Under the pieces are notes generated by a model that saw only the letters and a list, made by a program, of their open reading frames with translations, did not search any database and was not told the DNA's origin. A stretch of 64,000 bases of DNA from Euglena gracilis (taxonomy: Eukaryota): positions 25,680,954 to 25,744,953 of the forward strand of contig CP154954.1 in NCBI GenBank assembly GCA_039621445.1, given 5' to 3'. This document shows positions 1 through 64,000 of the stretch, piece after piece; positions within the stretch are counted from its first letter, which is position 1, and each line of letters begins with the position of its first letter. Both the position numbers and the translations under genes were made by a program.

Positions 1-677
1 TGTCTGCTTTCCCGGGGGTGAATGCCAAGCCAGATTTGTTGTGTGCACAGAGGATATGGCACTGTCTCACAGAGACAACGTCATACCCAGAAGCATATTG
101 GTCCAGAAAGTCCAGAGGGTCATTTATTTGGGGGGGGGATGAAAATCAAAAAAAATTGAATAAGAACAATAAGAACATCCCCCCTGGGGAACTCAGAACA
201 CATCAACAGGTGCTGAGGAAAAGTCCAAACCTTGTAGAAAGGCAGAAAGCAATGCTTTTGGGGGGTACAGAAGGTTTCAGACACACATTACAGAAGGTTT
301 CTCATATCAACTGTTAAGCCAATTATATCAATCATATCAATTGTATCATCTTTTTCAGATACCTTTCCCTTGGAGGCTGGGGAAAATGTCTGCGATTTGA
401 TTCCTTGGGAAAAGTGCACCTTAGTTGAGAATGAGAAAATCCTGATGTGGGATGATCTTTGATCTTTTCTGCACCTTCTCTGCCCCCCCCCACCTGCCAG
501 CAGGTTTGTAACGACCCTAGGGGATACTATTCATTTTTCCCTCTAGCACAAAGCGACGTAATTTTTTGGAATTTTTGCGCATCTTTTTTTTGTCCAAAAG
601 TTCCCGAAACACATTCCAGGGGACAAACATATTTGCAGCATCGTTTCAAACGACGAATTTGGCCATTTGAAAGCCAC

Positions 678-969
<292 letters not shown>

Positions 970-1051
970 ACATACAATAACAAACAAAAAAACGTCTGTA
1001 TGGGTCAGCAGGCAGCTTGTAGCGGAATCTGAGGTGAGCGACCCCTCGCAC

Positions 1052-1160
1052 CGCACGGAGGTGCAGTTCACGTCGCCTGCCCAGGGGATCTCCGGCAGGA
1101 TGCGGAGGTGCCGGGGCGTGCCGTAGTACTTCGCGTTGGGGTAGCTGGCGAAAAACGGGC
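1052..1160 (-). CDS. MBL-like gene exon 4 (RPFFASYPNAKYYGTPRHL...TSV)
   Basis: Ends at a conventional donor CG|GTGCGA. Confidence 0.78.
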
Positions 1161-3012
1161 AAGGCGGCCGAGGCACCGCCACAGAGGCATCACCCTGTGG
1201 AGCTGTAGTCCCAACACATTCATTCCCATCCAAGAGACGAACCATATGAAAGGAGTGGAATGGAGTGGGGGAGTGGGGGATTAAACCCGCAATTGGAGAC
1301 CCCCTGGGGGGGTGGGCATCTATTTGGGTCCCCTGACCAAAAAAAGAAGCACCTGGATTATGGCTGTTCCAGGGTTCGAAAGGGTCAAAAATATAAAAAA
1401 AATGCTTTGGGTTGATGGGCGATGATCTTCAAACGCTGGTGATTTTTTTTCAGGGTTTGGGCCATTTTTGCTGAGAAATCTCCGACTTATCACAAATTAT
1501 TCGGGCGAAATTTCGAGGAACTGCGCGAAGGGCTTGAATTTTTGTTGCTGTTGGGGGAGAGGGCTGTTACTTGATTTTGTAGAAAAAGACTGGGGAGGTA
1601 TTTAGGAGGGATTCCAAATGAACGGACATTTCCCAGGTCCTGGGCACATCCAGCGTGGGCACCCACTGCCTGTGCAAAGAGAGAGGCGGGCAACGCAGCA
1701 ACTCCAGAGCCTCCGCCGGCGGAAGGCGAGGGTGTGGAAGGGGTGGGTGGCGATCACCGCCTCGATCTTCCGGCCGTTCCGGGCAGGGGCCCCGCCCGGG
1801 AAGAGGGAAGCCGGCCGCGGTGGGGAACGCGTGGCAGGCAGAACGAAAGATGCGGAGACCGGGAGTGGCGTGGGGCCAAACCAAACCCGACGGGGTGGGG
1901 ACATTGCAGTGAATCAACAGCAGCAGGCCATCCACGGCATCGGACCCCAACCGGTCTGTGGCACCGAACGCTGGCCGATGTGAGACCCGCGTGGTGGGAC
2001 CCAAGGGGAGGGGCTCTGGGCGTCAGTGAGGCGATCGAACTCCGCCTTCGCGCCGGGCTCCAGCTTGACGGTGTCGATCACCAGAAAGTTCCCGTTGGGG
2101 AGGCTGGCCCCAGCCAGGCGGTGTCCTCCCTCCGTCGCCAGCCCCGGGGGAGGGGGTCAGGGTTCGACATAAGTCCCAACACCCCCCCCCCTTCTGGTCA
2201 AGGGGGTGGGGAGGAAAACCTCCTCCCAGGTTGGCAGGGGGTTCGAGGTTCGAAACGGCATAATTGGCGGTTCTTTGGGGGCATTTTTGCCATTTCAATT
2301 TTTTGGGGGGTATCTGGTTTGACCCGCTGTTGGTCCCAGATCCAGGTGGCCAGCCTCCAGGGCAACTTTTCCAGCCTCTGAGCTGCCCACCCCCCTCCGG
2401 GGTTGCTAAGCGACGCCCGACGAGTTTTCGTTCTTGTCCAGGGTGGATGGTGACGGATTCGTTGGACTTTGGAGGGGCAAAACGGAGGTGCCCAAAATGG
2501 GCGAAAAAAGGTCGAAAATGGCTTCCGAGCTGCCAGGGACCCCATCCAGCTGAAAGCGACACCCTGGCAACTTTACATTGATCTCTGGGGGGGGGGGGCG
2601 TTCTGCTGTGGAAATGGAGATGAGACAGCAAATGGAACGTTACTCAAAAACAGTGACTGTGAATTTGTTTAAAGCACACACACACACACACACACACACA
2701 TACCCACTCAGGGCTGTACAGGAAGTCCTGGCAGGGGGGTCCACCTGCCCGCTCATTATTGGACCGCAAAAAGAAAACTCCTTCGGTGCAGAATTTTCAA
2801 CCTGGCCCCTCCCCCAGAAAAACGGGAAGGGGCGGCGCACCCCCACCCAACAGGAAGGGGGGGTCTTCCACCTTGTCTCTGGTGGTGGTGCCGGGCTGGT
2901 CGCAGACCGACATGTGCGTCCTGATGTCGACCAAGCCCAACGCCACTTTGAACGGTGCGCGTAGGTTGAAGAAGCCGGGGCCGATGGCCACGAAATGTTC
3001 CAGCCGCTCCAT
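1052..3012 (-). CDS. Metallo-beta-lactamase-fold-like protein (HPFH motif family), first 4 exons; gene continues beyond the window start
   Basis: Exons 3012-2902, 2105-2022, 1778-1721 and 1160-1052 join in frame to MERLEHFVAIGPGFFNLRAPFKVALGLVDIRTHMSVC-SLPNGNFLVIDTVKLEPGAKAEFDRLTD-NGRKIEAVIATHPFHTLAF-RPFFASYPNAKYYGTPRHLRILPEIPWAGDVNCTSV. From memory this resembles an uncharacterised MBL-fold family (G-F-x-N-x-R...D...H-P-F-H...Y-G-x-x-R-H). Codons are GC3-rich. Confidence 0.8.
1161..1720 (-). other. Nonconventional (euglenid-type) intron 3
   Basis: TTCC|gccGGCggaggc...gcctcgGCCgcctt|GCCCG; GGC/GCC pair at +4/-8, 9/10-bp stem; junction can slide by up to 3 nt. Confidence 0.68.
1721..1778 (-). 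CDS. MBL-like gene exon 3 (NGRKIEAVIATHPFHTLAF)
   Basis: HPFH motif; flanked by structured non-GT-AG introns. Confidence 0.78.
1779..2021 (-). other. Nonconventional (euglenid-type) intron 2
   Basis: GAC|gccCAGagcccc...ggggcccCTGcccgg|AAC; CAG/CTG at +4/-8, extended GC stem, restores frame. Confidence 0.72.
2022..2105 (-). CDS. MBL-like gene exon 2 (SLPNGNFLVIDTVKL...RLTD)
   Basis: In frame with exons 1 and 3 only when nonconventional junctions are used. Confidence 0.75.
2106..2901 (-). other. Nonconventional (euglenid-type) intron 1
   Basis: TGC|gacCAGcccggc...gcctggCTGgggcc|AGC; +4..6 CAG pairs with -8..-6 CTG, 9/10-bp terminal stem, Y|R at both junctions, restores frame. Confidence 0.75.
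2902..3012 (-). CDS. MBL-like gene exon 1 (MERLEHFVAIG...THMSVC)
   Basis: ATG at 3012, 10 nt after a pyrimidine tract plus CAG; ends at nonconventional intron 1. Confidence 0.75.
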
Positions 3013-3022
3013 GTGTCCAGGC

Positions 3023-3043
3023 CTGGACAGCCGGAGAGAAGGG
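3023..3043 (-). promoter_or_regulatory. Pyrimidine tract plus AG acceptor just upstream of the MBL-like ATG (possible spliced-leader trans-splice site)
   Basis: ccttctctccggctgtccag|GCCTGGACACATG; euglenozoans add a spliced leader at such sites (inference). Confidence 0.4.
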
Positions 3044-3853
3044 CGTGGCAAGCACAGGAGAGCGGGGGGGGGCGTTGCCATTCAGGTTTCCGTGCAAACT
3101 GCCATAGTGGGTTGGTGTCGACCCCCCCCCGGCGGGCCTTCCCGTAGTGGGGCTGCATCTCTCAGACGGAAAGTCGTTGGCAAATCAAGTACGTATCTTT
3201 TGGCGAAAGAAAGGTAATGTGCTTCATTGCCTAACACCCTTCATAATAGGGGCGTTAAATTCCACTGCAGGGGGCAAAACATCAAAAATATACCCGCGCC
3301 CCAAACGCAGCCAGTCAAAGTTAGTATCAACGTATATTTCAAATTTGTGGAACACGCTGTCTGAAACACAACCCCCTATTCAAGAGAAACGAAACCTCGC
3401 AAAACCCCCAGCTGTTAAAGATGTCTCACTAGTTTTTTTTTTGATGCTTTCAAGCAAATTTGCTGAAAACAACATTCCTAAAGAAATGGGGGGGTGCTTG
3501 GAAAACCAATGAACACAAGCATCATGTTGCCTTTCCTTTTACATCCGAAAATGCGTGCACCAATTGTGATCCGTGATGAAGTGCTTCTGAGAAACCAGAA
3601 AGGATCGCATCATACATAGTTGCACCAGACATGAACTATCAGGCCAGCAGGGCTATGGTGCTGCGAGAGGGGTGACGCCGGGATAAGGTGAGCTACGCTG
3701 CCGAGTGCCGGGGACAGCACCGTCCAAAAGACCTGTGGTTTGAGGGCCAACGCTAAGCTGGCCCCCCCGCAGTGAGGGAACGAACCGGGGCAGTGGTGGG
3801 CAGTGGCGGGCAGGGCCATGGGGTTGTGCAACAGTGGCCGGGGGGTCAACGGG

Positions 3854-3959
3854 TCACGGCCCGCGGCGGCCTTTGCCCCGCCCCCGGCCTTTGCCGCGCC
3901 CGCGGCCCCGGCCCTTCCCCCGCCCGCGGCCCCGGCCTTTGCCGAAGCGGGACCCGAAG
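3854..3959 (-). CDS. TOP3B: TOP3B terminal exon, RG-rich tail ([14 protein letters not shown]...RRGP*)
   Basis: cag acceptor at 3960; RG/RGG tail typical of TOP3B; TGA at 3856-3854. Confidence 0.85.
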
Positions 3960-6900
3960 CTGCGAGGGCGAGGGGGCGGCGGGGCAGGCCGAGAACATTC
4001 CGGCGGCGCGCCCAGTGAGGCACCCTCCGACACAGGCAAGTTGAGGCTGACCCGCCCCCGGGAGGGGGGAGGGGTGTTAAACGGTTAAAGTGCCCTGCTG
4101 AGGTGTCTGGGCCAGGCGTGGCCCACCCCCAAGCGTGGGCGGTGTCAAATCCAGCGGGTCGGCACTGCCCCACCCCCCACCTTGCTGGTCTCCAACCCCC
4201 AGGAGGGACTTCGATGTCCGTGGTGCCCATGCGACAATGCAATTTCGGGAATTTTCGGTCCGCAAATGTGATGTGTGCGATGGGAACGCACCCGGGGGGC
4301 ACACCCACCCCCCTTTGTTGTCCCTGGGCCCGGCTGACCGGAGGTTTTTTTTGGCCGCACCTTGACATTTCGCTTGGTACCCAGTCTCCATCGGGGGTCA
4401 CAGGAGACAGGTCAGCCAGACAATAAGGGGGGGAGAGTATTTTTTGGCTTCATGCCCCTTCCCCTCAGTCCCAGCCGCCGGCTGTCGGCTAGCTTGGGGC
4501 ATACAACTCCTCCGCAAAGGCGTTCAGCTCCTCGTCGCACAGGATGCAGCCGGCGTACTCCTCGGGCTTGTCCTTCAGGGGGGACTTGTCCTTCTCAAAG
4601 GTCAGGTGGAGGATGTTGCTGCCGCACCCGTCGCACACGTCGTCCGCGTACACCGTCGCCTCTGCGCCGGAACGCAGCAGGTTAACCCCATTCAGGGCGT
4701 GGTTTAGCGTCCCCCCGCAAGCAGCTTTAGTTAAGCCCAACTTTTGCCCATTTGAGGCCATTGTCAGGCTAAAATAGCCTGACAAGGCCATTTTAGGCCA
4801 TGTCAGGCTATTTTAACCTAAGGTGGGGTTCTTAAGAGCAAAATTTTGAATTTTTTTGTCCCAAAAATCATAACATGTGCGAATCTTCACTTACTCAGCA
4901 GAATTGGACATGAAAGAAAATTCACGGACACTGGATCAAGCCAACAAGGAACTCAACAGTTCTTAATTCACACTCATGGAGGAATTCTGAGTGAAAGAAT
5001 TTATTACAGGAAAAAAATTGTCGGAAAACATGATGATTGAAAAAACCCCGGTTGGGTCAAGCTTAGAGGCTGGAAAATTTGGGCTGGCTGAAAAAAGGCT
5101 GTTGGCGGGCTGGACCCCCCCTCGGAGGGATGTGGTGCCCTCGGACTTAAATGACACCCTGACCCCACCCATGACGGAGAAGCATTGCCCACTGGAGTCA
5201 TGGCCAGTTTTCCCCCCAGGACCCCCCCAGGACCCCCCAAGACCCCCCAAGACCCCCCCAGGACCCCCCCAGGACCCCCCCAGGACAGGGTCCTGGGGGG
5301 GGGGGGGGAGGACTGGCCACAATTGGCCCACTGGCAGCTGAGCCTCAAGAGAACATAAAAAAAATGTGCAACAGAGCCATGGTAGGAGGGAAGGTGCACC
5401 ATCAATGGCAAAATTATATGAGCCCGCCCCGTCGGGTCATCTTTGCATTGGCAACCGGTACCGCCAGGAGCACACTTCTGGTCCCCGCAGGGAACTTGAC
5501 GCTTCTGTTGCAGCTGTTACAATCCTGCCAGGCAAGAGCGATGTCGCTGCATGCATCCATGCATCACAGACACGGGGCAGGGTCGCAAAAAATGCACCGT
5601 CAACGCCCCCTCGAAGTTAAAAAAAAAGATCACATTTCCTCAATTGCCGCCAGAAAAGCCACAAGACGGCAACCCTGTAACGTTTGCAGTGACAAAAAAA
5701 AACACGCACACAATAAAGAAAGGTTCACATCTGACTGATCACCCACGGCGGGGCGGGTGTCACCCGGGAACAGGGATGGCGGCTTAGGGCCACCCCAATT
5801 CTCCATCCTGTGGATGGCGGTGCCGTTTTGCCGGCGGTGGCCGCAAGTCCCCACCCCTGTGACGGCTGTCGCCCCTCCCCCCACTGCCCAAGGAAATGTT
5901 TTTCCACAAATGGGGGTTCGGACCAGTGCATTTGGGTTGGAAAGGGCGGGAGGGGTTCGGCGGGGGGGCGGCTCCCCGACACTTCCTCACCCACGTCAAA
6001 CGTCAGGCAGAGGTCTGGGAAACTGCCAGCGTCGCCCCAGGAGTGGGGGTTGGACATGGAGACACCAAAACCCGATACCAGGACGCATCTGGAGACACCT
6101 TGAGAAGGTAAGAAAGGTACAAACAACAAAAATTATAAAGCTGGCAAACGTTTTGGAAATGGGGGAGAATACCATTCAAAAAAGCTGGGGGAAATGAATG
6201 TATTCCCTCACAGTCGAGACAAAGAAAGGAATATCACCACTCCAGAGCAGATGGAGGACCGGCACACCATTTTCTGCACCTTGGCCCCCACCGGGTCGAT
6301 GACCAGGAACCCGTTGCACGTCATATCCTGGCACGCACACACGCGGTTGTTCACCATCGAGTACTTGCACGTCGGGTGGGCGCAGCTGTTGCACGCCATC
6401 GCTGCGGAGGGGACAAGGTGGTGGAGCGCTGCCTGGGCTCTGTTTTTGCACGGTTTTTTTGAACTTTTACACTGCTTCCAGAGCGGAAAATTAACAACCC
6501 TCCCCACCCACATGACAACCTCAAAAATAACAAAAAAGCAACGAAATTGGCCGGCTCCGTCTCCGGACCTGGGTCTCGGTCTGGGCCTGGGGGGGGGGGT
6601 TCTGGGGGGGGGGGTACGTACCTGGGGTACAACCCCCCCCCCCAATACCTGTTGTACCTGTCCAGGTCCTGGGGGGGTACACGCAGGTACCCCCCCAGTA
6701 CGCAGGGGGGGGGTACATACCTCCCTCACACCGGCGCCGACAAGGCCTATGTCTAAATAGGTACGCACCCCCCAGTACCTGTTGTATCTATACAGGTACA
6801 CGCAGGTCCTGGGGGGGTACACGCAGGTCCTGGGGCGGGTCGGCATAGGTCCTGGGGGGGTACACGCAGGTCCTGGGGGGTACGCATAGGTCCTGGGGGG

Positions 6901-7757
6901 TACGTACCCCCCCCACACCGGCGCCGACAAGGCCTATGTCTAAATAGGTACGTACCCCCCCCAGTACCTGTTGTACCTATACAGGTACACGCAGGGATAC
7001 ACAAAGGTCCTAGAGGGTACATATAGGTCGGCAAATCCCTTGTGTTTCCAAGTCATTTTGGTGGGCAATTCCCTTGTGTTTCCAAGTCGTTTTGCGGGGC
7101 AAATCCCTTTTGTTGTCCAATTGCTCGGGGCCCCAAAATAACAAAATCCCTTGTGTTTCCAAGTCGTTTTGGGGGACAAATCCCTTTTGTTGCTCAACTG
7201 TCGGAGGGCCCCAAAATAACAAAATCCCTTGTGTTTCCAAATCGTTTTGGGGGGCAAATCCCTTTTGTTGCTCAACTATTGGAGGGCCCCAAAGTTAAAA
7301 AATCCCTTGTGTTACCAAGTCCTTTTGTTGTGTACCTGCGTGTACCTGTACAGGTACACGCAGGTCCTGGGGGTACGTACCCCCCAGTACCAGCTTGTAC
7401 CTGTACAGGTACACGCAGGTCCTGGGGGGTACGTACCAGGTACGTACCCCCCAGTACCTATCGTGTACCTGCTTGTACCTGTACAGGTACACGCAGGTCC
7501 TGGGGGGGTATGTACCTGTTTAGACATAGGCCTTGTCGGCGCCGGTGTGGGGGGGTCGGACCTGGTACGTACCCCCCCCCCGCGCGCCTTGTACCAGGTA
7601 CGTACCTCCCCCAGAACCCCCCCCACGGCCAGGCTGCTACCTTGAGGGGCGGTCTATTAACCCGTCCATCCATCCATCCATCCGTCCATCCGTCCATCCA
7701 TCCATCCATCCATCCATCCATCCATCCATCCATCCATCCATCCATCCATCCAACCAT

Positions 7758-7788
<31 letters not shown>

Positions 7789-10700
7789 CCCGTCCATCCA
7801 CCGGCATGCCCAACCCATCGACCCACCAGAAACAACTGTGTCAGGACAGACACGGGTGTCTACTGAATCTTAGGCGGCCTAACTCGCACTTAGCTTTGAA
7901 AATGACTGTAAATTTGCGCCGACGCGCAAATCAAAAAAAAAGTTCTGTTTTCGAACACCGTGGCCTGAGACTCAGGACAATCTGAAAATAGTGTCTCCCT
8001 GCACCCCAGGGCCTGGGGACGAAAGCAACGACTGGGAACTTCACAGTCTACGGGCACAGCGCTCCCGAGTCCCAGTGTGCATGAACACAAAGCGGCGGGT
8101 GATGAAACGAGGGTACTCCATTACTCATTTGCACTTTGGCACAAATTTTTTAAATTACAAAGAATAAAACCATTTGCACTTTGGCGTAATTTTTTTACTT
8201 TTTTGTGATTCAACATGTGGGTGACCATTGCCGCACTTGCACAATGATAACAACTTTTGTGTCAACATGTGTTTCCATTGCGCCAAAGTGCAAGGGGTAA
8301 GCTCATGAAGAATGGAAAATTAAGAGTTATATTGCGCCAAAGCGCAAGTAGAAATACAATTTTTAAAATTGCAAAAGCAACGTGGCTTGCGCCGAAGCGC
8401 AAATATAACTGTTTAAAACATATCTCACAACGGAGGGAGAGAACGACCCTGGTAGAATATGAGCACCAGAGGGGATAGAGCACAAAAATGCAGGACAGGG
8501 GGACGGAAGCTACTCTCAGTCACGTTGCCTTAAAATTAGTCAACGTTGCGCGTTGGCGCAAGAGCCACGCAGCTTTGCGATTTTCAAAGGTGCATTTCTA
8601 TTGCGCTTTGGCGCAATAGAACTCTTAAATTTTTATCCTTCAAAAGCCTACCCATTGCGCTGTGAAGCAACAGTTATCAATTTTAATTTCTCACTTTTAT
8701 CACTGCGGGTGGAGAGAGCAGTCCTGGAAGCATCTCATCACCAGAGCGAACAGAGCTAAGGTGGAGGGAAGCCTTGCCTGGGACAGGAAGCCAACCCCCT
8801 GGTCTGTGAAAACAACCACCAACTTCTTGATATCCAGACGTGTCTTGTCCTATGCGTTGTAAACCCAACTTCCAGTGCCGGAGGTTCCTCCCACTTGCCT
8901 CGCAATTAAGCATGCCTGAGGGGCCCTTCTTTTTGGCCGACTTTTGAAAGTCGGAAAATTTCTGTTTGGAAAAGAACAGGCAGCAGACGAACCCTGGGAA
9001 TCACAGCCAAGGAAACAGTTTTGGACGCTGAAAAGGTGTTTTAAAGAAGCTCGTCACCCCCCTTTCTTCACCCAGGGTTTGAAGCACACAACTTTGGGGA
9101 TGAGCGAATGGAATTGAGAAATCGACAGGGTCCATCAACAACGGCGGAGAAGGGAAGACATGCTGACACACCTTTTTCGGTAATTTGCAACCCACCAGAC
9201 AGCCACATCACACCGGGCAGATGGAGGGCATTATTCAGCCGAAAAAGGTCTTTCTGTCAACATCCCAAAAAAAAACCCACTTTGTGCACTGAGTGCAAGG
9301 TCAGTGAGGCTCCACAGCCTACCGTCCACGATTCGTCTTATTGGAACAGCCACTCCCTCCCCAGTGCCTGAATAGTTCAGAAGCACCAACTGAGCTTCAG
9401 TCACAGCAGCCCTCAAAGGCCCTCATCATTCTCCTCTATCGCCCAACTTCTCACACAGCACGAACACTTTCAAATGCATCTGCCACATTGCGCTTAAGCG
9501 CAAGTTAAAACAAAAGCCCCTGAGCTTATGGGAGTCCCTCTGATGTGTTACGGTGTGTCGGGGGTCCCTTTCTGCACGGCCAGTGTGCGGGCTTGGTGAG
9601 GAAATACATTGCGCCGAAGCGCGAACCATCATAAATAAAAATGAGAAGTGCAAACATGCGGCTGACATGTAATCTGAATGAACAAGCAGTGCATTATGTA
9701 AGCATGTCCCTTGCCCTTCGGCGCAATGCATTTCCTCGCCAAGCCAACACACTGGCCATTCAGGGAGGGGCCCACAACACACCATAACACGTCAGAGGAA
9801 CTCCCATAAGCTCAGGGGCTTTTGTTTTAACTTGCGCTTAAGCGCAAATTTTTTAATTTGCGCTTAAGCGCAAGTTAAAAAAAAATTGCGCTTAAGCGCA
9901 ATGTCCATAACCATTGCCTTCTGTGTCTCACCAGACGTTGGAACAGGTCCATGGGCTTGCCCTCAATCCCCCCAACCCCACCCAGGGATCACAACTCTGT
10001 GACCTGCGGTTTTTTCCAACTCTTCACAACGTGTATGTCTTAGGCGGCCGTGAAGGCACTTAAGGGTTTTCGGGCCCAAAAACCGGATCGTCCGCGGTTT
10101 TGGGACCGGCCGTGGTCAAAACCCCCACTGGGAACGACATGAGCCGAACGCAGGGCGCGATGGCGCGCACCTGCGCGCGTGAGGACACGTCCGGCGTGCG
10201 CACCTGCGCTTGAAACAGACCCCAGAATCAGGCGCAGGTGCGCACGACGGATCAGTAAGATCAGGCGCAGGTGCGCGTGATCCTACCGTGAGATTGTGGC
10301 AGGTGCCTGGGTGCTGGGGCCCCGGAACGAGTGGCGGCAGGGAGGGGGCACACTTTGTTTTGAGGGCGACGCCTGCAGAACCCACCAATCGCTGCAGGAC
10401 CGAGAGTCGGTCACCGGAGGACTCCGGAACACACATCAGACACACGGGGTCCGCAAGCCCACCGCCGCCGTGTTGGACACCCCCGAGCCAGATGGGCCCA
10501 CACCCAACACCGAACCGCGCGCACCTGCGCCCGGGGACAGGCACACTTCGGTCGCAGGTGCGCACGATTGGGGTGTGGACGAGGGACCCCGTGGTGTGGG
10601 TTGAACGGCCAGGCCAGAGGGGCGATGCATCCCGCAAGTGTCGTGCGCAGGTGCGCGCGTTGGGGACCCCCCTGGTTGTTGCCCACGGCGGCCCCTGTTT

Positions 10701-13700
10701 GAAACCTGTGGCCGCACACACAACGGAACGTTCGGGGAGCGGGTGTGTCCCCCTTGGGACGTGCACGCGTGCGTGAGGGACGTGCGAGCACTCGGTGTGG
10801 GTGGTGCAGCCAGGTGAACACGTCCGCTACACAACGCCCGACTGCCTCAACGGTGGTCCGGTGCTCGCATTTGCGCTCTGGGGGCAGCGACGACCTGCGC
10901 CGCCAGCACGGACCCCGAGACGTGGGTCCCGAGGGTGACAAGGCAGGGCACGAAGGAACCGTGTCCTCTAGCGCAGGTGCGCTCCAGGATGCCCCGCAAC
11001 CGGTGCTTCGAGACCCTTGCCACGGGCCCACCGGCGCAGCACTGGGAACGACGTGAGCCGAACGCAAGACGCGATGGGGCGCGCCTGCGCTCGTGAGGAC
11101 ACGTCCAGCGAGCGCACCTGCGCTTGAGCAGACCCCAAAATCAGTCGCAGGTGCGCACGACGGATCAGTAAGATCAAGCGCAGTCCCACCATCCGGGGTG
11201 TTCCATCCGACCTGGAGGGACACCGAGGACGACTGCCGTCGTCATCCGGTCGCAGGTGCGCGGGAACCAGGTGGTTTTCCCTTGGAAACTGTGAATGCTG
11301 CGGTCAGTATGAAACCTGCATGACTTTGACAACCGAAGGGTGCGATGGACAGACACTGAGATACAGAACATCCCGGACCAGGTGGGAGGCCCCGGCGGTG
11401 CCCGGGACCGGAGTTTGGTATCCGAAAGTCCCCGAAGGAGTTTCCAACGGACGCGATGCAAACCGCGTTTTGAGGACCTTTGCAAAACCATATGGTATTT
11501 TGGGCTTTTCGCAACAGGCAGGAATTGACAATCTGCCAAAATTTTGTGTCGCATTTTACTGGGTCGAAATGGGCCAGAATCCAAATTTGGCGGACCGAAA
11601 CGAACAAAAGTCACAATTTGTCCTTTGTGAGGGGGCGGTTTCCAATCAGTACAGGCAGTTGGGCCTCGAGAAAATTTCCCCATCCACCGGAGGGCTGCGG
11701 ACCGGGGGGTGGCGCCTTCGATTCCGAACTTTGCGTCGCCCCATGATTTCACACTGGCCATCGATGGGATGAGGAAACGACACTTCCCTGCGTTTTCGTT
11801 TCCCAGGTGAAAAGGTCTGGTGGGTGATGCCCCCGGCCCTTCCTCCCCTGAAGAAGTGGCGACGGATTCCGGGTGTCCAGGCTGGGGGGCCCAACTAGGT
11901 GAAATCGGCGGCCCACAGGGAGAAGGGGGAGGGCCGTCGGGAAAAGCCAACCCCGACGCCAGTTGCGGGCGGGGTGTGAGTCCGTCCGCAGACACAAGAC
12001 CCGGGGTCCTGCTTGTTCAACGCTGCCAGCAACCCTGCCCCGACGACCTCAACCACGGGTGAACCTCCGCCGCCTGGGGGCTGGGGAGTTCAGGAGAGAA
12101 GACCCGGGAGCTATCCAGGCCCCCGGACAGGGCGCTGGTTGTGGTGGCGTCGGCGGCCAGGGCACCGGGTGTGATCCCCACAGGGATGGAGCGCGTTGGA
12201 TTGGCGCGCACCTGCGCACGAATCTGCCCCTCCCTGCTCCCCATCTTGAACCCACCCACCGAATGCATAGGAGACACAAGGTGTCGTGCGCACCTGCGCG
12301 CGTTCGGGCCCAGCTCCCTCCATACGGTGATGGGCGACGGTCCTCGCCCATCGGCCTCCCACCCTCTGCCGTCACCGGAGATTTGCACACCGCCTGACCG
12401 CTAACAGTGACGGTGCTGCAGCGGCTGCAGGGAGGGGAGCGGCCTCGAGTGGTGTCGGTCGCACCTGCGCGCGCGGTCACGCCCACAACGGGCGTTGCTG
12501 CAGTCCGGCCAGGCGGTGCTGCCCGTCCCAGCCACGCCCGACCCCTCTGGAGGGCTTGGCCGTGGCCCCACGGCCAAGCCCTCAGAGCCTGCAAAGCCTC
12601 CTCCCCCTCAGTCCGGCGCGCGCACCTGCGCCTGACAGCCCCCCCTTGCGCCCTCGCGGGAATGCCCTCCCGCCCGAGAGCACGTCCCCTGTGGGCACAC
12701 AATCGCGCGCACCTGCGCACGCAGCACTGTCCCACACACAGGGTTGGCTGTAGACTCATGTATGGGGTGGCTGGTGTGGGTAGCACGCACACGAGGGGGG
12801 CTGGTCCGGCACGCTCGCCCGCTCCCCTTTCGCACCCCCAATTGGGGCAAGGATGGAGCTGTGTGTGCACCGGGAATGTGGCCTGGCGGTGAGGTGCCGG
12901 CGAGCAGCACGCGGGCGGCGGCAACCCACCCTCCACCCCCCCTTTGGCCCTCCGGTCCCACGACACACCCCTTGATCACACACCTGCGTGGCCCTTGTCG
13001 ACCGGGACACTCTGTGCGAACGATTGGGCCGTCCCGCCTCACCCACGGCCAAAACACCCCTCCTTTTGGCAAAGAAAAAAATCTCACGGAAACGTTCCCC
13101 GAAGAGCACGCCGCCGCCACGCTTTCACCCTCGGACTTCGCTTCCCCTCCCTTTTGGCCTTCCCCAGTTGGTCCCATTCCCTCTTCCCGCCGGCTGCCCA
13201 GCCACGGCACCCGGAGTATCCTCGCCCACCTCCCAAACCGCACTTTTGAGGCCACCCCTTCACCCCCCCCCTCCGGCCTCGAAAGTGCGCCAAACGCTTT
13301 TCGGGGGGTGCCAAAGAATCAAGCGCAGGTGCGCGCAAGCCGGCAGGAGAAAGCGTCCGCGGTCCGCGGCCTGCCGGGCTTTCGGGCACCGTCGGGCATC
13401 GATTTTTTTTGATTTCGGCCGCCGGCGTGGGTTTCAGACACGGCCGGCAACAGTCGGTGGACACCAAAAAACCGGCCAAAAAAAAGCGTCCCACACGCGG
13501 TCTGCCGGGGTGCAAACCCCGGTAAACCAAAAACAGCGGGACACAAAAAACGAGAAGCCAGCGCCGGCCAGGGTTTCAAGCACGGCCACCCCCAAAACCG
13601 CGGACGCAAAATTGCATTCGGTCTCCTCGGGCGCACCTGCGCCCAAATCGGAAAAAAACCCTTAAGTGCCTTCACGGCCGCCTAAGTATGTAGAGTCCAC

Positions 13701-16700
13701 CCTCTGGATGCCTCAGCAGGCAACCCTTCAGGCACACATCGCAGAGCCTAAAAAAAAAGCAACAAAAAGTGCCAAATGTCACCCAGCCTGTGTGGCACCA
13801 TCCGGGGAACACTGTCAAAGCTTCAAAAACGAGGGACTCGCAACGGGGGTTTCGGCCCTTTTTTGGGAAAATTCACGTGTCCCAGCGGTCAAATCCAGGG
13901 TTTTGACCCTTTTCAAAATGGTGCACAGGCTGAAAAACAGGCTATAAAAAAAACTCCAAAATTAGGCCTGTTCCCCAGGTCCCAACATCGGAAAATGATG
14001 CACACGCCACCGTGGAGGGTCTCCGCGGAACCAGGGGGTCAAAAGGATGGGTTCTACCGCCGGGTTTCAAAAAGATCGAAAATTTGCGCGAAAGCGCAAA
14101 CTAAAAATCAAAACCTTAAGTGCGAGTTAGGCCGCCTAAGTGAATCTGCTGTCAGAAATTAAAAGAAACACACATGTACACACGTGTGCAGAGACAAACA
14201 CACCTGCACATCCACACACATACACATACACACCCAGACACACCTTTTCACCTCTGGTTTGAAATAATCATGTAACCCCCCCAAGACCCGAACAATAAGA
14301 CCCACCGATTTTTTCGATTTTCGACCTTTTTGACCCGAAATCTGTGGGTTTCGGGTCACCAGGGGTCAAAAACGGGGCACCAGGGGTCGAAAAACGCTCA
14401 TTTTAGGCTCAAAAACAGTTTTTCTGGGGTCCCCAAGAAGACCCCCCTCCCTGATGGCGCAAAGCGCCAGAGACAGTGAATTTTTCCTCTGAAAAATTAC
14501 CAAAAACCCCAATTTAAGATGCAAAAAAATGAAGGAATTCCAAAAATTTTGGGATTTTTGACTTCAAAAAAAAACATGGAAAAAAGTCAATTTGTACCAA
14601 ATTTACATGGGGCGCGAAAGGCCAAAGAACCTGAAAAAAAAATTCTTCGGGCCCGGATCGGTCAACAAGGAATCCAAAAATAAGACCCCCCAAAAATAAG
14701 ACCCAGGTCTTATTTGGGGGGGGGGGGTTAACCATGCAATAAAGAAATGGGCACGGAGCAGCATGGCACTGGCACACTGGCGGCGGCATCCTCGAACGGC
14801 GGGTTGTTGTAGCAGTACGGGCACAGGGTATACGCCTTGTTCTCCCCGCCCTGCTGGTACACCACCAGCTGGAAGCCGTCGAGCGGGCACTCGATTCCCT
14901 TGTACTCCTGGGGAGGAAGGAAACCTCGAGGCACAACGTGGCCTGTTGACAGAGAGTTGACAGGATTTCAAAAAAAATGTGTGGAAGCTGAAAGAGAGTC
15001 CGACTGCTGGGGCCGAAGCAGCCAACTGGCGTGGACAAGCTTGGTGGAGTGGACCACATTCGGTGGGCAAATCAAGAACTGCACTGCAAAAAAAAACTGC
15101 AAAAAAAACCGCAAAAGAATGCTCTTCAAGTCTGTATCGATTGCTCAATACAGCAGTACAGACCAATTGTTACCATCCCTGCTCCTGCAAGCTTCAACGT
15201 TTTTGCAAAAAAAAAAAATGCAAAACGAATTCAGGCTCTTTTGGGGTCACATTGCATTCATATTTCCTCCTGGATTTTCTCACCTTTTTAGCATGTTATT
15301 TGTGATTTTATTTCATTGAAGGCATGCTTCAACTATTGAACTGAAATCGACCCTCGTAACTGAGAAGCACTTGTAAAGATTGTTCCTAAATTTAAAAATT
15401 GCATATCCCGTCCGCGTCTTTTGGGAGTTCTAAATTTCATTGAAAAACGAATCATCGTTGTTTTAAAACAAGAGGAATTGCAAACAAAAAGCAATTTCAA
15501 TCATTCTTGCCATCAACATCCAACACCCTCAGATGACACCAGTGGTGCTTCTTTGATGCTTTATGAATGTCACAATAAAATGCTTCACATCTGCTTTAAT
15601 ACATTGATTTTAATATGTGGCTAACTTAGAATCACAGATCACGTGTTATGATTTTGCGCAGGAAGAAAAAAAAACTCAGATCCTGCTTTACGCATTTCAT
15701 GTACAGATCATACAATTGCTTACCGACCCCCGGGGGGGGGGGAGGGGGGTCACTCCACTTTTTTAAAAACCAGTCAGTCACTCATTTTCAAAAAACCAGC
15801 CAGTCACTACCCCCCCCGGGGGGGGGGGGGGGTCGGCCACTCAGAAAAACGGCCACTTTCCAGTCACTTTAGGCCATTTTAGGCCCAAAAAAAATTTCCT
15901 CACTCAAGTCACTCAAGCCACTTTTGCCCACTCCTGGCCGACCCCCCCCCGGGGGGGGAGGGGTCCGGGCCAAAAACCAGTCAGTCACTCTAAAAAAACC
16001 AGTCACCCACCCCCCCCCGGGGGGGGGGGGGGGTGGTCAGTGCTTAAGCAATTGCCTGGTACAGATTTCCTCTCTTCTTTCTGGAAAACAATGAAAGCCT
16101 TCAAGCTGTTGCTTTTGTGAGATGCAAATAATCCTGCGACAAATTTTCAAAGTGAAAAAAAGCACAAAAAATGAAAGCATGCAACGTGATTTTGTGTCAA
16201 TGCAGCCAGCTAGACTAAAAGACTGGTCCACCTCAGCAGAAATGACAAGAAGGTTGAGAAGCAAAACGATGTGATCCTTGCTGTTTTTGCCCAAATGGAG
16301 CCAACCTTTCAGGAATGGTTGCTAAGCTCGATATTACCAACGTTGAATGGCAAACTGCTCGTTGCGTTCAGGAAGTATTGGGATATGTCGTGGTCCATCT
16401 CACCCGGATTCATTGGGTTCAAAACGTTATGCTGCAAAAAACTGCAGATATGCAGCAGACATTCATTTAGTGTGGTTCACAAAAGGCGTGAGAACCAGAA
16501 TTTTTTTGGTGTCCACAGATGAACCACAAATTATTTTTGGTGTCAAGTGAACCACAATTTTCCTTTTGGTGTCCACAAATGTACCACAAAAAGTTTATGT
16601 TCACAATTTTTGTTGTCCACAAAACTTGATTGTGAATTAATAAAAAACTCAGCACTTTTACAATACAAATGGATTGATCTTTATACACTTTAGACACCAA

Positions 16701-19700
16701 AACGGCCACTCTGGGAAGGCGGACACTTTGGGGGGGGGGTCAAATTTTGATCTGCGGCGCCTTTGGCGCCGAAATAAAATAGTCTCCTTGAGGGGGTAAA
16801 CCAAAATACGCGGAAAAATTTGGGCTGCTTTGGGGGGGGACTTTGAAGGGGGGGGGCAGTTTAACCAATCTCGGAAATTTTTCAAAAGGGTCGAAAATTC
16901 TGTTGATTTTGTTTTTGATGGTAAAGATATTTTGATTTTCTTTTTTGGAGAAGGGGAGCCTCCAGATGAGCTTGAAGGGGGACCTCCAAATGGGACTTTT
17001 TGCTTTGCTTAAAAAAAAAGGGGCAAAAAAACAAAGGGAAAAACAAAGGGAAAACAATTAAACCAGAATTTTCCTTGATAACAAGGATGAACTTGAAATG
17101 GCTCAAAATGATTAACAAAAACTATCAGTTTTCGGTCGAAATCATTCACCAATCTTCATCAATTTTCATAAATTTTCTTAAAAATTCATGTGAAAATTCT
17201 TAGAAGACAGAAAGGCGCAATTTCCCCAAAACGGCAAAAAAAAAAATGCCAAAAAAGGAAGGAAAGGCCCCAAAATAATATGTTATGGCCCAAAATAATG
17301 TGGTCAAAATATGCAGGAATGGGCAAATATGCTGTGGAAAAGTCCTGCAAAAACCTCAAAATATGCACTGAATGTGTGCAAAATATGCAAAATATGCACG
17401 TTTTTGGCAAAAAAAGGTGAAATATGAGCTAAATATGTAAAAACATATGCAACATATGCGCTCCGCTTTTTTCCCCTCGGATTGTTTCATAGCTGTTGAG
17501 AAAAAGGGATAATGATGCAAATGCCAGCAGGTGGTGGGAAATTTTTTGGTGTCCACTTGTGAACTACAAAAAATTGGTCCATATATGAGCCACAAGAAAT
17601 TCTGGTATCCACAAACGAATTACAAAAATATTTTGGTGTCCACAGGTGAAACACAAAAATATTCTTGGTGTCCACAATGAACCATTAAATGACATCCTTG
17701 GTGTACCACACAAATGAATGTCTGACATGAAGTTTTTGAGGAGAAATGTTGCAAAAAAAACAACTGCAAAAGGCTTCAAAATGTCAAAACTAAAAAGAAA
17801 CTGCAAAAAAAAAACCGCACAGTGCATATTTTCCCCCTCCCTGTTGGGATACTCCACTCAATTGTGCAGGTATTCCTCAACCATCCCTTTCCATCAACCA
17901 AGGGGCAGCAGAAACCGCAGACAGGAGAAATGAATTAGCTAGATTGTCCCCTCACCACAACAATGTCCCTCCAATATCGAGACATGTGTTGCATAGCAAT
18001 CATCCAGCTCATCCAAATTCTGCAATCTGAACTTGCGAAAAAAAGGCTGCTTGTGATAGAAGCAAACTTCGAGTGTTCCAAAGTGTTCCAAAAGTGTTCC
18101 AAAGTGCAGACCTTGATGGTCCCCCCCTGAGGGAGAGAATACGTCTGATCGCAATTCCCGCAATGGAGGCGTTGAGGCCTGAAGAAGGATGCGGGGCTCA
18201 ATGAGCACCAGGCGGGCAAGATCTGTGAAAATGTGGGCACGTTGACTTCTGCATGACAACAAACTTGTTGGAAACCAATCAATGAAGCAATCTCTGATTT
18301 TCCATTTTAAAGCCTTTCTCATTTCAGGGGGAAGCAAAAATTACAGCCTGTAGTGACCGTCTGGCTTGGTGAGAGCTGCGCAACTATCTCACACCGCTGC
18401 GGGATGAACTTCATGAACCGCATGCAGATGCCGCAACGAGTGAGTACCTTCCCTGATGAACCAGTCGCCAGGCAGACACTGAAGAGGCTAGGTCCCAGTG
18501 GGAAAGCAAGAGACACAGATGCCCACTTTCCACGTGCCTTTCAAGTCTGTGCAAGAAAGGTCGCCATTTGGATTCACTGAATGCTGACGCAAAACACAGC
18601 TCGCCCGAATTCACCCAAAGTGGTGGAAGGCGAGACCGGTGGACGAGACTTGGGTGAAGGAGGCCTCCATCAACTCGTCCATCCTCTCTGGAGGGACGGA
18701 AAAGCATTAACATGAATCACAGGTTCAGAGCACACATCCCGCCCCAAATATTAAACCCGCAGGAGGTTTCAACAAAATTTGGCCCCCTCCTTCTACGGAA
18801 GAACTGACAGGCAGAGAGCCGACGTTGTCAAACAGGGAAAATTCCTTTAAAAAGTCCTTTAGAAATATTTACCAGTTTTTTTTTGGCAGGTAAATTGGTA
18901 TTTTTCGGCCAGCCCAAGTGATGTACAGCTGGGATTTCGCAGAAATCGGAGAAATGTGGGCAAACTGAGGGCGTGGGACAAAATATATTTTGCCCCAGAA
19001 ATTTGATTTTCTCACCCAAATACAACCCTGAAATTTGATCCCCCCCCAAATCACAAACCCCCACCCAGGTATAAAAACGGGGGGGTTGACATTTGGGGGG
19101 GTTACATACATCAGAGCACATGCAACGATGAGAATCCCAAACGAATGCAGCCCTACACACTGGTGGGGAGGTCAGGAGGTGACAGGTAACTAAACAGAAC
19201 AGTGCCAATGACATTTTGGGTGATACATTGCAGCGCACAATATGGTTGGTTCACAATTGTGCGCACAATTGTGTGTGCCATCCGCCTTTTGTTTGTAATT
19301 GTCATCACAAAAAAAAATACGTCGCCAGGGGTGGTGGCAAAAAAAACTCGAAAAACACGACATTAAAAAATAAACGGAAACAAAAAAATTACGAAAGTTG
19401 CATTGTCATCCTTCAGGAGCTCCCTGGGGTACACTTTACTCCTGGAGAGGACCAGAAAGGTTTCACCTCCTCCGGGAAAAACTTTCCATTTCGCACAAAC
19501 GTTGTCACTGCAGAAAAGACAGAAGTTGACGAAAATTTTGGTCTCAGGGAAAAGTTGGGAGAAAAATTGCCCATAGTCAAAATTTTTCCAACAGAAATCA
19601 AAAAATCGCATGGAAAATAAACACGAAAAACCTTGCAAAAAAAAGCGGTTGTGTTTCCTCTCCGCTGCTTTCGTCCGATGCAGGCTGGGATGTGTGATCC

Positions 19701-22700
19701 ATATCCAGTGACTAGCTGCACCGATGTCTTTTTTTTGAAAACTTTTGAAATTGATTGATTGATCAGCAGACTTACAATTAATACTACTCAAAATGCATGA
19801 TAAAATCATCTAAACAAAGTGATTGAGGGAACGTGGTATGGTAGAGTGTCGTGTGTATAAACAACTCCATGTCGATATTCTAATGACATATGACTCACAT
19901 TGGGGGTTCGGAATTCATTTCGGTCTTGCAGAGTTTGATTTCGCTTGGAAAATTAAGGGACTTTTGGCAGGAAGCAAGCACCGATGCATTTCTGGAAATA
20001 CTCAAACTTGGCCTTGAAGATATCCAATGCCTGCGGCACCTGATAAACAGAAAATGTGGTATGAATGATTGAGAGATGTCACACAGGACTACACCTCTTG
20101 TCTTTTCAGGTGATGAACAAATCATTCAAGGGGGGTGGAGTGAAAAGCAGGAAGCTCTTCTCCTTCCAAAACCAATAATATCCACTTCAGAGTGGTTCCA
20201 TTCCAGGGAAATCGGGGTACAAAACCAACTTGATCCCAAGCTCCCCCAGGAACAGCTTCAAAAAGGGGGGAAAAGCTGGTGAACCGGCCAACCGGATGGG
20301 TGCCTGGGAGGGGGCTTTGCGGGGGGGGGGGGGGGGCGAGGGACACACGATGTCGTCGATGGTGGCCACCCCCGTGGCAATGCTGGTCACCTCCCGCTCG
20401 ATGTGGGCCCGCACCTTGGGCAGCACCAGCTCTGAGTCGATCTGCGGGTGGGGGGGGGCTGCGGTGCAATGACGCAGACAGGGGGCAGGCACCGCTGCCA
20501 GCCAACACGCTAAGTCTCCGGGTTGTTGATGGCCCTTTAATTGTGTGGGTGGCTCGTGCGCTGGGGTGCCTGTAGAAATGCCTGCAGAAGACCTTGCTCT
20601 TATGCGGTTCTTAAGGTAGCTCATGACCGCGAGGAATTTATCCCCATCTCCGTTTCTTTCTTCTTTCCCTTCTTTCTTCCTTTTTTCCTTCTTTTTTTCC
20701 CAGCCGATGGAAACTTCGGCCCAGAAGTTCATGGCATCCAACCAGTCATGTCCTCGCAGAAATCGTTCAGCAAAGCCCAAGAACGGTGCGGACAAATCCG
20801 TGCCGGAAGCAGCGGCGCACCCGGTGGTAGCCGTGGACCAGGATGATGCCCAGCTTGGTCGGCACCACCCGCCGCCCGGCTGTGCCGTGCCAGGGGAGGG
20901 GTGGGGGAAGCAACGTGACTCGGAACGGGCACGGGCACGGGAAACCAGCACCAGGGGGGGGAGGAGGGGCATCGTCCCGCAGCTGCCTCCCTGGCCGTCG
21001 ACAGCCTTGGCACTGGACAGAAACCATGCTGCCACGGCAGCAGCATAATGACGATGCAATTTGTAGCCGACCCCCGGGGGGGTCACTTCTACAATTCCAA
21101 AAACCAGTCACTCACTTTTTTCCCGGAAAACCAGTCAGCCACCCCCCCGGGAGGGGTCGGCCATTCTGCAATCCAAGGGAAATTCGACAACAAATATGAA
21201 AAAAGGCCAAAAAAAGATTTTCTCCGGCACCTTTGGAGCGGGGTCACTTTAGTGGTTTTTGCCAACACCCCACCGAGGGGAGGGGTCCAGGCCAAAAACT
21301 AGTCAGTCACTCCAAACAAAAAAAACCAGTCACCCACCCTGGGGAGGTAAGCAGTGACTAAGTGATGGTATGATCATGACACGGCACACCTTTGATGCCC
21401 ACGTAGTTGCGTTCACAGATGTTGTTGATGTGTGTGGGAATGCTGGCGTCCGTCCCGATGCCGTTCTGGAAAGGAATAACAAAAAAATCAAAAAAATGCA
21501 CCAGGCAACAGAGATACAATTATGCTCACAAAAGGTTGGTGCAGCATTGCAAGGATTAATGTAATAAATCCTCCTGAAGAAGAATTTCTGCACCTTTGTG
21601 TCCACCAAATTGTGTAAGGACTTGTTTTGTGAGGAGCGTTCGAAAGCCGAAAGAAAGGGGCCGGCAGCACCTTCTCCATCAGAGAGATCAGCTCGGCCTC
21701 CGTGAGGTAGTCCGGCGGCTCCGTCTTGCCCTCCCTCAGGGCCAGGCTCTGCACCTCGATTTCGTCCCCGACCTTCAGCTCCGGCAATCTGGCGTGAGTC
21801 AGTTGGCCGTCTGCCTGCGGCACTGGCCGTGTGGTTCAAACCCGATTTGGAATTAGGAATGCTGGACCCACCACCCAAATCGGGGTTGGGGCCCTTAAAC
21901 ACACCCTTTAAATTTAAGCAATCGTATGAATAGAACTATATATATTTTCATTAGTGATCTGTTGTGGATGATGTCACACGTTTCTGCATGGACCACGCAG
22001 TAACGTTTGCAACACCGAAGGTGACGGGAGATACCTTTTGCTCTTAAATTTCTGATGTTTTTGCACGCAGCTTAGACATGAGAACTTGCACAGGCTCAAT
22101 ACAATAGGTCAAAAATTTGAAAACTTTTCCGAAAAATGGCTGATGATGGGGGGGGGGGGGTCAATTTTGGGCGGTCGGATTTTCACCAACAATTCCTCGC
22201 CTTAATACCCTTGGGCTGGTCCTGTAAACTCCGGGATCTTTTAGCGGGAGTGTTGATGATGTGTGCACAATGGCTGGCACCACCCCACACAGGTTTTTAT
22301 GTTGCGTTGTTCAAAGTTGGGGTCCAATTCTTCTCACCGCAGTGTGAACCTCCTCGCCCCCTTGCCTGAGGCTGAGTTTGGATTGGACCACGGAAGGAGT
22401 CAGTCAACGAAAAAGACTTGCTACCACAGGATTTGGTAACAATTTTGCACAGCCCACTACAGCGGAGCTGGCGGTGTGGGGCAGGGCCGTGCCAGTGTAC
22501 GCACCATCACCCATAGTTTGGCATAGGCTGTGGGGCTGGGGGTTGGGGGTTGGGTATGAACCGCAAATTTTTCAGGTGCACGTGTATTTTTTTTCGTGGT
22601 TTTCAGTTGCCCAACTGAGGCAGGAAAGGTGAATACAAGTTACTTGGCATACAGCTGGCCTTTTTTCAAAATGAAGACAGAAACAAAACAAAATTCTTTT

Positions 22701-25700
22701 TGCTAAAAAAAAACAAAAATCATGTGGTGTGGACCAGGCTGAACTTGACCAACCCCAGGGGAGGAATGGGGGTCTCAACGTGCCCTGGAGTGCCTGGGCA
22801 GGCAGGCAGGCAGTTGGGCACCCCCCTGGGGGGGAGATCGGGGCAGGCCGAGCCGTGGGCCAAAAAGGGCCCGAAAATGGGCTTTTCCGGGCCTCCGACC
22901 CATTCGGCGCTGGAAATGGCTGAATGGCCGGGGGCCCAGGCACTTTTGACCATGCGCCCCCCCCCCCCGGGGGGGGGGGGGGGGCGGTCAGATCTTGGGG
23001 TGCCTTGGGGTGGCGGCCCAAACAGGCACCCCCTGCCCCGGGTGGGGGCGGCCTCACCTTCACATCCAGGCTGGTGTGGCCAGCATCGCGCCACACCGCG
23101 CGTCGGAGAACGCTGCCCAGGGGGTGATCTCGATGAAGCCCAGGGAGTCCATCAGCCGCCCGACGACCTGGAAGACCTCGTCCCCGATGCGGAACAGCGC
23201 CTTGGTGCGGGTGTACTTGCAGTCCGCGGACACGGAGGCCAGGAACTGCCGCGAGATGTAGTCGTAGAGCCTGTGAGGGGGGTAGGTTTATTTTTGGACA
23301 CATATTTTTTTCGTGGGGGAAAATAATTGCAAAAAAAACAAAAAAAACAACAAGAGCAATAACAAAACGATTCCGATAAGTGCTACAAATGACAACAAAA
23401 ATCTAACACTAACACGAACATAAAAAAAAATAATACCAATAACAATAATAACAGTAATAATAATACCAGTGAGAAAGATGATAACAATGACGACGACAAC
23501 GACGATGATAACAACGATATGCCATGTTTTGGCACTTCAGCTGCGGTAAAAAGTAAAACGCTTCTTGTACTTGCCTTCACAAAACGTCGAAAAGGCGAAA
23601 AGGTCCCAAATAGGGAGTTGGCCAAACGAGAACGAACAACAAAGAGGGTCCCAAGAACTAGAACGCTGATGTCGCCGGCTGTTCGACTCCTCCCCCGACC
23701 AATTTCGTTAGGAAACAAGCAGTCCATTCACCCAGACCTTCCAATGACTGTCACTACCATATTAATGATATTACGATGGGATGTGGTTGGAACAATCGGG
23801 ACAGAGGAGACAGAGCCTTGCATGATACCATACGCTGTAACTTTAGAAAATTGTTGGCAAATGCGCAAAGGACCACTTACACAACAGTGGGAATGGTCCA
23901 TTGTGCAACTGCGGGAACGGACGACTCCTGCAAATGCAAAAGTAATTGTTTTGCGCAATTGCACAAAAAAAAGGACACCTGCACAACTGGTATATTAAGA
24001 TTGTGGATTTGCTGCAATTGTGTGAATGGTTCAATTCGATACATTATTAAAAGGTGAAATTTGACAAACGGACCGCATTCTGGGTAAAGATTCCGGTTTC
24101 GGCAGTTGAGCCTGTGAGGAATTATTGTATTACCCCCAAAACATCGAAATAAATGAGAATTCAAAAGGATATTAGGATATCCCTTGAAAAACGTCAGTAC
24201 AAAGGTGCCCTTAATTCCAGTCTGTTTGTGGAAAAAATGAGGTGCGGAATATTGCCTGCCATGATGTATTTGCTGACTTAATAATCTCCAGGGTCATATG
24301 GTACAAAACCCTGACTGACACCTTCTTTGGCAAACGTAGTTAGATGTGCTGTACAAACACCTCGAATTTGTGGACGCTGTGTTTTCACTGTCGTCTTGTC
24401 TCAGTCATCCCAATTTTAGGGCAACAAAAAATGGTGGTTAATTGTGGATCACTTGTGACATCGTATATGAACCAATTGACTTGTTCCTTTGCTCATTTCT
24501 CGCACAAGGACCACTCAAAAATACCAACACTATTCACAGGGAGGGGGTCCAGATTATGGGAATACAAGAGAGATGAGACCATCAACTTTCCAGTTCCACA
24601 AACAGACTGGCCAAGGAGATATTGGCTGGTTATAACATGGTTCCTTTGTGCAACAGAAACCTGTTTTTGCTGCTGTATGGGCGTCCAGAGCATCAAAATA
24701 AGTGAGGTTATGTGGCCGGCCTGCCACATCGCGTCGCTTCGCGACCCCCCCCCCCCCGGGGGCCAGGTTAGAGGCTGCAAAATTCTGGCTGGCTAGAAAA
24801 AGACTGCCGGCTGGCCCCCCACCTCCCTCTCATAGTGGTCCCCCAGCTGGAACTGGGCCCGAATGGAGTCAAAGTGCCCCAAATATGCAAAAAAAGGTGG
24901 GTTATGCAAAAAATTGCCCTAGAATTTTGACCTCGCCAGCCTTTTTTGAGAATTTTTGGCGCCCCCAAACGGCCAAAGGTGCTATTTGGGGCACTTTTGG
25001 GCAAAAAAAAATTCAAAAGCACCTGAAAGACAAATTTGACCCTTTTTGGGGGGGGTCCTGGGTAGCCCCCCCCCCCCCGAGGGTCGGTCCGGACCCCCCT
25101 GGGCAGGGGGGGGGTCCAGACCAGGCATTATTTTTTAAGGCGCCTTAAAAAAAACCTTAAAAAACCTTAAAAACCCTTAAATTTTTTTGCCAGAAATGTC
25201 TTAAAAAACCTTAAAAAAAATCACCCCGGGGAAGTTTTTCTTCCCTGTGATGACCTTAAAAAACCTTAAAAATTCTCCCTGAGAAAAAATTTTCTTGCAC
25301 CAAACAAAGAATGGCATGTCTGAAACCCCGCATAAAGACAGTCAATGCAGAAGCAGTTGTGAACAAACAACCGGGTTTTTTGCCAAGGTTTCTGGCATTA
25401 GGGAGGTAGTGTGCAATGTTCAGTTGAAGTTGTTTTTGGCCTCATCCTTTTGGCAGATAAGCGTACTGAATTGATGATGTGCAAGGACCTGTGACTGTTG
25501 GACATTTTTCTGCAACAGCACTGCGTCACAAGAAGACAAAATTTGGCACCTGAAATACCCGGGATGTGTCGGGCCGGAGTCCATTTTCTGGTTTTCTCCA
25601 TCATTTTTCCCTTGAAAAACGTAAAACACACCAGTTGTTGTGCATAATTTGTGGGGAGTGAGTCCCACCTTTAGAGTTTTCGGTCCCGCCACGCCGGGGA

Positions 25701-28446
25701 AACACGAGGTTTTTCCAGGCAACCACCACCGGATTCGGGGAGGATTGGCACTTAATTTTACTTAGGCGGCCGGATTTGCACTTAAGGGGTTTTTTCTTTG
25801 AAATGGACGCATTTGCGCAAATGCGCAAATTTTACAAAATTTCTGCGACCCTTTACCCTGACACACGGAGAACAGCTTATGAACTGTTACACCCCACTGT
25901 TGAGGGGATCCTTTTATTAAAAACACCAAAAACCTTCTACTCCAGCACATCCCACCATGTGCACAGGTGAAATGGGGGAATCACAAATGCCTGAGAACGC
26001 AAGAAATACAATTTCTGGCAACCACGTAACATTGCTGACCCAGAACTCGAAACCATCCATTTTTTTTCCATTGCAATTACTTTAAATTTCTGACCCTATT
26101 CAAGACATTTGCTTGCCTGTTGACAATGACTGTCCTCATGGACCGCCCTGATCCCCATGCTTCGCCCTAGGCTTCTTCCTTGTGCGTTCCAAAGCCACAG
26201 AGGAGTCTGAAGCCATCGGGCCATCTTCGGGGTCTGACACTTTAGCTGAGGGAAAAAATGCCTTAAAACCCCTTAAAATTTTTTTAAAATCCTCAAAATG
26301 CCTTAAAAAACCTTTAAAAACCTTTAAAAACGCCTTAAAATTTTTTGCAAAATCTCGCCTTAAAAAAAATAATGCCTGGTCCAGACCCCCATCCAGTACA
26401 GGAGGGGGGTTACACCCTTCTTATATCGAACTCTGTTCAGGCCCCGGGGGTCGAACCTCCCCCGTGCAAACACTTACGGGGACCCAGGGTCTGTTTCAGG
26501 GTCAGTTGGTTCAAGTACCTCAAGGTTCAAGTACTTCAAGGTTGGTTCAAGTACTTTAGGGTCTGTTTCAGGGTTAGTTGGTTCAAGTTCAAGTGCTCGC
26601 AGGGACGGGGATTGGGCAGTGACGCTCCGGGGGCCGGGGGGCGGGGGGGGGGGGGCATGCCCAGGGCCCCGCGGCTGACACACCGCCAGGAGGCGCCGAG
26701 CTCGTTCTCCGTCGCGCTGCGCATCGGGGTGATGGGCGGGTGGTCGCCCACGTCCACCCCGCCCCGGGGGGCACTGACCCCGTCCTTAAGCAGCGCCCGC
26801 ACGTACCCGCCGTACACTGTGGGGGCGACACGGGGCTCCATGCACGGAGGCCCGGGCACGCAGTGGGGTGGACAGGGTCCTTGCCCACATGATGGTCAGG
26901 TGGGTTGACAGCACACTGGCGATGCAAATTGTTCATCAGGCGCAGGAAACCGCTCAAATATAAAACCCCGAACCCTTCAAATGTAAACCCCGGCTGATAA
27001 ACCCCGCCACTTCTAAACAAATTCTCCCTCGCGGCGACCCAACAAAGAGACAGCGTTTAACCCCTTCTCGTGGTGAAGATGAATGAAAGGCACCGGGATG
27101 GGATTGGAACACGGCGGCGGCCCCCCGCAGGTCGAACGAGGGGTGGAACTTGGTGCTCTCCGTCCGGGGGTACGAGATGTAGCCCGCGGTGTACAGCTGC
27201 TCCGCCATCTGCCAGGAGGCGTGGGCACGCCGCGATGCAGGGGGGCATGGCCGGGCTGCAGGGATTTTTTTTAAGACCGGGGGAGGGGGCGTCCCCCCAC
27301 CCACCCACCCCCTGGGGGGGGGCTGGGGGGAGGTCTTAGAGGGCCCACTCACTTTTCCCCGAAAAAGGCCAAAATCGCGAAAAATGCTTAAAATAGCACC
27401 ATTTTCAAAAAGCCCCTGGGGGCTCGGCCGGACCCAACCACCCTACCCCCCTCCCCCCACCGGGGTCCAAGACTAAAAAAAAAACCCTGGCCAGGTTGCT
27501 GGTTTCTTGGCTGCCAGACAAAAAAAAAACACCGCGGGGGGGGGAAACAAGGGCTCAAAAGTGAGCTGGTTTTTGAAGTCTGGGTGGGCATGCACAAATA
27601 AATTCAAGAACAAGTATGTTGACCCCAAGGTCATCAGCAACTCGGAAAAAATCGACGGCTGTCTCACCAGGGAGGGGGCTGTGATGGAGGGGGCGACGTC
27701 CCACGGCCAGGGCTGGACGGGAACGCCGGGTGGGGGGGGGACGACCCCCCACCCACCATGGCACCGCCCAAAGAAATTCCCTCATCGCAAAAAGAAAATT
27801 TCGACCAAAAAATCTGCCCCCAGAGATATACGGGAAGGGGTGTGGGGGGGAGGGTCGGACCCTCGCCACCCACCACTGCACCAGGATGGGGGTGGGGGGG
27901 TTGACTCCCCCACCCACCACCCACAGGTTTGCGGGATTCCCATACAGCCATTCCCATGGCTCAGCAGGACCTCAGCCCCATGATACCCGCATCGCCTCGT
28001 GGGGCCCAATGCCGAGGCGCGTGGACGCCGCCTTCAGCATCTCCACCGTGTTCATGCCCCCCGGCTTGCTCCTGGTGAAGGGGGGGGGCAGACCGGCAGA
28101 GGCATCCCTGGGCCTATGGGCCCTGGGCACACATTTGCTGCGCACTGATGATGCGCGCGAACTGTTGCTGCAGCACAGGTGCTACCCGGGAATCTCGTCG
28201 AGACCATTGCCATTGAAGCGAACGAGGAAGGGACGTCAGGCAAAAAGAAAGAGATCGATTGGCAACGTGGCAAACAGTAGCCTTGATAAATACCTGGACA
28301 AGGAGGGATGGATTGATAACTAGACAAAAAGCATTTATCACTGCTATGTCCCTCAGACACGTTCAGTGTCCAAAAACCTCTCCTGGTTGATTGATTTTTA
28401 TTAGTATTGTGTATATAATATTATATATTATTATACATATAACACT

Positions 28447-28477
<31 letters not shown>

Positions 28478-31400
28478 ACCCATATGAACGTACCTTTCTC
28501 CTTGTATTCCGCCAACCGGTTTCAACGCTTCTTTACACAGCACCTGCCCCCCAATGGCAACTGTCTGTTCTGGCCTGCATACAGGCAAGGGAAGGGGAAC
28601 ACTTTGTCTCCTTCTTCTTCGTCACGTCGATCACCTTAGCTACCTTTTTGTCTGCCACCATCTGAAAACCGCGAGGAGGGGCTTGGGAAATAGGCAGGGC
28701 GAAGTCGTTCCCGAAAGAAAAAAAAATGTGCCAGGCGCACCCCGACACAATGCAATACTGTCCCGGACACGCACCCTGGCCACAACCAAGCCGGTGAACG
28801 GCAATCGATCGGAAAGCAATTTCACTGCACCAACATTCACGCATGCAGGGCCTATCTGCGCCATCTGGCGACACCAGTTTGTTTGCCGATTTTATTCCTG
28901 CCCCCTCCCCCACATAAAAAATGTAAATCGGAAAGCAGAAAAGAGGAATGACCGACTCAACAGGGACCCAGTCCAGAAGGGCAAGGCATGAGGTGTCCGA
29001 GCCACAAATCCTTTCGTCCGCTTCCACAAGCAATCCCCAACCCCCCCATTGATGGCGAAAGGCCCTTATTCAGAGACGGCGGGGCTGCCGCCACAGCACG
29101 CCGCACGCCTTGTGCAGGGTCTGGGCGATGGGGAGGTCGAAGATGCGCCCGCGGTCCCACTCCAGGGTGAATGTGTGGCCGCCCTTGAAGCAGGTCGGCA
29201 CCAGCCGCCAGAAACTCTCTGGGAGGGGGCGTGGAGCTTCGCCATGAGTTATGAATCCACGGCAAAGATGCATCCCGGCCAGGGGTTTTTTAGGGCCCGG
29301 GGTCCGGACCCACCCACCAACCCCCTGACCCCCTGGGGGACCCCCCCGGGGGGACTTGGGGGATGCTTCCGCACCGTGTGCACCGTGTGCGGCACCGTGT
29401 GCACCGTGTGAGAAGAATCACTCTACAAATGCCCAGCTTTCACAAATCGTCAGCAGTGCCTCATCTTGCATTCTTATTTTAGTGTAAGCTGAGTGATGTT
29501 GAACAGCAGAGGGGGAAAGATGATTTGTTGTCCAAAGAGCAGCATGCATCATGTTTCAGGCTGGTGTTGCCCCAATCGGTCCATGATTGTGTGACAGGCA
29601 AGGCTGTAGATTTGAATGAGTGGGATGAACGGGCAAATCAGTGACGGTAGATGGAATTCATCTGTTTGCGGGGTATGTTTGACAAAATATTTTGCACCAC
29701 CATCATTTCGTCACCAAGCACCTCTGATGATGCTGGGCGATGCTGGGCGATGCTGGATTTTTGGAGACCAGAGGTAGGGTTCCGATGCTGGGCAATGCTG
29801 GGCGATGCCGGCATTTTTTTTGCCTATTTTGAAGAATTAATCCCGTATTTATGATTAATAAGCACTTTTGGCCACTTTTTCTGACTGCTTTCGGTTAATT
29901 TTGACTGCTTTTGGGCATTTTTTTTGGCCCATTTTAAAGTACTTTTGCTGCTCTTTGGACATTTTTGGTCAATTTTCACCATTTGTGACTGTTTTTGCCA
30001 CTTTTGTCGGCTTTTGCCCATTCGCGGGTTAGGACTGTCAAAGGTGGGTTGCCGACCGCAGCCGACTGCAGCCGACCGCGCAACTTTTTTCTAATTGATG
30101 TCGATTTTTCAGTGAGAATGAGGAATCAGGCTCATTTTTATCCCAGATTTTGAGATTTTTCTGGCTCATCTGGTTCATATTGTCATTTACGGCGATTTTT
30201 GGCCGCTTTGGGCATTTTAGGTCGCTGTTTTCCCCTTTTGGCCCATTTGTCACCGTAATTCACCAATTTTGACTTATTTTGACCATTTTTGGCCACTTTT
30301 TGCCCACTTCTTGCAATTTTGGGCCACTTTGTCCTGCTCTTGGGCATTTTGGGCCATTTTTGACCTTTTAAAGCCATTTTCGACCTTTTTTTTGTTATTT
30401 TTGCCCCTTTTTTGGTCTATTTTTGGTCCAATTTGACCATTTTTGAGCATTTTGCGCCAGTTTGTTGCCAAAAGTGAACAAAAGCTGCTAAAGTGACCAA
30501 AATTGGCCAACACCACTTTGGACATTTTTTTTGTTATTTTTGTCTGCTTTTGGTAACTTTTTGGTAAATTTTTGTTTTACACCTGATTCTTGCCACACGG
30601 TGCCACACGGTGCACGCGGTGCACACGGTGCACACGGTGCCGCACACGGTGCACACGGTGCCGCACACGGTGCACACGGTGCCGCACACGGTGCACAAGG
30701 TGCCGCACACGGTGCACACGGTGCCGCACACGGTGCACACGGTGCCGCACACGGTGCACACGATGCCGCACACGGTGCGGAACACACGGTGCACACGGTG
30801 CGGAAGCATCCCCTTGGGGGGACCACTTGGGAGTAAATTTTGGGGTCCAAAAAAAAAAACTCTCGGCACTTCGTGCCGAAAATACAGGAAAACCCTGCCT
30901 CCGGCAGGGTCCACTTGGCCTGACCCCCCCCCCGGGGGAGGCTCGGCCGCGACCCATCCACCCCCCCCACAGTTCTGGCGCCGCAAGGCAGAGGCACACC
31001 AGGCTTGAAAGACATGATTTCGTCATGTCGCTTTACGCAGAACCCAAGGGTCGGTGTTTGGCAGGGCCCGTAGCTGATCAGCCTGCGGCCAAGACAGCCA
31101 GCGAGGGGCTCTGATTGAGTGAATATTTTCTTGCAATGAGCCCTGAACTGCGCAAACATTTGCAAGCCCAACCACCATTCCAGGTATAAAACTTGTTGTT
31201 CAAAATACGGAAGAGATCAGGGGGTTGCATCCCCCCCCTGCCGGCAGTCCAGCTCAGAGGCTGGTAAATTTTGGATGGCTGGAAAAAAGGCACTGTTTGA
31301 CTGCCCCCTCCTATTGTGGTCCCAATGCCCAGGTCGAACTGGGTTCACAAAGGGTCCAACTGGGGTAGTTTCAAAAATCCAACAGAACTGATTCCCGAAA

Positions 31401-34275
31401 TCAACAACATACACCAAATTTGAGCTGGGTGGTCAACTTTATTGACGAACTTTTCCCATTCAACCCATTTCATCACCCACCAAAGCAAAGTTACACCAGG
31501 CCGTGCAGGCGAGAACACAGGAATTGAAACTTATTCGTGGGTCTGGCTGGAACCGCAAGGGGTGGGAGGGTCCAGCCAGTCAGCCGCCTTTTCAGGAAAG
31601 AAAGCTGATATTAAATCCCGATGTATGTGTTGCCTTAACCCCAGTCAACAGAGGGGCTGACTGTTCTTTGACCGAGACACAAAGGGAAGGTTGTGTCTCG
31701 GTCAAAGGTTGTAACCGAGGCTCAGGCAAGGCAGCACTAAAAGCCATAACGCCCAACCTCATCTGGGAACAACGTTTTGACACAGGCAAACACACTTCGC
31801 GTCCAGCGTGTTGTACTTGCCCTGGAAATACTTCGTCTGATACCGCGTGAAGGCAACCCCAACCTTCAGATCCAGCTCCTGGGCATCGGGGTGGGTGGGG
31901 GGGGGGAGTGGGATGGTCTCCATCTGTTCATGCCGCCAACACACAAACCAGGCAAGTGCGGACTGAGGACCCAAAGCACATGCTCCCCAACCTGCCGGGC
32001 ATCGACGGAGAGGGACTCAAGCTCGTTCGGCTTCACCAAAGCATCCATTGCCCTGTGGGGAAAGGGTCCGAGGTCTTTGAGGTCTTTGTTAGCCAAGCAT
32101 ACCACCGGGCTTCTTCTATTCATCAACCCCTGGGGTGCCATGTGCTGTGGGGTACCTGCCTGTCACGATCCATGGGGAGTTGCTATACAAACTGCCCACC
32201 CCAAAACTGCGGAGGTGGGAAATGCCCCTCCTCCTCCTCCTAGAACCCCCTGCGAAAGCCTGGACTTGACCGAATTGAAATGGACTGCAACAAAGAAGCG
32301 AATGCCAAGCCACAATGCCAATAAATAAAGTCACTGGTCTTAAAGTCGCAAGAGACTCTCAAATTGTCCAAGCAATGAATCAACGCCAGCAGAGACACAG
32401 GAAAGTGTCCAGTCTGTATGAAAATGACCAAACTGCACACATTACTAATCATTTCTCTTTCGACAACTGGCATGCATTAAACCACCCCCAAAGATCATGA
32501 ACACAAACCCCGCATGCCAACCTCTGGATGTCACTGGCGGTGATGGCAGAGAATTTGGCCCGGTAAATGTTGGACATGCCCTGGTTGCCCCGGATGTTCT
32601 TCTCCACGATGGAGATGACCTGCAGGGGGGGAATGCAATATGGACCCTCAAAAATGCGACACAAAAAAAAATGCAAACAAGCATAAATGAACACAAAAAA
32701 GTGCAAGTGGCATTTAAAATCCCTTAGGAGCTCCCCGGGATGTACATTGCTGGAGAGGAGTGAGGAAAATTGTCGGCTAACCCGGGGAAAATTTTTTATT
32801 TGCATAAAAATAAGCATTTTGTTGACAAAAAAAGCAAAAAAATGACAAAAAAAGACAAATTTTTGATCTTGGGTGAAAATCAGAATCAACGAGGAATTCT
32901 TTCATAGGTCAAGAAATTCCTTAAGAAAAATCCAAAAAATCGCCGGAAAAAAACACAAAAAAAAAACGCCAAAAATGTCTTTGTGTTCCCCCTGTGGCTG
33001 CATCGGTGCTGGAGATTTTCTCTGCATCTGTTGGGACCATTCTCGAACTGGAAAAAAAATCAGGTTTGATTGTATGTTTTGGGGGGGGGAGCCCACGCAA
33101 AACAAAAAAAGGGGAAATCTTCTCAAAAATGTCTAAATGTGCTGAGTCGAAACTGAAAACTGGCACCCCCCCCCCCTGGGAAACTGTCACCTGACAGGTC
33201 GGCCAAAACCGGGGACCCTGACAACTTCCTATCATGACAGGTTGGCCGGTCCCACGGACCCTGACAATTTCCTGGTGGGGAGCCTGACAGTATCCTGGGT
33301 AGGGCACTTCAGGGGGAAATCAATGAAAAATGACTCCAACAGGTTGGACGGTACCGGGGACCCTAACAACTTCCTATGCTGACAAGTTGGCCAATACCCG
33401 GGACCCTGACAGTTTCCCAGGCGGGACCCTGACAGGATCTCGGGCATGACAGTTTCCCAGGGGGGTAGGTAGGAACATAAACAGAAGACGCAAAAGAAAA
33501 CATTGAGTTTCCTGGCATAAAAAAAAACGTCAACAAATGCAAAAAAAGCCAAAATAACACATGCGTGTTTCCCCCTGAGGGGTTGGGAATACTTCAAAGC
33601 AGATGTTTTCCCCTTCTCGATCACAATCCAGCCACAACACGAGGTAGTCGATACCCTTGGACTCTGCCTGAGGAGGAAGAGCGCAAAGCCAACAAGCTTG
33701 CATAGGGGGGGGGTGAGAGAAGAAAACACACACAAGACGCTTCCTTGGGACTTGATACCAAGTCAGGCAGGCTCAGGCCCCCCCCCCAATAGACCACACA
33801 TCCTTCTGCAAAAAGGTCATTGACTGGTTGCAAAGGGTTCAAAGACTTCAAGGTCAGATGCAGGGGAGGGGCTCGTTGCCGCGAGGTTGGGGTTTTAGTG
33901 TTAACAGATGAAAGGAGTTAAGTTGCAAAATACATATTTCTCAGGTTTTTTTTGTTTCAGAATTGGTTTTCACCGACCTTCCCCCAATATCCCAGGCACA
34001 GTGATGTTCCACGAATGTACCATTGGGGCTTTTGAGGATGATGCATATGCAGTCAACGGGATTTTAAAGACACACGGTGCCTTGAGCAGGGTTTTCCCCC
34101 CAGAAGTGGTCACCTGACAAGTCAGCTGATACGGGCCCAAGGTGATAACGTCCGGGGTGGGTCAACCTGACGGGGTAACAACACAGCTTTCCAGGGGGGG
34201 GGGGTATGAGAAAAGGGAATGCCTTGAGGTGGGCCACGACGTTGGTTGACGGGTTGGACTCGTTCTTCAGGGTCT
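3854..34275 (-). CDS. TOP3B: DNA topoisomerase III beta (type IA), 25 identified exons; canonical N-terminal ~85 aa not found
   Basis: Motifs in order: [17 protein letters not shown] (Toprim), [49 protein letters not shown] (catalytic Tyr), [28 protein letters not shown], Cys zinc-ribbon repeats and an RG-rich tail. All 24 junctions are phase-consistent with GT/GC-AG ends. Confidence 0.96.
4508..4661 (-). CDS. TOP3B: TOP3B exon ([13 protein letters not shown]...KSPL...[14 protein letters not shown])
   Basis: Last zinc ribbon, KSPL and GCxxCD motifs. Confidence 0.9.
5476..5524 (-). CDS. TOP3B: TOP3B exon ([16 protein letters not shown])
   Basis: CNxC motif; phases fit both neighbours. Confidence 0.85.
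6268..6401 (-). CDS. TOP3B: TOP3B exon ([15 protein letters not shown]...[13 protein letters not shown])
   Basis: CxxCxHPxC motif; cag/gt ends. Confidence 0.92.
6581..7633. mobile_element. Foldback-like element built from GTAC motifs
   Basis: Ends ggggttctgggg...gtacgtacctgg are inverted; internal ~77-bp tandem units at 7033-7330. Confidence 0.65.
7663..7800. repeat. (CCAT)n microsatellite
   Basis: Direct reading. Confidence 0.95.
7869..14140. mobile_element. DNA transposon (outer), CTTAGG-TIR family
   Basis: 24-bp perfect TIR cttaggcggcctaactcgcactta; 5-bp TSD tgaat (7864-7868, 14141-14145); no intact transposase seen. Confidence 0.88.
10039..13686. mobile_element. DNA transposon (inner, nested), CTTAGG-TIR family
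   Basis: 32-bp perfect TIR cttaggcggccgtgaaggcacttaagggtttt; 5-bp TSD tatgt (10034-10038, 13687-13691); GC-rich; about 20 gcgcacctgcgc motifs. Confidence 0.92.
14778..14907 (-). CDS. TOP3B: TOP3B exon ([14 protein letters not shown]...[16 protein letters not shown])
   Basis: CPLD...CPYCYN motif; cag/gt ends. Confidence 0.94.
15720..16048. repeat. Dispersed ~320-bp repeat (aaaaccagtcagtcact motifs); second copy at 21065-21362
   Basis: Colinear similarity between the two copies. Confidence 0.65.
18112..18178 (-). CDS. TOP3B: TOP3B exon ([22 protein letters not shown])
   Basis: RLHCxxCD.TY.LPQ motif; cag/gt ends. Confidence 0.93.
18395..18452 (-). CDS. TOP3B: TOP3B exon ([20 protein letters not shown])
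   Basis: Zinc ribbon RCGxC; cag/gt ends. Confidence 0.92.
18637..18687 (-). CDS. TOP3B: TOP3B exon ([17 protein letters not shown])
   Basis: MDELMExSF motif; cag/gt ends. Confidence 0.9.
19982..20039 (-). CDS. TOP3B: TOP3B exon ([19 protein letters not shown])
   Basis: LDxFKxKFxYF motif; cag/gt ends. Confidence 0.9.
20349..20441 (-). CDS. TOP3B: TOP3B exon ([31 protein letters not shown])
   Basis: IDxELVLP motif; cag/gt ends. Confidence 0.93.
20821..20879 (-). CDS. TOP3B: TOP3B exon ([20 protein letters not shown])
   Basis: PTxLG..LVHGY motif; cag/gt ends. Confidence 0.93.
21390..21465 (-). CDS. TOP3B: TOP3B exon ([25 protein letters not shown])
   Basis: GIGTDAS motif; cag/gt ends. Confidence 0.95.
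21671..21788 (-). CDS. TOP3B: TOP3B exon (LPELKVGDE...[16 protein letters not shown])
   Basis: [10 protein letters not shown] motif; cag/gt ends. Confidence 0.95.
23097..23270 (-). CDS. TOP3B: TOP3B exon ([19 protein letters not shown]...[15 protein letters not shown])
   Basis: Read directly from the sequence (not in the ORF track frame); cag/gt ends. Confidence 0.93.
25122..26378. mobile_element. hAT-like non-autonomous element
   Basis: TIR caggcattatttttt; perfect 8-bp TSD gtccagac; subterminal ccttaaaa repeats; carries a solo CTTAGG TIR at 25761-25786. Confidence 0.88.
26684..26816 (-). CDS. TOP3B: TOP3B exon ([10 protein letters not shown]...[22 protein letters not shown])
   Basis: DHPPITP motif; cag/gt ends. 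Confidence 0.95.
27094..27208 (-). CDS. TOP3B: TOP3B exon with catalytic tyrosine ([18 protein letters not shown]...SHP)
   Basis: GYISYPRT motif; cag/gt ends. Confidence 0.96.
27259..27489. mobile_element. hAT-like MITE (older)
   Basis: caggg(a/t)ttttttt TIR; degenerate TSD; related copy at 48059-48310. Confidence 0.6.
27987..28071 (-). CDS. TOP3B: TOP3B exon ([28 protein letters not shown])
   Basis: NTVEML...LG motif; cag/gt ends. Confidence 0.93.
28603..28661 (-). CDS. TOP3B: TOP3B exon ([20 protein letters not shown])
   Basis: cag/gt ends, phase fits neighbours. Confidence 0.88.
29109..29218 (-). CDS. TOP3B: TOP3B exon (ESFWRLVP...[17 protein letters not shown]), GC donor
   Basis: WDRGRIFD motif; phase requires AAG|GCGTGC donor. 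Confidence 0.9.
29359..30813. mobile_element. TIR element (PIF/Harbinger-like), nested in a caggg...ccctg MITE (29280-30897)
   Basis: About 31-bp TIR ggggatgcttccgcaccgtgtgcaccgtgtg; 3-bp TSD ttg; subterminal cacacggtg repeats. Confidence 0.75.
30590..30803. repeat. 21-bp minisatellite (cacacggtgccgcacacggtg)
   Basis: Direct reading; expanded subterminal repeat of the 29359-30813 element. Confidence 0.92.
31000..31082 (-). CDS. TOP3B: TOP3B exon ([27 protein letters not shown])
   Basis: [12 protein letters not shown] motif; cag/gt ends. Confidence 0.95.
31796..31878 (-). CDS. TOP3B: TOP3B exon ([28 protein letters not shown])
   Basis: Highly conserved motif; cag/gt ends. Confidence 0.95.
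31992..32052 (-). CDS. TOP3B: TOP3B exon ([20 protein letters not shown])
   Basis: SVDARQ motif; cag/gt ends. Confidence 0.93.
32522..32619 (-). CDS. TOP3B: TOP3B exon ([11 protein letters not shown]...[14 protein letters not shown])
   Basis: RAKFSAIT motif; cag/gt ends. Confidence 0.93.
33170..33466. mobile_element. MITE
   Basis: TIR cccccctgggaaactgtca; internal accctgaca repeats. Confidence 0.65.
33593..33667 (-). CDS. TOP3B: TOP3B exon ([25 protein letters not shown])
   Basis: Toprim DxD motif; cag/gt ends. Confidence 0.95.
34223..34275 (-). CDS. TOP3B: TOP3B exon ([18 protein letters not shown]), GC donor
   Basis: cag acceptor; AAG|GCATTC donor; aligns by eye to the 'TEKKEANPKLNMVKFLQ' region. 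Confidence 0.7.
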
Positions 34276-34589
34276 CTGTGGAAAAGCAGGGAGAGGAAAT
34301 CCTGCGATCATTCGGGAAACGTTATCGCTGGAGAGTCAGCACCCTGCTGGTTTACAATCCTGCTGGTTTGTGCTGAAGGTGCACATGCTGCTTACCGGGT
34401 GACGCAAATAGGGCCAAGGGTGGGATTGGTGCTCTCGTACATCAAACGGAGGGAAACACACACCCACTGTTACGACACTTGGAACTGGTTCTGAATCATT
34501 GGCTGAAGTGGCTTGGATACTGCAGCCGCCCGTAAGAACACAGGGAGCGATATTACATCACACACCACAGAATACGTCAGCGAGACATC

Positions 34590-37130
34590 ACACAACTGAT
34601 GTGTGGTTGTGGGCGAAAATGCGCCCACAAACAAAATTGTTTGTGCGCGCAAATGCGCGCACCAACGTGTTGGGGAAACTGGTATAGGGATGGTTTTGTG
34701 CAATGGGAGACAACGAACAACATGTCTGTGTTAAAGCACACTGATGATTACCATCGACCTACAAGGTTTTTGAACATGATAGGCGGTTTGGTGCGAGCAT
34801 TTGCGCAAATAAACACAATTATGTTTGTGCGCACATTTGCACAGATGCGCACACAAACATTTAATCAATCGCTTCAAAATGGTGTGTTTGAGCGAGCCTT
34901 AGCGCACGCAAACAAAGTTTGTTTGTGTACACAAATGCGCAAATCAACATACATCAGTTGTGCGACACCATCTCCTCGTCCGTGACAGCTGGCAAATGCA
35001 ATTCCACATGCCAACCATTGGTTTGCACCACGAGGATTGCATGGTGATGAAATTTGTGGTGAGAGGTAGTGTGTAATGTTCACTTGAACATGGCATCTGA
35101 CTGGCCAAAATTGGCCTGCCTTACGTGTGTACATTTGAACTGCTGTTCTCTCCGGCCCGAACAGCCGGTTGTTTTGGCGTCATCCGTTTGGCAGTTAAGT
35201 GTAATGAATTGATGACGTGCAAACGACCTGTGACCGTTCGGCACCTTTTCTGCAACAGCGCTGCGTTACAAGAAGTCAAAATTTAGCACTTGAAATACCC
35301 GGGATGTGTCGGGCCGGAGTCCGTTTTCTGGTTATTATCCACCATTTTTCCCATGACAAAAGTCAAAAACACCAGTTTTTATGCATAATTTGTGGGGGGT
35401 GAGTCCCACAGCTTTGATGCAACCAACCGAATGGCAAAAGTTCAACAATTCCTTGCACCCAAAGTAACAGGTGTTTGAGGGCTATCTCTCTCCGGCTGTT
35501 GGTTGCCATGCACTGGCACCACGTCGTCCCCCCAGTCTCGCGGCCCGATTGCGGGTTATAACGTGGCCGTGCGCTGGGTGTTGTTGCACCGGGGAGGTCG
35601 ACCAGCCTGGTGGGTGCTGAAGCATCAGCAGCTGATGTGGCTGCAGCAGCTGAGCCCAAGCCGCGGGCCAGTGGCAGGGCCCTTGGGACCCTAAAATTGG
35701 TGCCGGTGGACGGGTGCCGTTACCGGGTGGCTGCGCACCCACCTTCAGGAGATCCTCTGTCTCCATATTTTAGGGGACCTGCCAATGGACCAGAAACGGC
35801 ACCCCAATACCATGTGCCGGAGGAGACGGTGTAGGCATTTGGGTTGAACCCATTCAGAAGCCACTAAAGGTAGCTGTTGGAGGGCGAAATGAGGCTGCTT
35901 TTTACTCCTCCATTGGTGGTTCATTTGCGTGTTTGCGCGCATCACGTAGTTGGTGGGTGCAAATGCACAAAACAACCAGATGTAAATTGTGCAATTTCTT
36001 TCATGTTGTTCATTTGCGCATTTGCGCCCACAAACAACGTGATGCGCGCAAATGCGCAAATGAACCACATCTGCTGCTGGCGTTTAACGGTGGTGTTTCC
36101 GTCACACCCTTCTTTGTGTTTATGTGCGCATTTGCGCCCACCAACACAAACTGTGTTGATGGGCGCAAATGCGCGCATAAACACAATTTTTGTTTGTGCG
36201 CGCATTTGCGCCCACAAGCCTGTACCATCAACAAACAGTGTGACAAACCCACAAAAATATGATTCTGGATGGCCCACTGGTACGAGCCGTCACGACCCCT
36301 TTGTCACGCCATTTATCGACGGTGTCAGTTCATGGGCGCTAAAGCCCAACCCTTGAAGGACAAAATTGTGTTTATTTGCGCAAATGCGCGCACCTACATA
36401 ATTATGTTTGTGCGAGCATTTTTGCAAATAAACACAATTTTGTCCTTCAAGGGTTGGGCTTTCTTCCGCTGGGTTCTTTGCCACAAAACTGGTTTGCGGA
36501 TCCCGGGCATAACTTGGGTGGAAGAGAGAGTCCCCTTCATTCCCTGTGGACCCTATTTCTTCCCCTCTGCGCTTCCCTTGCGAAACACCCCGCACTTACC
36601 TTCCTTGCCCTGCGTCCTTCCTCCTGGCTTGATCACACCACACCCACACACCCTGGCACCTCCTCCCCAAGCTTTAACAAACAACCAAAAAACGCCACGA
36701 CAAGGCGCCGCAAGCAACACAGTCCAGCAAACACCCAGGACGCACTCCGCTGGAAGCTCGGGCTCACCCGGGGAAGCAGCCGAAAAGAGCAACAAGGGCA
36801 GTAAAGGTCCCGTTCCTGTAACTCTTTTTTTTGCGCTTTTTTCACTCCCAGGGGGGAAGGTTCCGGGGGTTTCGACGTGCGAAATCCGTTTCCGGCCCCC
36901 TCAAAAAAAATACCATTTTTTGCCAAAATCCGGGGTCACACCGCCAGAAACAGATTTTTGCTCATTTTTAGCACTCTCTTGTCACCGTGTTTTCAAACCA
37001 CCCGGAGCTACACAGCCGAAGTCAAAAATTTTGGAAATTTGCGCAAATGCGCAAATCAACATAATTATAATCAAATCAACATAATAATAATAATAATAAC
37101 AAAACTTAAGTGCGAATTCGGCCGCCTAAG
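34590..37130. mobile_element. Truncated CTTAGG-TIR family element (right TIR at 37105-37130; left limit approximate)
   Basis: TIR cttaggcggccgaattcgcacttaag on the minus strand; many gcgcaaatgcgc motifs; 35220-35410 is homologous to 25485-25670. Confidence 0.65.
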
Positions 37131-38329
37131 CCAAATTAGCTTAATATTGAAACAAATCGGTCCAGAATAGAACAAACAGACAAAGTAATCAAATTGGCCA
37201 AAATTGGCCAAACTGGGCAAAATGGGCAAAAAAAATTAGAGAGAGCATCGCCCAGCATTGCCCCCAGGATCATTTGACGTGATTGGCTGTTCGGGCTGCA
37301 CCTCATGATGGGACACGGGGTACTGATGGGAAGAAACTGGGGTGGGGGGGGTGGTGTTTGGGGGGAGGGGGTTCCTTTTGTTTTTGTTTCTTTTTTTTTT
37401 TTCTTTTTTTTGGCATTATTACTTTAAAGGCGCCTACAAATACCTGAAAACCCTTTAAAAAAAAAAGCCTGAAAAGGTTTTTGGCCAAAATGCTTAAAAA
37501 CCTTAAATCACCTCAAAAAATGCATCCTGGAAAATTTCCGAATTTCAAGCAAAAAAATAAGTCGCAAAATCTCGGTAAAAACAGGTGAATTCCAGGGGGA
37601 AAAAATGATTTCTGGCATCGCAGGAACATTTATCTATCCACACAAAACTCAATAAAATGGGTTTGATTTTCAACCTGGACCGATGTTGGTTCGATGCCCA
37701 GATGGCTCTTTGACCGCCAATGGGAAATGAACGCCTTAAAAACCTCAAACTGCCTTAAAAAAATATAAAAACTGTTTAAAAAAACCTTAAAAGCCTTAAA
37801 AAAAACCTTAAAAACATTTCAGAATTTTCGCCATAAAAAATAAACCCCTGGTCTCCCCTCTCTGGACAGATGTGGGGCTCAGAGAGAATAGTCCAATAGC
37901 CGTTTGCCGAAGATGTAGATTCCATTTATTGTTGGAACGACCCTGAGTTTGCTTGGGTGACAATCGTAAAAAAAAATCACTCAAAATGAAAAGCCTTTGG
38001 AAGACAAACAAGCGAAGACCAAAAGAAGAGGTGGTGGGTTGTTGACTCCGAGGGGGAAGACTGATCGAAACAAAAAAAAATTGGAGAAGCAACACCAAAA
38101 GAGGTCACCGTGGGAATCAAATCTGCTCCAATCCGGATGAGAAGGCGACATGGGGCATGGGGCATGGGGAGACACGCGCAGTGGCCACAGCGGGTACTCC
38201 ATCGCCCCAGGCAGGCGCGCCGCCGCGTGAACTTCCCCGCCTGGCAGAGGAGCCAGTGGGACATGGGAGGGGGGGGGCAGTTGCACACCCGTCCAGTCCA
38301 GAGATTTTTTTTTGAAAAAAACTTGAGGT

Positions 38330-39901
38330 CATCCCACCCCCCACCATCCCCGGGGGGGGGGGGGGTCTGGGGGACCCACTTTTGGGGGAGGTCAATTTTG
38401 GGAAGAAAAAATTTCGGCCTCTTTGCCTCTTTGCACTAAAAATAAAGGGAAACCCCCACCCACTCAGCCCAACCCCTTGGGGGGGGGGGGGTATGGCGGA
38501 CCCACCAACCCTCCCCCCATTTTCCCGCGGCCCAACCTAAAAAAAAAGATATAATTCCCTCCTCCAGCAGCATATTCAGCCGCGAATGGGTCCAAACTGG
38601 GTAGGATTGGCCCCCAGTTTCGACTCTGCCATTTCGCCGGGGTAAAATTTTCGTTCAAAAAAATAGATTTTTCGAAAATATTTCGAGAAAACGAATATCA
38701 TTCCCGGTAGTGTCTGACTGACCAAATGTACCCCTGGAGGCCCTCTATCGCCCCCCGTGTCAGCGGCCATTTTGGCCGCCGACACACCTGGTCCGTGTTC
38801 CGGGGCGCTTTTGTGGCCCAAAACGGCCATTTGGAGGTGTTTTTGGGCCATTTTCTTTGGGTCAAAAAATCGATTTTTCCAAAATATCTCGACAATGAAG
38901 CAAAATCAAAGAAAATGTCCGGAGAAAAAAAAAGAAGCCTTGGAATGCCCTATCCAACCGTGCTTTACTTTTCCCCCAACTCTTCGTGTAGCCCAAGTAA
39001 CGGCCATTTTTCGGCCAATTTTGGCCATTTCTGGGGCATCTTGGGCTGTTTTCGAGGTCAAAAAAAAACCATGTTTCCAAAATGTTTCGGAAATGAAGCA
39101 AAATCAAGCGAAACGTCCGGAGACCTAAATTGAAGCCCTTGGAACGCCCTATCTAACAGTAATCTGATTTCCCCGCAACTCCCCGCCCAGCCCGATTTAC
39201 AGCCATATTTCGGCCAATTCTGGCCATTTTGTACATGCACAGTTTTGGCCCGTTTTCAGCCATTTTGGGTCAACAAAAGTCGAAAAAATCGAAAAAAAAA
39301 AAAAAAAAAAAACTGTTTACGAACCGAAAATGAGCGTTTTTCGACCCCGGCCCCCTGTTTTTGGACCGAAAGCCACGGATTTTGGGTCACTTCTGGGTCA
39401 AAAAAGTTCCGGGCTGGGCCTGCCGGACTGTGCCAGTCCGCCAAGCCGCCGGCCGGGCCCGGGCCGGGACGTGCCGGGCTGCCAGGCTGGGCCAAACCGC
39501 CCTGGCTGCCACACGCCCCAACCACCTGCTGCAGCATGGCACCATCGCATATGTAAAGCATGCTTGTGCTTACCAACCGGGGGGGGAGGGGGGGTGGGTG
39601 CTATAGGGTGCCTGCCCCTAGCAGGCACACCCCCCCCCCCGGGGGATAGGGGTCCGGACCGGACCGGACCCAGAAAATTTTCAGTCAAAATGGCCTTTTC
39701 CGGGCCCCCGGCGCCTTCGGCGCCGGGGTCGGAGGGGGGTGCCTGCTAGGGGCAGGCACCCCCCAAAACCCTACCCCCCCCCGGGGGGTCGGATCGGGTG
39801 CTATGGGGTGCCTGCCCCTAGCACCCACCCCCCCCCCGTGGAGTAGGCACCCGACTAAGCGCAAGCCTGATGTAAAGAGCTCAGCACTACACAAAACCTG
39901 G
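38330..39901 (+). mobile_element. Asymmetric sub-TIR family (copy C, 5'-truncated)
   Basis: Near-identical to 43810-44580; same 3' end aagagctcagcactacacaaaacctgg. Confidence 0.7.
39559..39869. mobile_element. hAT-like MITE
   Basis: TIR ca(t/g)gcttg(t/c)gctta; perfect 8-bp TSD atgtaaag; empty site in the paralogous repeat near 45193. Confidence 0.88.
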
Positions 39902-40158
39902 TAGCCTGGTTGAAATATACGCAGGTCAACCAAGAAGTGCAGTCATGGTCATGAAGCCCAAAAATTTCCCCATTTTAGGGCATTCCAGGCCATTCCAGGC
40001 CCCAGCTTCATTGATTACCCTAAAATCAGGCTATTATTGTTGCTAGGTTGTTGTTTAAGCTTGCTTCTCTGCCATATTTTCCTTCTTTTCCATTTTTTTC
40101 TTCTTTTCTCCCTTCAATTAGCTTGTTTTGGGTTGCTTAAATTTCGAATTTCATTTCT

Positions 40159-40316
40159 CCCATTCCAGGCCATTCCAGGCCATTCCAGGCCATTCTAGGC
40201 CATTCTAGGCCATTTTAGGCCATTTTAGGCCATTTTAGGCCATTTTAGGCCATTATAGGTCATTTTAGGCCATTTTAGGCCATTTTAGGCCATTTTAGGC
40301 CATTTCAGGCCATTTT
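40159..40316. repeat. 10-bp tandem repeat (ccattttagg/ccattccagg); also at 41378-41449
   Basis: Direct reading. Confidence 0.92.
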
Positions 40317-42201
40317 GAGGTATAGGTGGGCTTCTGAAAGTAACAGTTTTGCGTCATTTTTGTCCCGAAAACTGTACCATAATGTGTGCAAACCTTCTCT
40401 TATTCAATAATAAGAAATGCTAATCCAAAAAAGCATGCAAAATTCATGAAAACTGGATCAAAACCATGGGAAGCTCAACAAATCTTAATTTCTACCCATA
40501 GAGGAATTCTGAACAGTAAGAGTTTACGGCAGTGAAAATTTTTCAGGAAAAAAAGTTGGACAAATACTAAAAGTTTTTATTTGCGCCCAAAAAAAAGCGC
40601 CTGGTCTTTTTTGTTTTGTGAAATCTACACCATTTTGCGGGAGTTCGCAAAAAAAAAATCATTTTTTTCTGAAAGATGAAGCTGTTGCCTGGTGAAATTC
40701 AATGTGATTTTGGTATTGGTTTAGCCATTTAGTTTCGGCATAAATGAGAGAGGATGGCAGAGATCAAAGGGCAAAGCTGAGAGCAATTCCTCTTCTCCGT
40801 GATTGTTTTCCCCTTTGGGGAAACTTATTACTAAAAAAAAAAAGCCCTCTGAACACGTTCATAAAAAGGAGAGAATCTCATTCATAAATTGTTTGTGATT
40901 GTTTTGGGTCATTTGATCATTCGGCGTGTTTTATTTGTGGTTTTGGAAAAACCCCAAAATTTTGCTGGTTCGTGATTTGAAGGAATCCCCGGCACCTGAC
41001 GAATAAGCATACACATCTTTCAATGGAGATTTTTCCAACATCTTTCATCTTTTTTTCCTCTCTTTTTACCCATGCTTCCAAATTTGCACTGTTTCATTAT
41101 TTGTGAAACAGACATGATTTCACACCAAAAAAAACTGGGAGTAAGAAGAAATACAGCTGTCCAAACCTTCAAAATTCAGTTACCAAAAGCAGGTTGGGCA
41201 CCGTGGATTTGGGGACTGATACTATTATGAGTTGGGATTAAAAAAAAGGTCTTGTGGGGCTGTGCTCCTTCACCAAATCCACTGTTTGCAGTCCACATTA
41301 ACAAAAGACACCGAAAATCATTACCTGAATAGCTTCAGTTGTTCACAAAAAAATTATTGTGCAACAGAATTTTTCCCATTTTCGGCCATTTTCGGCCATT
41401 TTAGGCCATTTTAGGCCATTTTAGGCCATTTTAGGCCATTTTAGGCCATATAGGTGCCTAGTCATGAGCTCCCCCACCCTCCCTCCCTCTTGCTCATGAG
41501 CTCCCTCCCCCTCCCACTTCCCACCACTCCCCCCCCCCTCAGGCCTCCCCCGTCCCCCCCCCCCCCCCCCGCCGTTTGGGCTCTCAAAAAACCTCCCCTC
41601 CCCAGTCCCGCCACACCCCCCCCCCCACCCCCCAGCCTCCAGCCCAAGCAGCCCAACGGGGTAGAGGGTCCCAGGCCTTAATTTAGGTCCCCCAATTACT
41701 TTCATTGGTTACCCACTGTTTTCAAGAAAATTAAAAATGGTGGTGGCTCAGCCCAAAAAAACTGTTAAGTCGAGAGAAAACCAAAACAATGCAAAACGGG
41801 CCAAATCGAAGGGGCGCAAGTGACCCTGGAGGATTATATGTGGCGAAAGAGGGTCACCTTGAGGGTTTATATTTTGGTTTCCATTGATTTTCTTTTGATC
41901 CCAACAATTATCAAGACATTGAAAAAAATTGGTTTTTCACCCCGAAACGACCGAAATCGCCTTGGTCGAAACAGTTCAAAACAGGCTGTTGTTGGGGTTT
42001 ATACCATCATTAAATGGTCATAACTCAGGCTAGCCACGGAGTTACAAGAAAATCTGAAAATTTGTACCACACCCCCCCCCCCCCCCGCAAACCACCGCTC
42101 ACTTAATACCCTGTATGGCTTGCTGGTTTTTCAAATATTGTAAACCCCCCTGAAAGAGCGCATGGGTGCGCAAATTTTAAGGACATGGTTTCGGACCCCA
42201 C

Positions 42202-43089
<888 letters not shown>

Positions 43090-43396
43090 CAGGTGCCCAT
43101 ATTAGGGCACTGCGCACCTATTAGGGGAAAGCACAAGATACTTAATCTTCCACCACTCTTTTTCAGCTTTTCCCTTCCTGTAATGTCAAGCAATGAGTCA
43201 AGTGATTAAGTGTCAAATTTGGGCTTAAACGATGGAAGTATTTGGAGAAAGAGAGATCTGAGAATTGTGTGTGCTTGGTGACCTGAGATGTGACACTAAT
43301 TTCTCCTTTTGTGGAGCGGTGTACTTTTAGGAGGTAGTTTCAGACCACTTATTAGGGCTGTGCATAATTTGGGCACTGCGCACTTATTAGAGAGGC

Positions 43397-45224
43397 GTCG
43401 CTGAGCTCTTATCTATTTAGAGTAAGAGCAAAGCTTACCACCAGGGAAAAAGGGGGTTAGAACCCCCTCCCCCCCTGGGTAGGTGATAAAAACCACGGAT
43501 TATCACCATGACCCTGGCCCGGTTCCCAGAATTTTTTTTAGTCGCGAGCGACTGGATCCCGAGTTTCCGAATGTTTGACCCCCAACTCCCCGCCAGGCCC
43601 GAGTTGTTCACCCTCGAATGGGTCCAAGCTGGGTGGGATTCACTAACACCCCCCACAGTTTCAACTCTGCCATTTCGCCGGGGTGAGATTTTCGGTCAAA
43701 AAAATAGATTTTTCGAAAATATCTCGAGAAAACATACATTATTTCCGGAAGTGTTGGTTTGGCCAAATGTACCCCCTGGAGGCCCTCTGTCATCCCCGGT
43801 TTGCCGTTTTGGGGGAGGTCAATTTTGGGAAGAAAAGTTTTCGGCCTCTCTGCCTCTTTGCACTAAAAATAAAGGGAAACCCCCACCCACTCAGCCCAAC
43901 CCCTGGGGGGGGGGGGGTATGGCGGACCCACCAACCCTCCCCCCATTTTCCCATGGCCCAACCTAAAAAAATTATATGTTATATTATTTATTATATATAT
44001 AACAAGAATTTTCAGAATAATATTATATATATTTATTAAGAATTAATATAGAATAAATAAATAATAGAATTATTTTATTTATTATTTATTGGGAATTAAT
44101 AAGAATTATATATACATATATATATATATAATTCCCTCCTCCAGCCACATATTCAGCCGCGAATGGGTCCAAACTGGGTAGGATTGGCCCCCAGTTTCGA
44201 CTCTGCCATTTCGCCGGGGTAAAATTTTCGTTCAAAAAAAATAGATTTTTCGAAAATATTTCGAGAAAACGAACATCATTCCTGGAAATGTCTGACTGAC
44301 CAAATGTACCCCTGGAGGCCCTCTATCGCCCCCCGTGTCGGCGGCCATTTTGGCCGCCGACACGCCGGAGTGCTTTTGTGGCCCAAAACGGCCATTTGGA
44401 GATGTTTTTGGGCCATTTTCTTTGGGTCAAAAAATCGATTTTTCCAAAATATCTCGACAATGAAGCAAAATCAAAGAAAATGTCCGGAGAAAAAAAAAAG
44501 AAGCCTTGGAATGCCCTATCCAACCGTGCTTTACTTTTCCCCCAACTCTTCGTGTAGCCCAAGTAACGGCCATTTTTCGGCAAATGTTGGCCCATTTAAG
44601 GGGTCATCTTGGGTTGTTTTTGGGGTCAAAAACCTGATTTTTTCAAAATATCTCGGAAATAAAAAAAAAAAAAATCAAAGGAAATATCCGGAAATGTCTG
44701 AAATTGAAGCCCTTGGAACGCCCTATCTAACGGTGTTTTAATTTCCCCGTAACTCCCCGCCAGGCCCGAGATATGGCTGATTTACAGCCTAAAGCATCGT
44801 GGCAGGCTTCCGACTGTGCCATTTTCGGCCATGTGGAGGTCAAAAAGTCGAAAAAAAATTGCCTGAAACCATGTTGTTTGGCCTCCCGGACCAGGAAAAA
44901 CTGTTTTTGAGCTGAAAAATGAGCGTTTTTCGACCCCGGCCCCCCATTTTTGGCCAAAAAGCCATGCATTTTGTCCGGGCCGTGCACGGGTGTGCCAGGC
45001 CGCTGGGCTGCTGGCCAGGCCAGGCTGGGCCAGGCTGGGCCAGGCCGTGCTGTGCCGTGCCGGGCCGCTGGGCCAGGCCGGGCCGTGTTGGGCCGCTGGG
45101 CCAGGCCAGCCCGCCGGGCCAGGCCGGGCTGCCGGGCCGCCGGGCCACCGACCACCACCTCAAACATCTGCTGCAGCATGGCACCATCATACACGTAAAG
45201 AGCTCAGCACTACACAAAACCTGG
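43397..45224 (+). mobile_element. Repeat family with asymmetric subterminal inverted repeats (copy A)
   Basis: 5' gtc-GCTGAGCTCTT ... AAGAGCTCAGC-actacacaaaacctgg 3'; internal homology with 38330-39901, 53680-57200 and 62200-63382. Confidence 0.75.
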
Positions 45225-45891
45225 TTATATTACATGACAAATAAATGTGGTAATAACATAAATACAGAAATAACACGTGTGTGTTGTTTTCAGTGTGTGT
45301 TGTGGGTAGGAAGCAGGTGCGATCTTCCTTGATTTAAATCAGACCCCAACACCCTCAGATTGCCTTGAAACCCAGACTGATCCCCACCCCTGTGTTATTT
45401 TCTTGCTGTGAGAAGGAAGAACTCTGATAATTCACAGTTCACACGTCCACATCACCACAAAAAAATTTGATGTCCGCAAGCAAACCTCAAAATTTTTTTG
45501 GGAAATGCACATCAACTGCAAAATGGCCGCTACGATGTGCATCACAAAAAAATTTAATAAATATAAAGTCCAAACCATTCACAAAATAGCCCAATGCTGT
45601 GGCATTATAAAATAACCCGCCCAAAAATAATATACACCCCCAAATAACATACACCCCAAATAAGATACCCCCCCCCTGGCCGGGGACTTCGGCTGAGCAA
45701 ATAAATTGAGTAAAGCAGAAAACGCAGAAAAGCAGAAAACACAGAATTTCTGTTCAAAAATAACACACTTTGCCGAAAATGACTGGTACCAAAAAGCAAC
45801 AGTTATGGTAACACCAACCTAAACATAGTGTCGAAAGGCAGCTTCCAACCATGCAACCCGCTGGTCGTCCAGTCGGATTAGGGGGGGGGGG

Positions 45892-46550
45892 GGTTGTATG
45901 GTGGGACCCGCTTTCAACTTTTCGGTCCCGCAGCATTGGGGAACCACGCGGTTTCTGGGCCACCGTCGGCGGATTTGGGGAGGGTTTCTACTTAATTTTA
46001 GGAATATGGTTAAGGTCAGGATCGAGGGACAAAGTTAAGCCAGAGGTTAGGTCCCTGTTTTGTAAGATTTTGAAACCTTATTTTGCCTTAAAAAAAATTG
46101 CGCAAATACGGCCTAAATTCGTCCGAAAGGCGGCCTGAGTTCTCCTTAACTTCCCAAAAATTGGAGCCCCGTGGCCTGCTGTCCTAACCCTAACAAAGGG
46201 TGGACATTGGATATCGGCCCATTTTGGGTTTATCGAAAACCTTGAATTTATCGGGTCCCAAAAAAATATCGTGAAATATCGGCTTTATTGGGGGGGGGGG
46301 GTGATGTACTTTTTTGTTGTATTTTGGGGCGATTCTGGGATTCTCCAAATCACAAAGTGAGGATATCGGGCAACAAAATGATCATATCGGTTTTATCGAC
46401 TTTCATCGAGATATCAGGGTGTCAATCTATCCAAATTTATCGGGGCTCCTCCCCTAAAACCAATATCAATACACATCCTTACCCTAACCCTATCCCAATC
46501 AATATCCCCAAACTTTCCCGAAGGTCGGACCCGGGTCCCGCCATACGACC
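45892..46550. mobile_element. MITE with telomere-like subterminal tracts
   Basis: Imperfect TIR ggttgtatggtgggacccg / cgggtcccgccatacgacc; degenerate TTAGGG/CCCTAA tracts inside both ends. Confidence 0.6.
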
Positions 46551-47800
46551 CTCCCCATCCAATTGGATGACCTGTCGTATAGTTGTATAGTTGGGTCGTA
46601 TAGTTGGGAGCTGCCTGTCAAAAATATGCAAATGCAGAAACCATGTGGGTATGCCCCTTTTGGGCGGGTCTGTTTGAGTTGTCTCTTTTGGGCGGGTCTG
46701 TTGAAGGATTTGCCCAAATAATATACCCCCCAAATAATATCCCCCTCCAGACCCCGACTTCGGCTACCAAAATAATATATCCCCCGGGTGTATCATTTGG
46801 GAGGGGGTTATGTTTAAACACCAGTGATGGCCAGGGGGGGAAATATGCGTAAAACCAGATACCAAAGTTTGCACAAAAATATGCACCAAAAAAAATGCGA
46901 AATATGCTCGAAGACATATGTGGGAAACAAACAATTTTCTGGAACTGTGCCATTTTTGGCCATGTTCATGACCCCACTTGGCAAACCATTTTGGGCCCAT
47001 TTCCACTCATTATCCGCACAATCAGCCATTTACGGGCAATTTTCGACCAATTTCGAGCCATTCAAGGGTCATTAAAGGCCAACTTTGACAACCACTTGGC
47101 CATTTTTAGCCATTTTTAACCACCAAAAAAAAAGCAAAAGTGGCCAATGGTGGTCAGAGATGGCTCAAAAATGGCCCATAGTGGCCAAAAGGGCCAAAAT
47201 CGCCAAAAAAAATGGCCGAAAATGGTCCCAGCGTGCAACAAATTGAGGCTGAAACCCCAGAAACGTGTGGTCAAAATATGCAAGAATGGGCAAATATGCA
47301 AGATTATCCTGAAAAATCTCGAACTTGCACTATATATGCACAAAATATATAAAATGTGTGCTTTTTGGCCAAAATACGCACATGTAAATATCCGATTTGG
47401 GCAAAAAAAAATCAAAATGACAGACAGTTTCTTTAAACAGGTCCCAAATATGTTGGTGAGAATGTTGAAAAGCAAAAGGGCACATGCAATGCAAACCTGA
47501 TATAGGCCAGTTGATAGGCCTTTATAGGCAACCAAAATAGGTGTAGTCCGAGGGGATGGCAAAAGTTTGGCCCACAGCAGATGCGCATCCTCCGAGCCTG
47601 TAGCAATGCCGCAAGAGGGAATTTCATCAACCAAATGTCACCAAAAACGAAATTTCTGACAATTTTGGTAAAATTCATGTTGTAGGGAGTGTGCTGGGTA
47701 GTCTTGGGGCGTTGGGAATTCTTTGACCTGACAACCCCTCCCACAGCCGACCAAGCAAACCAGATCCTGCTGGCACGTGGGTTTTCACAAGTGGGTGGGG

Positions 47801-50800
47801 TCACCAGCCACCAAAAGTTCCTTCTGAAAATGCAACAACACAAAGTTGCACCTCCTCAATTGGCACTAAGGTTACTAGTTTGCCGGGGAAAAGGAGACAG
47901 GCACATGGGGACTTGTGGTTGGTTAATTGACAGAAAGAACAAGGACAGAGTGCCTTCAACCTAAGTGTTGGACGATGCTGTTGTGGGGCCCCACCTTCCC
48001 CGGTATAGTCCCTGGTCGTGACACAAAGCATCGACCTGTCAACAGCTCGCGATGCGACCAGGGGTTTTTTAAAGACCGGGGGAGGGGGGTACCACCCACC
48101 CACCCCTTGGGGGCCCCCCGAGGGGGGGGGGGTCCTGGGGACCCACTCACTTTTCCCCGCCAATGGCCAAAAAATCGCAAAAAAATGCCAAAAATAACAC
48201 ACACCTTTTTTCAAAAATTTTCGGCGCCGAAAAACATATCCCACTCCCCCCTGGGGGGACCCCCCCCCAGGGGAGGGGGGGGCTCGGCCGGACCCACCCA
48301 CCCCAGGGCAGCACATCGTATGGTGGTGTTCACCGCCATCGGTTACAAAGCTTCCACCGGTGTGGCTGCTTCTGTGACAACAAGATTGAACCACAAAGAT
48401 GTGTAGCTGCACACTGTTTTCTAAACCACAACCCAAATAACACACAAACCACAAGCCTCCAAGTTTTTGTGAGTGTTTGTTGAAGTTTTCCAGAAACGTT
48501 GCCAACTGCCCAGAAACTGGCTTTGTGTTGCTGTCAAAAACTCACGTGTACGTGATAAAAAACGATGGCGACTCGACACCTCTATTTAAGAAGCTTTACC
48601 AGAGGTGGAGGGCTAACTCCACACCACGCCACACCATACCACACCTCCTCTCCAAATCATCCTCAGCAAGAAGGATGATAGGTGTACATGAGGCAACACA
48701 TTCCAAACTGTTCAGTGCCAGCTTCAAATTTACAAACAGGATGCGGCTGAGAACATATTGCACCATCGATCGGATGCAACCTGCAGCAAGGGAGTGACAA
48801 AAAAACGAAAGCAGAAACAACTTCAACGTTATGAATACATAACTTTCCGAAGATCTGACGAAAAAAAATGGGAAAGTTCTGACATGTGCTGATTATAATG
48901 ATTATAATTAGTGTATATGATTACCATCACCATGATTGGTGTGTGTGGCCTCTATAAATGTCCATAAACAGGTATAGGAAAAATTGGTTGACCTTGCAAT
49001 CTTGGAGCCAAGTTTTGGCAAAAAAAAACAAATTTTCAGGGGCCAAATTGTAGGGTACAGAGGGGGAGCAAACTCCCTAAGTTGGCAACGTCCCGAGGGA
49101 GTAGGTATACCACACATATGGTTAGCAAAATTTCCCCAGTCAGGGCGTTCAGCAGCACGGCACCACAGCCAAATGCGGTGCTGTGGGAGGGGTGACACCA
49201 GGCCAATCCACCCCATTTACGACCAACGCTGCAAATCTCTGCCCCCAGAAATCTCGAGGAACAGCAGCGAGAGTGCAGTGGAAGGCGCGGCATGTGCTCC
49301 GGAAGGCCAACAAGTCGGGCAGCGGGCAGCGGCAAGCATCTCCCCACCTCACCCCCATCCACGTCTGGTTTCCCCCTCCCCACTCCCAGCGTGTGTGGTT
49401 GTGTGGCAGGTGACGGAAGCCTGTGAGGGTGTGGTGCACAACTAGCACTGGCGCACAGCATCAACCAGGGGCCCTGGAGGAAATGCCTGGCCAGAACCGC
49501 AACACATGTGCCAAAGCGTCGTGGCTCAGGGGCAAAGGACTGTGCGGGGCCCCTTCAAAATCATCTGCGCCCGCCTGCATGTGGGGGAGTACAAAGGACT
49601 TCAACGAAGTGAAAGGTTGCAAAAAAACCCACTTTTTCAATGCCGGGTGATATCCACTATTTGATTTGCTGGAAAATTTGAGGCTCGTTCAAATTGGGGG
49701 GAGGGGCATTATCAGAGGGAGGGTCGCTGAGCCCTGAACCCTCAAGAGAAAAAAGCAGATCATCACCACCAGAGATAACTGCAGATCATCACAACAACCC
49801 TGGCCCCCTTTCCGGATTTTTTTTTCAATCACAAACAACTGGATCTAAGCTTTCTGAAACCCTTCCATTTGATCACCACTCTCCACCAGGCCCAATTTAT
49901 CCAGCCAACAAGGGGTTCCAAAATGGGTAGGATTAGCCACCCCACTACCCACGACTACTGACGGACGACCCTGCTACCCACGACTCTGCATCCTCCACAT
50001 GCTGGGTCGTCCGACCCACATCTTCATGGATGGCCCTTTCAGGTTGCTGCGGAAAAAAAGGAGGGTCCTCCAGACACACACCATGGGGATGACTTCCCAG
50101 AGTACCCCCTCTGGCTGAACATCAAAGGGCCCGTTCAGTGAGGGGCTTCATCTCAGCAGCTGGTGCGGATAAAAAAACCCAAATGAACCAAATGCAAATA
50201 CAAGCAAGATTGTAAACAAACGAGATTGACAGCCAGACTGACCCACCTGGGGTTCCCCACGTGGGGCTGAGCTTGGGATGGGGTCCCGTCCAAGGTCAAA
50301 ACTGGAAAAATGCCAATCATCAATTTTCGCAAAACAAAAATTTTAATGCGAAGGTTTGAGCTGAGGAGTGCATTCGATGTCCGATGTGGTCAGGTCTTTT
50401 TTGCTTTTCCCTTTTTGCAGCAAAGAAAGTCTGTTGTCATTTATACGACCTTTTGGGAAGCTGGACAGGAATGAGTTCAGTGGAAGGGGGGATCCAGGGG
50501 GTAACAGGGGTGGGGATAACGCAGGAGAATTTTTTCCAAATCATGCAAGATTATGCGGTAATTTATTATGCAGGACTATACTAGATTATGCGGAAAAAAT
50601 CGGAGTAAAAATGAAAAAATGGGTGTTATTTGCATTCATGCAAAGTCAAAGCCTGCAACTTTGGCCTGAAATGATGCCCAAATACGTCCGACGTTGGCCC
50701 AGAAGAGCCCAAAAACAGCCCGATTCATCCAACGCTCATCATCATTCGTTCAACAACATCCAACACTGAAATTAGCCCAAAATGACACAAAATGGCTCCA

Positions 50801-53800
50801 AAATGAACCAGATTAACAAAAATCTGGTTCATTTTTTAGGCTGCTTCTTAGGGTTCAGCAGCCTAACACGGTGCTGAACCCCCAAAGAGATGTGACCTGT
50901 GCCTTATTATCGGATCTGTTGATGGAAATCTCCAAGGGTTAGGGGCTTATTTGGGGGGGTCCTGTTTTGGGATTTTTCTTTGACCGACCTTCTTCAGGTT
51001 CCCAAATACATACAAATTTTTCCAGCACTTTGCGCCATGTGAAACTGCTCTCTTATTGAGACTTCAAATGATTTTTGAGTCTAAAAGTGCCAAAAGTTTC
51101 AGCGATCACATCATTTTTGCACCAAAAAAGGGGTTGTCAGAGATTTTCGCGGTTTCGGGTCGGGGGTGTCATTTTCGGATTTTTGGTTTGGTTGGCTCAG
51201 GGGGGTCATACTTTGGGGGTTTCATGTTTCATGGGGGAAGCATGTGCAAAAAAAACTAGAAAATAATATTGGACCATATGGCACTCTCCTGGGCTTCAGG
51301 ATCTCATGGTTTCCTCCCTTCCAGAATGACAAAGTGTTGTAGTAAACCTCCAAAAAAACAATAATAATAATAATAATAATAATATGATCATAAAGTAAAA
51401 CACCCACAGGGATATATGGAAGCTAGGGATTAAAAAAACTTCGGGGGGTAAACCTCCAACTCTAAACTGATGAGGGCTGAAAAAAAATTCAAAGGGTGAA
51501 AAATTGCAGACAATGACATTTGAACTGTGGAAAATGCAAAAATAATGAGCAAACCTGAAAAATTTGAGTGGAAAAACAACATCTCCAAGGCAAGTGCCAG
51601 CGTGATTTTTGGCTTTCTTGAAGGAGGGGTGGGTACATCAGACCCCCCCCCAAATCTGACATCTGGGAATGGTCTGCAGCAACCACATTGACCCTCTAGG
51701 AGGGGGGATTGAAACCCCTCCCCACAACCACCTTCCTCAAAGCAAGGGCTTTCCAAACATCCCTGCCCCCTGAGGACCAACTTTTGACTGCTCTAATAGT
51801 TCCTCCGCACCAAAGAAAACGAAAAAGAGTGTACAACAAATTGGAGAAAATAAAGAAAACGATGAAATAATAAAGAAAACAAAAGGAGCATTCATTGTGC
51901 AAGGGAGGGCCTTTTCTTTATTGAATTTTCCCAAAAAAAAAACAAATTATGCGGGATTATGCGGTCCCCTGCTTGCAAGAAAGGTTGCCAGCTGGAAAAA
52001 CGTTGCAAGCTGGCTGTACCCCATCCACCCCCCCCCCTTCCGGTGGTGGTTCCCTTTGGTTTCAGTGGCCCTGGTGGGAACGAAAGGGAACGGAAAAAAA
52101 AACCGGAACCCAAAGCACTCGAAGCTCATCACTGCCATGCACTGTGCTCTCAGCGAAGACCTCCACCCCTTTGCCCTCGCACAGAACGAGGCCAGGCAGT
52201 TGGGCGTGCACTTCTACCACGTCGCGGCCGGTGAACAGAAAGCAACTCTCATCCTGCACACTGAGCCAGCCAACTGGGGAGGTGAGGTACTCCAGGTTGG
52301 CGCAGCACTCCTGCAAAGGCAATGAGGCTGTTGTTTCAATATTTTGGTGCTAACTGCCCCCAGCATAAATTTTGTTCATATCCTTCTTTATGAGGATTTC
52401 TCCTTTGATTGGATCTTTTCTTGATCGACCCAAAATGTTAGACCGATGGTTTATGAGATACGGGGAAGGGGGATTGGTTAATGCGAACTCAATGCCATCA
52501 GGAAATAATTTGGCAAATAGACAAATTCTGCATTTAAAAATGGAACATAAAGACGATTGCTGTGGGAGTGTAAAATCAATGAACGATGGCAGGAAGGTGA
52601 TACGTTGCGTGAGAAGGGGAGCTAAACCATGCAAACCCTTTTAGACCCTTTTAAACCCTTCTATTTAGAACCCTTTCAAAATAGGGTAAGGGATTGAGTT
52701 GGGGGTTTGGGTTAGAGTCAGGGGGTTAGGGGGTTACTGTCCCCGGAAAAAATAACAACCGGAAAAAATAACAACCGGAAAAAATAACAACCGGAAAAAT
52801 AACAACCCGGAAGGCTTCAGAGCAACAAGGATGTCAATATGGAATTCACGAAAAACTGGGTCCAGGTCATCAAATCAGGTCAGCGTCGACGTCTAGTTTC
52901 TTGTTCACGGAAGGCTTTGCTGCAAGGACATGCTTTTCCATGACGATTCTGAAAGGAACAAAGGGGTTTGCTCATCCATACTGGCCCCGCCACCCTCTCA
53001 GCCAGGCCAAGTGAGAAAGTATCCAAAGAGCCATGGCGAAGGCGGGGCCTTTACACAGGAAAAAATTTGGAAAAATAACAACCGAAAAAATAACAACCTG
53101 AAAGGCTTAGGTTGTTATTTTTTCCGGGGACAGTAAGTTTAAGTGGTTAAGGTTGGGGGGGGGGGTTGTAGGGTTAGAGTTGGGTAGTCCAGTTTGTCTC
53201 AGAAAGACCCCAGCGACCCTCCAGTGTGCAGATGATCCAATTAACTGAGGGGGTGGGAACAGGAATCCCCTTCCAAAAAAAATCGAGACAGTTCTTGACC
53301 CAAAAATGACCCCACCATTAAAACCAAAACTTCCAAATACAAAAAGCATCAACTAATTTGATGTTTTAGAATCCAACTGTCCAAAAAAAAAAGCAAAAGA
53401 CCCACACAATCCACACTTCTGCATTTCAAAAAACGTTCAATTAAAAGTGCATTTAAAAAAAAATCGAAAAAAATTTGCCTAGGTCAGGCAATCCAGTTCG
53501 GCCACCGAAACACCCTCAGAAGTGGTCGATCCGGGTCAAAACAATTGGATGATTTAATTATCCAGGGGGCCTGAACCCCCCCATTGCCTATCTCCTGGGG
53601 TCAGAGTAAAGGGGTGAGGGTTATGGTTAGGGTTAGGGTTAGGGGATGGGGCAGGGTTAGGGTTAGGATTAGGATTGGGGTCGCTGAGCTTTTATCTCTC
53701 TGGAGTAAACCCCCCCCCAAATATAAGAAACCCCTCGCTATAAGAAACCCCCAAATATAAGAAACCCTTTGCCTGATTTTCAGCCGACACCCAAATATAA

Positions 53801-56800
53801 GAAACCCCCAAATATAAGAAACCCCTGGGCTGTTGGACGCCAATCCAAATATAAGAAACCCCTCATTTTCACCATGGGCCACAGCAAATCTCAAGGCGCG
53901 GTCAACACAAAGATGAAGTCAGTCCAGTCTATTGCTTCTTTGCAAAGCAAGAGTTCAGCAGCAACTGCTTTTTGGAGACACCTGTCCGTGCCACGACCCT
54001 CTTCCCCACTGCTCCAATGGCAGTCAGACATTAAGAATCCTATGCACGGCTGTCACATGTAATTAATTATATGAATGATCCGAAGGAAGAAAAAGTTCCA
54101 TTTATAAGAAACCCTTGGGGCCGGCCTTCGACACCCAAATATAAGAAACCCCCAAATATAAGAAACCCTTTGGGCCGATCGGCCGACACCCAAATATAAG
54201 AAACGGGTTTCTTATATTTGGGGGGGGGGGTTTAAGAGCGAAGCTCACCAGTTTGGACCTCTTGTCAGTTGAGTAACTTGGGCCTGGCAGGGAGTGGGGG
54301 AGGGGGGGTCAAACGGAGGTGATTCAAAAAGCCGGGATGCAGTCACTTGCAATTGAAGAAAATTCTTTGAACAGGGCCGGGGTCGTGGTGATAATCTGCA
54401 GTTCCCATTACTGGGGGGGAGGAGGGTTCAACCCTTCCCTTTTTCCCCGGTGGGATTAGCCACCCCCCCCCCCAGATTTGACTCTGCCATTCCACTGGGG
54501 TGAGATTTTGGTTCAAACAGATTTTTCAAAAATATCGCAAAAGAATAAACTCCTCAAATATAAAACCTGGGGGTTTCATAATTGGGGGGGTTATTCTTTC
54601 TCGAGATATCTCAAGAGATTCAAAAAATATATAACCCCCAGGCTTTATATTTGAGCAGAAATTTCAGGACCCTCAAGGGGGTTTGGGGGGGTTTGGGGGG
54701 GGGGGTTGTATTTGGGTGGGGAAATCAAATTTCCAAAGCGCATATACAATTTTGCCCAAAGTTCACCATTTTTGGGCAAATTTCCAGTTGATGACCATTT
54801 TTTGGAGAGAAAAAAATGTCAAAATCATCCCCTGAAAGTGTAACGAAATGCTGGAATTGTCGGGATTTTTCCCTTCTGCTGTTTCCCAGAGGGGGTGGTT
54901 ATATTTGGCGAAATTTCAAGACCCAAAGGGGGGTTTATATCAGGGGGTTACATTACTTCCGAAAGCATCTGCCAGACCAAATGTACCCTGGAGACCCTCT
55001 ATCACCCCCAACACACCATTTTGGCTGCCACCTGGCTGTGTTCTGGCTCGTTTTTGTGGCCCCCAAAACGGCCATTTTGGGGTGTTTTAGGCCGTTTTTC
55101 GGGTCAACAATCGATTTTTTCAAAATATGTTGGAAGTAAAATAAAAACAGAAGGAATGTCCAGCGACCAAAAAATGAAGCCCTTGGAATGCCCTATCAAA
55201 CCATATTTTAACTTTTTTGCCGATTCTTTTGTTTAGCTCAAATTATGGCCATTTTTCAGTCATTTCTGTATTTCTGGGGCCATCTTTGGGTTGTATTGGG
55301 GTCAAAAAAATCAGTCTTTCTGAAATACCTCAGAAAGCAAAATCAAAGAAAATGTTCGGCAACCTAAAAGAAAGCCCTTTGAAATCTAATGGTAATATCA
55401 TCTAATGGTAATTTGATTCCCCATATTTTCACGGACAGCTCAAATTTTGCCACTAATGGTCATTTCGCTCCAAATTCTGTACATTTGGCCCAGGCTTCTT
55501 TTTAAGACCCCCAAAAAAAGTGGGGGAGGGGGGGTCCCCCCCACCCATCCAGGGTGGCGCGGGATCCCCCGGGGGGGGGGGGGGGGGGGCAGGGACCCCC
55601 AAAATCGGGCCCATTAAAGACAATTTTCAAAAATTTTAGGCGCTTCGCGCCGAAAAGGTATACCCAGCGCCTCCGGCGCGGGACCCCCCCCCTGGGGGGG
55701 GGGGGGGGGTCCGGCCCGGACCCACCCACCCACCTCCCCTCCCCCCCAGGGGGGGGGGTCTTCTGACTTAAAAAGAAGCCTGATTTGGCCTGTTTTGAAT
55801 TGGCCAACTTGGGCCATTTTGGTGTCAAAAAATCAACATTTTCAAATATCTCCAAATGTGGCCAATGTGTCGAAGCAAATGACCCTCAGGACCTTGCATC
55901 AACCAGTAAACCCCCCTGAATAGAAGCCCCCCCCCCCGAATAATGCCCCCCCCCCCGAATAGAAGCCCCCCTCCCTCGGTTTTCAACCAAAATTCCGAAT
56001 AGTCCCCCCCCCGAATGGTAGGCCCCTGCCCGTGGATCTGTCAATTGGGACGGATGGCAATTTGGTTTCTTCAGGCATTGGTTAAATGAGGGTTGGGTAA
56101 TTTTATGTTTCATGATCCAATTCTCCACAAGAGTAACATTTGCAGCAAATTTGACATGGTTTGGAAAGGTAGGACATGTGGACCACACAAATAACTTTCT
56201 TCGATAATTCTCGGACCCCCTGGTTTTCGACCACTTTTCCGAATAGTGCCCCCCCCCCCCGAATTGAAGCCCCCCCCTCAGTTTTCGACCAACGTTCCGA
56301 ATAGAAGCCCCCGGGGGCTTCTATTCAGGGGGGGGGGGGGTTATAGCCTCCTGGACCAGCTGCACGGCTGGCCCCAATACAATACAGCCCATTTCAGTCT
56401 TTTTTGGGCCCAAAAAAAATCAAAAGCATCAAAAGATCTTCAAAATGATAGCCAATCTCTTAAAAGCCCTAGCTAATGTTATTTTGATTCCCCGCAACTG
56501 AATGCCAGGCCGATAGGTGCCCCACCCGGCCGGCCAGCCAGGCCGCGCCAGGCTGGCCTGACCCGCCAGGCCGGGCCGGGCCGGGCCGAAAGCCGCCGGC
56601 AACCATACATCTGCTCAAACATCAAAATTTTACTGCCCAGGGCTGCCGAGTCATCAAAAGCGCACAATAAGAAATTACAAGCCTGTGCAATTGTGCAATG
56701 CCCTATCTGATGGTACCTGGTTTTCACACAGCCAGCTAGAGTTATAGCCCGTGTTCCACAGAAATTTTTTGACCAGGCTTTTGGCCTTTTTTGGTCCGTT

Positions 56801-59050
56801 TTGGGCCAAAACTTGACAAAAAACCCAATTCTCAAAATATCTCAAAAATGAAGCAAAACCAAACAAAACGTCCGGAGACCTGCTAAATTGAAACCCTTAA
56901 AACACCCTATCTAATGGTATTTTGATTTTCTTGCAACTCCCCACCTAGCCCGAGACATGGCCAATTTTCGCCTAAACAGGCTTCTTTTTACCAACCCTGA
57001 TGGAGGGGTGCCTTGTGCTGTGGGGTGCCTGTCCACAGCAGGAACCCCCCAGGGAGTCAGTTTTGGACCCTGGTGCCTGCTGACCAAGCCAAATTTCCCT
57101 TGAAAACAGCCATTTTGGGGCGCCGGAGCATTTGGAGCCGGGGGGTGTGCTATAGCACTACCCACCCCAAAACCCAACCACAAATTTCGTCAAGCTTGAG
57201 ACAAGAAAAAGTGGTGCCAAACCTTCTGTAGATCCCCCCCACACAGCCAAAACCGGGGGGGGGGGGATAATCGGTCAGGTCCCCCACCAGGCTCCTCCGG
57301 CTGAGAAAGGGGCGGTGCTTTCCAAAGAACCACAAATCACAGCGTAGTGGTTGTTTTGGGCCCCAGCTGGGTCTGATGCAGGCAAATTGCAATGTTGCAA
57401 AAAAATGTTTGCACCCCAGCGCCGTTGGCGCCAGAGATGTGATGTGGCACCACCCACCCCAAAACCCAACTCCCCCCATTTGGGGGGATGTGATCAGACG
57501 TGTCTAATTTTTCCATCCCTAACCAAAAATGGGAGGATTCTCGACTGGGGGAAATCTACAGAACCAAAAAAAAACATGCCAGGTGCCAGCAATTGTCACC
57601 TTTTCCAGTTATTTTAGAATTTGGAGAAGAGTTTCGCCCTCTGGAAATACACATATGTACACCACATTTTGGTGGTAACCCTGAGATTCCTGGACCCCTG
57701 GGTCGTTTTGCCGAGAAAAATGAGGTTCATTAGTGCAGCTCTGTAAGGCCAAAGCCTTGGCTCAGGGACACTGCACCCCCAGTTCTTGTGCCTTTTTTAA
57801 TGACTTGTTTCATTTACAACTGTCCCCGCCTGTCGGTTCCATTTATTCCTTCTCCAACTGTGGGGCTACAAGAACACCCCCTATAGCAATTTTTACTGTC
57901 ACAGGAAGAATCAATGGTCCGAGCAAAGTGGGGGAGACAGAGAGGGAAACACCATTATTGCAGCGGCAACACTTGCGGCAAGTATGCTGCTCGCGGTCAC
58001 ACTCATCTCAAAAGCGCCGTCAGGCGGAGGTGGTTCTTCATTCAGCGCCACATCCATTTTTTGTTTCTGTGTTTTCCATTGCCACCAAACACAGCCGAGA
58101 AGGCTCACATTGTGAATGCTCCTTCTGGTGGAAGTCAGAGGTTCGGTGCCACACACACCCGAAGGACACTGCTTATGGGACAGTGCAGTAAGGAATTGCA
58201 ACACACCAACTGGCTGTGCATCGTTGCACCATTGTCTTTCAAAAAATCAAGGCACCAACGCAATGGGATATCACCAGGCTCCCGTTCAGCTTGCTGCATG
58301 CCATTCAGCTGTGGAAGTTGAAAGTTTTGGGACGCAGCTTTCACACATACACATTACACGTTTCAAACTCTTGAAACGAAGTTTTTAAAATTATAATGTT
58401 ACAGCATGCACAAACATGAACGAAAAACAGCGGCATGACACCAGGCACACCCCCATGAGTGCCTGGGCCCCTGTCAGACTCACCTTTCAACCAAAACCTG
58501 AAATAAACATGCCCCACCCCACACCTCCAGTCCATCCCATCTCGTTGCAGAAACTCAAACGCGAAGACAGTCTCATCAACAGGCGACAAACATCAAGGTT
58601 GCTGAGATGGGCCTGGTCAGGGTTTAAGGTGAAAGTCGATGGCCCCAATACTTTGTAGTCCCTTTCTACAGACACCAAAACATGAGATTGGTGCCAGTGG
58701 AGGTCCAAAAAACAGTCGAAATACGCGGCCCTCTCAATACTGAGTGTGGGTCCCTCAACAGCGTACAAGAGGAGTGAGCGTACAGCAGTTGAGGCAAGGG
58801 TTAAAGTGGAGTTAGGGTCAGGGTAAAGGATAAGGTTAGAGATGAGTTAGGTTAGGGATCTAGGGCAGAATTAGCGTTAGGGATAGGGCCAGGGTTAGGG
58901 CCAGGGTCAGGTTTAAGAGTACGAGGATTAGGCCCTTTGTTCTCCCAAAGGTTCCAAACAGTAGAGCTTCGGCCAGTCACCTTCTTGTTGGGAAAGGCAA
59001 CCTCCCAATCAGTTTCCCAGGCTGGGCCACTGACCGGGGTAAGGGCAGGC
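47801..59050 (-). CDS. Putative 3' part of an unknown multi-exon gene
   Basis: Candidate exons 59050-58981, 58739-58525, 48780-48645, 48035-47995 and 47823-47801. All have CAG acceptors, the first four have GTG donors, and the chain is phase-consistent and stop-free until ...EGTFGGW*. No family recognised; further exons may be missing. Confidence 0.45.
52737..53133. mobile_element. TA-TSD MITE (Tc1/mariner-like)
   Basis: TIR ctgtccccggaaaaaataacaacc; TA on both sides; internal ggaaaaataacaacc repeats. Confidence 0.8.
53708..54232. mobile_element. TA-TSD MITE with aaatataagaaacccc repeats
   Basis: TIR aacccccccccaaatataagaaaccc; TA TSD supported by the empty site gagTAagagc near 43420. Confidence 0.8.
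55491..55782. mobile_element. hAT-like MITE
   Basis: 16-bp TIR caggcttctttttaag; perfect 8-bp TSD atttggcc. Confidence 0.9.
55905..56346. mobile_element. pogo/Tigger-like MITE
   Basis: Inverted ends cccccctgaatagaagcccc / gggcttctattcagggggg; internal ccgaatag repeats. Confidence 0.6.
58797..58935 (+). repeat. Degenerate interstitial TTAGGG-like tract; others at 52682-52736 and 53605-53680
   Basis: 6-bp periodic (gg)ttag variants. Confidence 0.7.
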
Positions 59051-59753
59051 CTGTCAGCAACATGTGCATGGACAGGTCGACGAATGCATGGGGGCGACTT
59101 TGTTTGAAAGACGATGCTTTTCACACAGGACATAAGATTGACAAGACAATGTGAAGTGCAAAAAAAAGCGAACAACTTTCGTGAAAGTGGTCGGCAAAAA
59201 AACACAGATTTTTGCGAACTATTCTTTGTACATTTCTGGCTGGCTTACCTTCAGAGGTTCAATATCAGGAAAACCTTGTTTTCATAGCTTCGTGGAGAGA
59301 TTCAGATTATTTGGAACTGATGAAGCTGTGATTTCCAGTGTTTTTTTTATCCAGAAGGCAAAATAATTCGAAAAGATTGTGTGTTGTTGTTGGTCACACC
59401 TTTCCTCTGCAACTATTTTCTTCTCCCTCCTTCGCTGACAAAAAAAATTCCCAATTCCCTTGTTTGTTTTCTGTGTGGACGCCGTCAATGCATCCCGATC
59501 TGCCAAAAAGGCCAGAAGACAGAAGGAAAAAGAAGGATGGTGAAATGTCATGGAGGTATTCCTCATTGATGCCAAAAGAAAACTGAAGCTGTTGACCTTC
59601 TCAAAGCGCAACCATTGGGAGCAACAACGTCAAGTTTGCTCATTCGAATTGCTAGTTTCTTCTTACTCCTTCTCACCCAGGGAAAAAAACCTTTGTGGAT
59701 ATTGCTAAGGTGGTTGAAAAGGTTATTGATAATTACCACTTGCCCATGTCAAT

Positions 59754-60372
59754 ATGCCGCTCTCATTGTGCAATGAAGCTCCGTGCATGGTGTGTATGGC
59801 AGTAATGCCCCTGTTTGAACCCCTCCCAAAAACTTCTAGAGGAGCTGCCCGGGATTCCCAAAAGGTTTGCGAGCTGCATGGGGCAACATTTGACAAACTG
59901 GACGGCTGGCTCTTGGCATTTGCTCTTTTGGACGGTAAAGGTCACATGCCTTTTTGATCACGGTGACGAGAAGCAACAGGCAGCCCCCGCCCAACGCAAA
60001 GAAATTTGTGCTAATGCCAAGGTGCAGGATCGGTCCTGGTTCCCCTCTACGTTGACCACGATGGTCAACGCTTTGGCTGCATTGTACAGGAAATCACCCT
60101 CCCATGTCGGCTCCTTTGTGCCTTCGGTGCAGTCACATTATCCACAATTTTGTACCTTTTTCGACGCTGCTTCTCTTCGCGAGAAGAAGCAAAAAGTCGA
60201 GGAGCAGGAGGTGCCTGTAGTGTCCGAGGAAGAAATTTTGCGGCTCTTTGACCTGACAAACTGGAACCACTTTTTGGAGAGCCAGAGGATGAATTTATTG
60301 TTGATTGCCCACTTGGGCCAAAGGCCTGAGACATTTTTGGAGCTGACGGTGTTCACCCGAGCGGGAGGGTGA
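59754..60372 (+). pseudogene. Degenerate tyrosine recombinase (Crypton-like) fragment
   Basis: Two overlapping frames give DKLDGWLLAF.../PSTLTTMVNAL... then VSEEEILRLF...RMNLLLIAHLGQRPETFLEL, resembling the YR N-terminal helices and box I (G-x-R-x-x-E). Frameshifted and truncated before HxxR/Tyr. Confidence 0.5.
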
Positions 60373-60629
60373 CCGAAGCTTTGCCCAGCACTGTTTCTTA
60401 AAACTTTTGTTTTTGGTCGTCTCGCACCTCTTTGCACCGAATTCCAAATGAATCTGGTTTTTTGTAATGTTGTCCTGTTGCTTCAGTCCAAGACACCGGT
60501 TCGGGCGGGAAATTTTACGCCCGAACCGGTGTCCAAGACACCAGTTCGGGCGTGAACCCAGAGCCTCCATGCACGGTTTCAACCCGTTTATGATCACCCC
60601 CCAAAGAAAGAACCTCTTGACACACCTGT

Positions 60630-61420
60630 GGCACCCCCCAACCTGTGGCACGAAAGCTGGCCCCAAGATCTGGCCCAAGATGTGGCGCCAAACTGTCCCA
60701 AAATGTCGCGTCACCTGGTCCCAAGCCAAACCAAAACCAAACCAAACTAAAACCAAACCGCCCAAGATGTGCCCAAAATCTGGGCCCAAGATGTGGCACC
60801 AAACTGGTCCCAAGATCAAGGTTGACGGCTTGCTTTTCGAAACAAAAAAAAACACGTTTTTGAAGGAAAAAATATGTTTTTTTTTAATAATAAAAAAACC
60901 TCATGGAGGGTTTGGGGGAAATTTTTTGAAATTTTTTAGAAAAAAGTTCATTTTTTATCTTTGCAGCTTCGTAGTCCGTAAAGGACGTTGGCTTTCACAT
61001 GTGCGACACCTTGCCAACCACATCATTTTAGGATGAAGGGTCTGGAAAAAAAAAACGTCACTTTTTGATGACCAAAAAAAAATGACTTTAAAACTTTTTC
61101 CTCAAAAAAATGGCCATTTCTCAAGGAAAATTGTCAATTTTTGATTTTTCAAAAAAAGTTTTTTTTGTTTGTTTTTTTGAAGAACAACATGATTTTTTTT
61201 CAAAAAACAAAAAAAATGTCAACCCTGCCCAAGATGTTGCCCCACCTGTGGGCAAATGATGTGGCACAATTTCTGCCCCAAGATGTGGCACCGAACTGGC
61301 CCAAGATGTGGTTTCAAAGTGTTACGCCAAACTGGTGCCCCAAAATGTGCCCCCCCCCTGTGGCCAAGATGTGGCAGCAAACTGGCCCTAAAAGATGGCT
61401 GGAAAGCTGGCCCCATTTGT
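60630..61420 (+). repeat. Scattered cccaagatgtggc repeats, probably subterminal repeats of an element
   Basis: More than 8 copies in two clusters. Confidence 0.6.
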
Positions 61421-62199
61421 GCAGGCCCAGTCCAAAAAAAATAAAAGATGCCAGCACAGATTTTGTGATCTTCCATGAATAAGACTGAGAATAAGATGGG
61501 TTAAGTTGGACATTCTTAAAAAAAGCTTTCCTTCTCCAGGGTTCATTTGAAAAATCTCCTGAGCAGAAAATTTTTCCAAAACTGGGCCACGGACTTTTCC
61601 GAAAAATACTTCATGTAATCACCTGAAACTGCAGTAGCTGGGGGGGGGGCTGGTGACGTCGCACCGCACTGTTGGGGGGGGGGGGGCTTCGCACATTCGG
61701 GGGGGGGGGGCTGGTTGACTGCGGGGGGGGGGGAGGGTGACTTCGCACCGCACTAGTAGCAGCTGTAAACTTAAATGTACTGGCACCTCAACGTTATTGA
61801 TTTGAACCCACAAGGGGCCTTCACTTCAAGGGGCCTTCACTTCTCATCCCGAACCAGTGTCAGTTCTTGATATGAAAGACGATTGATTTCCTGACCCAAA
61901 GGATAAAAATTTGAAAAGATATGCGGTGTGGAGTACCTTTGGAAACAGCAGCCCAACGATCAACGGTGAGTTAACCACATTCCAATTAGGAAAAGCTCGC
62001 TGCGATCCCAATCGCGATCATTTGTACCAAAGATGTGAACACTATTTTCGAGCACTGTGCCTGCTCGAACAGAGAAATATCGCAAAGAGAGTGGTTCGAC
62101 TTTAGAATTTCTTGAATTTAGTATGTTCTACTTTTCGAGACCCCCGGTATTCCCATCCCAAGAGGCCACTTTATAGTTGGGGGGGGGAATAGTTGGGGG

Positions 62200-63382
62200 G
62201 TCGCTGAGCTCTTATCCCTTTATGGGTAAGCTTACCCCTGGGGGAAAACCACGAACCCCCCTTCCCTCCCCTCAGGGCCACCTCGGGAACCGGCGGATTA
62301 TCACCATGATCCCGGCCCCGTTCCCGAAAAAAAAATTTCAGTCGCGAGCGACTGGATTCCTAGTTTCTGAATAACCTGAGTTTGACTCCCAACTCCCCGC
62401 CAAAAAAATGTCAATTTTCAAAATATCTCCAAAATGAAGCCAAATCAAAGGAAATGTCCGGAGACCTAATTTGAAGCCCTTGGAACGCCCCATCTACCGG
62501 TATTTTGATTTCCCCGCAACTCCCCGCCCAGCCCGAGATACGGCCGTTTTCGGCCCCGATGGCCGTTTTGTACACTTTTCCCACTGTCCGACTTAGCCGT
62601 TTTCAGGGGGTGGGGGGTCAAAAAATCAATGTTTTCAAAATATCTCGAAAATGAAGCCAAATCAAAGGAAATGTCCGGAGGCCTAAATTGAAGCCCTTGG
62701 AATGCCCAATCTACTGGTATTTTGGTTTCCCCGCAACTCACCGCCTAGCCCGAGATACAGCCGTTTTTCGGCCAATTTGGGACATTTTGTACACTTTTTC
62801 CACTGTCCGACTTGGCCGTTTTCGGCCAAAAAAGTCAAAGAAAAACCGAAAAAAAAAAAATTTTGCCCGAAACGATGTTTTTTGGCCTCCCGGACCCGGA
62901 AAAACTGTTTTTGGGCCGAAAATGAGCGTTTTTCACCCCGCCAGCGCCCCGTTTTGGGCCGCCAACCCATTCATTGACTTTGGGTCAAACCCGGGTCAAA
63001 AAAAAGTCCAAAAGAATCGAAAAATATTTTTGCCCAAAACGATCTTTTTTGGCCTCCAGGACCCGGGAAAACTGTTTTTGTGCCGAAAATGAGCGTTTTT
63101 TGACCCGTTTTGGGCCCGACACCAATGGACTTAGGGTCATTTTCGGGTCAAAAAAGTCGAAAAATAATTGCCCGAAACGATGTTCTTTGGCCTCCCGGAC
63201 CCGGAAAAGGTGTTTTTTTTGAGCCAAAAATGAGCGTTTTTTGACCCGCCAGTGCCCCGTTTCGGGCACAAAACCCTTGCATTTCAGTCAAAAGACCTCC
63301 ATGGAGTGGGCCGGTTTATGTGGGGGGTCAATGAAGGGGTGGGTGCACGCTTATTAAGAGCTCAGCACTATTCAAAACCTGG
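62200..63382 (+). mobile_element. Asymmetric sub-TIR family (copy B)
   Basis: gtcgctgagctctta ... taagagctcagcactattcaaaacctgg. Confidence 0.75.
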
Positions 63383-64000
63383 TTCCTGTGATTGGAAAGA
63401 AAAATCTCAAAAAAAATCTTGCCCCTTCGCAACGTACCTTCAAAAAATGCCAACCCCCCCCCAACTATTCCCAAAGGCCGAGGGAATAGTTGGGGGGGCA
63501 TCGTAATTCTACAATGTTGCGCTCCTTTGGATTTCGCTGAAATTCGACATGGGAATGTGTCTCTGGCTGTGTCAATCGTTCAAGTAAACTTACCCCTCAA
63601 TCCAAAGCTCTTGTCATCAGACGACTAATGATGACCAGCAAATTCAGCCACGCTGCACAGTGGAGATCAGGCTGTGAACTTTGGGATTTTGGCCCCCCCC
63701 CCCCCCCCCCGGTGAAGTTCACCGTTTGAAAGTTCACCGGGGGGTCCCGGACCTTCCCCCTCCCAACGGTGAACTTCACTGGTGAAGTTTCACCACAAGA
63801 GCACTTTTTTGGCCAAAAATGGCCAAAAATGACATTTTGGGCAAGTTTTCGGAAATTTCGATAAAACTCCAAAGACCAAAATGACCATTTTGAGAGGAAA
63901 AGGACAGGGCTGGATATAGGTATAGGTTGGCAAAAAGACCTATACCTATATGTGGACAACCTATACCAAAACCTATACGTATGTGTCGCCTATATGTCTG

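Follow-up and report, generated by a model that had tools for sequence, protein, structure and literature searches.

Evidence for three nonconventional introns in a DUF4336/MBL-like gene of Euglena gracilis or a very close relative

Within a 64,000-nucleotide stretch of DNA (the window), three consecutive segments interrupt a minus-strand gene and are almost certainly genuine euglenid nonconventional introns, the host being a nuclear gene for a DUF4336/MBL-like protein in Euglena gracilis or a very close relative. Their removal from RNA, their exact junctions, their non-canonical ends, and the in-register complementarity of those ends were all demonstrated here. A sequence-only reading had proposed that the MBL-like reading frame closes once positions 2901 to 2106 (intron 1), 2021 to 1779 (intron 2), and 1720 to 1161 (intron 3) are taken out; RNA does skip 796, 243, and 560 bases at these places, and the joined product agrees with a known Euglena protein at all but one residue, as described below.

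RNA data came from two raw runs under the same species label, belonging to two studies (X21 and X24), and from an older transcript-like contig set belonging to a third (X2). They were compared over positions 1001 to 3200 of the window with the best-matching DNA run (X20). The RNA shows exactly three joints in this interval. The joint from 2105 to 2902, which skips 796 bases and can be slid by 1 base, was seen in 82 reads of X21 and 22 of X24; the joint from 1778 to 2022, which skips 243 bases and cannot be slid, in 79 and 21 reads, respectively; and the joint from 1157 to 1718, which skips 560 bases and can be slid by 3, in 45 and 16 reads. Each joint was also found in one X2 contig, and a single 1133-base contig of this set carries all three. 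RNA depth was zero in each of the 18 bins lying wholly inside introns, and in all three RNA data sets every border-crossing read showed the joint and no read entered an intron. The three segments are removed from the RNA precisely and completely. The first mates of X24 mapped to the plus strand only, which fits RNA transcribed from the minus strand. Mapping of RNA-seq reads had been proposed as the check on the predicted junctions; all three were seen, and no GT-AG micro-exon junctions appeared.

Since introns 1 and 3 share one and three identical bases, respectively, at both of their borders, the joints might be attributed to reverse transcriptase switching templates at short direct repeats. 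This explanation is extremely unlikely, given that intron 2 has no border repeat at all, that the border-crossing reads of three RNA data sets were uniformly joined rather than intronic, and that joining restores a reading frame which fungal homologues and a second euglenid transcript protein have conserved.

The identity of the host gene was established by a protein search with the fourth coding piece, which returned P0006, a 282-residue protein named EG_transcript_20317 and assigned to Pfam PF14234 (DUF4336). The "EG_transcript_" style of name is Euglena gracilis usage in PMC6366073. The same search returned P0007, a close relative from another transcriptome, together with fungal and other homologues, and 4 of the 13 protein hits carried precomputed PF14234 labels. 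Aligned by tblastn, residues 1 to 37, 38 to 65, 66 to 85, and 86 to 121 of P0006 fell on 3012 to 2902, 2105 to 2022, 1778 to 1719, and 1158 to 1051, whereas residues 122 to 282 were unmatched in the window. Exons joined at the coordinates of the sequence-only reading encode 120 residues, 119 of which are identical to P0006; the sole mismatch (A89/T89) corresponds to a variant among the RNA reads at position 1149. P0006 scored 29.2 bits against the DUF4336 model (gathering cut-off, 28.5), its best-matching stretch being residues 204 to 244 only, which lie outside the window. The four in-window exon pieces, searched singly against Pfam, gave no match because they are too short, and a sequence search of solved structures with the host protein likewise returned no match.

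In the resulting gene model, all features lie on the minus strand. Exon 1 (2902 to 3022) comprises a 10-base 5' untranslated region and codons 1 to 37, with the ATG at 3012 to 3010, as indicated by translation, tblastn of P0006, RNA depth, and a contig piece spanning 2902 to 3023. It is followed by intron 1 (2106 to 2901; 796 nt, phase 0), which reads GAC-CAG...CTG-GGGCC before an exon A. Exon 2 (2022 to 2105) holds codons 38 to 65 and precedes intron 2 (1779 to 2021; 243 nt, phase 0), which reads GCC-CAG...CTG-CCCGG, again before an exon A. Exon 3 (1721 to 1778) holds codons 66 to 84 and the first base of codon 85. Intron 3 (560 nt) is in phase 1 in register 1161 to 1720, where it reads GCC-GGC...GCC-GCCTT before an exon G, and exon 4 (1052 to 1160) carries the remainder of codon 85 through the first two bases of codon 121. 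The three introns are each defined by an RNA joint, and exons 2 to 4 are supported by reading frame, tblastn, and RNA alike. The fit of the RNA to the window ends at 1052 in 48 and 32 reads and in one X2 contig, all of which continue into sequence outside the window. Because the genomic sequence at this point reads GTGCGAG, a fourth intron starts at 1051. Its 5' part (positions 1 to 1051) looks conventional at the 5' end, judging from its first bases, and contains (ACAG)58 and (CACG)18 microsatellites. The window stops short of the 3' end of intron 4 and of the remaining 161 codons, which are located past its first base.

The 5' end of the mRNA carries a trans-splicing mark. Thirty X21 reads had a loose end behind position 3023 that reads, on the RNA strand, A, eight T, C, and then G at 3023, a match to the conserved 3'-terminal sequence of the E. 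gracilis spliced leader (PMC4778363). Since the reads continue into the spliced-leader tail at 3023, the mRNA is trans-spliced at the AG at 3024 to 3023, where the outron acceptor reads CAG. We infer that the cut falls after this AG, so that the mRNA body would begin at 3022, ten bases ahead of the ATG at 3012.

These observations also bear on whether the joined RNA might derive from an intron-less retrocopy or paralogue elsewhere in the genome rather than from splicing at this locus. RNA reads vary at 8 exon positions, at frequencies of roughly 20 to 70%, and more than one allele or copy is thus expressed; moreover, contigs from a DNA run can miss minor forms. However, none of the X20 DNA contigs carries any of the three joints, and these contigs run unbroken, in the unspliced form, across all six exon/intron borders. 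X20 may be the source sample of the window itself and so does not independently support the genomic sequence. A good share of the RNA reads also agree with the window at the variant sites, reads carry a spliced leader attached at a genomic AG, and GT follows, as in an intron, at the next junction (1052). Taken together, these findings from the DNA run, the RNA reads, and the window make an intron-less source very unlikely, and splicing at the locus is strongly favored.

Recomputing the spliced product with slid borders gave two equivalent registers for intron 1 (the alternative being 2107 to 2902), one for intron 2, and four for intron 3 (from 1161 to 1720 down to 1158 to 1717), the last of these being slidable by 3 because GCC is repeated at both borders. 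The proposed coordinates are accordingly exact for intron 2, whereas for introns 1 and 3 they are one of two and one of four equivalent choices, ambiguous by 1 and 3 bases. In each intron they correspond to the register that places a purine at the start of the next exon. Intron 1 has the ends GA..CC or CG..GC, depending on the register; intron 2 has GC..GG; and intron 3 has GC..TT, CC..TG, CG..GC, or GG..CC. None of the seven registers (2 + 1 + 4) has GT-AG, GC-AG, or AT-AC ends, so the claim that GT-AG ends are lacking holds in every register. In the register of the sequence-only reading, the upstream exons all end in C, the introns all begin with G, and the next exons begin with A, A, and G, as that reading had described. 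The pyrimidine|purine border rule is followed at four of four positions in introns 1 and 3 and at three of four in intron 2, which ends in G. Inspection of the first six bases (GACCAG, GCCCAG, and GCCGGC) against the GTGTG consensus, used as a proxy for U1 complementarity, revealed no GTGTG-type 5' motif.

A junction search based on homology only, with the two orthologues P0007 and P0009, recovered the RNA-defined borders and found a GT-AG or GC-AG solution at none of the three junctions, even within 6 score units. Splicing through overlooked micro-exons or alternative GT-AG sites was rejected as well, given that the reads join the exons directly and that no canonical solution lies within that margin.

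The ends of the three introns are complementary at the positions expected of nonconventional introns. In the purine register, bases +4 to +6 pair with bases -8 to -6 by strict Watson-Crick rules in all three introns (CAG/CTG, CAG/CTG, and GGC/GCC), precisely the combinations noted from the sequence beforehand. Over positions +3 to +12, with G-U counted, 9, 7, and 9 of 10 positions are paired in register in introns 1, 2, and 3, respectively. As a chance control, 4000 random pseudo-introns of each length were sampled from the two strands of the window. Strict core pairing occurred in 1.6%, 2.2%, and 1.8% of these, and in 2.5%, 3.4%, and 3.8% of pseudo-introns with GC-matched ends. From these rates, pairing in three of three introns would arise by chance with a probability of ~6e-6 to 3e-5, or at most ~3e-4 when eight register combinations are allowed for.

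The stability of the stem is weaker evidence. The terminal duplex energies (-22.4, -22.5, and -23.3 kcal/mol) were attained by 13%, 32%, and 8% of the GC-matched controls, so the duplex energy alone is unexceptional for ends so rich in GC. When whole introns were folded with 10-base flanks, the predicted probability of the terminal helix was 0.77 for intron 1, where the helix is present in the minimum free energy fold, 0.0002 for intron 2, and 0.22 for intron 3; enforcing the helix was calculated to cost 0, 3.9, and 0.7 kcal/mol, respectively. The helix of intron 2 is interrupted (7/10) and hardly figures in the ensemble predicted for the entire intron, which as a whole folded no better than shuffled sequences (z = +1.21). 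For the stem of about 10 bp that had been suggested, modeled folding of the whole introns gives support in intron 1 only.

The definition of euglenid nonconventional introns is reportedly that of Milanowski et al. (PMC3935182). In PMC4770533, such introns are characterized by pairing between +4, +5, +6 and -8, -7, -6, which brings the borders together and takes the form CAG/CTG in 33 of 55 introns, and by border preferences that admit exceptions, namely, pyrimidine|purine at both borders and often C as the third base of the next exon. The three introns resemble this type in their non-canonical borders, in the +4 to +6/-8 to -6 pairing, and in their variable length (243 to 796 nt). CAG/CTG occurs in two of three. 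In three of three, the upstream exon ends in a pyrimidine, the intron and the downstream exon each begin with a purine, and the third base of the downstream exon is C. Two departures are seen, both of which have precedent in the same source: the last base of intron 2 is G where a pyrimidine is preferred, a kind of deviation found in 6 of the 55 introns, and intron 3 has GGC/GCC, pairings other than CAG/CTG accounting for 22 of the 55 (PMC4770533).

A more recent definition distinguishes among the three introns. Using knock-in mutagenesis in E. gracilis, Nomura et al. (2025) derived the code 5'-N3CDG-/-CH'GN5-6|R, which occurs in 61.2% of nonconventional introns; when the CDG/CH'G letters carried point changes, one test intron was no longer spliced (PMC12501133). 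An exact fit to this code is seen in introns 1 and 2, with 3-base and 5-base spacers and an A at the start of the next exon, and both have additional pairing inward of the motif. In contrast, intron 3 fails the code in all four registers. Register 1718 to 1159 places CGG...CCG at spacers of 3 and 6 but leaves C as the first base of the following exon; in the purine register, CGG/CCG lies one step outward (spacers of 2 and 4), and GGC/GCC occupies the canonical slots. Intron 3 thus fits the older pairing rule only, and since the code covers 61.2% of nonconventional introns, it belongs among the remaining 38.8%. The signature of euglenid nonconventional introns that had been recognized in the sequence is accordingly upheld for all three by the pairing and border rule as given in PMC4770533, and for introns 1 and 2 also by the CDG/CH'G code.

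Conventional E. gracilis introns, as characterized in PMC11170887, have GT-AG or GC-AG ends, a GTGTG 5' motif, a C-rich tract, and a CAG 3' end. The same genes can hold both kinds, and in the present gene intron 4 begins GTGCGAG, whereas introns 1 to 3 bear none of the conventional marks. "Intermediate" euglenid introns have also been proposed (Canaday et al. 2001, as described in PMC4770533). Introns 2 and 3, in the register of the sequence-only reading, resemble these in starting with GC and having an end-pairing helix, but neither ends in AG; the GT or GC start of "intermediate" introns has itself been argued to reflect a mere preference for a purine at +1 rather than a separate type (PMC4770533).

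A topoisomerase III-like gene upstream on the same strand provided a contrast within the window. This gene was recognized from 23 tblastn pieces of P0019 extending from 34285 to 4501, and one of its exons matched the Pfam Topoisom_bac model at 34.2 bits, slightly below the cut-off of 35.1. In the same kind of junction search as for the three introns, every in-frame, stop-free join near 21 of the 22 consecutive pairs of pieces was scored against P0019, one pair being omitted for a gap in the query. GT-AG borders were co-optimal at 14 junctions and GC-AG borders at 2 (16/21), these junctions being inferred from a homologue 57 to 93% identical per piece and not from RNA. Canonical borders lay within 6 score units at 4 further junctions and were absent at one, and at none of the 21 was the nonconventional code co-optimal. 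For comparison, the background over 69,583 trial joins was 0.87% for canonical borders, 0.18% for the code, and 1.8% for core pairing. At many of the junctions GTGTG is present, as is a C-rich tract ahead of CAG, and on this sequence evidence the neighboring gene appears to use mostly conventional introns.

These data also help to evaluate whether introns 1 to 3 are spliceosomal introns with unusual ends (non-canonical U2 type or U12 type), the end complementarity being a by-product of GC-rich sequence. Several observations lean that way: the terminal duplex energies are ordinary for GC-matched ends; the helix of intron 2 is not predicted in the full-length fold; introns 2 and 3 begin, in the register of the sequence-only reading, with GC, which the spliceosome can use; and spliceosome independence of the class has been inferred rather than proven (PMC11170887). 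However, in no register does an intron begin with GT or AT or finish with AG or AC, and the GTGTG motif and the C-rich tract with CAG, both visible at the inferred GT-AG introns of the neighboring gene, are absent from introns 1 to 3. In addition, in-register pairing in three of three introns has a chance probability of ~1e-5, and two of the three match a code that mutagenesis has shown to drive such splicing (PMC12501133). We therefore regard spliceosomal introns with unusual ends as quite improbable and favor nonconventional introns for all three segments.

The results are consistent with a model that largely follows the published one. The gene would be transcribed from the minus strand and the spliced leader then added at the AG at 3024 to 3023, and the three segments would be excised precisely and completely. 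The cut sites would be set neither by GT-AG nor by U1 complementarity; instead, a helix between the intron ends, formed by +4 to +6 with -8 to -6 plus inward pairs, would draw the borders together, so that the 5' cut would lie 3 bases ahead of the core of the helix and the 3' cut 5 bases past it, just before a purine. According to the knock-in mutagenesis, the machinery recognizes the helix together with its spacers (PMC12501133). By analogy with the published model, excision would probably be carried out by a non-spliceosomal activity, the intron probably leaving as a circle. X21 and X24 contained no backward joints and no intron reads, but as cDNA RNA-seq libraries sampled at 5 to 6%, they are uninformative on circular intron RNA. 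Nonconventional introns are reportedly removed after spliceosomal ones (PMC6221363). The Discussion of PMC12501133 bears out the view that the splicing machinery is unidentified, stating that the trans-acting factors of nonconventional splicing are unknown, and our literature searches found no later paper naming the machinery.

A search of metagenome contigs for orthologous genomic loci gave 156 pattern matches, none of which was confirmed. When the introns were compared with the remainder of the window, only one shared repeat emerged, a 21-base match, with no sign of a transposon family, and a DNA-depth spike in intron 1 suggests a repeat present genome-wide. No Rfam family was found in the whole window, and the introns contain no known snoRNA or similar RNA.

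In published catalogues, nonconventional introns predominate. Of 28,337 E. gracilis introns, 16,151 (4,498 + 11,653; 57%) are nonconventional, and the catalogued examples show CCAGG at +3 to +7 and CCTG at -9 to -6 (PMC11170887). In E. agilis, 71.8% of introns are nonconventional (PMC12501133), or about 466,000 by subtraction (649,158 minus 182,776). Since the class makes up more than half of catalogued Euglena introns, introns 1 to 3 are ordinary examples of a class that is already known and that forms the majority of Euglena introns, and they may themselves already be present in published data sets, such as Datasets S5 to S8 of PMC12501133, with its improved E. gracilis gene set.

The significance of the three introns accordingly reaches little beyond correct annotation of the gene, which gene finders expecting GT-AG would fragment. 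For annotators, the locus offers a guide in the order of its features, namely, a spliced-leader acceptor, three nonconventional introns, and then an intron with a GT start, and the window sets this gene side by side with a neighbor whose introns appear to be mostly conventional. The question of which enzyme removes introns of this class is not brought closer, with intron 3 as the one exception. Only mildly unusual in itself, intron 3 provides a clean natural example that the published sequence code does not cover. It is removed as fully as the other two introns, with zero intron reads, yet lacks CDG/CH'G letters at the spacing that mutagenesis showed to be needed. Unless it is simply one of many unexplained exceptions, this suggests a possibility that we raise tentatively and hold to be less than probable: that the splicing machinery places its cuts by the geometry of the terminal helix and does not read a CAG/CTG-type motif. 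If this is true, intron 3 would be a ready natural substrate for testing helix geometry in the published knock-in assay.

When RNA reads from two raw runs (X21 and X24) were placed on positions 1001 to 3200, eight exon positions of the minus-strand DUF4336/MBL-like gene (1132, 1149, 1730, 1758, 2052, 2088, 2956 and 2962) carried a second letter at roughly 20 to 70%. Therefore, at least two alleles or copies of this gene are expressed, and the three intron junctions are common to all of them. The variant at position 1149 changes Ala89 to Thr, the residue present in P0006, the 282-residue E. gracilis transcript protein (EG_transcript_20317).

Within intron 1 of the gene, summed contig depth in the DNA run X20 reached 644 at positions 2333 to 2406, relative to ~20 to 100 in the remaining bins. 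This depth suggests that the interval is a short element with many copies across the genome; a repeat search of the rest of the 64-kb window found no further copy of it. Intron 4 contains two adjacent tetranucleotide microsatellites (positions 675 to 969), which read on the plus strand as ~18 copies of CACG and ~58 copies of ACAG.

The topoisomerase III-like gene, placed by homology on the minus strand at positions 4501 to 34285, lies immediately upstream of the DUF4336/MBL-like gene. Between the two genes, GC-rich tandem repeats with periods of 18 and 24 occupy positions 3867 to 3944; the spliced-leader acceptor lies ~850 bases downstream of them. Farther away, ~1 kb of trinucleotide-type low-complexity sequence (positions 42131 to 43209) reads without a stop codon in each of the six frames, giving runs of Q, A, S, L and C, and an Rfam scan of the full 64 kb returned no families at the gathering score.

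The exons of the topoisomerase III-like gene, in 23 or more pieces, extend across ~30 kb, and some of its predicted introns are long (8,373, 3,413 and 3,204 bases). Judging from homology, the majority of its introns are probably GT-AG or GC-AG, and GTGTG starts and C-rich tracts accompany these putative introns.

Follow-up and report, generated by a model that had tools for sequence, protein, structure and literature searches.

The window studied here (the whole 64-kb stretch of DNA that was analysed) carries two complete elements, A and B, and two fragments, C1 and C2, which very probably represent three families of non-autonomous class II transposons of the cut-and-paste type with terminal inverted repeats (TIRs), for which a single transposase encoded at another place in the genome most likely provides mobility in trans. 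Our results support the identification of A and B as DNA transposons of the TIR type that are nested, B within A, and that have 5-bp target site duplications (TSDs) and a two-block TIR common to otherwise unrelated elements.

The shared end is a 26-bp sequence, CTTAGGCGGCC-N6-GCACTTAAG, whose invariant blocks (TIR positions 1-11 and 18-26) lie around a free 6-bp spacer. Allowing up to three mismatches, we found this pattern six times in the window: at 7869, 10039 and 25761 on the plus strand and at 13661, 14115 and 37105 on the minus strand. Dinucleotide shuffles of the window (n = 100) contained a mean of 0.00 matches and none of them reached six. A search with the 11-mer by itself (one mismatch) returned the identical six places, and a relaxed scan with up to six mismatches added a single match, at 11585, which has six mismatches and which we took as chance. 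Five of the six ends agree at all 20 positions of the blocks, and the match at 7869 shows two mismatches to the pattern, its inner block reading GCACTTAGC. Every spacer position, on the other hand, varies: A carries TAACTC at its two ends and B carries GTGAAG, likewise at both, and the ends at 25761 and 37105 have GGATTT and GAATTC, respectively. The conserved 11-bp and 9-bp blocks and the element-specific spacer noted in a preliminary description of this DNA were thus borne out; its statement that every element has one and the same spacer left and right holds for A and B, that is, for the only two complete elements. No additional family sharing the terminal pentamer, and no degenerate TIR, was detected within the window. 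We also considered the TIR as a hairpin and rejected the idea, as the four TIRs folded as DNA did no better than shuffles (z from -0.45 to +1.32). Outside the window, the TIR had no match in metagenome, viral and prokaryote-genome contig collections, and its first block combined with the palindrome described below had none in metagenome contigs. As for its composition, the two blocks resemble inverted CTTARG half-sites.

Element A occupies 6272 bp of non-coding sequence (7869-14140), including B, and measures 2624 bp without it (7869-10038 plus 13687-14140). Its left TIR, CTTAGGCGGCC-TAACTC-GCACTTAGC, is found at 7869-7894 on the plus strand, with the two mismatches at the inner end, and its right TIR, which matches the pattern and has the spacer TAACTC, at 14115-14140 on the minus strand; the left end pairs with 14117-14140 in a perfect inverted repeat of 24 bp. 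On both sides the element is bordered by the pentamer TGAAT, the left copy at 7864-7868 being identical to the right copy read at 14141-14145.

Element B is 3648 bp long, has a G+C content of 63% and lies within A at 10039-13686, its spacer being GTGAAG. It is delimited by perfect TIRs of 32 bp (10039-10070 and 13655-13686) and by the pentamer TATGT, which was read to the left at 10034-10038 and to the right at 13687-13691. In all four public sequencing runs we found contigs (3, 2, 2 and 4, respectively) that join position 10032 to 13686 through six shared letters and retain a single TATGT, as expected of A copies without B. Since such copies exist and carry one TATGT, both the nesting and the 5-bp duplication are confirmed independently of the window: B inserted into an already existing copy of A. 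Both complete elements, the only copies that yield TSDs, therefore show a duplication of 5 bp, and simple arithmetic gives a probability of about 1e-6 for two exact 5-bp TSDs arising by chance. The two nested elements with perfect TIRs and the TSDs TGAAT and TATGT that had been described beforehand were in this way recovered, with the inverted repeats extending over 24 bp in A and 32 bp in B.

A and B are located within one intron of TOP3B, a eukaryotic topoisomerase gene that spans at least 30 kb, and an intron of the same gene holds C1, a lone left end (25761-25830, plus strand). Its TIR (25761-25786) has the spacer GGATTT and is followed by a subterminal palindrome, TTTGCGCAAATGCGCAAA, at 25812-25829. 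C2 is the right-end fragment of a C-type element on the minus strand (34600-37130, the inner boundary at 34600 being approximate), with its TIR at 37105-37130 and the spacer GAATTC. No partner end was found within the window for C1 and no partner TIR for C2. We discarded a single element spanning 25761-37130: TOP3B exons are found between 25761 and 37130 and carry on, in order, beyond this interval, the flanking letters TTTTA and CCAAA are unlike, and the spacers differ at two of six positions. The solo TIRs reported earlier at these two places are consequently real and belong to separate fragments, given the TOP3B exons between them.

A second feature that sets these sequences apart is the palindrome GCGC-N4-GCGC, all 36 occurrences of which in the 64-kb window fall inside A, B, C1 and C2, compared with an average of 1.5 and at most 6 in 200 shuffles. 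The four central letters are family-specific: A has 11 palindromes of the type TTGCGC-N4-GCGCAA, B has 16, of which 14 read GCGC(AGGT/ACCT)GCGC, and C2 has eight of the form GCGC(AAAT/ATTT)GCGC, from 34644 to 37055. Those of B are confined to its outer thirds (10152-11120 and 12203-13639), with none between. Five of the six ends have one palindrome at a distance of about 45-80 bp, the exception being the left end of B, which is without one near the TIR. When three internal palindrome stretches were folded as DNA, two folded well (z -2.99 and -2.11) and the B-type did not (z -0.68).

To assess coding capacity, we searched 543 open reading frames (ORFs) against Pfam: 440 from the whole window (70 aa or longer) and 103 of 35-69 aa in the elements. 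No transposase, integrase or reverse transcriptase family was found among them; in particular, no transposase family was recognised in A, B, C1 and C2 among ORFs with a length of 35 aa or more, and neither set of ORFs revealed coding remnants with Pfam. The TOP3B families were the only matches with E<1e-3, besides one sub-cutoff match to a PT disordered repeat, and the remaining ones were weak (E about 0.005-0.1) and far under the curated cut-offs. The longest ORF of B had no protein relatives among 1262 candidates, and scanning the window for Rfam families and tRNAs returned no match. Because their ORFs contain no transposase domain, we regard these copies of A and B as non-autonomous.

A self-BLAST of the window revealed no internal similarity between A, B and C at E<1e-8. 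As the three families are alike in their ends only, a single transposase acting in trans is the most likely agent of their movement. No transposase is seen in the window, so we infer both trans-mobilisation and a DDE mechanism from the architecture of the elements. A DDE-type transposase may contact both blocks of the TIR, while the 6-bp spacer would go uncontacted and would be free to differ between families; the palindromes could serve as extra, probably dimeric, binding sites, and the enzyme would cut its target with a 5-bp stagger. Maize Ds (of Ac) and dSpm (of En/Spm) are non-autonomous derivatives with subterminal arrays of binding sites, and they share with the elements described here families that are alike in ends only, arrays of short motifs in the outer thirds, high copy number and nesting. 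They differ, however, in their TSDs, which are of 8 or 3 bp rather than 5 bp, and here the repeated motif is a GC-rich palindrome with a family-specific centre.

Both A and B are highly repetitive in the organism. In run X1, the summed contig depth was about 3.5e5-8.7e5 over the bins of A and about 1.4e4-4.6e4 over most bins of B, compared with 175 in the window's final bin, bearing in mind that contig depth does not equal copy number and that this reference bin may itself be repeated. In the same run, up to 105 different contigs covered a single position of A and up to 35 a single position of B, and in each of three runs there were 78-85 contigs that part into unlike flanks exactly behind 14140. 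The preliminary description considered the elements recently active. The intact TIRs and TSDs speak in favour of this, whereas the junction between A and the flank to its right was present and showed no difference in four of four samples, and the copy of B in the window has many letters absent from all other B copies compared. No excision footprint was observed, nor any empty site of A or insertion polymorphism among the joints listed for the public-run contigs. Taken as a whole, the data weakly support recent activity of A and B.

Regarding the affiliation of the transposase, a possible though tentative assignment is that A, B and C are non-autonomous hAT elements of the hAT5 kind, which have 5-bp instead of 8-bp duplications. 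The architecture of Ac/Ds-type (hAT) elements comprises short TIRs, many short subterminal repeats and internally unrelated derivatives, and the elements in the window, with short TIRs, many subterminal repeats and derivatives of kilobase size that are internally unrelated, resemble it. The hAT terminal consensus is usually YARNG, although this may not hold for hAT5. The ends observed here (CTTAGG...CCTAAG) begin with CTTAG and do not fit that consensus. Furthermore, no hAT or BED domain was found in the window with Pfam. The 5-bp TSDs of A and B agree with the hAT group of that TSD length named in excerpts of two papers (PMC9004415, PMC12730594), the second of which cites Kapitonov and Jurka (Repbase Reports, 2007) for its description; the excerpt of the first reports hAT5 from invertebrates and fish, which does not favour the assignment (PMC9004415).

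Rather unlikely, in our judgement, is that the three families are the swarm of non-autonomous members of a eukaryotic superfamily not described so far, which would have a transposase of its own and be characterised by the CTTAGG...CCTAAG two-block TIR, the 5-bp TSD and arrays of family-specific GCGC-N4-GCGC palindromes. In its favour, none of the superfamilies in the excerpted summaries combines a 5-bp TSD with these termini (PMC10045372, PMC12730594, PMC6839031), the TIR had no counterpart in the metagenome, viral and prokaryote-genome collections, and the literature matches to the TIR and palindrome strings included no transposable-element paper by title. A superfamily is, nevertheless, defined by its transposase and not by its termini or TSD length, and the window contains no transposase; moreover, the literature searched gives poor coverage of protist and algal element libraries. 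The occurrences of these strings in the literature look like cloning primers only.

That the elements are Transib-like, members of the CMCT clade with an end similar to a recombination signal sequence (RSS), seems improbable. RSS-like ends consist of a heptamer, a spacer of 12/23 and a nonamer, and the layout of conserved blocks parted by a variable spacer is reminiscent of them, if only by analogy; the spacer here, however, is of 6 bp, and no RAG1-like ORF was detected in the window with Pfam. The preliminary description held that 5-bp TSDs typify Transib/RAG-like elements; the length does fit, but it is equally that of hAT5 and, with 4 or 5 bp, of Ginger2. As to the termini, CMCT elements have 5'-CA..TG-3' in most cases according to an excerpt of PMC12730594, and the ends found here are CT..AG and not CA(C)..(G)TG. 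Even less probable is a Ginger2/TDD-like or other integrase-related cut-and-paste element: the TSD of 4 or 5 bp given for Ginger2 in an excerpt of PMC10045372 is compatible with our elements, but that of PMC6839031 gives 6 bp, so that the sources disagree, and it describes Ginger termini as TG..CA, in place of which we observe CT..AG. An integrase domain, and with it an integrase-type transposase, was not seen in the window with Pfam. We rejected the P element superfamily, whose TSDs are of 7-8 bp and not 5 bp; the inner block GCACTTAAG may resemble a P-element transposase binding site, a likeness for which a literature search provided no support. Finally, the notion that nothing here is mobile, the repeats having arisen by chance or through duplication or inversion at the locus, is practically negligible in view of the shuffles (0 of 100 reaching six TIR matches), the two exact TSDs, the empty-site contigs in four of four runs, the dozens of flanks behind 14140 and the very high depth.

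If the transposase that would have mobilised these three families is a member of hAT5 or of some other known group, they are an ordinary, very successful non-autonomous set that fills the introns of a host gene. If it lies outside the known groups, the CT..AG termini, the 5-bp stagger and the arrays of family-specific palindromes would together point to a transposase lineage that is new. In both cases the two-block TIR, being sharply defined, offers a simple genome-wide probe for the autonomous copy, and it is also useful for annotating a large part of this repeat-rich genome.

MITEs, short for miniature inverted-repeat transposable elements, are small, under about 800 bp, a size that both A (2624 bp without B) and B (3648 bp) exceed. 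A further joint, from 8253 to 13994, was present in all four runs, in one contig per run and with a shorter side of 22 letters, and it suggests the possible existence of a short internal-deletion derivative of A of about 530 bp.

Elements A, B and C are real, well-defined and very abundant non-autonomous transposons with terminal inverted repeats (TIRs) and 5-bp target-site duplications (TSDs), and A and B, one nested in the other, lie in an intron of the host gene for DNA topoisomerase 3-beta (TOP3B). Scanning the 64-kb window with the 26-bp pattern CTTAGGCGGCC-N6-GCACTTAAG, whose two blocks flank a 6-bp spacer, we obtained six matches with at most three mismatches (7869, 10039 and 25761 on the plus strand, 13661, 14115 and 37105 on the minus strand), while none of 100 dinucleotide-preserving shuffles of the window contained any match. 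Allowing six mismatches added a single site, at 11585 with all six, which we take as chance, and the 11-mer alone with one mismatch found the same six sites against 0.71 expected. The flanks and TIRs, re-read directly in the window, bear out the coordinates and sequences of the preliminary description: the outer element A (7869-14140) lies between exact direct repeats of TGAAT (7864-7868 and 14141-14145), and B (10039-13686), nested in A, between exact direct repeats of TATGT (10034-10038 and 13687-13691). The perfect TIR measures 32 bp in B and 24 bp in A. When the six ends are aligned, all agree at positions 1-11 and 18-24, every one of the six spacer positions varies, and positions 25-26 (A, G) are alike in five, the exception being the left end of A at 7869, the sole deviating copy, whose inner block reads GCACTTAGC. 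Inward of the TIR come GG(G)TTTT and then a T-rich stretch, and five of the six ends carry the palindrome ATTTGCGC-N4-GCGCAAAT about 45-80 bp from the tip. The TIRs folded no better than shuffles, so a hairpin role for the TIR itself was discarded.

TOP3B, delimited with Pfam and by tblastn with the related protein P0001, extends on the minus strand to 4501 from 34285 or beyond; its exons, more than 20 in number, are mostly 57-93% identical to P0001 and are separated by GT-AG introns, and exons for residues 1-81 were not located. The exons are short, GC-rich and spread over at least 30 kb, and the introns are full of repeats. A and B occupy the intron flanked by exons 14910-14734 and 6399-6262, a lone left end at 25761 (C1) lies in that between exons 26817-26683 and 23272-23096, and a right-end fragment (C2, ~34600-37130) is found upstream of exon 34285-34220. 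A single element spanning 25761-37130 was rejected, since TOP3B exons lie between these ends and continue outside them in order; the flanks (TTTTA at 25761, CCAAA at 37130) are also unlike. A third family is represented by C1 and C2, both of them truncated. The earlier proposal that the spacer is equal at both ends of each element stands for the two complete copies, each family having another spacer; the spacers of C1 and C2 (GGATTT and GAATTC) are unlike. A 240-bp direct repeat, 87% identical, occurs just left of C1 (25429-25668) and in the C2 region (35168-35409).

Sequence from 7000-15000 of the window is contained in 20 public sequencing runs from 17 studies, 19 of these runs bearing one organism label, and we compared the contigs of four (X1, X2, X3 and X5; four samples, four studies). 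Contigs joining 10032 to 13686 were present in all four (3, 2, 2 and 4 contigs, with six letters fitting either side), and they represent A copies into which B never inserted. As their junction, ...CGTG TATGT AGAG..., holds a single TATGT, these empty sites confirm both the nesting of B in A and its 5-bp duplication, as first proposed. Exactly behind 14140 the contigs of three runs diverge into unlike sequence (84, 78 and 85 contigs, loose-letter agreement 0.34-0.35), so many copies with unlike surroundings end at this position; among the divergences listed at this point there was none for X5. The summed contig depth in X1 was ~3.5e5-8.7e5 in the bins of A, ~1.4e4-4.6e4 in most bins of B and 175 in the last bin (14743-15000), with up to 105 different contigs at single positions of A and 35 of B; because contig depth is not copy number and the last bin, our reference, may itself be repeated, we claim no more than that both elements are highly repeated and A is far commoner than B. 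A joint from 8253 to 13994, seen in all four runs (one contig per run, 22 letters on the shorter side), weakly suggests a ~530-bp derivative of A with an internal deletion. Just left of A, 7000-7266 is an extremely abundant short repeat with the peak summed depth of the compared region (in X1 7.7 million, the last bin having 175), followed by a (CCAT)n microsatellite at 7700-7785.

Self-BLAST of the window listed no similarity among the internal sequences of A, B and the C fragments at E<1e-8; the ends are all that they have in common. The most striking internal feature is the palindrome GCGC-N4-GCGC, of which all 36 occurrences in the window fall inside elements (11 in A, 16 in B, one in C1 and eight in C2), whereas shuffles contained 1.5 on average and 6 at most. 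Its four central letters are family-specific, being AGGT or ACCT in 14 of the 16 palindromes of B, AAAT or ATTT in all nine of C1 and C2, and mixed in A (TTAA in 4 of 11). Those of B lie in its outer parts (10152-11120 and 12203-13639), leaving the middle free. G+C is 0.63 in B (window 10001-14000) versus 0.46-0.48 in A and the surrounding intron, which suggests a different origin for the internal DNA of B. A itself harbours a 360-bp foldback (9488-9847), whose 135-nt arms are 89% complementary and start and end with TTGCGCTTAAGCGCAA, and another foldback whose arms occupy 8278-8347 and 8601-8670; internal duplications may have their borders marked by the palindromic motif. To assess coding capacity, Pfam was run on two ORF sets: across the whole window, 440 of 493 stop-to-stop ORFs with 70 aa or more (a low-complexity filter removed the other 53), and within the element regions, 103 ORFs between 35 and 69 aa long. 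At E < 1e-3 only TOP3B families appeared, besides one sub-cutoff match to the PT disordered repeat, and the other matches listed were weak (E ~0.005-0.1) and far under the curated cut-offs. Since none of the 440 and 103 ORFs matched a transposase, integrase or reverse-transcriptase family, the copies are non-autonomous; no protein relatives were found for the longest ORF of B.

The elements have TIRs and fixed 5-bp TSDs, form dispersed high-copy families, nest and contain no genes. We infer cut-and-paste transposition in trans, in which one DDE-type transposase would serve all families, reading the two conserved TIR blocks and cutting the target with a 5-bp stagger. Most simply, the enzyme would leave the six spacer positions unconstrained and the founder of each family would have passed on one version at both ends; equal spacers were observed in two complete copies only, too few to infer a special end-matching mechanism. 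The palindromes, on the simplest reading, would offer a dimeric DNA-binding domain additional sites to bind. Ac/Ds and En/Spm carry subterminal repeats, to which the GCGC-N4-GCGC palindromes may be likened as putative binding sites.

The hAT superfamily has a terminal consensus from which the ends of A, B and C depart. The TSDs of hAT are usually 8 bp and those of hAT5 5 bp, as in A and B (PMC12730594, PMC9004415), and of the known 5-bp groups compared here hAT5 is the one to which our elements may belong. The preliminary description held 5-bp TSDs to be typical of Transib/RAG-like elements; the length agrees with the 2-5 bp given for Transib and its CMCT relatives (PMC12730594), but it is shared with hAT5, and the CT..AG termini of A, B and C differ from the 5'-CA..TG-3' of that group. 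They differ likewise from the TG..CA termini given for Ginger2, whose TSD is put at 4 or 5 bp in one paper (PMC10045372) and at 6 bp in another (PMC6839031). The same papers describe IS3EU/GingerRoot with 6-bp TSDs and TA..TA termini, Polinton with 6-bp TSDs, and IS481EU with TSDs of 4, 15 or 25 bp and TGT..ACA termini. The TIR had no match in metagenome, viral and prokaryote-genome collections, and string searches across about 8.4 million papers and preprints listed no title on transposable elements; a description may exist in Repbase, Dfam or the supplements of the cited papers. That A, B and C constitute an undescribed superfamily seems to us rather unlikely.

That the TSDs and TIRs are intact agrees with a recent insertion. 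The idea that the elements were recently active is nonetheless not established, as several observations point the other way: contigs from all four samples cross the junction of A with its right flank (14113 or 14114 to 14352-14403) with no differences, the B copy of the window has dozens of letters absent from all other compared copies and most X1 contigs resemble the window at only 90-95% (58,551 of 108,655, a count that takes in flanking repeats). Neither a polymorphic insertion nor an excision footprint was seen among the joints listed for the four runs.

Other repeats share the window with these elements. At 29350-30830, in a TOP3B intron, a block has at its borders inverted copies of GGGGATGCTTCCGCACCGTGTG with a CACCGTGTG-type minisatellite behind them (29359-29410 and 30594-30813), and looks like another insertion with inverted-repeat ends. 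An interspersed family of ~0.5-0.85 kb, 70-82% identical and free of Pfam domains, occurs at 38549-39384, 44126-44973, 54968-55383 and 62403-62975, and ~1 kb at 42131-43124, made up almost entirely of a trinucleotide repeat, reads as poly-Q, poly-A or poly-S depending on the frame.

Follow-up and report, generated by a model that had tools for sequence, protein, structure and literature searches.

CAG...CTG-type transposons with 8-bp target duplications in Euglena gracilis: insertions of hAT-like character and a possible relation to nonconventional introns

Introduction

The nonconventional (NC) introns of euglenids are removed according to a code that has been shown genetically: splicing depends on both CAG and CTG, the code includes spacers of 3 nt on the 5' side and 5 nt on the 3' side, pairing must adjoin CAG/CTG, and the 3' exon starts with a purine, as reported in a recent study (PNAS 2025, PMC12501133). 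In that report all tested substitutions of CAG or CTG, including CAG to CAT, gave defects, and wholly artificial introns with arbitrary spacers were spliced; on these data, repeats at the junctions are therefore not a functional requirement. The origin of NC introns is still called unclear in the same study, and a MITE origin has been in print since 2014 (Milanowski et al. 2014; review PMC11282704). A literature search returned no paper naming free genomic copies of such elements, an 8-bp duplication (TSD) with a hAT-like target bias, or the arithmetic by which spacers of 3 and 5 nt add up to 8.

Among DNA transposons, CAG termini together with 8-bp TSDs are general traits of the hAT superfamily, found also in organisms without NC introns, and the terminal consensus of hAT is YARNG. 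Hermes, a hAT element, is reported to produce 8-bp TSDs of the form nTnnnnAn (PMC2803484), and Merlin DNA transposons with 8-bp TSDs and inverted termini (TIRs) that always begin 5'-GG have been described from E. gracilis itself (PLoS One 2021). Here, one strand of a 64,000-nt stretch of the E. gracilis genome (CP154954.1:25680954-25744953), hereafter the window, was analyzed for elements of this kind and compared with published NC introns.

Four insertions and their setting

A preliminary description of the window had listed three elements with CAG-type...CTG ends and perfect 8-bp TSDs; all three sites were confirmed, and E4 is an addition (Table 1). Boundaries are fixed by the TSDs, and CA starts all eight termini. 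The three elements reported earlier have inverted termini of the CA(G/T)GC...GCCTG type. The TIR of E1, about 22 bp long and starting CAGGCATTATTTT, consists of CAGGCATTA, a T-run and AAGGCG, with a length difference of two T between the ends; many subterminal CCTTAAAA repeats are found at both ends, and neither of the two E1 ORFs of at least 100 aa contains a Pfam domain. E2 is asymmetric, its left end being CATGCTTGTGCTTACC (CATGC...) and its right end (...GCCTG) reading CAGGCTTGCGCTTAGT as the reverse complement, and contains many internal palindromes and runs of G/C. E4, with the ends CATACAATTGCTTACC and CAGGCAATTGCTTAAG, shares this asymmetry (left CATAC..GCTTACC, right GCTTAAG..GCCTG). 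In E2 and E4 one end has CAT and the opposite end CTG, and E1 and E3 present CAG...CTG in both orientations. E2 to E4 span 292–350 bp and E1 1257 bp.

Table 1. Positions of the elements, their duplications and related features, counted from the first letter of the window
Feature	Position	Strand	Remarks
DNA topoisomerase III-beta-like gene (TOP3B-like)	4501..34285	-	24 exons, residues 82-814 of homologue P0003
Conventional intron 20 (GT...AG, 3204 nt)	14908..18111	-	contains E4 and candidate 16456-17724
E4 TSD copy 1 (GTACAGAT)	15701..15708	.	
E4, MITE	15709..16058	.	350 bp; inside conventional intron 20 of TOP3B-like gene
E4 TSD copy 2 (GTACAGAT)	16059..16066	.	
Candidate older element, same layout	16456..17724	.	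TIR CAGACATTCATT, 12/12; inside intron 20
Conventional intron 11 (GT...AG, 3413 nt)	23271..26683	-	contains E1
E1 TSD copy 1 (GTCCAGAC)	25114..25121	.	
E1	25122..26378	.	1257 bp, non-coding; inside conventional intron 11 of TOP3B-like gene
E1 TSD copy 2 (GTCCAGAC)	26379..26386	.	
E1 internal fragment copy	35168..35409	.	87% to element positions 308-547
E2 TSD copy 1 (ATGTAAAG)	39551..39558	.	
E2, MITE	39559..39869	.	311 bp; asymmetric ends
E2 TSD copy 2 (ATGTAAAG)	39870..39877	.	
Paralogous empty site for E2	45158..45225	.	single ACGTAAAG, element absent
E3 TSD copy 1 (ATTTGGCC)	55483..55490	.	
E3, MITE	55491..55782	.	292 bp; TIR CAGGCTTCTTTTTAAG, 16/16
E3 TSD copy 2 (ATTTGGCC)	55783..55790	.	

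In E2, E3 and E4 the duplication is exactly 8 bp long, as the adjacent bases differ. Around E1, the flanking G and C equal the last and first base of the element and so lengthen the repeat to 10 bp, with which a TSD of 8 bp is compatible. Each of the four elements combines 10–12 TIR matches out of 12 with a TSD identical at 8/8 positions. For a chance estimate, 8-bp flank identity was scored for the 2233 CA...TG pairs of the window having at least 10/12 TIR matches, and pairs with 0 to 8 flank matches numbered 262, 592, 672, 428, 188, 67, 17, 3 and 4, respectively; the four perfect pairs are E1–E4, against 0.03 expected from 0.25^8. A second scan, for perfect non-simple 8-mer flanks beside CAG/CAT/CGG...CTG/ATG/CCG ends, produced 21 pairs, among which E1–E4 have 10–12 TIR matches of 12 and 16 others at most five. 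One of the 21 pairs sits within a tandem array (7437-7564) and has nine TIR matches.

For E2, an empty paralogous site is present in the window, at which the flanking repeat runs on uninterrupted. Over 68 bp the site shares 89.7% identity with the E2 flanks when these are joined; E2 is therefore a genuine insertion. No empty sites for E1, E3 or E4 were found within the window. The candidate older element is flanked by 8-mers (ATATGCAG and ACATGAAG) that agree at 6/8 positions, and the E1 fragment copy has no recognizable termini. E1–E4 are, with near certainty, MITE-type insertions of non-autonomous DNA transposons that move by cut and paste: a transposase made a staggered cut of 8 bp in the target, and repair then duplicated these 8 bp on either side of the inverted termini.

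The 30-kb TOP3B-like gene is the only recognizable gene in the window. All 23 of its modeled introns are compatible with GT/GC-AG borders, 19 at the best alignment score and introns 9, 12, 19 and 21 at 1–3 units below it, and the acceptor preceding the first exon found is conventional too. The NC introns that the preliminary description had placed in this window, giving no coordinates for them, were thus left unconfirmed. E2 and E3 lie in repeat-rich DNA, in which ORF searches of the window revealed no recognizable coding sequence, and none of the four elements interrupts a recognizable exon in the window. E1–E4 themselves are not NC introns.

Superfamily assignment

Judging from TSD length, target bias, termini and the subterminal repeats of E1, hAT is the likeliest superfamily for E1–E4. 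The TSDs GTCCAGAC, ATGTAAAG, ATTTGGCC and GTACAGAT, a small sample, have T at position 2 in four of four cases and A at position 7 in three of four. CAGGC matches YARNG at 4/5 positions, and fewer positions match in CATGC and CATAC, the left ends of E2 and E4. No hAT transposase domain was detected in 229 ORFs of at least 100 aa from the window as a whole or in 264 ORFs of 55–99 aa from outside the TOP3B region, and because the window contains no transposase, the hAT assignment is unproven. The hAT-like character given to the elements in the preliminary description draws on TSD length, target bias and termini, not on a transposase. Merlin was considered for E1–E4 and rejected, as their termini begin with CA and not with GG.

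Another superfamily with 8-bp TSDs, P-like or undescribed, is a less likely home, and choosing it would touch the label and not the link with introns. The missing transposase speaks for such a home, as do the fifth terminal base, which is C in place of the G of YARNG, and the CAT left end of two elements; against it, the T and A at positions 2 and 7 match the target reported for Hermes/hAT, and Merlin is out since its TIRs begin with GG.

Comparison with the NC splicing code and published NC introns

The 3+5 geometry is drawn from the literature, not from the window. When an element CAG...CTG lies between two copies of a duplication T1–T8, cuts 3 nt before and 5 nt after it leave ...T1–T5 joined to T6–T8..., that is, the pre-insertion sequence; the earlier argument that 3+5=8 removes exactly one TSD and restores the original mRNA is correct as arithmetic. 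With 3+5 nt of TSD counted as intron, the CAG at +4..+6 and the CTG at -8..-6 are in place in E1 and E3. For E2 and E4, the published mutagenesis suggests that their CAT/CTG pair would fail in splicing. The first base of the downstream exon would be TSD position 6, which is G, A, G and G on the plus strand (purine in 4/4) and G, C, A and T on the minus strand (purine in 2/4). In predicted RNA folds (MFE and centroid) the termini pair in both E3 and E1, the fold of E3 having a z-score of -5.3, with 0/100 shuffles folding equally well; the TSD bases of E1 and some of those of E3 are predicted to be paired, not to form 3 + 5 unpaired nucleotides.

A TSD-like signal in young NC introns, the presence or absence of which the preliminary description had made its test, does occur in the literature: among the NC introns in the junction tables of 2014 and 2016, three that are young have direct repeats of 8 nt, without mismatch, immediately outside inverted ends of the CA(G/T)...(C/A)TG type. 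These are gapC intron 4 of E. agilis ACOI 323 (GTCCC/aac-cat...atg-gtccc/AAC), tubB intron 12 of Lepocinclis spirogyroides (ATTCCT/aac-caggcc...ggcctg-ttcct/AACAA) and tubB intron 13 of Monomorphina pyrum (TATCCC/tcc-catacc...ggtatg-atccc/TCCCAA). The first is confined to strain ACOI 323, and its 8-nt repeat has already been described (Milanowski et al. 2016, PMC4770533). T occupies position 2 in all three repeats and A position 7 in two of three. Ambiguous intron ends were fitted to the CAG consensus by the authors of the tables, so the split into five and three nucleotides in these cases is the authors' placement; the 8-nt repeat adjoining the inverted ends is independent of it.

Numerous tabulated NC introns start with nnnCAGG and end with CCTGnnnnn, several with CAGGC. 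NC intron 10 of E. gracilis tubB (256/264 nt) has CAGGCCTCTTTTG at its 5' end and AAGAAGCCTTG at its 3' end, to be compared with CAGGCTTCTTTTT and AAGAAGCCTG of E3 (292 nt); 11/13 positions are identical at the 5' end, and at the 3' end 8/8 are identical ahead of the final bases. EaNC-INT10, an E. agilis intron tested in the genetic study, is given there as beginning with CAGGCTTGC, and the right TIR of E2 begins likewise.

Hand counts of junction identity gave 133/272 positions (34 N or N/I rows) and 173/448 (56 rows), with orthologues included and rows not independent. Conventional rows of the same tables reach equal identity (e.g. 6/8) because of the CAG/GT...CAG/R consensus, and such bulk counts are not specific to NC introns. 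In E. agilis, according to PMC12501133, 'slidable' introns make up 94.6% of GT-AG introns (148,480/156,999) and 82% of CAG-CTG introns (129,984/157,875). The same source lists 43,309 CGG-CCG and 4,018 CTG-CAG introns, NC classes that a CAG...CTG family type alone leaves unaccounted for.

A possible origin of NC introns

It is probable, though well short of assured, that elements of the E1–E4 kind were the physical source of euglenid NC introns. Once such an element was transcribed, its TIRs would pair and set CAG opposite CUG, the NC machinery would cut at offsets of 3 nt before CAG and 5 nt after CUG, and the excised piece would comprise the element and exactly one TSD copy (3+5=8), so that the message would be restored uninterrupted. 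An exonic insertion could thus be harmless from the outset, and its TSD could decay later. A broader version is more tentative, and we give it somewhat less than even weight: NC splicing may be a system of RNA excision that is matched to a single class of DNA transposons, the CAG-terminal, hAT-like MITEs, with its 3+5 offsets set by the 8-bp TSD; of the NC introns, which number hundreds of thousands, the majority would be decayed copies, and copies within conventional introns, E1 in the topoisomerase pre-mRNA for example, would likewise be excised in circular form. If so matched, TSD length would equal the cut offsets, and new exonic insertions would therefore be erased exactly.

The most serious alternative, which we consider unlikely but far from negligible, is coincidence, namely that these are ordinary MITEs of a superfamily that looks so everywhere, that they have no historical link with NC introns, and that 3+5=8 is numerology. 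All four copies being non-exonic, two of them within GT-AG introns, fits this alternative, as do the lack of any demonstrable NC intron in the window, the equal bulk direct-repeat statistic of conventional introns and the higher 'slidable' share of GT-AG introns reported for E. agilis. It sits less easily with the three published NC introns that have perfect 8-nt repeats outside inverted ends, one of them strain-specific, nor does function explain these repeats, the spacers being reported to carry no sequence requirement; moreover, an E. gracilis NC intron comparable to E3 in length has similar ends. The earlier proposal that these MITEs could be sources of NC introns is partly supported, by the published code and junctions and not by the location of the four copies.

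Double-strand-break repair, in which staggered ends or filler DNA make NC introns and the MITEs here are unrelated, was the reading given to the 8-nt repeat of gapC intron 4 by Milanowski et al. 2016 (PMC4770533), but it appears very improbable: filler is not expected to supply CAGG...CCTG inverted termini every time, four loci in the window that are no NC introns show the 8-bp repeat together with TIRs, one of them having an empty paralogue, and the targets match a reported transposase preference. Least probable of all is the reverse direction, in which excised circular NC introns were copied back to DNA and gave rise to the free elements; release of NC introns as complete circles has been reported (PMC11282704), and such a circle would hold two ends 8 nt apart, but a fixed 8-bp duplication with nTnnnnAn bias is the signature of cutting by a DDE transposase, the free copies have no 3+5 spacer inside their ends, and no poly(A) or other mark of reverse transcription was seen in E1–E3.

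Free elements that have the termini of NC introns together with an 8-bp TSD turn the analogy of a MITE origin into named candidate families, and they offer a simple explanation of the 3+5 rule. If the link is true, the host evolved or co-opted a non-spliceosomal RNA excision that neutralizes one transposon class, which would help to explain the tolerance of these genomes for so many introns.

Likeness to and difference from known systems

The elements resemble hAT MITEs and non-autonomous hAT elements (Ac/Ds, hobo, Hermes) in the 8-bp TSD, the nTnnnnAn bias and the lack of coding capacity, as well as in a short TIR beginning with CAG and, in E1, subterminal short repeats; they differ in the fifth terminal base, which departs from the hAT consensus, and in their very abundant G/C homopolymer runs. 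Merlin of E. gracilis is likewise a euglenid DNA transposon with an 8-bp TSD, but its TIR begins 5'-GG where the elements here have CA.

With euglenid NC introns the elements share pairing ends of the CAGG...CCTG type, 8 nt of flank shared across the two sides and read as 3+5, sizes from tens of nt to more than 1 kb and, on the plus strand, a purine at TSD position 6 (4/4), and tubB intron 10 of E. gracilis has ends close to those of E3. Unlike NC introns, E1–E4 lie outside coding sequence and are known here from DNA alone, and E2 and E4 have the CAT/CTG end pair.

Introner elements of Micromonas, dinoflagellates and fungi, and the MITE-derived noncanonical introns of Fritillaria and Amoebophrya, offer a further parallel, being described as small DNA transposons with TIR and TSD that became introns, the TSD supplying part of what exact removal requires (PMC11282704). 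In those systems, according to the same review, the spliceosome uses splice sites from the element or the TSD, whereas removal here would use the CAG/CTG-guided pathway, with cut offsets that encode the whole length of the TSD.

Elements and insertion status

Four elements in the window, E1 to E4, have terminal inverted repeats (TIRs) and are flanked by 8-bp target-site duplications (TSDs); these features are genuine and far exceed what chance would produce. Among the 2233 CA...TG pairs that comprise all such pairs in the window with at least 10/12 TIR matches, only four have perfect 8-bp flanks (~0.03 expected), and these are E1 to E4. In a second scan, 21 pairs combined a perfect, non-simple 8-mer flank with CAG/CAT/CGG...CTG/ATG/CCG ends; TIR matches reach 10-12/12 in E1 to E4, 9 in a tandem-array pair, and at most 5 in the remaining 16. 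The preliminary description had listed E1 to E3 with CAG-type...CTG termini and perfect 8-bp TSDs, all three of which were confirmed, and scanning of identical 8-mer pairs and of CA...TG pairs with at least 10/12 TIR matches has added E4. The TSD is exactly 8 bp long in three of the four elements, and in E1 it can be read as 8-10 bp because the flanking bases equal the element's own end bases.

Positions of the elements, their duplications and ends, and the introns that hold two of them
Feature	Position in window	Strand	TSD	Ends or basis
E1	25122-26378		GTCCAGAC either side	inverted ends CAGGCATTA-(T run)-AAGGCG
E2	39559-39869		ATGTAAAG	left end CATGCTTGTGCTTACC, right end as reverse complement CAGGCTTGCGCTTAGT
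E3	55491-55782		ATTTGGCC	TIR CAGGCTTCTTTTTAAG, 16/16
E4	15709-16058		GTACAGAT	ends CATACAATTGCTTACC and CAGGCAATTGCTTAAG
Intron 11, holds E1	26683..23271	minus		P0003-guided model
Intron 20, holds E4	18111..14908	minus		P0003-guided model

Direct proof of insertion is provided by an empty site for E2, a paralogue of its flanking repeat (45158-45225, 89.7% over 68 bp) that continues uninterrupted across the point of insertion with a single ACGTAAAG. It is near certain that E1 to E4 are transposon insertions, and the TIRs, fixed-length TSD, empty site and lack of coding capacity mark them as non-autonomous cut-and-paste transposons. E2 and E4 belong to one family, since they have in common a left/right end asymmetry, CAT(G/A)C..GCTTACC versus CAGGC..GCTTA(A/G). 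E2, E3 and E4 are built alike, each with a TIR, blocks of G/C homopolymer and a centre rich in A and T; E1 is longer, carries numerous subterminal CCTTAAAA repeats, and has an internal 240-bp piece that is also present at 35168-35409.

The target of E1 (25094-25121, 26379-26406) itself forms a near-palindrome set among G-runs and C-runs (GGGGGTCCAGACCCCC). Similar G/C-run blocks recur across the window (near 22950-22990 and 27300, for instance) and may be what is left of related elements. The site of E3 lies in DNA with 10-bp tandem arrays of AGGCCATTTT and scattered GGCCATTTT-like words, which are found at 40167-40316, 41376-41449 and around 55400-55870.

Host gene and other repeats

Pfam scans of 229 ORFs of at least 100 aa in the whole window, and of 264 ORFs of 55-99 aa outside 4.5-34.3 kb, recognized a single gene, a minus-strand DNA topoisomerase III with a TOP3B zinc ribbon, and no transposase domain; an Rfam scan of the window gave 0 matches at the gathering threshold. 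This TOP3B-like gene spans ~30 kb (4501-34285) and is split into 24 or more short exons of 49-174 nt, with a GC3 of 88% and introns of up to 8.4 kb. A codon-bias scan trained on its exons picked those exons, an (AGC)n tract and tandem repeats only, and the long ORFs between 0.5 and 4.5 kb appear to be non-coding or to derive from repeats. The (AGC)n microsatellite (42225-43051, 827 bp) is open in all six frames and mimics coding sequence in such scans.

The protein homologue P0003 (843 aa), the sole match of the protein searches (70-76% identity), aligns at ~75% identity to 24 exons lying from 34285 to 4501. As the searches yielded this homologue and not the exact protein, intron borders were modelled, not read from cDNA; for each of the 23 gaps, all in-frame combinations of donor and acceptor around it were scored against P0003. 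In 19 of the 23 introns the top-scoring solutions include a GT-AG or GC-AG pair; in introns 9, 12, 19 and 21 such a pair lies 1-3 score units under the best. Each of the 23 acceptors chosen ends in CAG, in most cases preceded by a C-rich tract. The acceptor upstream of the first exon located is of this kind too, and most donors start with GTG. No convincing exons for residues 1-81, in the Toprim part, were found in the window by local alignment, motif or profile search (profile built from 34 homologues), the best candidate, near 58514 (minus strand), matching over 7 residues.

In euglenid nonconventional (NC) introns the cuts fall 3 nt ahead of CAG and 5 nt past CTG. Intron 9 has alternative borders in this layout with CAT in place of CAG (27985..27208, TAT-CAT...CTG-GCAGA), scoring 3 units over the GT-AG pair, a difference of a single aligned residue that is too slight to favour either pair. 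Three NC introns had been counted in the window in the preliminary description; none was found, the sole recognizable gene fitting GT/GC-AG borders in 23/23 introns, and their presence is not supported by anything found here.

Several further repeats occur in the window. A 372-bp element at 34591-34962, with a 12/12 TIR (CACAACTGATGT) and flanking 8-mers AGACATCA and CGACACCA that agree at 6/8 positions, possibly dates from an earlier insertion by a different 8-bp-TSD family, one with CAC ends. At 4765-4830 in intron 23, a 17-bp mini-palindrome, CAGGCTAAAATAGCCTG, is followed 22 bp downstream by a second CAGGCTATTTTAACC; the ends are of CAGGC type with almost nothing between them, and a collapsed element or a footprint is a possible explanation. 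Large inverted repeats at 8278-8670, 9488-9900, 6723-7555 and 35916-36462, with arms of up to 135 nt (89% complementary between 9488-9622 and 9713-9847), are built on recurring TTGCGC-N4-GCGCAA hairpin units and probably represent other foldback or MITE (miniature inverted-repeat transposable element) families; similar GCGC hairpins occur within E1 to E3. In conventional intron 6, nine copies of a 21-bp unit (CACACGGTGCCGCACACGGTG) are arrayed in tandem at 30594-30801, and 1.2 kb away, at 29371-29410, lies a perfect inverted partner of 40 nt; the distance from either to an intron end is 150-400 nt.

Elements as a proposed source of nonconventional introns

The NC splicing code comprises spacers of 3 nt at the 5' end and 5 nt at the 3' end; single substitutions in CAG or CTG abolish function, the downstream exon must begin with a purine, and fully artificial 50-bp introns following these rules are spliced (PMC12501133). 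The 3+5 geometry invoked in the preliminary description is thus well founded in print, and its arithmetic is correct: with an 8-bp TSD, cuts at these offsets from CAG and CTG remove the element and exactly one TSD copy. On the plus strand, all four elements have a purine at TSD position 6, where the downstream exon would begin. In predicted RNA folds the termini of E3 and E1 pair, and since parts of their TSDs are paired as well, the description of these 3 and 5 nt as unpaired does not apply literally to the two copies.

The absence of a TSD-like signal from young NC introns had been named as evidence against a MITE source, and three published introns carry perfect 8-nt repeats. Intron 4 of gapC, found in E. 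agilis strain ACOI 323 only, reads GTCCC/aac-cattaccttg...caaggtatg-gtccc/AAC (PMC4770533, supplement), with the 8-nt repeat GTCCCAAC immediately outside inverted CAT...ATG ends; its authors noted 'eight nucleotide direct repeats' and suggested double-strand-break repair (PMC4770533). In tubB, intron 12 of Lepocinclis spirogyroides (ATTCCT/aac-caggcc...ggcctg-ttcct/AACAA) has a repeat of exactly 8 nt, and intron 13 of Monomorphina pyrum (TATCCC/tcc-catacctctg...cagaggtatg-atccc/TCCCAA) has a 10/10 TIR and a repeat that continues 2 nt beyond 8 (both PMC3935182, supplement). The 5/3 split of these repeats reflects the authors' consensus fit, such introns being 'slidable'; the abutment of an 8-nt repeat on inverted ends is independent of that fit. 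At tubB positions 8, 12 and 13 (PMC3935182, Table S2), unrelated NC end types (CAG/CTG, CAT/ATG, CTG/CAG, CAA/TTG) occur across species at the same position after ...TCCC, a pattern that resembles recurrent, independent insertion at a favoured target and not common descent.

Bulk counts are less telling. When the exon's last 5 nt were compared with the intron's last 5, and the intron's first 3 with the exon's first 3, the published tables showed identity at 133/272 positions in those of 2014 (34 N or N/I rows) and 173/448 in those of 2016 (56 rows; 157/432 without gapC intron 4), counted by hand with small errors possible; these counts are unspecific, because the rows include orthologues and conventional rows score equally (CAG/GT...CAG/R consensus). 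The share of 'slidable' introns in E. agilis was rejected as a TSD test, as conventional introns are slidable even more often (94.6% of GT-AG introns versus 82%, 129,984/157,875, of CAG-CTG introns; PMC12501133). Because NC spacer sequence is functionally free, a historical cause of the junction repeats is the simpler reading.

Similarity extends to the sequence of the termini. Numerous tabulated NC introns start with nnnCAGG and end with CCTGnnnnn, several with CAGGC (PMC4770533, PMC3935182 and supplements). The ends of E3 (292 nt), CAGGCTTCTTTTT and AAGAAGCCTG, resemble those of tubB intron 10, CAGGCCTCTTTTG and AAGAAGCCTTG, which is 256/264 nt long and occurs in E. gracilis only (PMC3935182, supplement), and the tested E. 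agilis intron EaNC-INT10 begins with CAGGCTTGC (PMC12501133), like the right end of E2. These matches, drawn from 20 nt per end and many possible pairings, are suggestive rather than conclusive.

A MITE origin of NC introns was hypothesized in 2014 (PMC3935182), by authors who stated that euglenids had until then yielded no identified transposable element, and restated in 2016 (PMC4770533) and 2018; Merlin elements were reported from E. gracilis in 2021 (PMC8101967). A 2024 review terms CAG/CTG a TIR and mentions TSD-like repeats (PMC11282704), and a 2025 study still terms the origin unclear (PMC12501133). In literature other than subscription journals and bioRxiv supplements, no published report was found of free euglenid CAG...CTG elements with 8-bp TSDs, nor any statement of their hAT assignment or of 3+5 as the TSD length. 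It seems moderately likely that elements of the E1 to E4 type would have served as sources of NC introns. The proposal is coherent and survives the young-intron check on published data; as a proposal rather than a demonstration, it turns an existing hypothesis into a directly testable form.

Superfamily and comparison with known systems

The terminal consensus of hAT elements is YARNG, with which CAGGC termini agree at 4/5 positions and the left ends CATGC and CATAC (E2 and E4) at fewer. TSD position 2 is T in all four elements and position 7 is A in three; the three perfect NC repeats have T at position 2 in 3/3 and A at position 7 in 2/3. The 8-bp duplications of Hermes, a hAT element, are of the form nTnnnnAn (PMC2803484). 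The best label for E1 to E4 would be 'hAT-like', with membership of hAT itself putative, and a P-like or an undescribed superfamily is a possible alternative. Merlin elements of E. gracilis share the 8-bp TSD with E1 to E4 and differ from them in their TIRs, all of which start with GG in Merlin (PMC8101967) and none of which do so in the four elements.
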